DNA from: Octopus sinensis
Lineage: Eukaryota
Direction: 5' to 3'
DNA length: 64,000 nt
NCBI RefSeq assembly: GCF_006345805.1
Contig: NC_042997.1
Span: 104,036,001 to 104,100,000, forward strand
Made by a program: the position numbers and the translations under genes. Under the pieces are notes generated by a model. The model searched no databases, was not told the DNA's origin, and worked only from the letters and a program-made list of their open reading frames with translations. Each line of letters starts with the position of its first letter. Position 1 is the stretch's first letter. Positions 1 through 64,000 of the stretch are shown here, one piece after another.

Positions 1-620
1 GCACAGGGGCATCCGGACTCTCGCCTTCACCGTGAACAAGAATTAATCTTCTCTCTTCGTTCCTTTGCGCCACATGGGCTCAACTTTGTTCCCTCCTACC
101 CACCTCCTCCCTTTATCTACACCCACTTCATCCACACCCTACCCCCACATATCCCACCCTCACACCCCATCCTTACACCCCAACACCACCACACCACACA
201 CCACCACATCACATCACCCCGCACACACTAGCACTGAACCACACCATCATCCCCACATTACAGACGCACACACATACACACACTTCAAAGTCACCAACCC
301 CTATCCACACGCACACACACACACTCTCATAATCACACTCGCACGCACCTTTTGTTTTGGAGTCACCAATACTTTATCATCTCCCCTTCTTCCTAGATCT
401 CCTGTCTAACTACCTTTGTCCAGCCAGTCACCATGATTGACCGCCAGCTCCACATTTTTTAAAATTCTTTCTCTGGTCATTTCATTGTGTTCCTTTCTGT
501 TGAAGAGCGTAGGCTCGAAACGTAAAAGACTTTCTCACCTTTCAAGAGTCAAACAAATACACCAGTTTGTTGTTTATACATCTATCTCCGTCTTTTGTTT
601 TTCTGTAAATTTCAACTATA
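1..620 (+). mobile_element. 3' end of a Penelope-like retroelement: C-terminus of the GIY-YIG endonuclease followed by a pseudo-LTR region
   Basis: Frame 1 from base 1 reads AQGHPDSRLHREQELIFSLRSFAPHGLN, matching the R-x3-E-x3-I-x2-L-x4-P-x-GLN terminus typical of PLE GIY-YIG domains. A CA-rich tract and a hammerhead-like motif at 497-524 follow. Confidence 0.7.
493..528 (+). ncRNA. Minimal type-I hammerhead-ribozyme-like motif, non-canonical core
   Basis: CUUU (stem I) - CUGUUGA-A - GAGC guag GCUC (stem II) - GAA - ACGU (palindromic stem III) - A - AAAG (stem I). Topology matches PLE minimal hammerheads, but the core has U at the A6 position plus an extra A. Confidence 0.5.
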
Positions 621-742
621 CATACATACATACATACATACATACATACATACATACATACATACATACATACATACATGCATGCATACATACATACATA
701 CATACATACATACATACATACATACATACATACATACATACA

Positions 743-776
<34 letters not shown>

Positions 777-782
777 CATACA
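618..782. repeat. (TACA)n microsatellite between two pseudo-LTR copies
   Basis: Near-perfect TACA array seen directly. Confidence 0.95.
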
Positions 783-839
783 TAAGAGACGCCATGATAG
801 ATCGTTAGCCACTACATACATTTTTCCCTCCTTTTTTCT

Positions 840-990
840 CTTCTTGTTTTCTGTGTCCCTTTCTGTAGAAGAGCGTAGGCTCGAAACGTAAAGTACTTTT
901 TCTATTCCTAACCGTTATACTAATACATCTGTTTGTTTTGTACACCACCCGTCTTCGTCTTTTGTTTGTTTTCCCGTAAACTCTCCCCAT
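840..990 (+). mobile_element. Second, partial copy of the Penelope-type pseudo-LTR repeat with a hammerhead-like motif (859-893)
   Basis: CTGTAGAAGAGCGTAGGCTCGAAACGTAAAG and the downstream ...CGTCTTTTGTTT...GTAAA tail repeat 490-615. Confidence 0.7.
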
Positions 991-995
991 ACATA

Positions 996-1205
996 AGAGG
1001 GTACTGAAAAGTTCTTGGCTTTGGGTAAAAGAAAATTCAGGCGGATCAATTAATTAGGACTTTATTCAACATATTGCCCTCTCGGATTCACTTGTTGCAG
1101 CAGCCCTTCAGTTTTCTGTGCCCTGTGAAAGGACTCGGAAGTTTCGGCTTCCACCTAGGCCTTTTGCGCTATCCTTATAGCCAGGAGCTTTTCAACACAC
1201 CCTCG
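996..1205. mobile_element. Mariner-type MITE (about 210 bp)
   Basis: Imperfect TIRs AGAGGGTACTGAAAAGTTCTTGGCT / AGCCAGGAGCTTTTCAACACACCCTCG, flanked by TA at 994-995 and 1206-1207. Confidence 0.85.
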
Positions 1206-2009
1206 TATATGCATGTATGTATGCATGCATGCATGAATGTATGTATGCGTGTGTATTTGCAGAGAGGGAGAGAAGTGGGGAGGAAAGGAAAAGAGTGGGT
1301 TAGCTAAATGCTTGGAAGTAATATCAAAATGATAGAATTCCACCTGTCGAGAGTAGCAGACAGCAATCTAGCTAATTCAAACGAACCGACAGGTATTAGT
1401 GTTTCATATATTTTCTTATGTGTTTTTATAATCAAAGTTTCTTCCGAAGGATATTATTCTAGAGAAGAAATTTAATTAAATTTATGCGCGGTCGCAAACC
1501 ATTGTATACTTTCATCTTTGAGCATTGTAGAAAATACTAGTCACCCTTTACAAATCAACAACGCCTCGAAGACACTGAAGCGAATCGCATTTATTCGTAT
1601 AAAAACTACAATATACAGAATAGAAATTGTATTATGCAACATTTTCATCATTTTCGACAGCAGGAGTGATAGAAAAATGTGAAATAGATATAACCTTTTT
1701 ACGACAATCGGTCTTTTTCTTATCTCACACGAACACACGAATTGTAACCCTTCACTACAACATTATACTGCTGGTGTATTTTAAATAATCATTTTTGATT
1801 AAATTATATTAAACTACTTTTTCAGTACCGTTAACCAGCCTGAGCAAATTAACGATGAAATTCATGCCTTTTCTCAAATTGTAAGAAAAAAAAAGGCTTC
1901 AGCTTTTTGAAACCCGTCATTAAAAAGCGACACACTAAACCATTTTGTTATTATAGACCTTCTTCATTAAAAGTATCTTTGTGCTAAAGGAAAACAACCA
2001 GTTTAATAC

Positions 2010-2140
2010 GCAGGCGTAGCTGTGTGGTAAGAAGTTTGCTTCCCAACTATATGGTTCTGGGCTTTAGTTCCACTGCGTGGCACCGTGAGCAAGTATACTC
2101 AGCTGTAGCCTCGGGCCGACCAAAACCTTCTGAGTGGATT
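2010..2140 (+). mobile_element. tRNA-derived SINE family S1, 5' fragment
   Basis: GCAGGCGTAGCTGTGTGGTAAGAAG...CCACTGCGTGGCACC...GCCTCGGGCCGACCAAA matches the full copy at 46866-47280. Confidence 0.85.
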
Positions 2141-2156
2141 TATATATATATATATA

Positions 2157-3781
2157 CAGTCGCGGCCAAAACATTCAGAACGGCATTGTTTTCGTCAGAA
2201 AAGTAGATATAATTTTTTATCAAAGTTGTTTTATATTCTATAATTTTCACAGACAATAAATACAATATTATTTGTTATTGCCTGAGATTTAGGTGTAATT
2301 GTAGAGGATAATACAAAAGTTATGGATGATTTAGTGATTTACTGCAAAACCCATGGCGGCCAAAAGGATCAGAACGGTTGCTTTTACTCCGTGTTTTAGT
2401 ATATTTAACCGGCGAACTCTAATGTTTTGAATTTGTTTACGTGACGGTTCGTTTACTAAACATTAGTAAGAATATTTGCAGTGTACTTTGTTAATATAAT
2501 GCCACTTACTCCGTTACCAATTCGTCAGCAGATTATTAAGCTTCGAAGGAAGGATAATTTAAGTATTTGATCTATTGCAAAGATTGTTAACAAGTCAAAA
2601 AGTGTTTTACACGGTATTCTTAAGGTCTACGATGATTGTGGTTCGTGTGAAGCAAGAAAGTTTACAGGTAGGCCAAGAAAAACGACCAAGTGAGAAAATC
2701 GTGCTATGGTAAAGTTGGTTAAAAAGGACAGATTTAAAACTGATGCTGCTGTTTCTCGGAAAATGAGCATTCTATTCAAGAAAACTTTATCTCGAAAAAC
2801 TGTGTCTCGTCGTTTAGTTGAACATGACCTACAAGCAAGAGCACCTGCAGTGAAGCCACTGATCAGCTCCAAGAATAAAAAGTGTCGTCTTACCTTTGCA
2901 ACCGAACATGTGTTATGGTCTCAAGAAAATGGCAAACGGTGCATTTCAGTGATGAATCTAAGTTTATGTTATTTGGCTCAGATGAGAAAAGGTACGTTCG
3001 TAGAAAAGTAGGTGAAAAATTGTCGCCTAAATGCCTTAAGACTAGTGTTAAATTCGATGGAGGAAGTGTCATGGTTTGGGGGATGATATCTGGAGATGGT
3101 GTGGGCCCTTTGGTGCGATTACATGGAAAGGTAAATGCAGGAGTTTATAAACAACTTGTAAAAGATCATGTCTTGCCTGTGCTGAGAAATTCAACTAAGC
3201 GACCACCCATATTCGTGCAGGACAATGCCCCATGTCACAAGGCTAAGGTGGTCATGAACTTCCTCAAGGCTGAAAAGGTTATTGTTATGGATTGGCCTGC
3301 TCAAAGCCCAGATCTCAATCCTATTGAAAATGTATGGAATATTCTAAGAGGACGTTCGAAAGCCAGAAATTCTAAAACAACTGGGCAATTGCGGAATGCC
3401 CTTCAGGAAGAATGGAATAAGATCACCCGGCAAGAAATTGAAAATTTAATTTCCTCATGCAGTCGAAGATGTCAGAGTGTGATTGAAGCTAAAGGCCTTC
3501 ACACTAAATATTAAATAATTCCAGTATTCTCTGTCATTTTTGATTATTTTGTTATTTTTTCAACCGTTCTGATCATTTTGGCCGCCATGGGTCTTGCAGT
3601 AAATCACTAAATCCTCGATAACTTTTGTATTATCCTCTCAAATTACACCAAAATCTCAGACAATAACAATTAATATTGTATTTATTGTCTGTGCAAATTA
3701 TAGAATATAAAACAACTTTGATAAAATATATCTACTTTTCTGACGAAAACAATGCCGTTCTGAATGTTTTGGCCGCCACTG
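2157..3781 (+). mobile_element. Tc1-family DNA transposon with about 220-bp IR/DR-type inverted repeats
   Basis: CAGT...ACTG termini. Left IR is 2157-2380 and right IR is 3561-3781, each with outer and inner DR (GGCCAAAA...CAGAACGG). TA lies on the left; the right flank reads TCTATA. Confidence 0.95.
2499..3514 (+). pseudogene. Tc1 DD34E transposase pseudogene
   Basis: ATG at 2499, GRPRK motif, SDESKF, SVMVWG, QDNAPCH and WPAQSPDLNPIENVW, with D-to-E spacing of 34. Two in-frame stops in the N-terminus and one frameshift near 2930. Confidence 0.93.
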
Positions 3782-3788
3782 TCTATAT

Positions 3789-3834
<46 letters not shown>

Positions 3835-3984
3835 TATATATATATTATGCAAACACGCTTTCTTTAAGACAGCGTATTTTATAGTGTATCATATATATAT
3901 ATATACATAAGTTTACATATAGAATACAGTAATTAAGAATGGAGCAGAAAGATCTTCGCATCTAATATAGAACAGCTGAAATAT

Positions 3985-4600
3985 TTGCAAACTCTATAGT
4001 CCGATAGCATCCACACTCATCATGTTCTAAACCCAGTTTCGTTGCAGCCTCTTTGTAACTATTGAAAACTACACCATTAATAATCCTCATATGTTCAAAT
4101 GATATACCTCTGGGAATATGATATTGTAAAGCTCTCAGCTAGCATTGCTCTTCTTCCTTAGGTGAAAGAAGGTAGATATGCTCAATTGAGTGTGTATTAT
4201 TTTTGTTTTGAGATGCCACATTTTCTCACTATTATTCCATGTGTAAAATTCAGGGAAATCAGTAGAGTGTAATGCACATGCAAATGAGAGATTTCCGGTT
4301 AACTCGCATCCATTCAGTGAAAGTGGACATGTGTAGATAACATGTTCAATATCATCATTGTCATTGAAATAAATATATTGCTGATTGGGTAAATGAACTG
4401 TAAGCTGTTGCACTACAGGATATGAACCATGTAATTTGAACCCTAAAAACCTGCCTCTGATGAGGATACATAGCGGTCATTGATAGAGTTTTCAATTTCA
4501 TCGTTGTGTATTTGTCGTGCATTAGTTTGTCCACTAATATTGACTGTCACCCGATCATGACCTTTATGAATATATTTGCTAATATATTTAACTTATTTTA
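3985..4600 (-). pseudogene. Helitron Rep/helicase internal fragment
   Basis: Minus strand reads KYISKYIHKGHDR...DEIENSINDRYVSSSEA...VQQLTVHLPNQQ...DFPEFYTW...ISFEHMRIINGVVFNSYKEAATKLGL, the conserved RepHel linker between the Rep and Pif1 domains. Contains stops and frameshifts. Confidence 0.85.
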
Positions 4601-4851
4601 TAGATGCACATATCTCTACATTACAATGACCTCCATATTTGACTAAAAAGGAAGAGAGAATATGGTATAATTGAGCGATTATCTAATTCAACATTAGACT
4701 GTGTAAATGTAAAAAAAATCAAATATGAGAAAGTCTAGTTGTGAGAGAAATGTGAGAGAAATATGCGTACACAGCACGCGTGCGCACGCTCACGCACACG
4801 TATGTGACAGATGCAGAAACAGGTGCGTGTGTATATGTATGAATATCGTTT

Positions 4852-4892
<41 letters not shown>

Positions 4893-6681
4893 GAATACGA
4901 TAAACTTGATATCTGTAATAGATGTGTGTTTCCGTTGCCTAAGGCTTTTATGTCATATCTGATTGATTGTCTTCATGTATTTTCGAACAAGTGCACAAAC
5001 ATTAACAACATTTATAAGCATTTACGAGGATATTCACAACTATATTTTGAAACAGTGAACGCAAATATAAATTATTCACACAAGAACACGTACGCACATA
5101 ACCAGTCACATATGCATATACACAGCATCTACGCATACACATACACCTATGCATATTGTTTATTTCGTTCAAAAATCGATGATGACGATGATGATGAAAC
5201 CATGGTTTCAGGAATGATATTACTGTTGATAAGGATAACAACAATTATTTCGAATTTTGGAACAAGGCGAGCAATTTTATAGGAAGTTGTATGTCGTTTA
5301 TATCCACCTAGTATTTGACTTAACCTCGAAACAATGAAAAGCAAAGTCAATCGGGCGGAATTTGAACTCAGACCATAAAGATTTGAAAAAAAAAATGCCT
5401 TAAACCATTTTGTCTTATGACTAAACGACTTCACCAGCGCGAAATGTTTCTTTATTGACCAGTAAGGATTTATATAAAGATCGAGGTAGGTACCAGACGA
5501 TACAATGTGCAGTTACATTGAAATACGTCCCCTAAAGTGAGGAGACTTTCAATTTCTGTCGTGGTAATCCTAAAAAACAACAAAAAAAAAAGACGTAAAA
5601 GAACCGAAAAAGAAAAAAAAAAAACGGACATCTTGACCACTGATGCAAGTGTCCGCTTCTTTTTCTCCCTCAATCTACAGCAATTGAATCATTATTCCTT
5701 TTTTTTTTCAGGTAGACTGCTTATCCCTTTCAGCATCCATTTATTAACTGTCCTTATAAATGGAGGTGTAATTCTGCAATAAGTATAGCTTAACGTTCGA
5801 TTACCCAGAAATGTTGCTGACGCGAGCGATTCTCATTTTGTTTACTGGTTGTGTCGAGAGTGCGGGGTTTTCGGCCTCAATTTTTACTCCCAGTAATGGA
5901 GATGTAGCAGTTTTATCTACTGACTCACGAATCGCTTCTAGGAGACAACATCCAATAGTTGTTCGTATTGCTTTTATTCTTTTATACTTTCTCGCAACAA
6001 AAGAAAGCTTTTAAATCGCTTTGCTTCTACTCGTGTAGCAGCTGAGTCTTCTTCTTTGAATTTTGAGTTTTAAGGTCTTAAAATTGGCACATTCTGCGGG
6101 ATATTTTTTCTGGTACTGTTTTGTAACCTGTGTAATCATGTGGACTTATACGTCCATGGTCATCCCATCCAATCATATTTCAACAGACGTTACCATTGAA
6201 TTGACCACCAACCCATATTTAACCATTAAGTGGACCACAAGCCAAGAGTCAACATCAAGTCCGACGTCTCTGACGGTGGCCCTTAGGTTCCTTCTTCCGG
6301 TAATTGTGGGATCAGCTTGTGGTCAGGTGTGCCACGTATTATTGTAGTCGTACTTTCGTCCCATCCTCAGTTTTAAAGATGACACTATACTGTAATGTGC
6401 CCTCCATTTAACAACGGAGTAGAGTTTACTGAGAATATTAGCCAGGGCTGTATCTAAACGTTCGCGTAGAAAAGAAAAGTGCTGTGTCCTTGGAAAGGTA
6501 GAGGTACGTTACTCCCATACTCTAGCAGGCCTCTGTGACTGATTGTTGAAATCTAGTCGCTGTCCAATGAATAAGAACATATTGTACTTTCTCTTAGCGT
6601 TATACGACAGAATCGAATGAAAATATATAAAGAAAAACGAACCTTGTCTTGTGAAATATAATCAAAAATAGAAATCACTTC

Positions 6682-6935
6682 GTTGCTGTGTGATAAGAAG
6701 CTTGCTTTCCTGACACATGGTTCTTGGTTCAGTTGTGCTGCGTGGCACTTTGGGAAAGTATCTTCTATTATAGCCTCGGGCCGACCAATGCCTTGTGAGA
6801 GGATTTACTCGACAGAAACTGAAAGAAGCTCGGTGTGTATATATATATGTGTATTTAGGTGTGTGTGTGCCTTTCTCTCTGTGTTTGTTCTCCACCATCA
6901 CCGATGTTGGTTTGTTGATATCCCCGTAAGCCTGA
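6682..6935 (+). mobile_element. SINE family S1, degenerate copy
   Basis: Collinear with 46866-47150, including the internal TA/TG microsatellite. Confidence 0.8.
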
Positions 6936-7249
6936 CAACAACAACAGCAACAACCAGAAAAACTTCTAATTTGTGAGCAAAATCAGCAATTTTGAGTGGA
7001 GAATTAGTAGATTGTATCGAACCCAAGGATACACTTTTACTATCTTTTCTCTGTATCGAAAGTATATGAAAGGCAAATTTGTCGTTGGTGGGGATTCAAC
7101 TCCGATCGTAGAATGCAAGAATAAACACTGCAACACATTCTAATCCGAGACTCTACTGGTCCTAACAAACAACAATAATAACAATTCTTCTTTCTACTAA
7201 AGGAACAAGACCTGAAATTTTTGGATCGTTGAATGCCTGACAGCATCAC

Positions 7250-8575
7250 ACATTTTCTGATACATAGCATGAAAGAATAGAAAACTAAATTTTACTCAAG
7301 TAATATATCTCTTGGTGAAGTCAGTATTAAAAGGGGAATCTTCCAAGGTGACTCGTTTTCTACATTACTTTTTTTGCAATTGCTAATAATACTATTAACA
7401 ATGACACTTAGGAAAGTTAAGATGAGTGGCCAATGTAGGAAGAAAGGCCCATCATTGAATCATCTTCTGCTTATGGATGACGTGAAATTATTTGGGAAAT
7501 CTGAAAAACAGATAGATTCCTTAAACAAAACAGTGTAGAAGTGTGGTAGGGACAGCAGTATGGAATTTGGGATTACCAAATGCTCAGTACTTAATATGAA
7601 AAGAGGGAAGAAAGCAGCCCGCAGAGGATTGCGGTTACCATCAGGAGAGGCAATGGGTGAACCAGACGGTAATGGGTTTAGATATTTAGGGATTTTGGAG
7701 CTGGATGATATTCTACGCAGATGACATTCTATAAAGTAAAGGTCAGCGAGGCTTATCAAAAATGTGCGAATATGGCGTGGAGATCAAAAATTTGATTACC
7801 ACAATGAATATCTGGGCAGTTGCGGTGGTCATATATAGCGCGTCCACACTCAAATGGACAATAAGGGGAAATATCAACACTGGATAGAAGGACATGAAAG
7901 TTGATGACGCTGCATGGAGCGCTACACCCTAAAGCAAACATAAACAGGCTGTATATAAAAAGAAAGAATGGGGGCAGAGGACTAATTAGTATAGACCATT
8001 GTATAAGGAGAGAAAGGAGAACGCTTGCCAAGTATTTGATAAATAGTGATGGAGACCTGCTGCAATATGCCGCGAAAGATATGGGTGTAAATGTAGATGA
8101 AATCATGGGCAAGGAAAACTATAACTAAAGAGCTGAAGAGATGAAAAAAAAAGAAGACCTTCTTGAAATGAGAATGCACAAGACATTTGAAAGGAATACA
8201 CAAAACATTAAGGATAACACAACATCGTGGGCATGATTTGAGTGAGGTGATTTGAAGCGTACCACTGAAAGCCTGATCAATGCTGCACAAGTCCAGGCTC
8301 TCGCTACCTATTCAGTTAAGTATAACATCTATAATACTTCTGATACCCAGAAATGCAGACTGCTGATCGGAGCGTTGAGATCAATCCCATTGAAACTTGA
8401 AAATGTCTTAAGGCAACTGGAAATCCCATGCAAGATTGATACCTTGCAAAAAGCAGCCTTATTGGGCACAGGGCACATCTTAAGGAAAGTATTACTTGTC
8501 TGAGGTCCTTGTTACTTGACAGATGACTAAAAACTCCGGTGCCTTTTTGCCTACACAGTGTTACGATGAAATAGC

Positions 8576-8640
<65 letters not shown>

Positions 8641-8650
8641 TAATAACAAT
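7250..8650 (+). mobile_element. R4/Dong-clade non-LTR retrotransposon, 5'-truncated and internally deleted, with an (AAT)n tail
   Basis: KRGIFQGDS, NHLLLMDDVKLFG, FRYLGILE, RLYIKRKNGGRGL, AAQVQAL...KCRL and LQKAALLGTGHILRKVL*. (AAT)n at about 8555-8650. Confidence 0.9.
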
Positions 8651-9199
8651 CATAGCAGTAAAAATAATGACAATAAAAAGAGCAATAATAATAGTAGCTT
8701 CTATCACAGGCACAAATATTGAAATTCCATTATTTTTCACGACAGTTCATTGAAATAAGACTCGTAATAGCGACGGCACCAACGACAAATACAAACATAA
8801 TAATTACGATGATGATGATAAGGAGGAGGGGGAAGAGAAGGAGGAGAAAGTGTAGGATGAAGATGTCGATGAAGATGCTACGGCTGCTGCTGAGGATAAT
8901 GTTGGTTACTTGTATCAGAACATGATGGAGGTGGGGCAAAATAATAAAAGTAACTGAAAAGCAGATACAAATGTTTTTATGAATTTAAACCCATGTAAAC
9001 ATTTAAATATTTAATAAGGTAAAAAATTAAAACCAATATATTTAAATTTAAAACCAATGTATTTAAATTTATTTCTAACTATTCATGATATTCATACGTA
9101 TGTTTATTCTATTATATTTTATGATATCATTTCATGTCATTTATTATATGATGGTGTATCATATATATATAGATACATACATACATATAATTATATATG

Positions 9200-9300
<101 letters not shown>

Positions 9301-10823
9301 CATGCATATACACATGTGAGTGTGTGTATAGTGATACCTGTGCTTTTGTGTATTTATATATGCATACATCTGTTGAAAATGGGAAAATGGACGTTAAATC
9401 ATTGATCAGAGATAGGGAGATATCCGTCAGAATTTTGTCATTTTGAAAGTTGATATACATTATTGAGTCTTCTTTCAATGAAAATAGTTGTTTCGGAGTT
9501 CATATTTCATAACCTGCATCTGGCTATTAAATCAGATGTGTCGCTGTGTACGCGTGATTCAGCATCTTTCACAATTTCTCTCGCACTCATTTGCTCTTTT
9601 CGTTTACTCTCTCTCTCTTTTGTGCATGTTTGTGTTTGTTTGTGTGTGTGTGTGTTTTCTTTCTATATCTTGCTTGTATTTGAGTGCTTGAAATGAGTGT
9701 GTGAGTATATGTAACATGACATGCAAACGAGAGTTTAACTCCGCTTTAAAGCATTTCTTTATATTCATGTATGAAGATATGTATATACAAAAGAGATCTT
9801 TTAAAGTGAGTTTGTATGCGTGTGTGTGTGTGTGTGTGTGTACGTGTTTTCCTTATGCATTCCAAAACCGAGTTGCCGTTTTTGACGTATGGAGTGTTAA
9901 AAGATTCAATAAGCTTTTGGCTACCAACTAAACTATATTTTAATTCGCTTATTTGCATTACAAAAATTTAAGATTATCATTTTTCTTTTAGTCACCTATC
10001 GTAAACGACATCTATTATTCCCAGCCCCACCCCACCCTACCTCCACAACGACGATGACGTCACATTTTTCTATATTTCTTTGCACGTTCATTACGTACGT
10101 TAGGCCGATGACTCTCAAGTATATGTGTGACGGGGTTAATGTCTGTTAGTATATTTACATTTTTGTGACTACATTTTTGTGACACGCACACACTTCTAAA
10201 GACACAGACTGACAAACACAGGGACAGAGATAGGCTTGAGGTGTGCGTTAATGTATGTCTCTGCGTGTCTTAGTATATGTATGTGACTTTCCCAAACCAA
10301 CAGCGAAGCGCTCTTATATTGAAAGTTACAAAGATTAGGTTTCATTAGAAATTGAAAATAGTTTCACACTTTCAATTTCAACCAAAATTTCAACCAAAAG
10401 TGTTCGATTACGACGAGACTGATGATGTGTGAATAATGAAAGTAATTTTTCTCCGAATTAGTCACATCAGTATTATAATAAAGAAAGTTACTTAGGTGAT
10501 CTTTCGTCCTGACTTGCAGAGCTGTCATCAGCATTCGTTAATTTCCGAAATAAGATTTAATTTATTTACATTTGTTTTAAAATGAAAGAGATGAGAAAAT
10601 GAAAGGTGTATGTATATGAAATTGACGTGTGTGTGAGAGAGAGAGAGAGAAAAAAAGAGAGGAAGGAAGACAGATATAGAGAGAGGAAGGGAAAAAGAGA
10701 GAGAGGAAAAGAGAAGGAGAGAGAGAAAGAGAGCGTCTGAAGAGGTGTCTTGTCATGTATACGTACATACATCAATATATATGCATGCATCTTTTTTGTA
10801 AGTACATGTGTGTGTGTGTGTGC

Positions 10824-10894
<71 letters not shown>

Positions 10895-11092
10895 ACCGAT
10901 AGAATAAGTAAAACATTTTTTTTTAATGTAATATGGAATCGATTTATTCGACAAAATACTTCAAGTCTGTACCTCAGCATGGCCTAATGATTGAAACAGT
11001 TATGTGTGTATATCTATCTATCGATCTATCTATCTATCTATCTATCTACACACATACAAAAACACATATATATATATATACATACATATACA

Positions 11093-11165
<73 letters not shown>

Positions 11166-11214
11166 ATATATATATATATATATGTATGTATTTACACAAA
11201 CACACAAAATATGG

Positions 11215-11495
11215 GGGTTTAGTTCCCATTTGATCTAAACGATTAGGTACGCTAGGTAAGTGCTGTATCGGATTACTAGGGCTCCAAGGTTATAGCCGAG
11301 GCGGTAGTTATGGAACCATTGTAGATTTCCAATATAGCAGATATATGATTGCTAAAGAGAACATCAAATGTTAAGGCAAGGTAAACATCTCAAGTCATAT
11401 ACATTATTATTATTGGAAAAAAAAATTCAAAGTCGTACAGCTGTTTCTGGGATATCCCAGAGTAGGGAGTATTGCGTCATCAGAGACAAATATGG
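11215..11495 (+). repeat. Unclassified interspersed repeat, copy 1
   Basis: Shares ordered anchors (TTTAGTTC, TGATCTAAA, AGGTACG, GTAAGTGCT, TAGCAGATATAT, CAAGTCAT, GTCATCAGAGACAA) with 46322-46620. Confidence 0.65.
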
Positions 11496-12044
11496 AAATT
11501 GAGAAGGGTATAAGACTAATAAAATGACGACATAGAGGAAAGGAGTAAAGGAATAAGGAGATGAAGAAAGAAGAGAAAAAAGAAGCATAAAAGTTCACAG
11601 TTCAACTTCCGATCTTGTAGAAATAAGTCCAGAAGTCCTTAGGTGCAATGCTGCGTAACTCCGTGATACTGCTTTTTCTTTCGAAAAATTATAGAACTGC
11701 TTTCAAGTGTTCAGGCATTCAGAACATATTAAAAGTATTTATTTAAGAATATAATATAAATAAGAGATATATGATTTCAGAATATACATGAAAATATACG
11801 CAAGAAAAAAAATTCGATATCTGGAGTGATATAGCGTGTATAAGAAAATCTCATTAAAAATTAAAAATTAAAAATTTAGAATTAAAAACCAAAAAGTAAA
11901 AATAAAAATTACATTGACGGCAGTGAGAAACTTTAATGAGGAATTTAAAAGTCAGAGAAATATAAAATGAGATGTTAGTGCTATTTTCATTTTTGCGTTA
12001 TTTAGACGACAATTTATTCACCGCACCCTTTATACACACATGCG

Positions 12045-12456
12045 CACACACATTAGTCGAATGCATCGACCCTAGAACTTATTTTTTAAAAACCTAATAC
12101 TTACTCTATCATCCTCTTTTGCCGGACAACCAGGTTACGGGGACGTAAACACATCAACTCTGGTTGTCAAGCGGTTGGTGGGAGACAAACACAGATACAA
12201 GAGGACACACAGGCACACACAGGCACATACTCGCACACATACACGCTCACTCACACCCACACACACGCACACACACACACACGCGCACATATATATACGA
12301 CGGGCTTCTTTCAGTTTCCTTCTACCAAATGCACTCAGAAAGCTTTGGTCGGCCCGGGTCTATAGTAGAAGACATTTGACGAAGGGTCCACGAAGTGGGA
12401 CTGAACCCGGAACCATGTGTTTGGGAATAAGCTTTTTACTACACAGCTACGCCTGC
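12045..12456 (-). mobile_element. SINE family S1, near full length
   Basis: Reverse complement of the 46866-47280 copy; internal (CA)n/(TA)n tract at about 12185-12300. Confidence 0.85.
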
Positions 12457-12824
12457 AGCTATTAATACTTTTACCTTAGTAATTCTACCAAATGCAGCGT
12501 AGGTTTGTGTTTACCACCACTTAAAAAAATGAGTACATGTGAAAGGATTACTTGAATCTCCAAAAAATACACGATAGTGTTCAGATAATTTTAAGGAACG
12601 GATTCTGTTTACTATTGCAGAATTGGGGTGATGGCGGTTAAGTGTCACGGGTACAAAACATACTGTCATAATAGTGGCACTACAAGAACTGCTGACATTA
12701 CGGCACCTAAGACAACTCGTTACCGACTCAGTCAAATACACGCCCCTTCCCTTCCCTCTTTTCACTAACAATCTCAATTTTTTCCAACAATAACACAAAC
12801 AAACCAACACTCTCACACACATAC

Positions 12825-14530
<1,706 letters not shown>

Positions 14531-14879
14531 CATACAGAGAAACAGACTTGCGCACAAATATACGAATACTTTTATACTCTGACAAATACGCATTGACTTA
14601 GCAAATGCTGTTTTAGATCTATGAAGAGATCTCCATATGATTTTCCGACATTTTATAATTCAGAGCAAATTTCTCGTGAATCACACTCTACTCTCATAAG
14701 CAAGAAGGGATGCACTGGATAATCTAATCGTAGATAATCTGTGTATCAATACAGTCTGACCATGAACACCATGTATTGATTTCGGACTTATCTACTACAA
14801 GTGAGCTTGCCTTTTGCTTTCTTGCATGGGCCTATGTACACATACACATACAAAATTAAAGTTTAGATAGATTTTAAAA

Positions 14880-15372
14880 TGTAGTATCCAAACCTTGCTT
14901 TGTAAATGTCCTTAGTAGTGTACTTTGAGAGTTCATTTACCACATACGGCTACCATGCGTTTCATAATAACATAGTTTCCTCCTCTCTGGTTCTGAAGGT
15001 TCTCAGGATCCAGCCAGCCGTCTGCACTTTGTCGACATCTTGGTAATGTGCACTTGGAAAGAAGTATCATCTTTCATGTCGATACCCCGATCATGCACTG
15101 ATTTAGATTCTGGGATTGTAATCGCTTCTGGGATAGTGCAACCTGTAAGTTTCTCGTTCAGTCTTGGGTGCTAGTATCGCAGGGCTTGGAATTTTCCAGC
15201 ATTAAACTGCATATTATAGTCCTCAGCGCATCTGTAAACTGCGTCCAACTCCTGCTGCAGGCGTGCAAACATCGCTAGGGTTTTGTATTTTATGCGAGAC
15301 TTTCGTATCGTTTGCGTAGCTAGCAAGGGTGACTGTTCTGGCAGCTAAGGGCATATATGAGAGGGCCACTAT
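14880..15372 (-). mobile_element. CR1/L2-like LINE reverse transcriptase fragment
   Basis: Minus strand has LASYANDTKVSHKI (degenerate YADD), then the MQFN..KFQ-equivalent region and WILRTFRTRE. Confidence 0.8.
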
Positions 15373-15380
15373 ATATATAT

Positions 15381-15700
15381 CAGGTTGAGTAAAAAGTAAG
15401 CAACATTTTGAACTATAAAGAATTTGTATAGGATTTTTGCAGAGTTTCAAATTTTTTAAAACATTTTTTTGGCAATTGTTTGATAATACAGACATAGACT
15501 TGCTCAAATGCATCAATAGATTAACATTGTTATTCTTTTCACCGTTGTTACAATAATCTAAAATGGAATTATCAAAGCACGATATTCGCGCAATTTTGCT
15601 ATTCAACTTCAAGAAAAAGACGTAAAGCAACTGAAACTGCACGTGATATCAACGAAACGTTTGGTGAAGAAATGACAAGTGAGTGGTCAACTCGAAAATG
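15381..15700 (+). mobile_element. Mariner 5' fragment (TIR plus N-terminal HTH)
   Basis: Starts after (TA)n. ATG at 15563 gives MELSKHDIRAILLFNFKK..KATETARDINETFGE, a typical mariner HTH. Confidence 0.8.
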
Positions 15701-17589
15701 ATATATTCACTGTAGATACAGTAGCCTCTTTGTCTAAATATACAGCCAATACCCTAATGATATGGTTATAAACCATTCTGGATGCTTGATTCTCTTGAGG
15801 GGTCAGTTTGCTTCTTTTTTTCCCTGATCGCCCAGTTCTGATCGGAGGTAAAATTTCATTGGTCTAGAGATTGGTGATGTCAGCAACTGGTGTTTGAAAA
15901 GGTGTATGGTGTTATTGTACAATGATTTGGAGTTGACTATTCCCTACAGGGAAGTCAACCTAGCAGAACGCCCGACCACCAGAAAGAATTAGACGTCATC
16001 AGAGTTATAACGAATCAAAAATTAGAACCATCTGCGGAAAAACATATATATACACTGATTCCAAAACACTCCGTTAAAAGCGATGGGAAAAAGAATCACA
16101 TGAAAGATGAAAGAAACTGTGACCCCCCCCCCCCCCCCAACTTTTTTGCTATTTTCTTTTCTTATTTATCTCTCCTGTTCACGTATTCTATTATAACTCT
16201 GTTTGACCGAACTTTTAGTAATCCAAATTTTTTATATTCTTCGCCGATCATTTTTGATCTTATCTACCCCTGTCATTGAATTTTGTGAATATTTAACCAT
16301 TTAAACATGTGTTCTACTTCTCAATTTTAAATTGTTAAAATCTCATTGTTTTATATACATTTATGCCATTGACAAACAAAAAATTGTTGAAATTAGTTTG
16401 GTATTTATGTAAATAAATTTATTTAAAAAGAATTACAGGTCTTTCAAATTCAGTTGCATTTTTAAAAAACGAATTCTCCTATATTTTTTTCCTGCATGGA
16501 AATAAACTCCTATTCATATATATATATATACGCACACGTATATGTAATGATTTTTAGTTTGCAAGTATTTTGAAATTCTGCATTGTTCTATGAAATTATT
16601 TAGACACTATCTTCTCAATAAATTTCTTTATGTCATTCCTTTGTTCTTGTTACACACCAATTCTCCTATACACACGCGAATGCTCACGCACATATGCATA
16701 CATACGTTGATATATACTTATATCCACATACACACTCATATACATATATATATATATATTTGTGTATGTGTGTTTGTGTTTGTATGTTTGGTTAATAGAA
16801 TTCACTTTAAAAACGAAGTGAATTGAAATCGCTCATCATAATACTCCCCAGCTCTCTTTATCTTTCAATTCCAGGATGACATGTTTCTTATTGTTGTTGT
16901 TGCTATTTTGTATCTTTGTCGAAACAATTTTAAGCAGTAAACTTTGATAAGTAATCTCTATTCTAACATAGTTTAGCTTCTTCCAAGTACAAACCTGTTG
17001 TTCGTATTACAACGACTTCGTTGCGAGCTGAGTAATGTAGAGTTGTGTTATCCTGTATTTGTTACCTTAATTAACGCGTTATCTTGCTCTTCAATTAGAG
17101 CGATAATGCAAGAGGAAAGAACGCAGAGTGGGGTTTCTAGTTAACAATTAGGACAGTTAAATTATGGTAGCTTTTCGCAGTTCATTCTTCACGTCTAGTT
17201 TTTATTGCAATTATTGTTTTATACTCGTTTTAGTTCTTACTCGATGCTTATTTTTCTTTTTTATTGTAGTTTTTTTTTTAAACGATGATACTCATTTTGC
17301 ATGTTCTGCTGGTGGTGGTGGTGGAATGGTGAGGGTTATTACGGTGGTAGTGATAGTGGAACTGGAAGAGATAGCAAGATAATTCATTTCCAGAAGAAAT
17401 TAACAGTGGTGATAAGCCAGCGCAAACGATATCAACTTTGTATTTTACAAAGCTGAATCAGATGAACAAAGGAGAATACAAGATAAGTTTGTATTTAAGT
17501 AATAAAATAAACTCGCACACGTTCACATTAGAAATATTCATACACACACACAAAAATGCATCTCTCCAGTTCCAAATCTACGCATGTAT

Positions 17590-17738
17590 TAATACATACA
17601 CACATATATATATATGTATATATATACATACATGCATACATATATATATATATATACATGCATATATATACATACATACACACACATATATATACATGCA
17701 TATATATATCTATATATCTATCTATATATATATATTAT

Positions 17739-17791
<53 letters not shown>

Positions 17792-18187
17792 TATACATAT
17801 ATATCTATATATATACATATATTCTATCTATATACAGACATACATATACATATATGTATGTATATACAATCCGTTTGAATGTGTGTCACTGTTAAACAGA
17901 ATGTAAATAGTCTAAATGAAGCAGCTTCACTTGCACCCGTTATATCCTTCCCGCTTCTATTATTTCTTATCAATAGACTGCCTCAAGGAAGAATGTTAGT
18001 GCTTTTTATTTTTTTCTTTCGCTTTTTCCTGCCAGGTTTGTCGACATTAAAACCTGGAAGTATACAAGCACAAATGCAATCAAGCACACATGCACCGACA
18101 CAACCTATTAAGTATGTATGTGGAGGCGTGTATCTGCTTGTGTATGTGTGTGTAATGGATGTGTATGTGTATATATATGTATGTATA

Positions 18188-18247
<60 letters not shown>

Positions 18248-18369
18248 ATATATATATATAAAAGTATGTATGTGCATATATATATATAGATATATATATA
18301 AATACAAATATATACATACATATAATACACATACACATCCATACACACACACACACACACACACACACA

Positions 18370-18407
<38 letters not shown>

Positions 18408-18420
18408 GCACTCATACACA
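17590..18420. repeat. TA/CA-rich microsatellite fields
   Basis: Seen directly. Confidence 0.9.
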
Positions 18421-19029
18421 CAATTCTTCACTGGCAAAAACGCCTAAATTATCGACTTCGAACTGAGGAAATATTTGTCCAATGTGTATATTAAATGTTA
18501 TTGTCTCGGCTCTTGGCGTTCTGAGCTCAAATATCAACAGCATCAACTTTCAATTCTAGTATTCATGATGGAAGAGCCAGTCAAGTTGTGCGTGTTCTCT
18601 TTCAGTGTCTGCTTGCATCTCTTTCTACCTCATAGTTCATCTCTCTTTCTCACTTTTAGGATCACTTCCAATGAGATGCTATGAGATGATTATTAGCTGT
18701 GTTCCCTCTACACTCAACGCCCGCGAGGGTACATTTAAGCTTTAAAACTAGAAAAGAAGGAAATGTGCGCAAAAATAGGATTTTTAACTGAAGAAATTTG
18801 AGCGAACTCGCAGGGATGCCCACAAACTTTGCAAATATGAACAAAACGCGGAAAGAAGGAAACTTCTGCGCACAGCCACATCAACGAAATTAGAGTGAAC
18901 ACTGGTTGTTGGGATTACCCATAGTGTTTCAATTCTCCAGGAAACGCGGTAGTGTTATGACCGTGAGCCCTCTCTTCTAGGACGATACTAAACAATCCAC
19001 AGAAAAGAAGAGAATATGACGGAATTTAA

Positions 19030-19400
19030 TCTCTCTATATATAAAGCTGAGGTTGTCTGTGTATGGCAGGTTTGGTAGCCTTCAACTAACACTATCTCCT
19101 CCGAGACCCTGAGGCGCAAGTTGACCAAAATTGAGAGTATGATAGAAGGCTTGCTCTTCCTTCCGTAGGAGAAAAAATTCAGATCAGACCATGTTAACAC
19201 CAAAAATTATTTACATCTAAAAGGTGCTTTTTTTCTATGAAAATTCCTATTTTTTACGATTTTTTGACTGCTTTGTCGCCATTTTTCGGTGTATTTCAAC
19301 TAGAAAAATGTTCACTTAAAGCTACATAATGCGAAATTTTTACTTTTCAAAAATTCCAATTCTAAAGGGTCGAAATAAACCCGAGCAACGCCGGGCGATA
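19030..19400 (+). mobile_element. Non-autonomous Helitron; terminal CTAG lost
   Basis: A|TCTCTCTATATATAAAG...TGTCTGTG 5' end and a 3' hairpin CCCGAGCAACGCCGGGCGATA shared with the copies at 42023 and 53143. Confidence 0.7.
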
Positions 19401-19665
19401 ATCAATAAAAATAACGTATACTCTGCATTAGTTTGAAATTAATCGAATTTTTGGGTGTTGCCTTCTTGAAATCTTTTTCTTCATTATAAATAAAGTGTAT
19501 ATATATATTCGAGTGAGTGAACAAGTGAAAGAAATTATCACTTTGTAGAAATTACAAAATAACGGTTTGATGCAAATTCTAGGTGCTGGACAAGACAGGT
19601 TTGTTTCATGACCCCGGGAAACTTTCAGTTGCATAGACCCGAATGAAACTGTTATTAAATAAGTA

Positions 19666-19697
<32 letters not shown>

Positions 19698-20479
19698 TTG
19701 GTGTGTGTGTGTGTGTGCTTGTGTGTGTGTGAGTGTGTGTACGTATAAATTTGTGTATATATATTTGATATTGACGTCTTTTTAAATTTAGAATTTTCGA
19801 ATGTGGAAGAAGTATGAGCATCATAATAGCCACTTTTCTCTTTAACGCTCTCTCGCTACATAATATATATATAGATATATATCTAATATGTATATATATA
19901 TATATATATATACATATCTACATACATACATGTATAATACATACATACACATATGTGTATTTACACACATATATACATATCTACATACAAACAAAAAGAC
20001 GCTTGTGTTTGTAATAATAAAAATCATGTTTAACTGATCCAATGATATTAAAGAAATTAAATGGAAGGAAATACAATTACATGAGTGAAACGATGCAAGC
20101 CCGATAAAATATTATAAGACGAGTATGCTTGCTATATTAGATGCCAGTATCCAGTATCCGCAATGTTAACAAAAAGGAAATCATGCATTAAGGACCAGCC
20201 AAAGTCATAATAATTATTCGCTGTCATTGGTTTATGTGCTCCAGCATACGATTCAAAACGTGTAATAAAATGAAGGCTTTAAGGCGTGTAAGGCAGTTGG
20301 TGTCTTCCATGAAACTCTTTGTCTTATTCTGTTTTCCTTTAGCTCCTTACTATCATTTCTGACGGTTTCAAACTCATATCCCCTGTTAGCCTACGTATTT
20401 CAACATGAGAATTGCAGCTAGTAACTCTAGCTGCTCCTGCGCTGAAGCCCCTCGGCTCCTCAGGGCTTTACCTTGTAAT

Positions 20480-21030
20480 CGCCCAAAATCACTGAAGAGA
20501 AAGCTATTTAACTTGCTTTTCATTCTACTCTGGTTATTCTCATTTCTACGATCGTTGGTTCCATCCGACCTTTCAGGAATAGTTTTCTCTCAGGCTATTT
20601 GTGAGTAAAAAGGGCCAGTCTATTCTCAATATCTTCCCAGTTTCTACCCATTTGGATGTCTGTACGGAGTGCACATCAAACACCTTGACTGAGCCAGCAG
20701 TTCAGAGACAAAGGCTGCTATGCCACATGCTATCCCACATGCACTTTAGTGAGCACAGTTACAGGTCAGTAGTAGATTAATCTTGAGCAACGTCACATAT
20801 CCTGGCATCACACAGCTCAAATATTCCAAATCTTCTGCCAGTTGCAATAGACAGCTGCGAGAACAGTAGCGAACAAGTTTGGCAAGCAACAATGAAGTTC
20901 GTAGGATAGACCATCCAGTCACGGCGATTTGCCCACCATACAGCCGCTCATCACGTCTGCTACTTCACCTGCTGATGTCAGTTTTTCACAGCATCCAGCG
21001 TCTTCAGCCACAATAAGAATGGTGGAGTTG
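20480..21030 (-). mobile_element. Degenerate, internally deleted Tx1-like LINE fragment
   Basis: Reverse complement aligns by eye with 60450-60620 (KSPGLDGLPYEL...AVYCNWQ region) and with 61430-61530 (NW..I...W.ERKLSLKGR region). Confidence 0.7.
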
Positions 21031-21820
21031 ATAGTGGTTTTGACGATTATGGCAGTGGCGGATTTAGAGGTACTTGTGGTGATGAGTTTTAACAATATCT
21101 TTATTGAGAGTGTCAGCTTATTTTCATTTTATTTTATGGCGCAATAAATGTTGATGATATACTGATGAAGAATAGGTATTAGGCAGAAGTAGAATGAAAA
21201 GATGAGGGGATATGAATGAAGGAGCTGTAAAGCGAGACTGGCGGCACAAGAAGAAGAAGAAGAAGAAGAAGAAGAAGAAGAAGAAGAGAAGAAGAAGAAG
21301 AAGAAGAAGAAGAAGAAGAAGAAGAAGAAGAAGAAGAAGAAAATCGCCACCACCACTAACACTAGCACCAGCAACAATACAACAATAATAAGTTTGTGTA
21401 TGGGGACAGAAAAAAGCAGGGGGAAGGGTCGGACAGGAAAAAATGTATTGTAAGAAAACAAATTAAGATCGACTTGACTGGTGTTGAAATAATGCCAGTA
21501 TTGGCTGGTGGCGGAGCGGATGTATTTATCGGATGGTGAGGTGTGGTGCCAAGTTGTGTTATAGATTCAACGTCACCAGCTGAATCGCAAAAAATAATAA
21601 TAATATAATAATAATAATAATAATAACACAGCAGAGCGTCAAAGTCAGTGATCTTAATGAAATACAGGAAAGAAATAAATAGGTAAATTGTTAGCAAAAG
21701 AAGAATTAGTAAGAATAGTGATAGTTTCATTGTTCGAAACCAAGACTTTTGCTTCGCTTCACTTGGCACAAAAAGATACCAAACGTCATATACATACAAA
21801 CACGCATACACACACACACA

Positions 21821-21860
<40 letters not shown>

Positions 21861-22124
21861 CACACACACATATATATATATAGGTACGTAGGTATGAGTT
21901 TATATATGTATATGTATGAGCGTATGTTAATACGTTCTTGTATGTATGCCAGAAGATATATAAGTGTCTATATGTGTAGGTAGGTGCTTGGTTTGGAGTG
22001 TGTACGTCTATGAGTTTGTGTGCGTGTGTGTGAATGTGTGTGGAGGTGTGTGTAATGATATGTTTTTGTGCTTTGCATATGTCTATGTATAATATGTATG
22101 TGCTTATTTAATTCCTTTAGTTTT

Positions 22125-22155
<31 letters not shown>

Positions 22156-22699
22156 TTGTCTCTATCTCTCTCTCTCTCTCTGACATACACTCTTACACAC
22201 AGACGCACATATATGCACAAACATAAAACACAAACACACATATATTATATTTTGCATCTCCAAGGGGTAAATGTTTAGTATCGTGTAGGAAGGTGTCATT
22301 ATAAACACATTTATATAGCATACGCATATGACCAAATAGCATTGCCAAACATTTCGCATAAATCATTTCAATTGCATGTCGTTGAAGGGGCAAAGTTAAA
22401 TAATGAGAAAAGAACTCGACCAACTCATACCTGCTTAATTACTTGGCTTCTTTGCTTGTTTTGCAAATGCAATATATTTTCTATACATACAGACAATGAT
22501 AAACATACCTACATGATATATAAAATTCTATGTAGAAATCCCATCATGTACACATACAGATGAATGCCTGCCTTTACGAATACGTTATTACATATGCTTG
22601 CCTGCATCTATGAAAGGAGGTACGTTTCTGTAGGTAATATTGTGTTTTGTTTTCATGTACATGCACTAACTTAACTGCTTATACGTTTAACAATAATGC

Positions 22700-23209
<510 letters not shown>

Positions 23210-23260
23210 GAGAAAATTTTAGATCAACAAAGAAACAAAGTGGATCAAATCTGTAGATTA

Positions 23261-23607
23261 TTTTTTAATACAAAACATGACATAACAATTCTTACTGCAG
23301 TTTCAGCTTCCAATGTCAGTCGGTGCCTTCGAAGCTATTGACTTCCAAGCTCTACGATGGAAGAGGGTATGATTTTAATATATTGAGCCTCTTGGCTTTT
23401 TCTCTAGGCCATGTTTTTTTCCTTTTCCCTCTTCTATTAGTTGATTATTTGGATGCTTTTATATTCACTCTGATGAAGCTCCATGTACTAATTCAAATAT
23501 CGTATGAAGTTGAACTATGTTATTATCGTAATTCTTCGGTAGGTACCGACTGACATTGGAAGCGGAAACAGCCGTAAGAATTGTTATTTCATGTTTTGTA
23601 TTAAAAA
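23261..23607. repeat. Fold-back element with about 67-bp inverted arms, probably a Penelope pseudo-LTR derivative
   Basis: Arms at 23261-23328 and 23541-23607 are reverse complements with few mismatches. CTGATGA at 23470, and GAAAC plus a palindrome in each arm. Confidence 0.7.
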
Positions 23608-23833
23608 TAGTGTTCTCCATTTCCTGAATATTCAAATTTGATTCCTGATAAACTTTTGTTTATTATGTTGTTACCTTATCATACGAGCATACTGTGCCTG
23701 GACACCCATGCCCAGAAATAGCACAGGTAGCTAATACCGATAGTAAATACGGATATTTTATCCATTAGTCGGTTAGTATAACCGATAACTCTGCTTACCT
23801 GTTATATATCCACATATACATATATATGTACAT

Positions 23834-23864
<31 letters not shown>

Positions 23865-23884
23865 CATACTTACATATATATACA

Positions 23885-23990
<106 letters not shown>

Positions 23991-24104
23991 CATATATATA
24001 TGTGTGTGTGTGAGCACGTGTGCGTGTATATGTATATTTGTGTATCTGTTTATATCTATGTATCATGGTATGCACGAATGTTTTACATTCGGAATCAATG
24101 TTCT

Positions 24105-25470
24105 AGAAACGGAGTCACAGCCAGTTCTTTTCTCACATACTTTGCTGTTCCCAACAGCAGATTTCTGAATTAGTGCAAGTCTCGTTCTTACACCAAGCTC
24201 AATAAGAGAAACGTTGAATCTGTTGGTAACGGCACCGAGGGCACCTAATGCAATTGGGATTACTTTTGTGGAGTCCCTCCACAGTGGTCGTATTTCCCAA
24301 ACCAAATCCCGGTATTTTCCTATTTTCTCCTGCTCTTTGGCCCCTACATTCATGCCCGCAGATATAGCAACATTTATAATGATACACTTTTTTCTCTTCG
24401 CGTTGCATGAATTTCGCGATCAGGCTGTACATTAAAATCCCATTTAATTTTATTCTGGTCGTTCTCTATTACGTTTTCTGGTTGATGATCGTACAATTTC
24501 TTTCTACTTAAAACCATCTTTGACGAAATATATCACAGTGTAGTCCCTTGGGCATAGAGTCATGTCTGCATCTATATTCCTCATCTGTCAAAAGACTACA
24601 GGATCATATTACGCGCATAACGGATTCCTCTTTCTCATTACATACTCTGCACTTAGCACTTTTCGTGGATTTGCCTATTTTTGGCCATAAGGATATTCGT
24701 CCGCAATGACTGGCTTTGAGCACCCATTATGAGCCTTGCCGTTTTTTTCTTAAGGCCTCCATTTTTCAGCCATAACCAAGACTCCGCTGCTGCGATATCC
24801 TGCGTTTGTCTGATACGCTTCATGCGTAATTCTTTTTTTTCTCAGATGTTTCATTCTTTTCTTCTAATCCGTTGCTGTCTCTGCAGTTTCTTTTTTTTTT
24901 CTCCTCTGGCAGCTGGAATCAGTGTTCTGAGTTGCTTCTCACATATTTTTCTATATCACATTTGGCCATCTCTACAGAATCTTCTATTAACATCAGTCTC
25001 CTCCCGCTTCTTCCGTGGTAAGTATAATCTATCGACACTGTCTCTGGGATATAATGACCTGGATATGGAAATTATCTTTCTGGTCTTACAATCTGTCCCT
25101 TAGTTCTTCCTTAGTTCAGTCCAGGAAAGCTGAATATCGTATTACAGAGATCGCCAATATTTTTACTGTGGAGATGCTTTTTGTCTCCATTTAGTTTTGA
25201 ACCTAGAACTCTTTTTACTCTCCTGAGACATTCGTTTCTCATTGTCACTTTAATTTCTTACAAGAGGATTCTATCTGCCTCCGATATACCTAGGTACATG
25301 TAACGGTTACCCTCATTTATTGTTTGGATTAATATCTTATATGGGAGTTTAATCCCTTCTGATTTGGATATTTTCCCTCGCTTTATCAACAGCATCGCAC
25401 ATTTGTCAATAGAAAAGAGAGTGGTGGTAGTGGGGGATACGTAAAAGTAAAATAGGTTGCTGAGCAAAAT
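24105..25470 (-). mobile_element. R4/Dong-clade LINE, degenerate 3' half
   Basis: Minus strand: DKCAMLLIKRGK...YMYLGISEAD, DRLYLPRK, QSLRTN...KCR, EQEKIGKYRDLVWEIRPLW..VIPIALGALG. Confidence 0.85.
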
Positions 25471-25538
25471 GTGAATATAAAGAGGTTCTTGAGTAAATAA
25501 TGTTAAAAAGATTTTATTATTATAATAGTTATTAATTA

Positions 25539-26290
25539 TCTATCATATAAAATCCATTCTATCTGTGTGTGTGTGTGTGTGTGTCTTCTAGGATCTCGGG
25601 CATCGTCCATCCGATTTCGCTCAAATTTGATACGTAGATACCGACGGTGTCAGTGCGTGTATAAGTCTTGAAAAAATTACAAAAATCGATTCCAGGTGAG
25701 AATGCGATCGATAAAGCCGTGGGAACGTGTATTGGTACGCGCAAATACATCAGCTGTACTTCAACTGGTACTTTAAACTCTTCGGTTGCATATTTGTGCG
25801 AATAAAATCGTTTTTCTTTGGAATAGCACTGGAGGTATCAGCGGGCGCGTCTCCCCCGGCCCGAGAGGGTCGGGAAACCTCTGAACCACCTCCCGTGATA
25901 GGGATCGGGGCCTGGAACCAACCCCGTGAACGAGGAATTCCCGGTAGGCGCGGGTCATCAGCCCGCGTCGATCACGTCCCTGCCCTTTGTACACACCGCC
26001 TGTCGCTACTACCGATCGAACGGTCCGGTGAGGTCCTCGGATCTGGCCGACGAGTCCGCTTACGCGCGGCGGCGTTCCGCGCCGTCGTCGGCGCGTTCTC
26101 TGATGGCCCGGAGAAGACGACCGAACCCGATCTTTATTTCTTTTTTTGCTGGTGTCTCAAATTTAGGTTAAATCAGTGTTTCTTAAAGGGGAGGCCTATG
26201 GGACGGTCGGGCAAGTTGTTTTGAGAAAATTTGGTTTAGATGTTTGACAACTGAGCACCGTTCATTGGACGTGGGGGGTCGTTTTGCTCG
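25539..26290 (+). mobile_element. Helitron-like non-autonomous element, family H2 copy A, carrying an 18S rRNA fragment
   Basis: A|TCTATCATATAAAATC 5' end, (TG)n, shared core with 30658-31028 and 54990-55539, subterminal hairpin (ACCGT[C/T]CATTGGACG[G]T) and CTCG end. Confidence 0.75.
25826..26130 (+). pseudogene. 18S rRNA gene fragment (3' major domain end and helix 44 region), dispersed copy
   Basis: Contains GTGAACGAGGAATTCCC..GTAGGCGCGGGTCATCAGC, GTCCCTGCCCTTTGTACACACCGCC(T)GTCGCTACTACCGAT, GTGAGGTCCTCGGATC and GAGAAGACGACCGAAC, all conserved eukaryotic SSU rRNA motifs. No flanking rDNA. Confidence 0.95.
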
Positions 26291-26459
26291 GTACGTTATA
26301 AACTTATATGAAAATAAAGGTTATAATACAATGAATATTTTAACAAAGTATATGCAATTTTAACCAAGTTTAACAAAGTTGATGGAAATTTAAAAAAATC
26401 TCAAAATCGATTTTCCTAATGCGCAGCGAGGTTACGGAATTATAGTCAAGACTTGTTTG

Positions 26460-27655
26460 AGCTGGAACCAACATTTTTGGGAGTTTAATGGAGAAGCGTC
26501 TTTGGGCGCTGAACGGACGGACCGGTTAAATTGCTCGGGGTCTGTTTTGGTGCAGACCTCCAGATGGACAAAAACTGGGACGAGGTAACGAGCAAGGTGA
26601 CTACTATCACTCAGAAATGGGCCGAGAGAAAGTTATCCCTGAAAGGTCGGACACAGATGGCTAACGCGTATATTGCGTCCATCATCTATTATCGCGTGAC
26701 CGCTGTGCCTTGTCCTGGCCACCGTCTGATTACGCTGGAGAGTATACTCTTCTGATTCTTGTGGAAGGTACGCGTCCCGTTGGTCAGGCGGTCTATCTGC
26801 TGTCAGCACCCGTTGTGTGGCGGCCTGGGCATGTTGTGGTTGATGGTACGCAGACATGCACTGAGGCTACGATATCTCCAGTGCTTCATTGATGGTGAAC
26901 AGTTGTGATCGGCTTTTGCCAGACACATATTTTCGCAGCTGGTTTCCTTAACGAAGCTGCAGTCCTGATTAAAAGAGAGACCGAGTGGGAGCATTTGGAA
27001 GGTGGAATGTCATCAAGCGCTCGCATCCCCCAGCCAATTGCGCAATGTGTTAGATGGTACGCCCACTTTAGCTTATTATAGAGGATTAGTGGAGGAAAAG
27101 TGCAACGACGTTCTCGGGGAGATCTTGGGCGAAGAAAATCAGCTATTCGCTATTCGTTCTTTTCTGGAGAACTTTCAGTCCGGAACTGATGGATAATTTC
27201 CAAAAATCTCGTATCTGGCAGTGCTACCGGGAGCTTTGTTTGTTCGAGATAAACGTTACAGGCACGGAAGTGTCGTCAGCCTAGCATGTCCGAAATGCGC
27301 GCAGGACGACGAAACAGCCCAGTCGACTGAATCCACTGTGAAGATCGTCTCGCCTTCTTCCTTTAACCGGAAAGGAAAGACTGTTTTTATATGCCTGGTG
27401 GCCATGGCGAAAGAGATTGTATGGTGGACTAGATTGAAGGGGCTAAAGATAAACACTTTTCTTTTTGGCCAATCCCTGATGAACTTGGAAAGGAAAATAA
27501 TAATAGAGAGGGAAGTGTTGTCTTCTCGCCAGTTTGCTGAAAGATGGATTAAAGTGGCGAGAATGGCGCGGGTGAAAGGAAATGAAAAAAGGCACCTGTC
27601 CCAAAAGTCAGAGTACCCAGGGTTTTTATGTGGTCTTTCCATGAGCAGCCCTTGA
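26460..27655 (+). mobile_element. Degenerate Tx1-like LINE 3' fragment
   Basis: LLGVCFGADLQMDKNWDEVTSKV...WAERKLSLKGR and CPKCAQDDET...RWIKVARMAR parallel 61400-62560. Confidence 0.85.
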
Positions 27656-27899
27656 ACGTCTCGTCTCTATTGAGAATTACACATTGCTGACTTATTTTTC
27701 TTTCTTTCTCTTTTTATTTTGTTAGTCTTGTTTACACGTAAGACCCTCACAACAACATACACTCACACACACACACACTCTTTGTTTTCTCCTGTGCTAA
27801 ACATAATGTTTCTCTTAATGTAAACCCTTGTGTTAATAAAGAAATAATAATAATAAAAATAATAATAATAATTATCATCATCATCATCATCATCATCAA

Positions 27900-27957
<58 letters not shown>

Positions 27958-28199
27958 TTTCGATTCTGTTTCCATTTCTTGCTGAGTGTCTTTCTGTCAC
28001 TTAGGGCACAGAAATGTCATTGTATGCATTTTTAGGCAATTAAAATAAAGACACCGAATCGTTCATTTACAAAGTCATGTGATAGTGAAAAGGAGGAAGA
28101 AAAGCAGAGAGAAAAAGGAAAAAAATTAAAAATTAAAAATTAAACTAAGAAAATAAAAGAGAAAAAAGGAAAGAAAATTCACAGCGACAATATTCTTCT

Positions 28200-28679
28200 C
28201 AATACGTGTGACATATTTTTCTTTTTCGATCTTTCCAAGTGCTACTACAATCACTGGTATTGTAACCGTTTAGAGATGCCACATCTTTTCCATTTCGATT
28301 AACAAATCTTTATATTTACCGAGCTCATCAAATTCTTTTGCCAAAATGTTATGGTCACAAGTTCTGCTCATGTTTATCAATAAATAGACTTTATTGTTTT
28401 GGTCTTTCACAATATTTCACAATATCTGGTCTTATAGATTCGATGGTCTGGTCTTTACATATTAGAAAGTCCCTAAGAGTTGTTACATTTTCTCCGTCAG
28501 TTACACCTTCAGAGTACTACTTTTACCATTTGTCAACAGTTCTGGTTTTATAAAGCCAACTGGTCAACTCTGTCATGTCTTGATTTATACTCTACATGTG
28601 CTAAATCTTACACCCAGAGATTAGGTGTTCTACTGTTTCAATCCTGTCGTTGCAGCATCGGCACTTTGGGACTACTCCA

Positions 28680-28680
<1 letters not shown>
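28200..28680 (-). mobile_element. R4/Dong LINE fragment (zinc knuckle plus restriction-like endonuclease)
   Basis: Minus strand: PKCRCCNDRIETVEHLISGC...EYKSRHDRV...IRPDIV...ELGKYKDLLIEMEKMW..TIPVIVVALG; abuts (TAT)n at 28681-28910. Confidence 0.85.
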
Positions 28681-28748
<68 letters not shown>

Positions 28749-28842
28749 CATTATTATTATTATTATTATTGAGTGAGAGAGCAGTGCATGCCATTTATTA
28801 TCACTCATATAAGGTAGCGATGATCAGGTTGCGCATTATTAC

Positions 28843-28909
<67 letters not shown>

Positions 28910-29219
28910 GAGTACTTTTAATATCTGCAGGAAGTGTATATATGGCGGCAACTGTGATCTACATTAACGTAACTGTTTGTTTCCGTCAAGTTTTGAAACA
29001 TGGAATATAGACCACTCATCCAAGATTATTGCGAATTTCTATGTTGAGTCTATGACGAGCACAAATCTCATCCAGCATCCCTTTGGCGAAATGGAATACT
29101 TTTATTAAGGTATGCGTTTCACAACATTCATGGCTGAGATATTGCAAAATGAAATAATTTGATTCTCTTACCGAATACATCTTACGATTGACTGGTGTTC
29201 TGAGCAGGGAATAAATCTA

Positions 29220-29560
29220 TGCTTGCTCGTTCATTCGAGTCTGTTCGGTCCGCCATTGCACGTAGAAGGTCTTCTCGGGTGCACTTGGAGTCCTCCTTTA
29301 TGTAAGTTCGATGTGGTCGACCAGCATTTGCATATCCAAAAAAAGTGTCGCTGATGATCGCTTCCTTTTGTTCTTCAACCATCTGCAGTCAATCTTATTC
29401 TTCTTTCTCTAATGACCTGTGATATTGGTGGTAAATTACCATAGGGAAGTTCTTTCGTAGGTTGTCCAGAGCATCTCAAAGCATTCTTATATAAGTTTCG
29501 TCACTTACTTATCAAAACGTTTCGTTAGAGTCCATATTGTACATCCATATTAGAACACTA
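29220..29560 (-). mobile_element. RTE-clade LINE 3' fragment
   Basis: Minus strand: YGC.IWTLTK...RML..AL...YGNLPPISQVIRERRIRL...GRPHRTYI...DLLRAMADR. Confidence 0.75.
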
Positions 29561-30123
29561 ACCGCACAACCGCCTGAAAGAAATTACTTTTCAAATTTAA
29601 TGGAGGCTTAGATTTCCAGACTGTTAATAATTTATTTAATGCTTCTCAGGATTTGCCGATTCGGACATGAACATCACTCGGATAAGTCGTCGTTTGCGGT
29701 TTTGCTTCTGAGCTATGTGATTTGTCGACATTTTTCAACCATATTTAACTTCACAGAATTATTAACCTATAATAGCTTGCCGCTTGAGCCATTTTGGTGA
29801 CTCTCAACAAAAAGCATATACTGAATTAGTAACAAAATAAAAAAAGATACAAAAACACTGCAGAAAAACAGAAACTTGTTTTGTAGAAGCACTGTTGACC
29901 CTTTTTGTCATCTTTACCCCACTTATAAGATCTTATGTAATCCACTGATGCAAAAACAAAAGAAATTAAAAGAAAGAAAACATGTATATATATATAGGCA
30001 AGTACATTAATATATATAGATATGCATGTGTATATTTTCTACATATATACATGCATATGTACAAATATATACACACATACGTATATTAGTACATTCATAT
30101 CTTTGTGTGAATGTGTATGTCTG

Positions 30124-30160
<37 letters not shown>

Positions 30161-30657
30161 ATGTGTGTGTGTTTGTGTGTTTGCGTATACACATATATTA
30201 CTAAACTAAATAAGCTTATGTTTACAGTATGAAGGAAAAGGGCGCTAAAGTGTTTTTTTTTCTCCAGTAACTGATTTATCATGTTGCAAATAGTAAACTG
30301 TGATTTTTTTTTAAAGTAATGAACAAAAACGAATTATAAATTTCCTCTTTTTCTCGTTTTTTACAGTCATGCCTTGTTGTCCTAATTATAAATAAATATT
30401 TTGGTTATATTGTTTAATGGTATTGAATGTTAAATAAATATAGTTTTAGAATGTTTTATTAAATAGAAACTGAGCTTTTAGATTGGATTCCGGACTGGAA
30501 AAAATTTGAACTTTTAATGTATTATTTCACATTCAGCACTTATTATGAGAATTAATAAAAACAAAGGATATGTTGTGATGGCGTTATTCTTTGTCTGTCA
30601 CGGCATAGATTTTTCTTAACTCAACCTCATGTAAGTACATATATATATATATACATA

Positions 30658-31028
30658 CGAGCAAAAGGCCCCCCCACCGTCCAATGGACGGTGCTGAATT
30701 GTCAAACATTTAAACCAAATTTTCTCAAAACAACTTGTCCGACCGTCCCACAGGCCTCCCCTTTGAGAAACACTGATTTAACCTAAATTTGAGATACCAG
30801 CAAAAGAACAAATAAAGATAGACTTTTTTATATTCCAAAGAAAAACGATTTTATTCACTTTATCGATCGCAGTCTCACCTGGAATCGATTTTTGTAATTT
30901 TTTGAAGACTTATACACGCCCTGATACCGTCGGTATCTACAAATCAAATTTGAGCGCAATCGGATGGAGGATGCCCGAGATCCTGGAAGACACACACACA
31001 GACAGACAGAACGATTTTATATAATAGA
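30658..31028 (-). mobile_element. Helitron-like family H2 copy B (cargo-free, 371 bp)
   Basis: Same 5' end, core, perfect hairpin ACCGTCCATTGGACGGT and CTCG|T end as copies A and C, but nothing in slot 1 and only TAAAAAAGTCTA in slot 2. Confidence 0.8.
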
Positions 31029-31089
31029 TATATTTACATATATAATACATATACGTGTGTTTATGCTCTATGTTAGGTTTGCGAAGGAG

Positions 31090-31540
31090 AAAATGAGTAC
31101 TCAATCTTCAATGTGTTCAGGCTAAACTTGATAGTTTGCACAAAAGCACCCCACACATAATAACCCATGGAATTACAATCGGAGCAATTAAGAGGCCAGA
31201 AATTGGGGCTGTTGAAGTCGTAGAAATTCGCCAACAACCACTAGGAAATCATACCGGCGGTATGATAAGGAAACGAATCCTGCTGCTACACATGGTTTGC
31301 CAGCATTAACACGCTTCTGTAAGGGATTGACAACAGTCTCCTGTACCTACACATATCTGTTTGAATTGAGACTAAAGCCCTGTTCAAAGATGTAGGGATC
31401 CGTTCCGGCGTACTAACTGCGTCAGAAAGCCTGTTGTGCTCTTTCTTGCTGCTGTCTCTTCGTATTCTCCGTCGCAGCTACCCCTGACACATCTTAGATC
31501 CTTTAGAGTGTTCAGAGAGCTACTGAGCAGGAGTTAGGAT
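31090..31540 (-). mobile_element. maT (DD37D) transposon relic with an internal deletion
   Basis: Minus strand: N-terminal DGEYEETAARKEH..SD..TPE joined directly to PYIFEQG...QQDSFPYHTA...WL..NFYDF..P.FWPLNCSDCNSMGYYVWG; 37 residues separate the second D from the third catalytic position. Confidence 0.75.
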
Positions 31541-31544
31541 GTCG

Positions 31545-32727
31545 ACGTTTTGATTCTCGGCTCGAATCATCATGATACAGGTAACTCTTTTCCAATATTC
31601 AGATGGCTTACAATTCTCCATGTCAGGGGAATAGATGATAATCGGATGGTGCAATTCTCACGCACAGTAGCCACTGAAACCAAGGACTTGTGTGCTGGAG
31701 TATTTCATGATGAAGCGATCATTTTCGCCAGTTTTCCCGGGAGTTTGGCCTTGAGAGTCTTTTGGAACTACCTCATCAATTTGGCATTGTACTGTTTATT
31801 GATGGTGTGGATCTTTTGTTGATAGTCAATAAACCCAATGCTTTTTGGATCCCGAAAAACTGAAACTATCCCTTCCCCTGCAGATTAAATGAATTTGGCC
31901 TTGTTTGGAAGAAATGAAGAGAAGTGTTTCCACTGCATAGATTGTCTTTGTCTCTGGCTCAAAGCGATGAGCCTAACATTCATCATGGGTTAGAAAATGT
32001 TCAAGGAAACTAGTTGGGTCTGCTTCAAAGAATGTCAGATTTTATCGTGATGTGATGACCGTGGTGAGCTCTTGATCATGTATCAGAAGAAGTGGCACCC
32101 ACCGAGCAGATACCTTTGACATACTAAGCTCATTGTGTACAATATTCTCATTTCTCTCATGGGATATGCCAATAACATCAGTTATTTGATTTATTTCCTC
32201 CATCACCATGTTGTGAACGTGACCAATGTTTTACTCTGTAGTGGCAGCTTCAGGACCTTCAGACCTTGGATCAACTGCACGAGTTTCCCTTTCCCTCCAA
32301 AATTCAGCTGCTCGCTTTTGCTATCTTGACTATCTGGAGCATCATCCCCTATGGTAGCAACCATGTCAGTATCATTGTCGTAGGGGTCTAAGCCCTTTTT
32401 CTGCTGGTTCTTGATAAAAGCACGATGGAAACTTTTCTCCATTTTCAAGAAAATTCGATACTTAGTTACATTGGAAGTGTCCTTTGGACAGTCAGATATC
32501 AGCTTAACCGGAAAGAAAAAAATTCAGTTACTAACAAGAAGAGTTGAAATTAAGGTATATGAGATTTCACAGAGCTAACTCTACTCTTTCATAGTCAACC
32601 TAAGAACTATTCAAACCATCCTCTTACAACGTTATACTTCAAGCTCTAACGCTTGTGATTAATACATCAAGATGTTCCTGAAAGGGGCAACATCAAAAAT
32701 AGCCAAATTTATCCCGAACAACCTATA
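31545..32727 (-). mobile_element. Mariner (irritans-like) transposase pseudogene with 5' TIR
   Basis: MEKSFHRAFIK...KGL...GDDAP...ELSMSKVSARWVP...FL.HFLTHDE...FEPETK. Heavily frameshifted; TIR-like end near 32727. Confidence 0.8.
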
Positions 32728-32800
32728 TATGTACAGACACACACACACAGACACGCACACACATATGTATATATAAAGGTATCTATCTATCTATCTCTCT

Positions 32801-33217
32801 TATTTCTTTATTGCCCACAAGGGGCTAAACATAGAGGGGACAAACAAGGACAGACAAAGGTATTAAGTCGATTACGTCGACCCCAGTGCGTAACTGGTAT
32901 TTAATTTATCGAGCCCGAAAGAATGAAAGGCAAAGTCGACCACGGCGAAATTTGAACACAGAACGTAGCGACAGACGAAATACCTGTTTCTTTACTACCC
33001 ACAAGGGGCTAAGCACAGAGGGGACAAACGAGGACAGACAAACGGATTAAGTCGATTACGTCCACCCCAGTGCGTAACAGCTACTTAATTTATCGACCCC
33101 AAAAGGATGAAAGGCAAAGTCAACCTCGGCTGAATTTGAACTCAGGACTTAACAGCAGACGAAATACCGCTTAGCATTTTGCCCGGCGTGCTAACGTTTC
33201 TGCCAGCTCACCGCCTT
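32801..33217 (-). mobile_element. SINE family S2 dimer (184-bp period)
   Basis: tRNA-like head (AAGGCGGTGAGCTGGCAGAA...GTTCAAATT) at 33217; units start at 32801 and 32985. Confidence 0.85.
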
Positions 33218-33228
33218 CTGTCTATCTA

Positions 33229-33305
<77 letters not shown>

Positions 33306-33559
33306 ACGAATAGCAACCAAATGTTTATACTCTGTTAATTGTTTTCTATTTCACTTTATCAAGACAGCCAGTTCTGTACTTATCTGTGTTTCTTGCTCCT
33401 CTCGGTTCCTATCTACCTGTCTATCACCCTCTATCTTCACATAATCTAGTCTTCTCTGTTTCCACGTTCTCCATGCTGAGTTTATTTATACATTATGTAT
33501 CCCTACTAAAAGACTTAATTATGTTTTGCTACAAGTGCCTCTAACTCTATCATTCTTGT

Positions 33560-34120
<561 letters not shown>

Positions 34121-34134
34121 GTTTGCATATATTT

Positions 34135-34900
34135 ATATGGTATTCCGCAAAGAAATTTGCCCAGATTCAGTTTAAAGTTCGTGGGATCCTTTCCCTCTTC
34201 GATCTGTTTCAGACAATAGTGTATATATGTGCTGTGATCCTGAATAGGATAGGGGACGTATGGCCCGTGGTCCTCGCCTTGGAGGTCGTTTGGGCAATGC
34301 TGGTGGTATATTGTCCACATCGTGCAAATGATGTATCGCTCACGGCTGCGTTGGGGAGAATAGAGTTTCAATACTTTAAGGCGGTCCCTACAATCGAGAT
34401 CAATCATGCCTTTAATTCTTTTAGTGAATAACCACTAGGGTAAGTCAATTTTCGAAATGTTTTGTTTTTATGTGGAGACGATAGAGGGCAGCAGTATTCG
34501 AAATGTGGATGTACAAAGGAGGCGAAGAGAGGAATGAGGACACCGTGTTCTTTGGACCGGAAGGTTCTTGGAATCCTGGAGCACATCCTACGAGCTATAT
34601 CAACCTTATTGTTTATGTGGGCACTCCAGCTGAGATTGGTGACAACAATTACTCTTTGGTCTCTGATATTATTAGATGTTATTAGTGATTCCCCTGAAGG
34701 AAGAGAGGATGGCTGTTTTAGCATAGCCTTTCTTCCAAAATGCATCAGCTCAAATTTTCCTTCCTTTAGTTGCATTTTGTTTTTGTCTGCCCATTGACTC
34801 ACAGCATGTAGATCAGAGTGGAGTTCAGATCGGTTTTCTTCATTGATAATTTTCTGCGTGGAGTTCCCTTTTGGAGTATGGTTGGACTTTTCCCCTGTCA
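34135..34900 (-). mobile_element. CR1-like LINE 3' fragment
   Basis: LHSDLHAVSQWADKNKMQLKEGKFELMHFG...LSWSAHIN...RTFRSKE...FEYCCPL...RLKVLKLYSPQRSRERY. Confidence 0.85.
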
Positions 34901-35029
34901 CTAAGCCAATGTCTACGACACTTAACATTTTGATAACAGACCCTTTCTTCATCAACGGTCACCTGTCTGACCAAAAAGGGCAAGAGAAGTTCACTAGAAC
35001 GAAGAGAAGAGCAGATGCCCACCCGGGGT

Positions 35030-35582
35030 TTGCATTTGGCTTGAAAAAAATCATGAGGCACCTACTTTACGAGTTTGGGGACCTTTCCAAGCTGTTGAAG
35101 ATTGCGGTGAACACTTGTATTGCTTGAATGAAACTTGCTTGCCATTTTTCAACTGACACTGCATGATCCTTTTTATGTTCTGCCAAAAGGAGCTTGTCAT
35201 CAAACTCAATCGGACGACCTGTTCGGGCTTCATCTTCTAGGCAGAAATTTCCATTTCTGAATTTTACAAACCATTTTCTGCAAGCTCTTTCATTCAGGCA
35301 GTATTCTCCATAAGCTGAGTGAGTATTTCGAATAATTTTACTTGCAGAGTTGCCTTTTTTAAATTCATAAAGCATGATGTGCATCAAATGCTCCTTAACA
35401 CTTCCATGTTTGAAGAACTATAATTAGCGAAATTTTAATTAGCTTATCCTGCAAAATGAAATTTAATTAGTTTAAATATGTCCAAATGCATGTAAATATT
35501 ACTTAATACCATTAGACGTTCTAAAAGCGTTTACAAATTGAAAATATGAAAGTCCGAATATTACTTAGGGGATGACCTGATA
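35030..35582 (-). mobile_element. Mariner 5' fragment
   Basis: HIMLYEFKKGNSASKIIRN...ERACRKWFVKFRNGNFCLEDEARTGRP; TIR-like TATCAGGTCATCCCCTAAG at the 35582 end. Confidence 0.85.
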
Positions 35583-35756
35583 CCATACAAAGTTTCATAT
35601 AACATACAACTGTATTTGTCTATCTTGTTCATATACACGTCACTGTCCACATTGAGTTATTTCATTTAGCAAATTTTTGCGTAAATGATATGTGAGTGAC
35701 TCTGTGTGTGCGTATACAGGCAACACTGTCAAGATACACACACACACACACAGACA

Positions 35757-35788
<32 letters not shown>

Positions 35789-36094
35789 GCTGTTGTTGTT
35801 TGTTCTTCTCGAGCCACGCCTGGCTCAGAGGGCTGGTTTCTCGGTTTCCTTGGCGTATAGGTTCCCCCACCTGGACGGGACGCCGGTCCGTCGCAGGTGA
35901 GATGCAAGATGCAAGAGGAAAGAGTGAGAGAAAGTTGTGGCGAAAGAGTCAGCAGAAGATCGCCATTACCTTCTGCCGGAGCCGCGTAGAGCTGAGGTGT
36001 TTCGCTCATAAACATACACATCGCTCGGTCTGAGATTCGAACCCGCGATACCTCGACTGCGTGTCCGCTGCTCTAACCACTAGGCCATATGCCT

Positions 36095-36098
<4 letters not shown>
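35789..36098 (-). mobile_element. tRNA-derived SINE family S3
   Basis: Minus-strand head GTGGAGGCATATGGCCTAGTGGTTAGAGC...GGGTTCGAATC (A and B boxes); tail ends in (AAC)n. Confidence 0.85.
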
Positions 36099-36133
<35 letters not shown>

Positions 36134-36219
36134 CACACACGCACGCACACACACACACACATACACACACATATACACACATTAACATGCACCTTTCCTC
36201 ACGTTTATGTATGCATATA

Positions 36220-36254
<35 letters not shown>

Positions 36255-37680
36255 AATATATGTGTGATATATTTTATTGTAATCCTCATGCTCCTCTAAT
36301 TCATTGTCTTTATTACTCACGCTAACTTCCTTGTAACCAAGTCTTTCCTTTTCTGGTGTCGGTCAACTTATTCTATACTGTAGGTCTGCCAGAATCGCTG
36401 ACAAGAAATATCCCAGATAAGATAAAATGTACAACAACGGAAGCCACAAAATCAACATAGGCGAGTAATGATAACGCAAAAAAACTGTTAAGTGAAATAG
36501 AAGCTGCTAAAAGCTTTTATCTGAGAAGAGTAGAACCATTAGAGAGCACCAATTACCATAGAAAAGGAGGAAGAGAAGAAAAAATGGAAAAATAGAAGAC
36601 TCCAAGTAATAACGCAAGAAACCTGTTTACTTTCGCTCGACCCTATATCCGCCAAATGAAATCAGCCTATATCTTATGTGAAAAGAAGAAGGCACATGTG
36701 ACGCTGTTGTCATACAGATTCTTAAATAGGCGGCACAATCACGGCTGGAATACCATTGATCAATAAGAATATTGAATCAGAGCTGATATTGGGCTAAACA
36801 ACAACAGCAACAACAACATACTTTTATTTATTATCAAGGAAATCAACATTCTAGCATAGTCACAAAGCCAGAAATGCGTGAGAAGGTTTAGTCGATAAAA
36901 TTCCATTACTTGACTTGTATAGTACTCCATATACATAGAACGAATGTGAAATATATCTTGGTGGAATTTAAACTCATAACTGAGATAAATATTTCAATAC
37001 AGTTTGTACACTGCTGTAACAATACTCTTTAATTCATTGCTTTCACCGCATGAATGATTTCTAACATGGCCATAAGGTCAAGAATTTCGATGGGATGGAA
37101 CGGTTGATCATTTGAATTACAGTTATTGACTGATACTTTATTGTATCGAATTTTAAAGAAAATCATCAGCATTATTTAAGAGTTTTATGGCTGTGCTACT
37201 TGGGACAAAATCAGTACCCTAGCCTTGACAAGGCATTGGCTGCAATAGCTGAGGATTAAGAAAAAGTTGTCATTACTCAAAGTGGTTGTAGAATTATATG
37301 TAGCTTCTCCTTCTGTCCCAAATCTCTCCTCAATAGCTCTAAACTTCTTTCCTTGGGTGATGTGGGTCTTTTCTTCCCTTACGCATCCAAGGCATTTTCG
37401 TACTTCGCTCTCAGGAGCATTTTCGCCCGCCTATACTTGACTCCGATGCAACGGTATCTTAGCGTGCATCTTGCAATATTTTCTATCACGTCGGATGGAG
37501 GATTTAGAGCTACCCTTCTCCCATCTATTTTTACAATTTTTCTTGCTAATTTTAATTCTTCACCATTCATGTGGAAACTTTCCATATTTCAAAGAGGTGT
37601 TACCTTAATTCACTGGTAGTGAACAGCTGACACCGTAGTACATCTCCAGCGTTAGAAGCTGTGCAAAGGCAATAATAATA

Positions 37681-37876
37681 ATGATCCTCTCTACTATAAG
37701 GAGGGATCTAATCGAATACATCGACCTCAGTGTATAGCTGGTACTTATTTTATCGACCCCGAATGGATGAAAGGCATAGATGACCTCGGCGGAATTTGAA
37801 CTCAGAACGTAACGCAGACGAAATACCGCTAAGCATTTCGCCCGGCGTGCTAATGTTTCTGCCAGCTCGCCGCCTT
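37681..37876 (-). mobile_element. SINE family S2 monomer
   Basis: Well-preserved head and central CTTTCATCC.TTCGGGGTCGATAAAATAAGTACCAG motif; flanked by (AAT)n. Confidence 0.85.
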
Positions 37877-37889
37877 GATAATAATAATA

Positions 37890-38411
37890 ATGGCTTCTGA
37901 TCTTAACTGATTGGAAGTGTTATCATGTACATTGTTTTGTCTTGGTATAAAAGATGGGCTACAGCAAATATTCTGCTCAATACCACAGATTTGCTTGTCA
38001 GTTGTTTGACCTTAACCAGTTGAGCATGTCCCTTAGTGGCTGACGATATGTGCATCTCTGATCACGAGCAGAAGTAGTGGGGGAGCATCATAGCCGTGTG
38101 TTGAGAGGGATTCTTTGGGGTTTGAATAATTCACCTCTGGAAACATTGGTGTTTCGTTCAACATCCTTAAACAACCCTTATTCAGGGACCTTCCGAGTGG
38201 GATGGGTTACTCGACCAGAAGAAAATTCTAACTGGGCCCCACCTGCAAGGTCATGTTCTGTTTATCTTGATATGAGATTACCATGTCGCACACATGGTTG
38301 TGATGCATGTGCCTAGTGTACCCTTATCAGACGGGTAGTCATGATGGGTATACTGGGCTTCGTATATTTTACTCCAGTGTCACTTTGATGGCATGCACTG
38401 CTCTCTCACTC

Positions 38412-38454
<43 letters not shown>

Positions 38455-38480
38455 TAATAATAATAATAATAATAATAACA
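37890..38480 (+). mobile_element. Non-coding retroposon 3' region ending in (AAT)n (LINE 3' UTR or SINE; family unassigned)
   Basis: Ends ...GGCATGCACTGCTCTCTCACTC(AAT)n; the identical 25-bp tip recurs at 28770-28794 on the minus strand inside (ATT)n. Confidence 0.6.
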
Positions 38481-38539
38481 CGAAAAAAACAAGGGTTAAA
38501 CAAAAAGAAAAAGAAAAAGCATGGAAGGAAAAGAAAATG

Positions 38540-38835
38540 TACGGTCAGTTTGCGAGAGATGTGAACGCCAAGACAGATACAGAGGACCAGTGAATGTGGA
38601 TTAAAGGGAACGACCTAAAGATAGATACAAAAGCTTATATATACGCAGCTTAGGAACAAGCGTTAAGGACCAACTATATGAGGTGAAGAATAGACAACAC
38701 TACCGATAGCGACTAATGCAGAATGTGTGGTGAGAAGGGTGAAACGGTATGCACATCATTAGTGAATGACCAAAATTGGCACAACGCGAATGCAGAAGAC
38801 TCCATGGCAATGTAACAAGAATGATTCATTTGCCA
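38540..38835 (+). mobile_element. R4/Dong LINE fragment (zinc-knuckle region)
   Basis: EQALRTNYM..RID...CRMCGEKGETV...LAQRECRRLHGNV. Confidence 0.8.
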
Positions 38836-38849
38836 GAGATGATTTTCAA

Positions 38850-39140
38850 AATGAGAATATCTGAAATAAACTTGACTGCTCTCACAAACAAGAATACTAA
38901 AAATGAACCCGACCGTTCTCAAAAATTAAGTAAAAAAAAAACAAAAAAAAAAGGAAAAATAATCCAGAATCATTGTCCGGTACCGGATCGATCCCAAAAT
39001 CTAATCAGTTCGTGCCAGTCACGAAGCCAAACATCCCTGAAAGTTTCCTCCGAATCCATCCTGCGGTTCTTGTAATATTTTGTCCTCGGTCAAAGGAACA
39101 AAGGAACAAACAAAAAACAAAAAAAAGAACAAAAAGTACT
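38850..39140 (+). mobile_element. Helentron/HINE (DINE-1-like) non-autonomous fragment
   Basis: CCAAAATCTAATCAGTTC...GAAAGTTTCCTCCGAATCCATC...ACAAAGGAACAAACAAA resembles the core of rolling-circle-derived interspersed elements; termini not resolved. Confidence 0.45.
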
Positions 39141-39176
39141 ACTGAAATAATGATAATAATAATAATAATAATAATA

Positions 39177-39214
<38 letters not shown>

Positions 39215-39217
<3 letters not shown>

Positions 39218-39390
39218 GTGCCACAGGGGTAACAATTCTGGGGGAGAGGATGAGTCGATCACATCGAGTCCAGTGGTTCACTGGTATTTAATCTATCGAC
39301 CCCGAAAGGAAGAAAGGCAAAGTTGGCCTCGGCGAAATTTGAAATCAGAAAATAGCGACAGGCGAAATTTCGAACGGTGCGTTAACGCTT
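39215..39390 (-). mobile_element. SINE family S2, degenerate
   Basis: TATCGACCCCGAAAGGAAGAAAGGCAAAG...AAATTTGAA motif. Confidence 0.75.
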
Positions 39391-39391
39391 T

Positions 39392-39392
39392 G

Positions 39393-39459
<67 letters not shown>

Positions 39460-39600
39460 TGATGATGATGATGATGATAATGATGATGATGAAGAAGAAG
39501 AAGAAGAAGAAGAAGAAGAAGAAGAAGAAGAAGAAGAAGAAGAAGAAGAAGAAGAAGAAGGAGAAGAAGAAGAAGAAGAAGACGAAGAAGAAGATAACAG
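39392..39600. repeat. Compound (AAT)n-(GAT)n-(GAA)n microsatellite
   Basis: Seen directly. Confidence 0.95.
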
Positions 39601-40467
39601 CAAAATCAACAACGTAACGCAAAAACAGGGAAAATGAAAGAGGTTGAAGAGGAGGAGAATGTGAAATGATGGGACGAGGAAGGATTATGTTTCCATTTTC
39701 TCTCTTGTAGCGAGCTCTTCTTGCTGTTATTGTCTCAACGACGTGTTATCGTTCTCCCTACCTACCGCACTCCACTGTTTTTAAAATGATTGTTATCACT
39801 CATCCTGAAGCGTGATTCGATCTGTCTCTGTCACTCTTTACAGGTGTATACTATCAAGCCGATGTCCATGTCAACAACATAGCTGAATATCTACACTTCC
39901 TTGTACAACTATATCCATTACTTTATATCTATACATTTATCTTTGAAAAAAACCATCTCGTTTCTCTCCTCACATAAATGCTTTTACTTTTTAAGCTAAC
40001 TCCTTTTTTTTTTTAAACTGTCTCCTCCCTCCACTCACTCTCTCTTTTCTTCTCTCTTGAATCCCCTTCTACACTTTAAGCATATGTATGGAGATATATG
40101 TTGCGCGTGCATATACAAATATACACACGTGTTTGTGCGTCTCTCACGATGCCTTCTGCCTCCCCATCTCTCGATATAGATATATGTGTATGTGTGTGTG
40201 TGTGTGTGTGGTGTGTGTGTGTGTATGTGTGTACCAGTGAGTGTGTGTGTGTGTGTTTGAGTGTGTCTGCGTGTGTATATGTGTGTGAATACATATATTG
40301 CATGCTTGTGTATGTGAGTGCTTATATATATATATGTATGTACATGCATACATACATATGTATACACACAGACACGCATATGAGTATGCATTCTGTATAT
40401 GTATATCTATTTTTTCCTCTATGTACGTGCGCGTGTGTGTATATATATATAAATGCATATATATGCG

Positions 40468-40514
40468 TATACATATGTACATACACATATATATATATAT
40501 GTATATATAAATGC

Positions 40515-40547
<33 letters not shown>

Positions 40548-40692
40548 TACATATGTATATATATATATATACACATATGTATATATATATATGTGCATAT
40601 GTATATATATGTATATGTATATATATACACACATTAATACATACATGCATATACATATGTACATACACATATATATATGTATATATAAATGC

Positions 40693-40740
<48 letters not shown>

Positions 40741-40840
40741 GTATATATATATATATATACACATATGTATATATATATATGTGCATATGTATATATATAT
40801 GTATATGTATATATATACACACATTAATACATACATGCAT
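40468..40840. repeat. Two-copy higher-order duplication (about 185 bp) inside a TA/CA microsatellite
   Basis: Block ATACATATGTACATACAC...TAAATGCAT...CACATTAATACATACATGCAT occurs at 40468-40650 and 40651-40840. Confidence 0.8.
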
Positions 40841-41399
40841 ATATGTGCGTGCGTATATATATATATATATACACACACATACACATTTAAGACGACAAGC
40901 CGCACACAGTCATATGAAGTTACACGTACACCCCTTCACTACTACCTTTCAACATTTCTTCCATTTTCACTGTTAAAAATTTTCTTTATTTTGAACTTAA
41001 TCATTCCTCTCACTCTCCATCATCATGTTCCCTCATCCTTTCTGCTATTATCTTCCTAACTAACTCTTCCCTATCTCGGATTCTGATGTAACAACGCTTG
41101 TCTCAGTAGAAATAACATAAACAACACCTATATTTAGGTAGACATATGCAATGTTTTAACGTTTGTGTGTATGTTATAGTGAATACTGCTGTTAATAGTG
41201 TTCTCTTTTTGGTACTCCCGTCTGACTATTTTTGAAGTGATAAAAAGAGAGCGATGAGTGATCGTATAGGGAAGAGGCTTATAAATGACTCGTAGTCACT
41301 TAACGAATATGGCCGATGCACTCCCTTTTTGTAGTTTCAAACCAGGGTTTCGCAACCGTTTTTTTTTTTATCTATGGATCCCTTTGATATTATTTTTTT

Positions 41400-41885
41400 T
41401 TTCTGACCTTGCCTTTCATCCTTTCGCTGTCGATTAAATAAGTACCAGTTACGCACTGGGTAGATATAATCGACTTAATCTGTTTGCCTGTCCTTGTTTG
41501 TCCTCTCTGTGTTTAACCCATTATGGATGGTAAAGAAATAGGTATTTCGTCTGCCGTTACGTTCTGAGTTTAAATTCCGCCCAGGTCGACTTTGCCTTTC
41601 ATCCTTTCGGGGTCGATTGAATAAGTACCACTTACGCACTGGGGTCGACATAATTGACTTAATCCGTTTGTCTGTCCTTATTTGTCCCCTCTGTATGTAG
41701 ACCCTTGTGGGTAGTAAAGAAATAGGTATTTCGTCTGCCGCTACGTTCTGAGTTCAAATTACGCTAAGGTCGACCTTGCATTTCATCCTTTCGGGGTCGA
41801 TTAGATAAGTACCAGTTGCGTACTGGGCTCGATCTTATAGACTGGCCCCTCCCCCAAATTTCGGGCATTGTGCCTACAGCAGACA
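41400..41885 (+). mobile_element. SINE family S2 tandem trimer (184-bp period)
   Basis: Junction TAAAGAAATA|GGTATTTCGT at 41541 and 41725. Confidence 0.85.
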
Positions 41886-42022
41886 ATTTATTAAGCAAAT
41901 TTAGAAGGGAAAGCTTTAAAGAATAAATTCTATTCTATCGTGTATGTTAGTTTTATTAAGGCATATTTTGAAGAATATGAATACTAAACTCGGGAAAATA
42001 ATAATTACAGTTTTAATATATA

Positions 42023-42933
42023 CTAGCAGTATCGCCCGGCGTTGCTCGGGTTTGTAAGGGAAATAACTATAAAGCATTTTTAGAGAGGTATAGCCAAAAA
42101 ATAGCAAAAAAATGCATTAAAAATGGAAAAAAAACTATAGTAGATTTTTTTGGAATCGTTGACTCATCGTAGACATTTTTAGAGAGTTACTTCCCTTATA
42201 TAATAGCAAAAAAATGCATTAAAATGGAAAAAAATGATGGTAAATTATTTTTAAAATCGTAGACTCATCGTAGACACACGCTAATACCCAGAAGGGCTTG
42301 ATATGAATCACGACTATAAGATATCCGGTTTTGGTTAAACTGCACCGCAAAATGTGGGAGTAGTTAGGAATCTAAATCGTAGGAGACAGACACACAACTT
42401 CACTTTTATATATAAAGATTTGTGCAACAACTAAAACATTCGGTTGTGCAAATTGTTTGCACAGGAAACCTGCCCTGTGTGGCGGTATTTGCCGTTTTTG
42501 TGGATCTGTTTCAGCTTTTTTAGCGATTTCTGTTTTGGTGGCTTCAAGCCATGAAGTCGTTGTTCTAAAAGAACGGTGGTCTCCTTGACAACGCTTTACG
42601 ACGTTGATTTCCTTACACTCCCTTCCCCACAGCTTCACGAGGGAGGGAAGAAGGGGGAGAAGCAACACAGGTGCAGGTGTGAGCATGGACGCCAACTCCG
42701 CCGCCATCGACACACGAAAAAATATGCGTTAAAATGGAAAAAAAATTATGGTAAATTATTTTTAAAATCGTAGACTCATCGTAGACTCGCGCTAATACCC
42801 AGACGGGCTCGATATGAATCACGACTATAAGATACCCGAATTTGGTTAAACTGCACTGCAAAATGTGGGAGTAGTTAGGAATCTAAATCGTAGGAGACAG
42901 ACACTCACACAACTTCACTTTTATATATATAGA
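42023..42933 (-). mobile_element. Composite non-autonomous Helitron: two 5' modules, about 300 bp of intervening DNA and one 3' end
   Basis: 3' hairpin plus CTAG|T at 42023; A|TC 5' ends at 42418 and 42933; 42715-42933 duplicates about 42205-42418. Confidence 0.8.
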
Positions 42934-45679
42934 TATTGTCTACTTAGTGGCCTTCATAAAGAGAAATAAGTGAGAAGGTTTGTTTGATTGGGTGTCAGAA
43001 AGAGATAGAGAGCTAGCGAAAGAGATAGAGAGAGAAAGAGAAAGAGAGATTGAAAAAGTGGGAGAGAGAGAGAGAGAGAGAGAGAATTTATACGAAACAT
43101 ACAAGCAGTAAAATGACTACTCCTTTATGGCTATCGAACTTACACCATCTTTCCGTGAATACAAATACTTATGGGTTAACTGGAATTTCCTCGTAGAATG
43201 TAAGCATGACTTTGTCAAGCACATTTTTCCTTTGTTTTTCCGTAAGCTGACATAAGATCAGCAAGCTCAACAAAGACATTAAAATCGCCATCGAACTCTT
43301 ATAAAAATGGTTTAACTGCGCTACTAGATGCTAGATTTCTCCATATCTAAAAGGGGATCTTTACCTTTTGACCTACAGATTTAAAAAATAATTTTTTGTT
43401 ACTAAACATTTTCAAAGTTCGGACACTGGTAGAATGAGTCATATAAAACATATTTTACTCTTAGCATTTTTGAGAAAAACTTACATTTACGAAGTAATTT
43501 CACGTTAAAGCGGTCCTATTTCGGTAATTTCAACCAGTTAATGACGTGTATTCTGCTGAATAAAATTACTGCGGCTGTTTGTCAACAAGAACTTACAGCG
43601 GTGTAATTTTCGTTCGTCACTGGTAATGCTATGCAATCATGAGACATTTGTTTGAGAGTTTTTGGTAAGTGCTATACTTTTTTGCTTTGACAGAGTAAAT
43701 TCGTATACTGCTCTTCCGATATTTTTAAGAATACAAGCGTTTGCAAATATTTAGAAAAAATTATTTTCTATAAGGGAACCGTTTTAGTTTATTTTATTTT
43801 AATTTGCTCATAATTAAAAACGATTTAGAGGGCTGCTTCTTTCATATTCACACTCATTCAACTAATTCCAACTAAAATATTCTGTGTTGTTTTGATTTAA
43901 TTATTTTCTTAATTGATTATCATATCTGTAACTTTGACTCAAGCACTGGATTACATTTCCTTTCCGTTATAGCCAGATGTGTTGTTGTATAATTTCTATA
44001 TAGATAATATCTATTATGTGAGAAACTATTTTCACGAATAATACACAAATATATTATTGAAACCGTAATTTACTGCGGTATTCGCCCTGAGATAATATCA
44101 CTTATAGGCGTACAATATCAAAGAACACAAAAGTACATAAGTAGTTTTGAAAAATCGGCTAGCAATACTAACGGCATTGCAAAACGTGCATCCCGACCTC
44201 TTAGGGCTTCGTTCTGTTAAATCAGCAGAAAATTACTGGAAAATACTTGCTACTGACGAAGCTGAGGGAAGCAGAAATGCGTATTCAGCAATGAGCGCAG
44301 CTGGACGATTTTCTGAGTTTTCTTTTAAATACTGTACCTCTATAAGAGATACTATCTGTTATGGGCGATAGAAGCAGCATTAGCTTAAAATAGCAATCTG
44401 TGAATCATACTAAAAGCAGATATATATTATTTAAACTCTAATTTACTGCGGTATTCGAGCGAATACTGCCATATATCAAACTAGTTTCTCATGCCACCTG
44501 TTGAATAAACAGCTGCCGAGATATTTCTACAAGTAAGGAACATAAACATTAATTTACACTGCTGAGAAGTAATGAGAGCAGAAGCAAAACGAGTATTATA
44601 ATTTCCGTTGCCTGGTGGTAGAAAAAAGCATTCAATGATCTGTGTGTCAATAGAAAGTGTCGTGTAATTCTAATATATTTTACATTGCTCATTAACATAT
44701 AAAAAAAAACTTCCTTGGTGGTACGTAATGTATTACATCAACATTTTCGCGAGCCGTAGACCAACAAAACAGCCAGCCACCCAACCAACCAACCACCCAA
44801 CCAACCAACCAACCACCCAACCAATCACAGGTTATCGATTCATAAGCGCTACAACGACTGCGTGGTGCAATCTTTTATGCAGAAGTAACCAGTACAATTA
44901 CTCTTATAGTTAAAGCTAACAGATATACAGTACCGGCTTCATCTGGCTTCCAGAAATCTGGAAATATAGTGCAATATAAAACAATATATTATGTTTCCTG
45001 CACTGAGTTAACAGACCCTATTTATGAAGCTGGTTAATTTGCATAGTTTTGTTATTTACATTTCGAGTGGACTAGCAAAGACTAAGTACATCCTAATTTA
45101 GAATTGAATAAATTTGTACCTGTATGTGCTAAATGAAATCATGTCTTTTTACCATTCCTCGTTTGATTTTCATTCTATAAACATTATAATCTAAGCATAG
45201 TATAGTATGATACAGTTCAAGAATTTTAAGTGGATTAATAAATATCAAACAAACTATTCCATTGAATCTATTAAATAAAAGTTAACTCTTTACTTTTCAT
45301 TGTTTATTTGAGTATATTTAGACTGTCTCCACTTTATCAGTGTCTTCACTATCCACAACTTTTGCATTATAATAAATATATAACCATGAACATAAAATAA
45401 AATGATGAGTTATCAAAATTTTTATATTCAAAATGATGCTTTCACTAAGCTCTACATTCAGGAAAGAAAAAAATGTCACACTGTGACATTCAAATAAAAT
45501 AAACCCACGCTTGGGTTTCATGATGTTGGTAGAATACACACACACACACACACACACAAACACGCGCGCGCGCGCATACACACATATACACACCAACACA
45601 CACTCACACACATGCGCACATACAAACAAAAAAAACATTATGCACAGATTCATGTATGGCTTTGTGTGTGCCTCAGTGC

Positions 45680-45731
<52 letters not shown>

Positions 45732-45809
45732 CGTATATACGTGAGCACATGACCGACTAGGCTATCAAATGATGTTACACATCGCAATTCACAATGCATT
45801 TTACATTGG

Positions 45810-46011
45810 TTTAGCCTTCAGATGACGTCACTCCGCTGGTTTGCGAGGAGGCTGATATCTCCCACTCCGATTGAAAGGGAGACTGGAGCAAGGTGAAATG
45901 AAGTGTTTTGCTCGAATAATAAAACGCACTGCAAAATCAAGAAATCGAACCCACGATCTACCGATCGTGAGTGCATAAACCTAACCTAATTACAAGGCCA
46001 CACGCCTTCAC
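45810..46011 (-). mobile_element. tRNA-derived SINE family S4, degenerate
   Basis: Minus-strand head GTGAAGGCGTGTGGCC...CACGATCGGTAGATCGTGGGTTCGATT, then a TTGCTCCAGTC body motif. Confidence 0.7.
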
Positions 46012-46232
46012 ACACACACACACCCACACACGCACATCGTCAATTCAAATAAACAATCAATTAAAAAGAAAACGAATGCTAAAATTACCGGTCAATAAGA
46101 GGACGTGCACAAAGAATGTATTAGCTAGACGCTCGATGAAAAGAGATAGTTTGGCGTTTCGAGCACAACACATCGTCGGAAAGTAGAAAGAGAAAATTCT
46201 GAAGAAAGAAAAGGATTCGCCAACAGCACGTA

Positions 46233-46313
<81 letters not shown>

Positions 46314-46321
46314 TACGAATG

Positions 46322-46620
46322 CTTTAGTTCACTGGTGATCTAAATGAAGAGGTACGTTGAGTAAGTGCTATAACTGATCATCCGTTAGGTTCCAATTCCA
46401 CAGCTAAGACTGGAGCTAGGGATCCGTATTAGGCTTCCATGTTAGCAGATATATATTAGAGGGAAATGACAACAGAAACCAAGGCAGGACGTGTAACCCA
46501 AGTCATTTATAATAATTTATTTAGGGTAGGATAAGGTAAGATGTATTGGAAGTATTATAGCTGTCCCAAGTCATAGGCTAATATGTCCGTTCACTGGGTA
46601 TTCTGTCATCAGAGACAAGG
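46322..46620 (+). repeat. Unclassified interspersed repeat, copy 2
   Basis: Homologous to 11215-11495. Confidence 0.65.
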
Positions 46621-46865
46621 TATGTATGAAAGTTCTAGACAGGGAAATTCATATTTTATAAGGAATAAAATAGAAGTATATAGAGTAAAAGTAGATAAAA
46701 GACTACAGACTGGAAAATAAAGTTCATGCATATGTATGCGTGTGTTTATGTAATTCAAATATATAAAGCTTAAGGAAGCAACGTTTTTATTTATTTATTA
46801 TAGGCAGAAACTTGTGATGTTTCACAAGATATAACGTAAAGTTTTATTATTTGAAATATATTTAT

Positions 46866-47280
46866 ATAGGCGTAGGAGTGGTTGTGTGGTAAGTAACTTG
46901 CTTACGAACCACATGGTTCCGGGTTCAGTCCCACTGCGTGGCACCTTGGGCAAGTGTCTTCTACTATAGCCTCGGGCCGACCAAAGCCTTGTGAGTGGAT
47001 TTGGTAGACGGAAACTTAAAGAAGCCCGTCGTATATATGTATATATATATGTATGTGTATATGTTTGTGTGTCTGTGTTTCTCCCCCCACCCAACATCGA
47101 TTGACAACCCGATGCTGGTGTGTTTACGTCCCCGTAACTTAGCGGTTCGGCAAAAAGACCGATAGAATAAGTACTAGGCTTACAAAGAATAAGTCCTGGG
47201 GTCGATTTGCGCGACTAAAAGGTGGTGCTCCAGCATGACCCCGGTCAAATGACTGAAACAAGTAAAAGAGTAAAGAGTAT
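46866..47280 (+). mobile_element. SINE family S1, full length
   Basis: tRNA-like head with B box (GGGTTCAGTCC), internal TA/TG tract and tail ...GAAACAAGTAAAAGAGTAAAGAGT. tRNA-derived SINEs (OK/OR1/OR2) are described from octopus; family not assigned here. Confidence 0.9.
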
Positions 47281-48206
47281 ATCTTAAATCTTCAACTATC
47301 ATAAGTTCTTTTCAAGATCCTTATTTATCTTGTTCTTTTAAAATCAATTTTTCTTGCCTAAGCCCCACATTCTAGAAAAATACTTTTCAATCCATCATAA
47401 ATGGTAGTAAGACTATGGTATTCATTGCTACTGTTAGCAGACCCAATTCCAGTCGTTAATACTCATATTGTTTTTCTCTTTATACATGTTATTCAGACGA
47501 ATAAAATACGTAATTAATAAATAATAAGCTCATATTTCTAGATGCTAGACACATTTCAATTAGATATATTACACGAAGCCGGATGTTTCGTGATAATTTA
47601 TTAGTTATTTCATTTTATGTAACTAACAACACTTTTTGAAAGATTTTTTTATATATAAGTATTGCAAGTTGATCAGCGAAAGGATACCGGATCAACTAAT
47701 GATTACAGAAAATGCAAAACATTTCATACTGGAAAACTTTAAAAGGTAAATATATTTCAAATAGTTAAATAGTTTGTTCTCAAAGTCCCCTCACACCGGT
47801 ATATCACGTGTGTGTTATGAACATATATATGAAAATTATTTAATAGAAAAAGTATGTTTTATGTGCTACTAATAGTTTCACATGTTGAGAAATTCCTGAC
47901 AGATATATTAATCAAGCACAAACAACATAACATAACGAATTGAAAATTGAATGAGAGAAGAAATGCGATAAGTTGAGAAGCAAGCATATAGAAAACATAG
48001 AAGGTTAAAAAACGGAAATCGGAAAACGAAAGACTAAAAAGTAAAAAGTAAAAGTGGCAATGGTTACCAGAAAATACAATACTTTTCATACTAGAAATAT
48101 ATACACACACACATTTAAATACACATCGCACACTCGCACATACACACACATACATATATGCATGATTATGTATGTATAGATATATAGATATACATGCACA
48201 CACACA

Positions 48207-48254
<48 letters not shown>

Positions 48255-48489
48255 AATATATATGTATGTATATAAGTATAGGCATGGTTTTGTATATGCC
48301 TCCCAGCGCATGACACTGGATGTCGGTTTCTCTCTGGTCACAGCCATTCGTCAACCATACAACGATACAATTAATACCAAACTTCTGGTCAATTTCATTG
48401 GCTAACCATTAGTTCAAGATGGTGTTCCACAATTGTTGAAACATATATATCTATATCTATCTGAAGATATCTACGTTTCTGCGAATGTG

Positions 48490-49342
48490 AAGACGGACAA
48501 AATATTGTTACTGCTTAGTATTTCGCTCGGCGTGCTAAACAATCCTCCAGCTCGTCACCCCGGTAATAATAATACTTAGGCACAAGTCCTGAAATTTTGC
48601 AGGGAGGGGGTTAGTCAATTACATCAACTCCAGTGTATGACTGGTACTTATGTTATCAATCCCAAAAAGATGAATGACAAACTCGACCTCGGCGGAATTT
48701 GAACTCAAAGCACAAAGACAGACGGAATGCGACTAAGCATTTTGCCTAGCATGTTAACTTTACCGCCAACTCACCGCCTTAATAATAATTATAAAATTGC
48801 AGTACAGGCTCAAGGCCTGAAATTTGGAGGGATGGGGCTAGTCGATTACATCTACCCTAGTGTGTGACTGGTACTTAATTTATCGACTCCGAAAGGATGA
48901 CTGGCAAAGTCGTCCTCGGTGGAATTTGAACTCAAAAATTGAAAACGAACGGAACGCCGCTAAGCATTTTGCCCAGCGCGCTAACATTTCCGCCATCTTG
49001 GAAAGAATATCATTAGTAAAAACACTTCACTCATTGAAGAAAAAATTCATTAGTTTATTTGAGTTTTGGGTACCTGTTTGAAAATAGAGAGGAGGAGTAA
49101 CCGACAAGAGGCGTACAACAGCTAAATTCAGAGAATAGTTGAAATCTCAAAAGATCCTTTGTTCTAAGGCACAAGGCCAGGGATTTGGAACATCTACTCT
49201 AGTGAATCACTGGTACTAAACTTATCAACCCAGAAAGGTGAAGTCGATCTCGGCGAAATTTGAACTCAGAACATAAAGACTGACGAAATGCGGTATTTTT
49301 TTTTGCCCGGCGTGCTAATGATTCTGCCAAATTGCCGCCTTT
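48490..49342 (-). mobile_element. Cluster of four co-oriented S2 SINE copies
   Basis: Copies at about 48490-48560, 48570-48780, 48800-49000 and 49150-49342. Confidence 0.8.
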
Positions 49343-49827
49343 GAAATCTCTAAATATAGGAAGAACATATCTTAAGAAAACTGGGTAATAATTCCACGAA
49401 TCCACAATATTTGTGATAATGTGTGTATTCATGTACGTGTGTGTGTGTGGATATATATTTATATATATGCATATACACACACACACACACATATTTTACT
49501 TATGTGTATGTGCATATACAAGTATATATGTATATGTGTGCCATATGTGTGTCAGCATTAATATATATATGTGTGTGTGCGCGAGCATACATAAATGTAT
49601 ACATACAGATATAGAGAAATATGCATGCCCGTAGTTAGAGTCACAGAGAGATAAAGGGAAAGAGGGAGAGTGAGAAAGACTGTGAGAGAGGGATTTTATT
49701 CACACGCACAAATACACCTACATATATAATAACCATTCAAACATATACATACACATTTATATTGGTGTATGCTAATTTATATATATACATATATGTGTGT
49801 TCTGTGCATATACATATACGTATATGC

Positions 49828-49859
<32 letters not shown>

Positions 49860-50058
49860 GTGCGCACACGAACACACGCACACGCGCACACATGTATATG
49901 TATATATAAATATTCAGAGACAGAAAGAGACAGAGTATGAGATGAGTGGAGAAAGATGTATTCACACACACACACTCGCACACACATACATATAAATACA
50001 CTTGCACACATATACATATATGTGTGCGCGCATATGTGTATGCGTGTGTGTATACATT

Positions 50059-50094
<36 letters not shown>

Positions 50095-50107
50095 ATATAT
50101 ATAATAT

Positions 50108-50149
<42 letters not shown>

Positions 50150-50241
50150 CATATAAACATATATATATATATATATATGCTCATATATACATATATATTT
50201 ATATATATAAATACATATGTGTATATATATTTATATATATT

Positions 50242-50318
<77 letters not shown>

Positions 50319-51102
50319 GCTGCAGAGTTTGCTAGGTAAGGTAGTTACCGAAGCAGCTTTTGAATTAATCCAGTGGGTTCAATGAGATCACGGCCTGTCA
50401 CGATTTAAATAATCTAGTGATATTTCATCGATAAAAAGGCGATCTGCACGTCCGTCTCCTCCAGAACTCTTTCAGAACTAACTAACTGACACTATCGTCA
50501 GCGGCATCATCACTAGAATCGCTGTCATCAACGTCATCAACATCATCGATATTATGTTGTCCTTGTCATCGACACCAATGACGCCATGGACAGCAGAACC
50601 AGAATGGAATGACATTCGTCACACACATCCACCTCACCTCCACCTATTTTTCTGTTCTATGGCTGACGCAAATATTATCACCGTTTTGCCACCACTACCA
50701 ACGTCGCTATCAGTACCGTCACCGTCATCAACTTAAACCAGCGCGGCAATTACCGCTGCAACTATTACCACAGCTTACCACCGCCACCACCGCAACTGAA
50801 ATAACAACAATAATAACAACAACAACAACAGCAACAACACTAATAACAACGGCAGGAACAATCACAACAGTCATTACCAATTTAATACTATCACCTGCTT
50901 GCATCAGCATCAACAGCACCCACCAAAAATATAATGAAAACTGATGCGATTTGCAGATATTAAAATTAAACTAAAGGAGCACGAACGAGGGAGAGAGAAA
51001 GGGAAGATAGAGCGTTACAGATAGAAAGGCACTGAGAATGAACAGAGATTGCAATATGCATATATATATATATACACACACATGATATGCATATTTTTCT
51101 TT

Positions 51103-51142
<40 letters not shown>

Positions 51143-51184
51143 CTTATATACAGATATATGTATACATCTATGCATATATGTATG

Positions 51185-51219
<35 letters not shown>

Positions 51220-51306
51220 TATATATATAATATATATTATAATATATATATATTGCACACACACACATACATATATAAATATATGTGTGTGCATACTATA
51301 GTCAGT

Positions 51307-51341
<35 letters not shown>

Positions 51342-51880
51342 ATAGATAGAGATAGATAGACAGACAGACAGATAGATAGATAGCTCGATAGATAGATAAA
51401 TGTACTATATGTTGCTCTCTCTTACTCCCTCTCTCTTGTTATACATATACACACATACACATACATACATTCATACATACATACATACATGCATACATAC
51501 ACATACATACATACATACATACACATATATGCATATAAATACATATATATATATATATATAGAAAGGGGGGAGTGAGAGAATAACACACACATACACACA
51601 CATACACATAGACACACTGAAACATACACAGTGAACTGGTGGTTTAAGGCAGCGAAAATTCAGAGGAAGAAGAAAGGAACAGACGGAATAGCAAAACCTG
51701 ACAGAGAGGAAGGAAGGAGAGTACGGTGAGAAAGAAACTTCAGAGATTGAATATTGTAGGAATGGAAAGAGAATGGATTATGTCAAGCAAAGACGATAAC
51801 TCTAATCGCTTTATTCTACCTCTCGACAGCTGTCAACTTAGCAGATACATTATATATCGACTTGACAGTTGCATATTCCA

Positions 51881-51980
51881 NNNNNNNNNNNNNNNNNNNN
51901 NNNNNNNNNNNNNNNNNNNNNNNNNNNNNNNNNNNNNNNNNNNNNNNNNNNNNNNNNNNNNNNNNNNNNNNNNNNNNNNN
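51881..51980. other. Assembly gap (100 N)
   Basis: Run of N. Confidence 1.
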
Positions 51981-52772
51981 TTGACTCGGTTTACAGCTTA
52001 GTGAAGGAAACGAGTTATGTGACAATATACGATGGCAAATGCTCAATGTCCAGGATTCTCATGAAATGCCACAGGTTTAACGCGTCTGCTTCATCAGTGA
52101 CGGCATATGGAGTTATATGATCACACGGTAGAGAAGAGAAACTCGTTTCTTTCACAAAAGAAAAAAGAAAAAGACAATCTACAAGGGATTTCATATCTTT
52201 TCTGTTTGGCTATCAGTTCTCAATTTCTTTATTTTTTATTCAATTGATTTCATATTTGGGGTATTGGTGTAGTTTTGAATGGCAACTATTGACATGAAAC
52301 TCATTTTCGCCATAAATAAATAAATAGATAAAGAGTTAATAGCTTTTATAGCTTGCAAATTTTGAGCAATTTTAGAAAATCGGAAACCACAGACATACAG
52401 GTACCTGTTTCCATAGTAACAAGCCAAGCTGTTACCCGTTGCTTACCCACGGGGTCATTTTTCGCTTTTCAAATGCGTAAAGCACATGAGGTATGAGGTG
52501 GTCGTGAGATGTGCAGTCACACACGATGTGACATCTTCCAAATCCTGCTTTTTGGCATTGTAAAAATTATCAAAATTTAAAGCTGTAACATTAATTTGTT
52601 TTCTGGCAAAGTGAATTAGCCCTTGAGATTCAGCATGGAAAATTGCATCAATACACCAAATTTCTAAATTTTTACTAAATTTTAAAATTTCGGCAGATGC
52701 AATCAAACAGAAAATATCCGCAAATTCAAGTAAGCCATTATGGTCAACCGATAATATAAATATAATATGAAA

Positions 52773-53143
52773 TCTCTCTCTATATAAACGGCAGTTTGTC
52801 TGTGCGTGTTTCTGTGTGTCTGTTTGCTTGTACCCTCACCCTGACCACGGCTTTCAACCGATTCTGATGAAACTTGACACACACATAGCCCAATGTCATA
52901 ATTCAAAACTAACGCAGCGAAAATTTTGAAAGGTTCCCCCAGTTCTGAAGAAATCGATAAATTCAACATGGGGTCGAGAATCGGAAACACAAACCGCAAA
53001 CTGTCTAGGGGACGCAACTCCACCTTTTTTAACTAAAAAAAGAATTTACCATCATTTTTTGCTATTTTTGGGCTATAACTCTCTAAAAATGCTTTATAGT
53101 TATTTCCCTTACAAACCTGAGCAACGCCGGGCGATACTGCTAG
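52773..53143 (+). mobile_element. Complete non-autonomous Helitron
   Basis: A|TC...hairpin CCTGAGCAACGCCGGG...CTAG|T; inserted between A and T with no TSD. Confidence 0.9.
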
Positions 53144-53286
53144 TATAATATAAAATGAAAGAAATGAACACTTTCGACCTGATCTGCTGGGAGTTAGCTT
53201 CATATCAGCCTATTTGTGGTTACGAACCAAGCAACACATAACCGCTGCTCATAGCGATGAGCGAAGGACTGAAACTGTCTCTCAAA

Positions 53287-53349
<63 letters not shown>

Positions 53350-53410
53350 ATATATATATAATATATATATATATATATCTAACTATCTATCTGTCTATCT
53401 ATCTATCTAC

Positions 53411-53466
<56 letters not shown>

Positions 53467-54173
53467 TTATCGATCTATCTGTCAGTCTGTCTATCTGTCT
53501 GTCTGTCTATCTGTCTATCTATCGAGAGCGCATAATTATACGTGATGCATGCGCATGTGTGTTCATATATATACATATATAAACGAACTTGGAAGTGGTT
53601 GGGTGGCGTTCAGTTAAATAATAATATTGTCTATCTACTCCTCATTTAGAGCATTCAACGACAATATGAATTTTCAAAGACAGTTGCTCCCATAAATTAC
53701 AAAATAAACCTCTTGATTTGTGGAGCTTCAAAGTTGGGAACAGAAACAAGGAAACCGAACGAAAATAAATATGGAGGGTCGTTTGACCAGAACGACAAGA
53801 AAATAGTGTACGCTGGGAAAAATATTTTCTTTGAAATGAGAAAAGAGAAGAGGGAAAAAAACGTCCTATCGTTAGAACGTCTTGCAGGAAAAGAAAGATG
53901 GTCACGTGAGGAAAAGACTGATAGACCAGAGTCACCTGTGAGCAACGAGAGAAAGAGAGAGAGAAACGGAAAGAAGGAAGAAAGAGATGGATAGAAAACG
54001 GTGAAAGGGAGAAAAAGCGAATTAGAGAAGGATGGGAGAGTGACCAATATAGAGTAGAGTCGCATCAAAAAGGTTAAGCTAAACTTATTTGGAAATGGAT
54101 GTGTTGCGTTCAATTAAAAATATTATAAATAGTATATATGTATATAGATATACATATATATACATATATGGAT

Positions 54174-54274
<101 letters not shown>

Positions 54275-54989
54275 ATAATATATATATTATATATATATAT
54301 ATATTATATATATATAATATCTTCATATAAATGCATATATGTGTACATGGAAAAATGCAAGCATGAAAACGTAATATTCTTAAGATTATAAACCTGGAAA
54401 AGTAAAGGACAAATTATTACACCTGTAAAAGTATAGGACAAACTATTACTTCAAGTAAAGTAAAGAATAAGAAATTTTTACTTAAAATATTGCAGCAAAG
54501 AATGCCAGTTAAGCATTTCATCCAGCGCGCTAACATTGATTTTAGAAATATATTCTTTAATTCTTATAGCTGAAGTATTACTCCCTTACTCTCTTACTTA
54601 CTGACACGAAATTTCGTGGCATTTCACCCCATAACTTTTCTTCTACTAATTTTTGTTCAACACGACTAACAACTCTGAATTCTTCATACATTTTTCTATC
54701 GTTTAAGCCTAAGAAAAGTATACTTTTATTTTAAACTTAAAAAGTTTATATTAATTGAAGGCGAATAGGTGCCTTACTGCCTCGCCCCTTGAGGTCGCAG
54801 ATATTTTGATGTAACTTTTTTTCTACTGAACCAAATGTCTAACTATTTATGCCAAAGTATAGCTGAGGAGATGTCCTCTTAAAAACTGTTAACAGTTTGC
54901 AATTTAGTTGTGAACTGCGATTGATGAAATGGAGGACTTAAGAATATATTCAACCACTACCGTGGTTGTACGAATTATGTATACATATG

Positions 54990-55539
54990 TCTTATATAAA
55001 ATCCGTTCTGTCTGTGTATGTGTCTTCTCGGATCTCGGGCGTCCTCCATCCGATTGCGCTCAAATTTGATACGTAGATACCGGTGGTATCAGGGCGTGTA
55101 TAAGTCTTGAAAAAATTACAAAAATCGATTCCAGGTGACAATGCGATCGATAAACCCGCTTTCGTCCTGCTTTTCTTCCGTCAACCTGTACATAACTGCA
55201 CCTTCCATTTTTTGTTGTTTTTGTACTGCTTAAAGACACATCTCTTTCCTGCCAAGCTTACTATTTAAACCATGTTTGTGTTCTTCCAGTCAACAGCCTT
55301 ATCATTACTGGTACTTTAAACTATTCAGTTGCATATTTGTGTGAATAAAATCGTTTTTCTTTGGAATATAAAAAAGCCTACCTTTATTTCTTCTTTTGCT
55401 GGTGTCTCAAATTTAGGTTAAATCAGTGTTTCTCAAAATGGAGGCCTATGGGACGGTCGGACAAGTTGTTTTGAGAAAATTTGGTTTACATGTTTGACAA
55501 GTCAACACCGTCCATTGGACGGGGGGGGGTGTTTCCTCG
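54990..55539 (+). mobile_element. Helitron-like family H2 copy C, with a different cargo
   Basis: Same ends and core as copies A and B; a unique 152-bp insert at 55155-55306. Confidence 0.8.
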
Positions 55540-55601
55540 TACATCTATGTACTATCTATCTATCTATCTATCTATACATACATACATACGTACATGTGTA
55601 T

Positions 55602-55671
<70 letters not shown>

Positions 55672-55688
55672 ATATATACACATGTACG

Positions 55689-55729
<41 letters not shown>

Positions 55730-55765
55730 ATATACACGCACACATATATATATATATGCATATGT

Positions 55766-55796
<31 letters not shown>

Positions 55797-56241
55797 CTGA
55801 GTACGGGCTCCTGTATAGTGAGTTTAAAAGCTTTGATCAACTTCAGATTATCTAAGCAATTAATAGGCTCTCACTCGAAATGTAATTGAAACACTACCGT
55901 ATATGAATATAGTGTGTAAAATAGTCCCTTGAGGACCTTTCCTCATCCATAATATATGACTGTTTGAGTGTATTTATAGACATACATATATATATATGTT
56001 TATCCATAGACATACGTCCATACGCATAAACATACACCTATACATCAACATACACTCACACTCACTCTCACATGCACACACAAATAATCATACACATGTA
56101 CATGGATATAAGTGGTTTAACACTCTTCACTCGGCGTGTGCCACTGTTTATGTATGCAAACAAATATACAAGCACGAGCCTTCCCCCCCCACCAGCGCGC
56201 GTGCGCAAACACACACATATACATGTATATTACATACATAA

Positions 56242-56307
<66 letters not shown>

Positions 56308-57323
56308 GCATGCATTATATATCGCTGTGCGTGTGTACATATGTAATTATGTGTGTGTTTGTACGGGCATCTGTGTGTGCGTTCGCAGAGGCAGTGAAGA
56401 ACATATTCAGCAGTTGTAATTGCCATCCTTAACTACCTCCTACAATTTAGAGATCAAAGAAGCCGCTGGCCTTGCTCTGATCGTGTCGATTCTTGATAAT
56501 ATTCAAGTGGCGACCTCCATTCTATGCCGAACAATAGTAGGAGATGTTTAATTCCAAAGTGTCTTTTGATATACTGTTAGTGTCTTAACAACCAACGCAA
56601 TAGACCCACCCAGTTCATCACATTCCTTCTCTTTCTCTTTCATTCATTCTTTCTCTCAAACACTTTCTTTTACTTTCTTCCTATTTAAAGCAATCCTCGA
56701 ACAAAACCCGATTACATTTCCAGCCATTTCTCTTTATATTTCTTCATTCCTCTTCCACACACATTCACACATACACTCTCAATTATAATAAACATACACA
56801 CACATTCAGACCCAGACACAATATTTGAGTCTCTTTCTCTCTTCCAATTGAACATCAATTTCACTCTGTGTACGAAATAAGCTTCACACCGCTTCTACCA
56901 CGCTTTCACTAAAAGAACTGTCTTCTTTCCAAATTATCATTTCATCCACACTCATACGGCCGAACACACACATGAACACACTCACTTCTCTTTTTCTATC
57001 TGTCTCTCTCTTTCTCTGTCTTACAAACCCTGCAGATAAAAACCATGTCAATTGTGATGTCGCCTTATTTGACGGTTTCTTTTATTAGTGAACAAATGTT
57101 ATAGCAGCCTATTGTAATGATATTATATCAATAGCAGTGACGGATGGTTGTAACTAATAAGAATAAACAGATCATGACTACAAGCACTGGTCAAATCACT
57201 AAGCAAAATATACAAGCCATGAAACGAATGAACCAGGTTTGTACATATGTATCCATGCACAATCATTCACACGCGCGCTCTAACGCACACACTCATGCAT
57301 CTATCTATCTATCTTTCATCCCC

Positions 57324-57391
57324 CAAAAGAAAAGCTCTACCTTGTAACTTGTCCCATCTGTGTGCAGCCCTGTGTGGCCAATAAAGAAACA

Positions 57392-57392
<1 letters not shown>
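57324..57392 (+). mobile_element. Extremely 5'-truncated 3' tip of the Tx1 LINE
   Basis: Near-identical to 62905-62973 (CAAAAGAAAAGCTCTACCTTGTAA...AATAAAGAAACATA). Confidence 0.8.
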
Positions 57393-57471
<79 letters not shown>

Positions 57472-57474
57472 AAT

Positions 57475-57552
<78 letters not shown>

Positions 57553-57584
57553 GCCTACCTACCTACATATCCATCCAGTCATCC

Positions 57585-57679
<95 letters not shown>
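57393..57679. repeat. (CTAT)n microsatellite
   Basis: Seen directly. Confidence 0.95.
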
Positions 57680-57690
57680 GATCAGACAAA

Positions 57691-59129
57691 TTGCACCTTC
57701 ATATTCCACAACACATCGTGGAAAACACGCAAAAAAAAACAATAATTTATAAAGTAATAAACAAAAAAACAAGAAGAACAGAAAATGCACCGCAGGAAAA
57801 AATCGATAAATGCCTTCGTCCTGTATGGGACTCCAAGGAATATATCAGTTGGGGAAACAAATTTGGTACAGTCCAAGTACGTTTCCTCAACGAAAGTTTA
57901 GCAAAACGTTTTTCCACATTGGAGCTAAAGGACGATGTGTTTAATAAACAGAGGTTAACAAACAGTCGGACGACTTGGTAATGATACCAGTCTATAACAA
58001 AAGGGTCACGAAGTCCAATAAAAACATACCATTTGATGTCGAAACACAATGGGTGGTCTCTGCCATCTGCTTGAAATGTCAGAGACAATGTCAGACAAAC
58101 ATCCTGGAAATCGCGGTTCTAGGAGAGAAAGACTATGTGGGCAATCAATCGAATTCCTGCTTCAATTGGATGAAGCAGCAAGAGAAAGATACCCACCGCT
58201 ATAGAACTGCCAGAGGCTACAAACTCTATATAGTGGTAGAGGGCAGGCGACCACGCTGCTATTTGTGTGGAAGCGAAACACACTTGAAAAAGACGTGCCC
58301 AACCACTGCACACCAAGAGCAACAACAACAACCACTACCACAACCAAGCACTCCGGAAAAAAAGCTCTACTACCCACCCCACCATCAACACAGAAGACGA
58401 CAAGAGAAGCACACCAAGCTAATCCGTCATCAACCAAAAACCACTCGACACCTGGAAAAATAAACACTACCATCAACAGCAAAACCCAAAGGAACAGAAA
58501 ACAAAGAAAACACACAAAACTGATCCCCCATCCCTTATACCGCACTCAACACACACAAACACTCAACAACCAACAACAACGAAAACCACAACACAACCAC
58601 TTACACAGACATACATAGAAGCCCACAACATACCCCTACCCCTTCTGATTCCTCAGAAATTTCGTCGGAAGACGAAACCAGTGAGGAATGGCAAATAGCT
58701 ACAAAAAGAAGGAAAATAAAGAGCAGAAACACAACCAAACCAAATGCAAACACGAACAAAGCAGGGGGAAATACATCTCCCGAAGACATTTCAAAACCCA
58801 ACGCAAACAACAGCCACACCAACACCACAAAAACATATACAGCAAACATGCTCACAGCCATAGACACCAAAAACACAAATTTGATGGAATACATCCAATC
58901 AAAAACAAACATAACAGAAGATGACATAAAAACAAACACCACCCATACACAACACCACCAGACCACATCAAAATAATACACATCTCCAAAAGTCTGCACC
59001 ACACACTCAAAGGCATTTTCCCCAGTGCGGTTGGTAAATGCCAAAAATATCTCACAAAGAAACTGTACTGGGATCTTCTCGAGGACAAACCAACGGAGGA
59101 GAAAGCAAAAACTTTCGAGCAGTAAGTAA
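57691..59129 (+). pseudogene. Tx1 ORF1 (gag-like, zinc knuckle), frameshifted
   Basis: YIVVEGRRPRCYLCGSETHLKKTCP (CX2CX4HX4C) followed by a long T/Q/N/K-rich tail; spread over several frames. Confidence 0.8.
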
Positions 59130-59156
59130 CCCTCTGTATTCTAATTCATTAGAACT

Positions 59157-62100
59157 ATGATCAAGATTGGTTGTGTAAATGCGCGTGGCTTGGGGTCCCC
59201 TTGGAAACAAGGGTACCTCTTAAATGACATAAAGTCACATAAGTTAGAAATCATAGCCATAAGCGAGACCAGACTCCACAATCCGCGGGCCCTAAAGACC
59301 ATGTTTGCGGACAGTTCAACATTTATTTTTCCCCCTGTCTGCCGAGAATGGGCGGTAGTGGCACCGCGGTACTTTTTCACAAGAGTCTGGATCTCAATGT
59401 AAGGACAATATTCGTAGACCCGGAGGGTAGACTGGTCGTCCTGGATGTCGACGGCAGCAATGGGTGCGCTTTTCGGCTCGTATCAGTTTACGCACCGCCC
59501 TTAACAGGTCGGGCGGATTTCTTTCAACGTCTAGAAGTTTTCTTGGGAACGTCTCGTCCTTTACTCTTAGTGGGGGATTGGAATGCTACCTTGGACACGC
59601 ATGTAGACTACGTGGGTAGAGATAGGAATAGACGGGGATGCAAATGCCTCAGAGACCTGCTCAGACGCTTTCAACTGTCTGACAGTTTCGACTAGACCAC
59701 CCGAATGCGCCAACGTGGACATGGAGCAACCGCATCGGGTCGTCGAGATCGTATCTAGATAGGATACTGTGTAGGACAGTAGATAGAGATAGCATAGGAT
59801 GTCCACAATTCCACATAGTCAGCTACACGGATCACAAACTTGTGACATGTACGCTAGACTTAGGTAAGACACTTAGGCAGGGTCCCGGATACTGGAAACT
59901 AAACGCGTCTTTCCCATCGAGACAAGTTTTCAGAGACCGGATTAGCACACTAGTAAAGAGGGCTTTGACGGGAGCCATCATCAACAACAAATGGTGGTTT
60001 GCCCTCAAGAGAGCAGTAAAAGCAGAAGCGATTAGGTACAGCAAAGCACTAGCCATAGATAGAAATAGAGTAGAGGGTGAGCTAGTTAAGAAGCTAGAAG
60101 AGGCAATTAGAAGCGGCATCGCATCCGACGTTTTGGCGCGAGGTTGGCCCTCGACCAACACTTCAACGCCAACACGAAGGATGTGCTGTCAGAGCTAGGA
60201 TGCGTGCTCTAAGGAACGAAGGTGTTGGAGCCGCGAGAGAGGCCCGGGTGGCAGAGGCGCAACAGGGCAACAAAGCCACCATTCGGTCACTGGTAGATGA
60301 ACAGGGGCGCGAATTGCTCGAGCCAAGTAAAATGTGTGAGGCCTTTCAGCAGCATTTTGCCCGACTGTTCGGAACGAGTGGAGGGCAAGAACGTAGGGTG
60401 GACTTCAGTGCCTACCTACATAGCCTACCACGACTCTCGACAAGAAAGGCAGGGTGCTGCGAAGTGCCATCACGGCGGCGGAAGTGCGGGAAGCGATGGC
60501 AGAATGCTCGAGGGACAAATCACCGGGTTTGGATGGTCTACCCTACGAGCTTTACATTGTATGCCAGACTTGTTTGGAGATCTCTTGGCGGCGGTGTACT
60601 GCAACTGGCAGCAAAACGGGAGCATTCCTGGTTTTGTGAGCCGAGGAGCCGTAACACTGCTGAAGAAAGATCTAAACAAGGGAAATGTAATAGATAACTT
60701 TAGGCCCATCACTCTGCTTAATGCAGACTTGAAAATTTTGGCCAAGGTGCTAGCCAAGAGGTTGGCGCTTGTCATCGAGAAACTGGTCGACAAGGCGCAA
60801 ACATGCGCCGTGCCAGGCCGGACCATCCATGACAACCTCCATCTGATGCGCTACATCATAGACAGGGTAGTTAACGAACCTGGCATGGGTGGGGCCCTGA
60901 TCAACTTGGATCAATCAAAAGCCTTTGATAGGGTAGACCATCGATACTTGGAGGCAGTCCTGAGAGCGGCTGGTTTCGGTCCCGTCTTCCGCGGCTGGAT
61001 AGCTGCCTTGTACAGAGGCATCCGTTCGGTAATTCGCGTAAATGGACATCTATCGAGACCTTTCGACATTGCACGTTCGGTCCGTCAGGGATGCCCCCTC
61101 TCGGCGCTTCTATACGTATTGACTCTTGAGCCACTACTGCGGAAGCTGGCGACTCTAAGGGGCATCCCGCGAGAATTGGGATGCGGGACGAGCGTGTCTG
61201 CATACGCGGACGACGTCACCGTCATAGTGTCTAGCCACGAGCACATCGAGCTGGTCGGCGAGACACTGAAAAACTACGAAGCGGTGACAGGAGCGAAAAT
61301 CAACGGGAAAAGTCAGTGGCTTGCGACTAGGCACCTGGAGAAGCAAGCCCATGCCGTCCACCAGCGCCTCCGTCGTTGGACGCTGGACCGACGGCCCGGT
61401 TGAGTTGCTCGGGGTCTGGTTTGGTCCGGACCTCCAAGTGGAGAAGAACTGGAACGAGATAACGAGTAGGGTGGTCACTCTCGCCCGGCAATGGGCCGAG
61501 AGGAAACTGTCCCTAAAAGGTCGAGCGGAGGTGGCGAACACGTACATCGCGTCCGTCATCTACTACCGCCTGACCGTCGTACCTTGTCCCGACCCTACCA
61601 TCACCAAACTACAACGCATCCTCTTTCGCTTCTTGTGGAAAGGATGCGTCCCGATGGTCAGGCGATCCATTTGCTGTCAACACCCGTTAAAAGGAGGGCT
61701 GGGCATGCCGTGGTTGATGATGCGCAGACACGCGCTGAGACTGCGACATCTCTGGCTCTATGTAGACGACGGGAACAGGTGTGGTCGCCGTTTGTGAGGC
61801 ACGCTTTCCCGCAGCTCGTCTCCATGACCGAACTGCAGTCGTGGATCAAAAAGAGGCCGAGGAAGGGCGAATGGCACCGCGAGTGTCGCGTTGCTCTCAA
61901 GCAACTGCCGTCCTGGGTCGACCTTAAGTGACTTCAACACAACCAAAGCATTCTATAGGGGTTTAGTGGAGGGGGACGACGACGAGCTCGGGGCGAACCT
62001 GGACGTCGACGAGGAGTACCTGACCCGCCTGTTCGGGACGACTTTCGGGCCAGGGCCCATGGACAACTTCCAGAGATCCCTGGCCTGGCAGTGCTACCGA

Positions 62101-62742
62101 GAAGCGCTACCCGTTCGGGATAAGCTCTACAGACACGGCTCGAGAAACACGGGGCCGACCTGCCCGAGATGCGGTCAGAGCGACGAAACCGTTCTGCACG
62201 CACTCGTTCAGTGTCCAACAATTTCCGACCTGTGGGCTTATGTCGAACAACTGCTGTCACGTGTGGGACGAGTCGGTTTATCAGCTGAGTCTATCGTCAA
62301 TATTGTCACGCCTCCTTCCTTCAAACGGGAAGGAAGAGCTATTTTCATCATCCTTGTGGCTATGGCGAAGAATGTATCTGGTGGACGCGTCTGAAAGGAT
62401 TGGAGACAAACACTTCCCTCTGGTCAATCTCTCATCAACTTCTTCAAGTACCACTTGAAAAGGAAAGTGAGAGTAGAGAGGCAAGTTTTGTCTAGCGAAT
62501 GTTTTAAAAAAAGATGGGTGAATGTAGCAAGAATGGCACGTATGAATGACGAAGCCCTTGAGCATAGTCCTATGAACCCAGAAATCGAAAACAGAGAGTT
62601 GCTTATTTGCAAAAAAAAAAAAAAAAAAAAAAAAAAGAATATAAAATGTGACTTCATTGACCGAGGCTACCGTGGTCTTTTCCGCAGGCTTTTCTTTCCA
62701 CGGGTAAACCTCACCTGTCCTCCCCTTTACACTTCATATTGA
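59157..62742 (+). pseudogene. Tx1 ORF2 (APE endonuclease plus reverse transcriptase), frameshifted
   Basis: CVNARGL, ISETR, VSVYAP, VGDWNA, DHKLV, GPGYWKLN, KSPGLDGLPYELY, NFRPITLLNAD.KILAKVLAKRL, LDQSKAFDRVDH, VRQGCPLS, YADDVT, CPRCGQSDETVLHALVQCP. Confidence 0.93.
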
Positions 62743-63049
62743 CATTTCTGTGATAACGATCCCTATTGATCATTTTTTTTTCCTCTCCCCCCCTTTTTTT
62801 TTTTTTTTTTTTTTTTAACCCCCCTTATTTTTGTCCTCTTTCTCTCCTTTTACGATCCCTTTTGATCGAACCTCCCCCTTCCTTTTTTTTTTTTTTAATA
62901 CCTTCAAAAGAAAAGCTCTACCTTGTAATTTGTTCTATCTGTGTGCAGCCCTGTGTGGCTAATAAAGAAACATATCTATCTATCGATCGATCTATCTATA
63001 TCTATATACGTTTATGTATATATTTATATATATCTAACAGCATGTGTGA

Positions 63050-63200
63050 GAGGGGTGGTGCTCTTGTGTTTGCCCGCTACCAGTGCTTTAAAACCGGTGT
63101 TGGTTTGTTTACGTCCCTGTAGCTGCTGGCCAAAAGAGCATATATTAGGCTTAAATGAAGAAAATAATTACTAGAGTCGATTTCTTCGTCTAAATCCGTA
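63050..63200 (+). mobile_element. SINE family S1, 3' fragment
   Basis: GGTGTTGGTTTGTTTACGTCCC...GGCCAAAAGA...AGGCTT...AGTCGATT matches 47110-47210. Confidence 0.6.
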
Positions 63201-64000
63201 ATATTGTACTGCAACATATCTGCAGTGAAATGACAGAAACATAATACATTTCTATATTCAGAATACAAAGCAGAAAAATGTAAACTCTGATTGATCATAA
63301 TTAGTATCAGTCTATGGTTAGCATAGACCGTAATATTCCTGATAATTTGGAGTAAATATTGTTAGAATTTAATCTAATTGATGTACTTAATTAATGACGA
63401 AAATGTGGTGTTTATTATGCTAATTCTTTATGAAACAGCTGTTGGAGGCAATTCTAATTACGAATTATACGTGAAATTTATGCCTGTAGCTTTTTACATG
63501 AAATATAGGATATAACCGATCATACATATAGACACTATCCTTTTCCACCTTGATTTAAAGTAATGTTATAAATGTTATAACGTGTGTGTGGGTGTTTGTG
63601 TGAGTGCGCGTGTGTGTGTATTTATCGATTACATTAATCACATTCTGATTGACACTTCCATCTGTTAAAAAGTACCTCTTTGCGACAATGTAAACTTTCA
63701 TATAATCACGATACATTTAGCCTGAAGAGTAGCCTGCGGTATACAACTCACTTTGATATTTACCACTTCCGCGGATCTACTCACTATGAAACACATGTAG
63801 ATCTTTTCTACTTCATTCTTTAACTCAGAGCAAGGTCAGCGGATTCTTTGATCTCTGAATTGTAGGAGGTAGTTAAGGATGGCACACCTGGCAAGCCTGG
63901 TCGCCTACCATGAAATATAAAAGAACATTTTTCAGTTTATCGTACTTCGATAGGAAAAAATCCACAACCTTCCGTCTCAATAAACCACTATTGTCGCTGA

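What the first reader, a model, noticed from the sequence alone, without database searches (positions are those of the whole stretch)
25826..26130. A 305-bp 18S rRNA fragment sits in a defined slot of a Helitron-like element
Seen: copies B (30658-31028) and C (54990-55539) read CTTTGGAATA-TAAAAAAGYCTA-YCTTTATTT. In copy A those 12 bp are replaced by a sense-strand piece of the 3' part of 18S rRNA, with no poly(A) and no target-site duplication. Established: Helitrons capture host sequence without TSDs. Inference: the element either captured rDNA/rRNA and can disperse it, or a break at this site was patched with an rRNA-derived template. Either way a decoding-centre rRNA segment is embedded in a mobile unit that could yield rRNA-like or antisense transcripts.
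Basis: partly seen in the sequence, partly recalled or inferred. Interest (0 to 1): 0.8.

Follow-up and report, generated by a model that had tools for sequence, protein, structure and literature searches.

The report
18S rRNA scrap patched into repeat
A 306-base piece of the animal's own 18S ribosomal RNA sequence sits inside one old, decayed copy of a short interspersed repeat, most likely as a one-off patch of a chromosome break, which is an ordinary kind of pseudogene fragment rather than cargo of a Helitron.

Summary
Window 25827-26132 (+) is 303/306 identical to nt 2279-2584 of a complete 2645-nt 18S gene recovered from a public read assembly. It is the only rDNA-like sequence in the window. 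It lies in copy A of a ~385-570 bp non-coding repeat; copies B and C carry TAAAAAAGYCTA at that point.

The junctions look like end joining:
- no poly(A) and no target-site duplication;
- 11-14 bp of the repeat lost;
- one untemplated G on the left;
- 1-3 nt of microhomology (ATC) on the right.

The piece is about 1% diverged from real 18S, and at least one of the three differences looks like natural V9 variation. Copy A's arms carry about 3.6% private substitutions and a broken 3' hairpin, so the patch looks younger than its host copy.

The "Helitron-like" label did not pass the tests I could run:
- no 5'-TC boundary;
- the 3' end reads CTCG, not CTRR;
- no subterminal inverted repeats;
- no Rep/helicase ORF in the window.
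Only a 3' hairpin and a GTCY-type microsatellite fit.

No second loaded copy turned up, but the host genome (probably a cephalopod) could not be searched. My verdict is an ordinary rRNA-derived filler insertion of low interest.

The parts
25827..26132 (+). 18S rRNA-derived fragment (18S nt 2279-2584 of 2645). It holds the 'GTACACACCGCC[C>T]GTCGC' strand and the V9 expansion, and lacks the last 61 nt of 18S. The last 3 nt (ATC, 26130-26132) could equally belong to the repeat.
   Evidence: Rfam; BLASTN 303/306 to L001; three-way alignment
25826..25826 (+). Left junction: a single G found neither in the repeat (GGAATA|TAAAA) nor in 18S (GCTA|CACTGG). It is an untemplated nucleotide, or a 1-nt insertion next to a TA microhomology.
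26130..26132 (+). Right junction microhomology ATC. It is shared by 18S (CCCGATC|GCTT) and the B-type repeat (CTATC|TTTATTT); only the final C is shared with C-type CTACC.
25535..25825 (+). Left arm of repeat copy A. It runs from an AT-rich 5' end (exact start unresolved) through a (GT)n microsatellite at 25558-25584, a conserved block and a shortened central region to ...CTTTGGAATA.
26133..26296 (+). Right arm of repeat copy A (TTTATTT...GCTCGGTAC). Its 3' hairpin remnant at 26256-26273 (CACCGTTCATTGGACG-TG) carries a C>T change and a 1-nt deletion relative to B and C.
30656..31040 (-). Repeat copy B, the shortest (central region deleted). The unfilled site TAAAAAAGTCTA is at 30830-30819, and the intact 8-bp 3' hairpin CACCGTCC-ATT-GGACGGTG at 30693-30675.
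54976..55541 (+). Repeat copy C, the longest (full central region). The unfilled site TAAAAAAGCCTA is at 55369-55380, and a 6-bp 3' hairpin lies at 55508-55522.

Best explanation
This is a dead, non-functional rRNA pseudogene fragment created by a single repair event. A chromosome break arose inside an already resident, ageing copy (A) of a short non-coding interspersed repeat. The break was sealed by end joining that captured a ~303-306 nt piece of 18S sequence as filler. The donor was either a stray rDNA fragment or a cDNA or RNA template of mature 18S rRNA.

Shown: the identity and extent of the piece, the loss of 11-14 bp of the repeat, the lack of TSD and poly(A), one untemplated G, and 1-3 nt of microhomology.

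Inferred: that the cause was a break; that the event came after copy A arrived at this locus; and that the piece has no function. It is 12% of an 18S, it lacks the 3' strand of the decoding centre, and it carries a CpG>TpG change at an invariant base.

Whether the donor was DNA or RNA cannot be decided. The piece lying wholly inside mature 18S leans only weakly towards RNA.
For: Identity and extent.

Junction anatomy, from the alignment of A with two real 18S genes and with the unfilled copies B and C: with L001 sequence. No poly(A) and no flanking direct repeat abutting the insert.

Relative age:
- Copy A's arms carry 12 private substitutions in 331 aligned sites (3.6%; B has 13 and C has 19), against 3/306 in the insert. 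Fisher p = 0.035. The binomial P of 3 or fewer at the arm rate is 0.004.
- One of the three insert differences is shared with a second 18S (L002) at a variable V9 position, so true decay is probably 1-2 sites.
- Copy A's 3' hairpin is broken while B's is intact.

Single occurrence, as far as could be checked:
- The 165-aa ORF that spans both junctions retrieved only translations of genuine rDNA, none with the repeat-derived tail.
- Both junction strings have 0 exact hits in the metagenome and genome collections.
- There is no other rDNA-like piece in the window.

Precedent: NUMT insertions show the same spectrum of blunt or microhomology junctions, added bases and small deletions (PMC2567098). 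Dispersed rDNA-derived pseudogene fragments are documented in human (PMC5381670).
Against: The host genome itself could not be searched, so 'only this locus' is not established. The protein and contig collections evidently do not contain this genome: no self-hit appeared, and the repeat core has 0 hits.

The age argument rests on three copies. It assumes that A-private differences arose in situ rather than in a different master copy. No orthologous empty site and no reads were available. Whether the donor was DNA or RNA is unresolved.
Confidence: 0.72

Rival explanations
1. Mobile cargo. A rolling-circle (Helitron/Helentron-type) or other DNA element captured the 18S piece at some other locus, and the loaded variant then transposed here. 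It would be one member of an rRNA-carrying subfamily.
For: The repeat has a subterminal 3' hairpin, a GTCY-like microsatellite near its 5' end and a variable centre. These features are shared with mollusc and insect HINEs (PMC4067079; PMC7492417). Helitron-type elements are known to pick up host fragments without TSDs (established knowledge). Genome-wide absence of further loaded copies could not be tested.
Against: Two of the three copies in the window are unloaded. The insert is less diverged than copy A's own arms. Copy A's hairpin is degraded. The junctions show target loss plus an untemplated base, as in break repair. Helitron and HINE terminal features were not met. No Rep/Hel ORF is in the window. 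No chimeric ORF or junction was found elsewhere.
Confidence: 0.08
2. Born loaded by reverse transcription. If the repeat is a retroposon, the reverse transcriptase copying its RNA jumped to 18S rRNA at the ATC microhomology, copied about 306 nt, and jumped back onto the repeat RNA 11-14 nt upstream.
For: Non-LTR reverse transcriptases are abundant in the window (RVT_1 and zf-RVT ORFs; a second copy about 365 bp downstream of the insert, about 200 bp past copy A's 3' end). The 18S piece has the same sense as the hairpin-defined orientation of the repeat. There is microhomology at the right junction. The repeat copies end in microsatellite-like tails.
Against: It needs two switches that return almost exactly to the point of departure. 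The repeat has no tRNA, 5S or 7SL head and has T5-T6 runs on both strands, so it is a poor Pol III SINE. Putative TSDs of the repeat are not distinguishable from chance in AT-rich flanks. The insert looks younger than the arms.
Confidence: 0.05
3. Artefact. A chimeric read or an assembly or polishing error placed abundant rDNA sequence into this repeat.
For: rDNA reads are very abundant, and no read data could be examined. The window is a scaffold with a 100-N gap.
Against: The repeat continues collinearly on both sides of a short, internally placed insert, which is not how mis-joins look. The gap is about 26 kb away, at 51881-51980. The insert carries a private CpG>TpG change at an invariant 18S base, as expected of a genomic pseudogene and not of rDNA reads.
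Confidence: 0.05

Closest known systems
Filler-DNA capture at double-strand breaks by non-homologous end joining, as documented for nuclear mitochondrial insertions (NUMTs; Hazkani-Covo & Covo 2008, PMC2567098)
   Same: A foreign fragment of a few hundred bases from an abundant cellular nucleic acid. No TSD and no poly(A). Junctions are blunt or have 1-3 nt of microhomology, with occasional added bases and a small loss of target sequence.
   Different: The donor is 18S rDNA or rRNA rather than mitochondrial DNA. The target is a repeat copy, so the pre-insertion state can be read from paralogous copies rather than from an orthologous empty site.
Dispersed rDNA-derived pseudogene fragments ('rDNA-like' sequences) in the human genome (Robicheau et al. 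2017, PMC5381670)
   Same: Pieces of rRNA-specifying sequence outside the rDNA arrays, not homogenised with the arrays and decaying neutrally.
   Different: The human cases include spacer and whole units, mostly pericentromeric, and point to DNA-level dispersal. Here it is a single short piece confined to mature 18S, with clean end-joining junctions.
Helitron gene-fragment capture (established knowledge; not tested from a paper here)
   Same: A host fragment inside a non-autonomous element, with no TSD around the captured piece.
   Different: Captured fragments are recognised because the loaded element is multi-copy. Here only one of three copies is loaded, that copy is old, and the element fails the terminal-sequence tests for Helitrons.
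Helentron-associated interspersed elements (HINE / DINE-1-like; Thomas et al. 2014, PMC4067079; Cg_HINE of oyster, PMC7492417)
   Same: This concerns the host repeat only: a short non-coding element, a GTCY-type microsatellite near the 5' end, a variable centre, and a palindrome about 17 nt from the 3' end.
   Different: The 11-15 bp subterminal inverted repeat pair that defines HINEs was not found. There are no central tandem repeats. The termini and target site are unresolved.
RNA-templated or cDNA-mediated break repair and endonuclease-independent LINE insertion (own knowledge: Morrish et al. 2002; Onozawa et al. 2014)
   Same: Insertions without TSD, with target deletion, sometimes lacking poly(A), derived from abundant RNAs.
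   Different: There is no LINE sequence attached to the insert, and nothing here proves an RNA intermediate.

Membership tests
Eukaryotic SSU (18S) rRNA gene | Matches the SSU_rRNA_eukarya covariance model above the gathering score | tested here: met
   86.8 bits against a gathering score of 50, E 1e-21; 303/306 to a real 18S
Eukaryotic SSU (18S) rRNA gene | Full-length molecule with both ends and an intact universal core | tested here: not met
   Only nt 2279-2584 of 2645 are present. There is a C>T change in CCGCCCGTC, and the terminal 61 nt are absent. It is a pseudogene fragment.
Canonical Helitron (non-autonomous) | 5' terminus TC at the point where copies begin to resemble each other | tested here: not met
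   B/C similarity starts at 31040/54976, at least 33 nt upstream of the AAAA|TC candidate. A also aligns upstream of it.
Canonical Helitron (non-autonomous) | 3' terminus CTRR | tested here: not met
   The copies end ...TTT(G/C)CTCG(G)TA(C/T); no CTRR lies at the end of the similarity
Canonical Helitron (non-autonomous) | Subterminal 3' hairpin | tested here: met
   CACCGTCC-ATT-GGACGGTG lies about 17 nt from the end. The stem is 8 bp in B, 6 bp in C and degraded in A.
Canonical Helitron (non-autonomous) | Insertion between A and T without TSD; Rep/helicase-encoding partner in the genome | not testable with these tools
   No empty site was available.
Helentron-associated element (HINE / DINE-1-like) | Pair of 11-15 bp subterminal inverted repeats | tested here: not met
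   The best 12-mer complementarity between the 5' and 3' ends is 9-10/12, no better than shuffled sequences. The repeat finder found none.
Helentron-associated element (HINE / DINE-1-like) | 3' palindrome 8-35 bp from the end, and a GTCY-type microsatellite in the left part | tested here: met
   Hairpin. (CTGT)n/(GT)n follows the 5' AT-rich block in all three copies. Criteria are taken from PMC4067079 and PMC7492417.
SINE (Pol III retroposon) | tRNA-, 5S- or 7SL-derived head; no internal Pol III terminators | tested here: not met
   No tRNA. No small-RNA family hit apart from microsatellite artefacts. T5 and T6 runs are visible on both strands.
LINE-mediated processed retro-pseudogene | 3' poly(A) and target-site duplication around the insert | tested here: not met
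   The longest A run is 3. The insert ends ...GAACCCGATC. No abutting direct repeat exists, and 11-14 bp of target were lost instead.
End-joining filler-DNA insertion (NUMT-like) | No TSD, small target deletion, junctions blunt or with short microhomology or added bases | tested here: met
   Left junction has +1 untemplated G. Right junction has 1-3 nt of microhomology. TAAAAAAGYCT is lost.
End-joining filler-DNA insertion (NUMT-like) | Unique event: junctions at one locus only, and an unfilled orthologous or allelic site exists | not testable with these tools
   There were 0 hits in the collections available, but the host genome is not among them.

The most novel reading that the evidence does not exclude
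The loaded copy is one member of a subfamily of a rolling-circle-type (HINE-like) element that captured an 18S segment and has spread it through a cephalopod genome. This would create many dispersed 18S-like sequences able to give sense or antisense rRNA-like transcripts.
Probability: 0.06. Interest if true: 0.5.

Novelty: new member of a known kind. Interest (0 to 1): 0.15.

Why it matters
It matters little on its own. It is a clean, datable example of germline break repair that used ribosomal RNA or rDNA sequence as filler, in a probable cephalopod genome rich in reverse transcriptases. The pre-insertion sequence can be read from sister copies of the same repeat.

In practice, such fragments are paralogous 18S pseudogenes that can confuse rDNA-based mapping, copy-number estimates or marker work. 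If many loaded copies existed, which I think unlikely, it would be a rare case of a transposon spreading rRNA sequence.

Tried and rejected
1. Other loaded copies. The 165-aa ORF across both junctions was searched against 5.8 billion proteins and found only real rDNA translations. Exact junction strings had 0 hits in metagenome contigs and genome contigs.

2. More copies of the repeat, to define its ends. A 25-nt invariant core had 0 hits in metagenome, genome and viral contigs. An alignment of the repeat's short ORFs had 0 protein hits. DNA around related reverse-transcriptase genes (ENA contig L003, Acanthosepion pharaonis L005, JGI L006, ENA L004) contains no copy of the repeat.

3. SINE reading: rejected. 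There is no tRNA and no small-RNA head, and there are internal T runs.

4. HINE reading: not supported, because no subterminal inverted repeats were found.

5. TSDs of the repeat itself. 8-10-mers shared by the flanks of A and B lie in low-complexity AT-rich DNA and inside regions that still align between copies, so they are uninformative.

6. The idea that the repeat's centre is a general 'slot' holding unrelated captured DNA: rejected. A's centre aligns weakly with the end of C's, so the differences look like nested deletions.

7. Naming the species. Nothing was found in the literature for SRR9105617. The cephalopod assignment rests on the best named reverse-transcriptase hit and on my memory of mollusc 18S 3' ends.

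8. The Rfam hits to SCARNA7 and mir-297 are microsatellite artefacts.

Full report
**What is there**

The window is AT-rich (36.6% G+C) and packed with decayed transposons. At 25827-26132 it holds a 66.9% G+C island. Rfam recognises this island as eukaryotic small-subunit rRNA on the + strand (86.8 bits, E 1e-21; alignment).

I translated the ORF that happens to run through the island (25727-26224) and searched it against the large protein collection. That returned four spurious 'proteins', all translations of genuine rDNA. The contig behind the best one (L001, Logan assembly of SRR9105617) carries a complete 18S of 2645 nt (1626-4270, 1339 bits).

Window 25827-26132 aligns to L001 3904-4209 without gaps at 303/306. 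That is 18S nt 2279-2584, stopping 61 nt short of the 18S 3' end. No other part of that rDNA contig (ETS, the rest of 18S, the start of ITS1) matches anywhere in the window.

The three differences are:
- a CpG>TpG change in the invariant CCGCCCGTCGC;
- two adjacent T>C changes in the V9 stem. A second 18S (L002) also has C at one of these two positions, so at least part of this is natural rDNA variation.

**The host repeat**

Self-comparison confirms three copies of a non-coding repeat: A ~25535-26296 (+), B 31040-30656 (-) and C 54976-55541 (+). They are 89-95% identical in the shared blocks.

All three share these features:
- an AT-rich 5' block ending in TATATAAAATC;
- a (CTGT)n/(GT)n microsatellite;
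- a ~150-bp conserved block, then a centre of variable length;
- a ~210-bp 3' block ending in the hairpin CACCGTCC-ATT-GGACGGTG, then GGGGG..TTTTGCTCG(G)TA.

The centre is complete in C, shortened in A and absent in B, and these differences look like nested deletions. B and C read GGAATA-TAAAAAAGYCTA-YCTTTATTT.

**Junctions**

Aligning A with two real 18S genes and with B and C gives the following.
- Left: repeat ...GGAATA, then one G that belongs to neither partner, then 18S CACTGG... The 18S reads GCTA|CACTGG, so TA might be microhomology with a 1-nt insertion.
- Right: 18S ...CCCG, then ATC, then repeat TTTATTT. ATC is present in both 18S (GATC|GCTT) and the B-type repeat (CTATC|TTT).
- Between 11 and 14 nt of the repeat are missing.
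- There is no poly(A) (longest A run 3). No direct repeat abuts the insert. The TTTCTTT found on both sides is native repeat sequence, also present in B and C, and is not adjacent to the junctions.

This is the classical signature of end joining with captured filler DNA. The same spectrum is described for NUMT insertions in primates (PMC2567098).

**Relative age**

In 331 sites alignable among the three copies, A has 12 private substitutions (3.6%), B has 13 and C has 19. The insert differs from real 18S at 3 of 306 sites at most.
- Fisher's exact test gives p = 0.035 for 3 differences and 0.003 for 1.
- At the arm rate, 3 or fewer changes in 306 sites has probability 0.004.
- Copy A's 3' hairpin has a substitution and a 1-nt deletion and no longer folds as the family hairpin, while B's is intact.

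So the insert appears younger than the copy it sits in. That fits a patch made in situ, and fits poorly with a cargo that arrived with the element. One caveat applies: with only three copies I cannot exclude that some A-private differences were inherited from a different master copy.

**Is the repeat a Helitron?**

Only the subterminal hairpin fits a canonical Helitron.
- Similarity among copies begins at least 33 nt upstream of the only plausible A|TC.
- The 3' end is CTCG, not CTRR.
- None of the 30 ORFs scanned has a Rep or helicase domain. The window holds a Tc1/mariner DDE_3 ORF and non-LTR RVT_1/zf-RVT ORFs instead.

The repeat looks more like mollusc and insect Helentron-associated elements (HINE / DINE-1-like). 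It has a GTCY-type microsatellite near the 5' end, a variable centre, and a palindrome 8-35 bp from the 3' end (criteria from PMC4067079, and PMC7492417). However, the subterminal inverted repeat pair that defines HINEs is absent: the best 12-mer complementarity is 9-10/12, as in shuffled controls.

A Pol III SINE is unlikely. There is no tRNA or other small-RNA head, and T5-T6 runs occur on both strands. I therefore leave the repeat unclassified. Its exact ends cannot be fixed from three copies lying in microsatellite-like AT-rich flanks.

**Is the loaded variant elsewhere?**

I could not search the host genome. What I could do gave nothing.
- No chimeric ORF in the protein collection.
- No exact junction in the metagenome or prokaryote genome collections.
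- No copy of the repeat at all in those collections, in IMG/VR, or in about 45 kb fetched around related reverse-transcriptase genes. One of those genes comes from the cuttlefish Acanthosepion pharaonis.

These negatives are weak, because the host genome is evidently not in those collections.

The host is probably a cephalopod. The best named relative of the window's reverse transcriptase is from A. pharaonis at 54% identity. The 18S is long and GC-rich, with a mollusc-like 3' end; that last point rests on my own knowledge and was not tested.

**Mechanism and verdict**

Most likely (about 0.7), a break in an old repeat copy was sealed by end joining that captured an 18S-derived fragment. The result is an inert pseudogene fragment.

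Whether the donor was an rDNA fragment or rRNA/cDNA cannot be settled. The confinement of the piece to mature 18S and the abundance of reverse transcriptases lean only slightly towards RNA.

The rivals are less likely:
- Helitron-type cargo that transposed (about 0.08);
- a double template switch during retroposition (about 0.05);
- an assembly artefact (about 0.05). The collinear repeat on both sides and the private CpG>TpG change argue against this.

Dispersed rDNA-derived fragments are already known, for example in human (PMC5381670). This is an ordinary new instance of a known kind, and its interest is low.

Noticed in passing
window 2138-3801: Tc1/mariner-type DNA transposon. A DDE_3 ORF (2882-3514, Pfam E 2.8e-18) is flanked by ~240-bp inverted repeats (2138-2380 and 3561-3801, 93% identical).
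   Followed up: partly
window 60297-62394 and 26497-26985: Non-LTR retrotransposon split over several frames, with RVT_1 in ORF 60297-61403 and zf-RVT in ORF 61891-62394. A second, stop-ridden copy of its C-terminal part (75% DNA identity) starts about 200 bp downstream of repeat copy A. The nearest named relative is from the cuttlefish Acanthosepion pharaonis (54% aa); unnamed ENA and JGI contigs reach 77-78%.
   Followed up: partly
window 32801-33217, 37704-37890, 39234-39368, 41404-41860, 48578-48995, 49190-49341: An abundant repeat family of roughly 180 bp, partly in tandem, 75-87% identical between copies. Not classified.
   Followed up: no
window 2000-2142, 6681-6870, 12267-12469, 46871-47058: Another short interspersed repeat family (75-90% identity, both orientations). 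One copy abuts the left inverted repeat of the Tc1-like element.
   Followed up: no
window 40098-41059 and 12834-13175: A stretch with long overlapping ORFs on both strands and in several frames, none with a Pfam hit. About 355 bp of it is repeated in inverted orientation at 12834-13175 (74%).
   Followed up: no
window 8573-8653, 27834-27957, 28681-28909, 38412-38480, 39144-39492, 55545-55860: Many microsatellite tracts, some cross-matching one another. They produce spurious sub-threshold Rfam hits (SCARNA7 at 25461-25624, mir-297 at 55570-55640).
   Followed up: partly
window 51881-51980: A run of 100 N, which is a scaffold gap. It is about 26 kb from the finding and 3 kb upstream of repeat copy C.
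   Followed up: yes
L001 1626-4270; L002 794-849: The reference 18S recovered from public reads is unusually long (2645 nt). A related 18S (L002) carries a further insertion of about 32 nt in the V9 stem, so V9 varies quickly in this group.
   Followed up: partly
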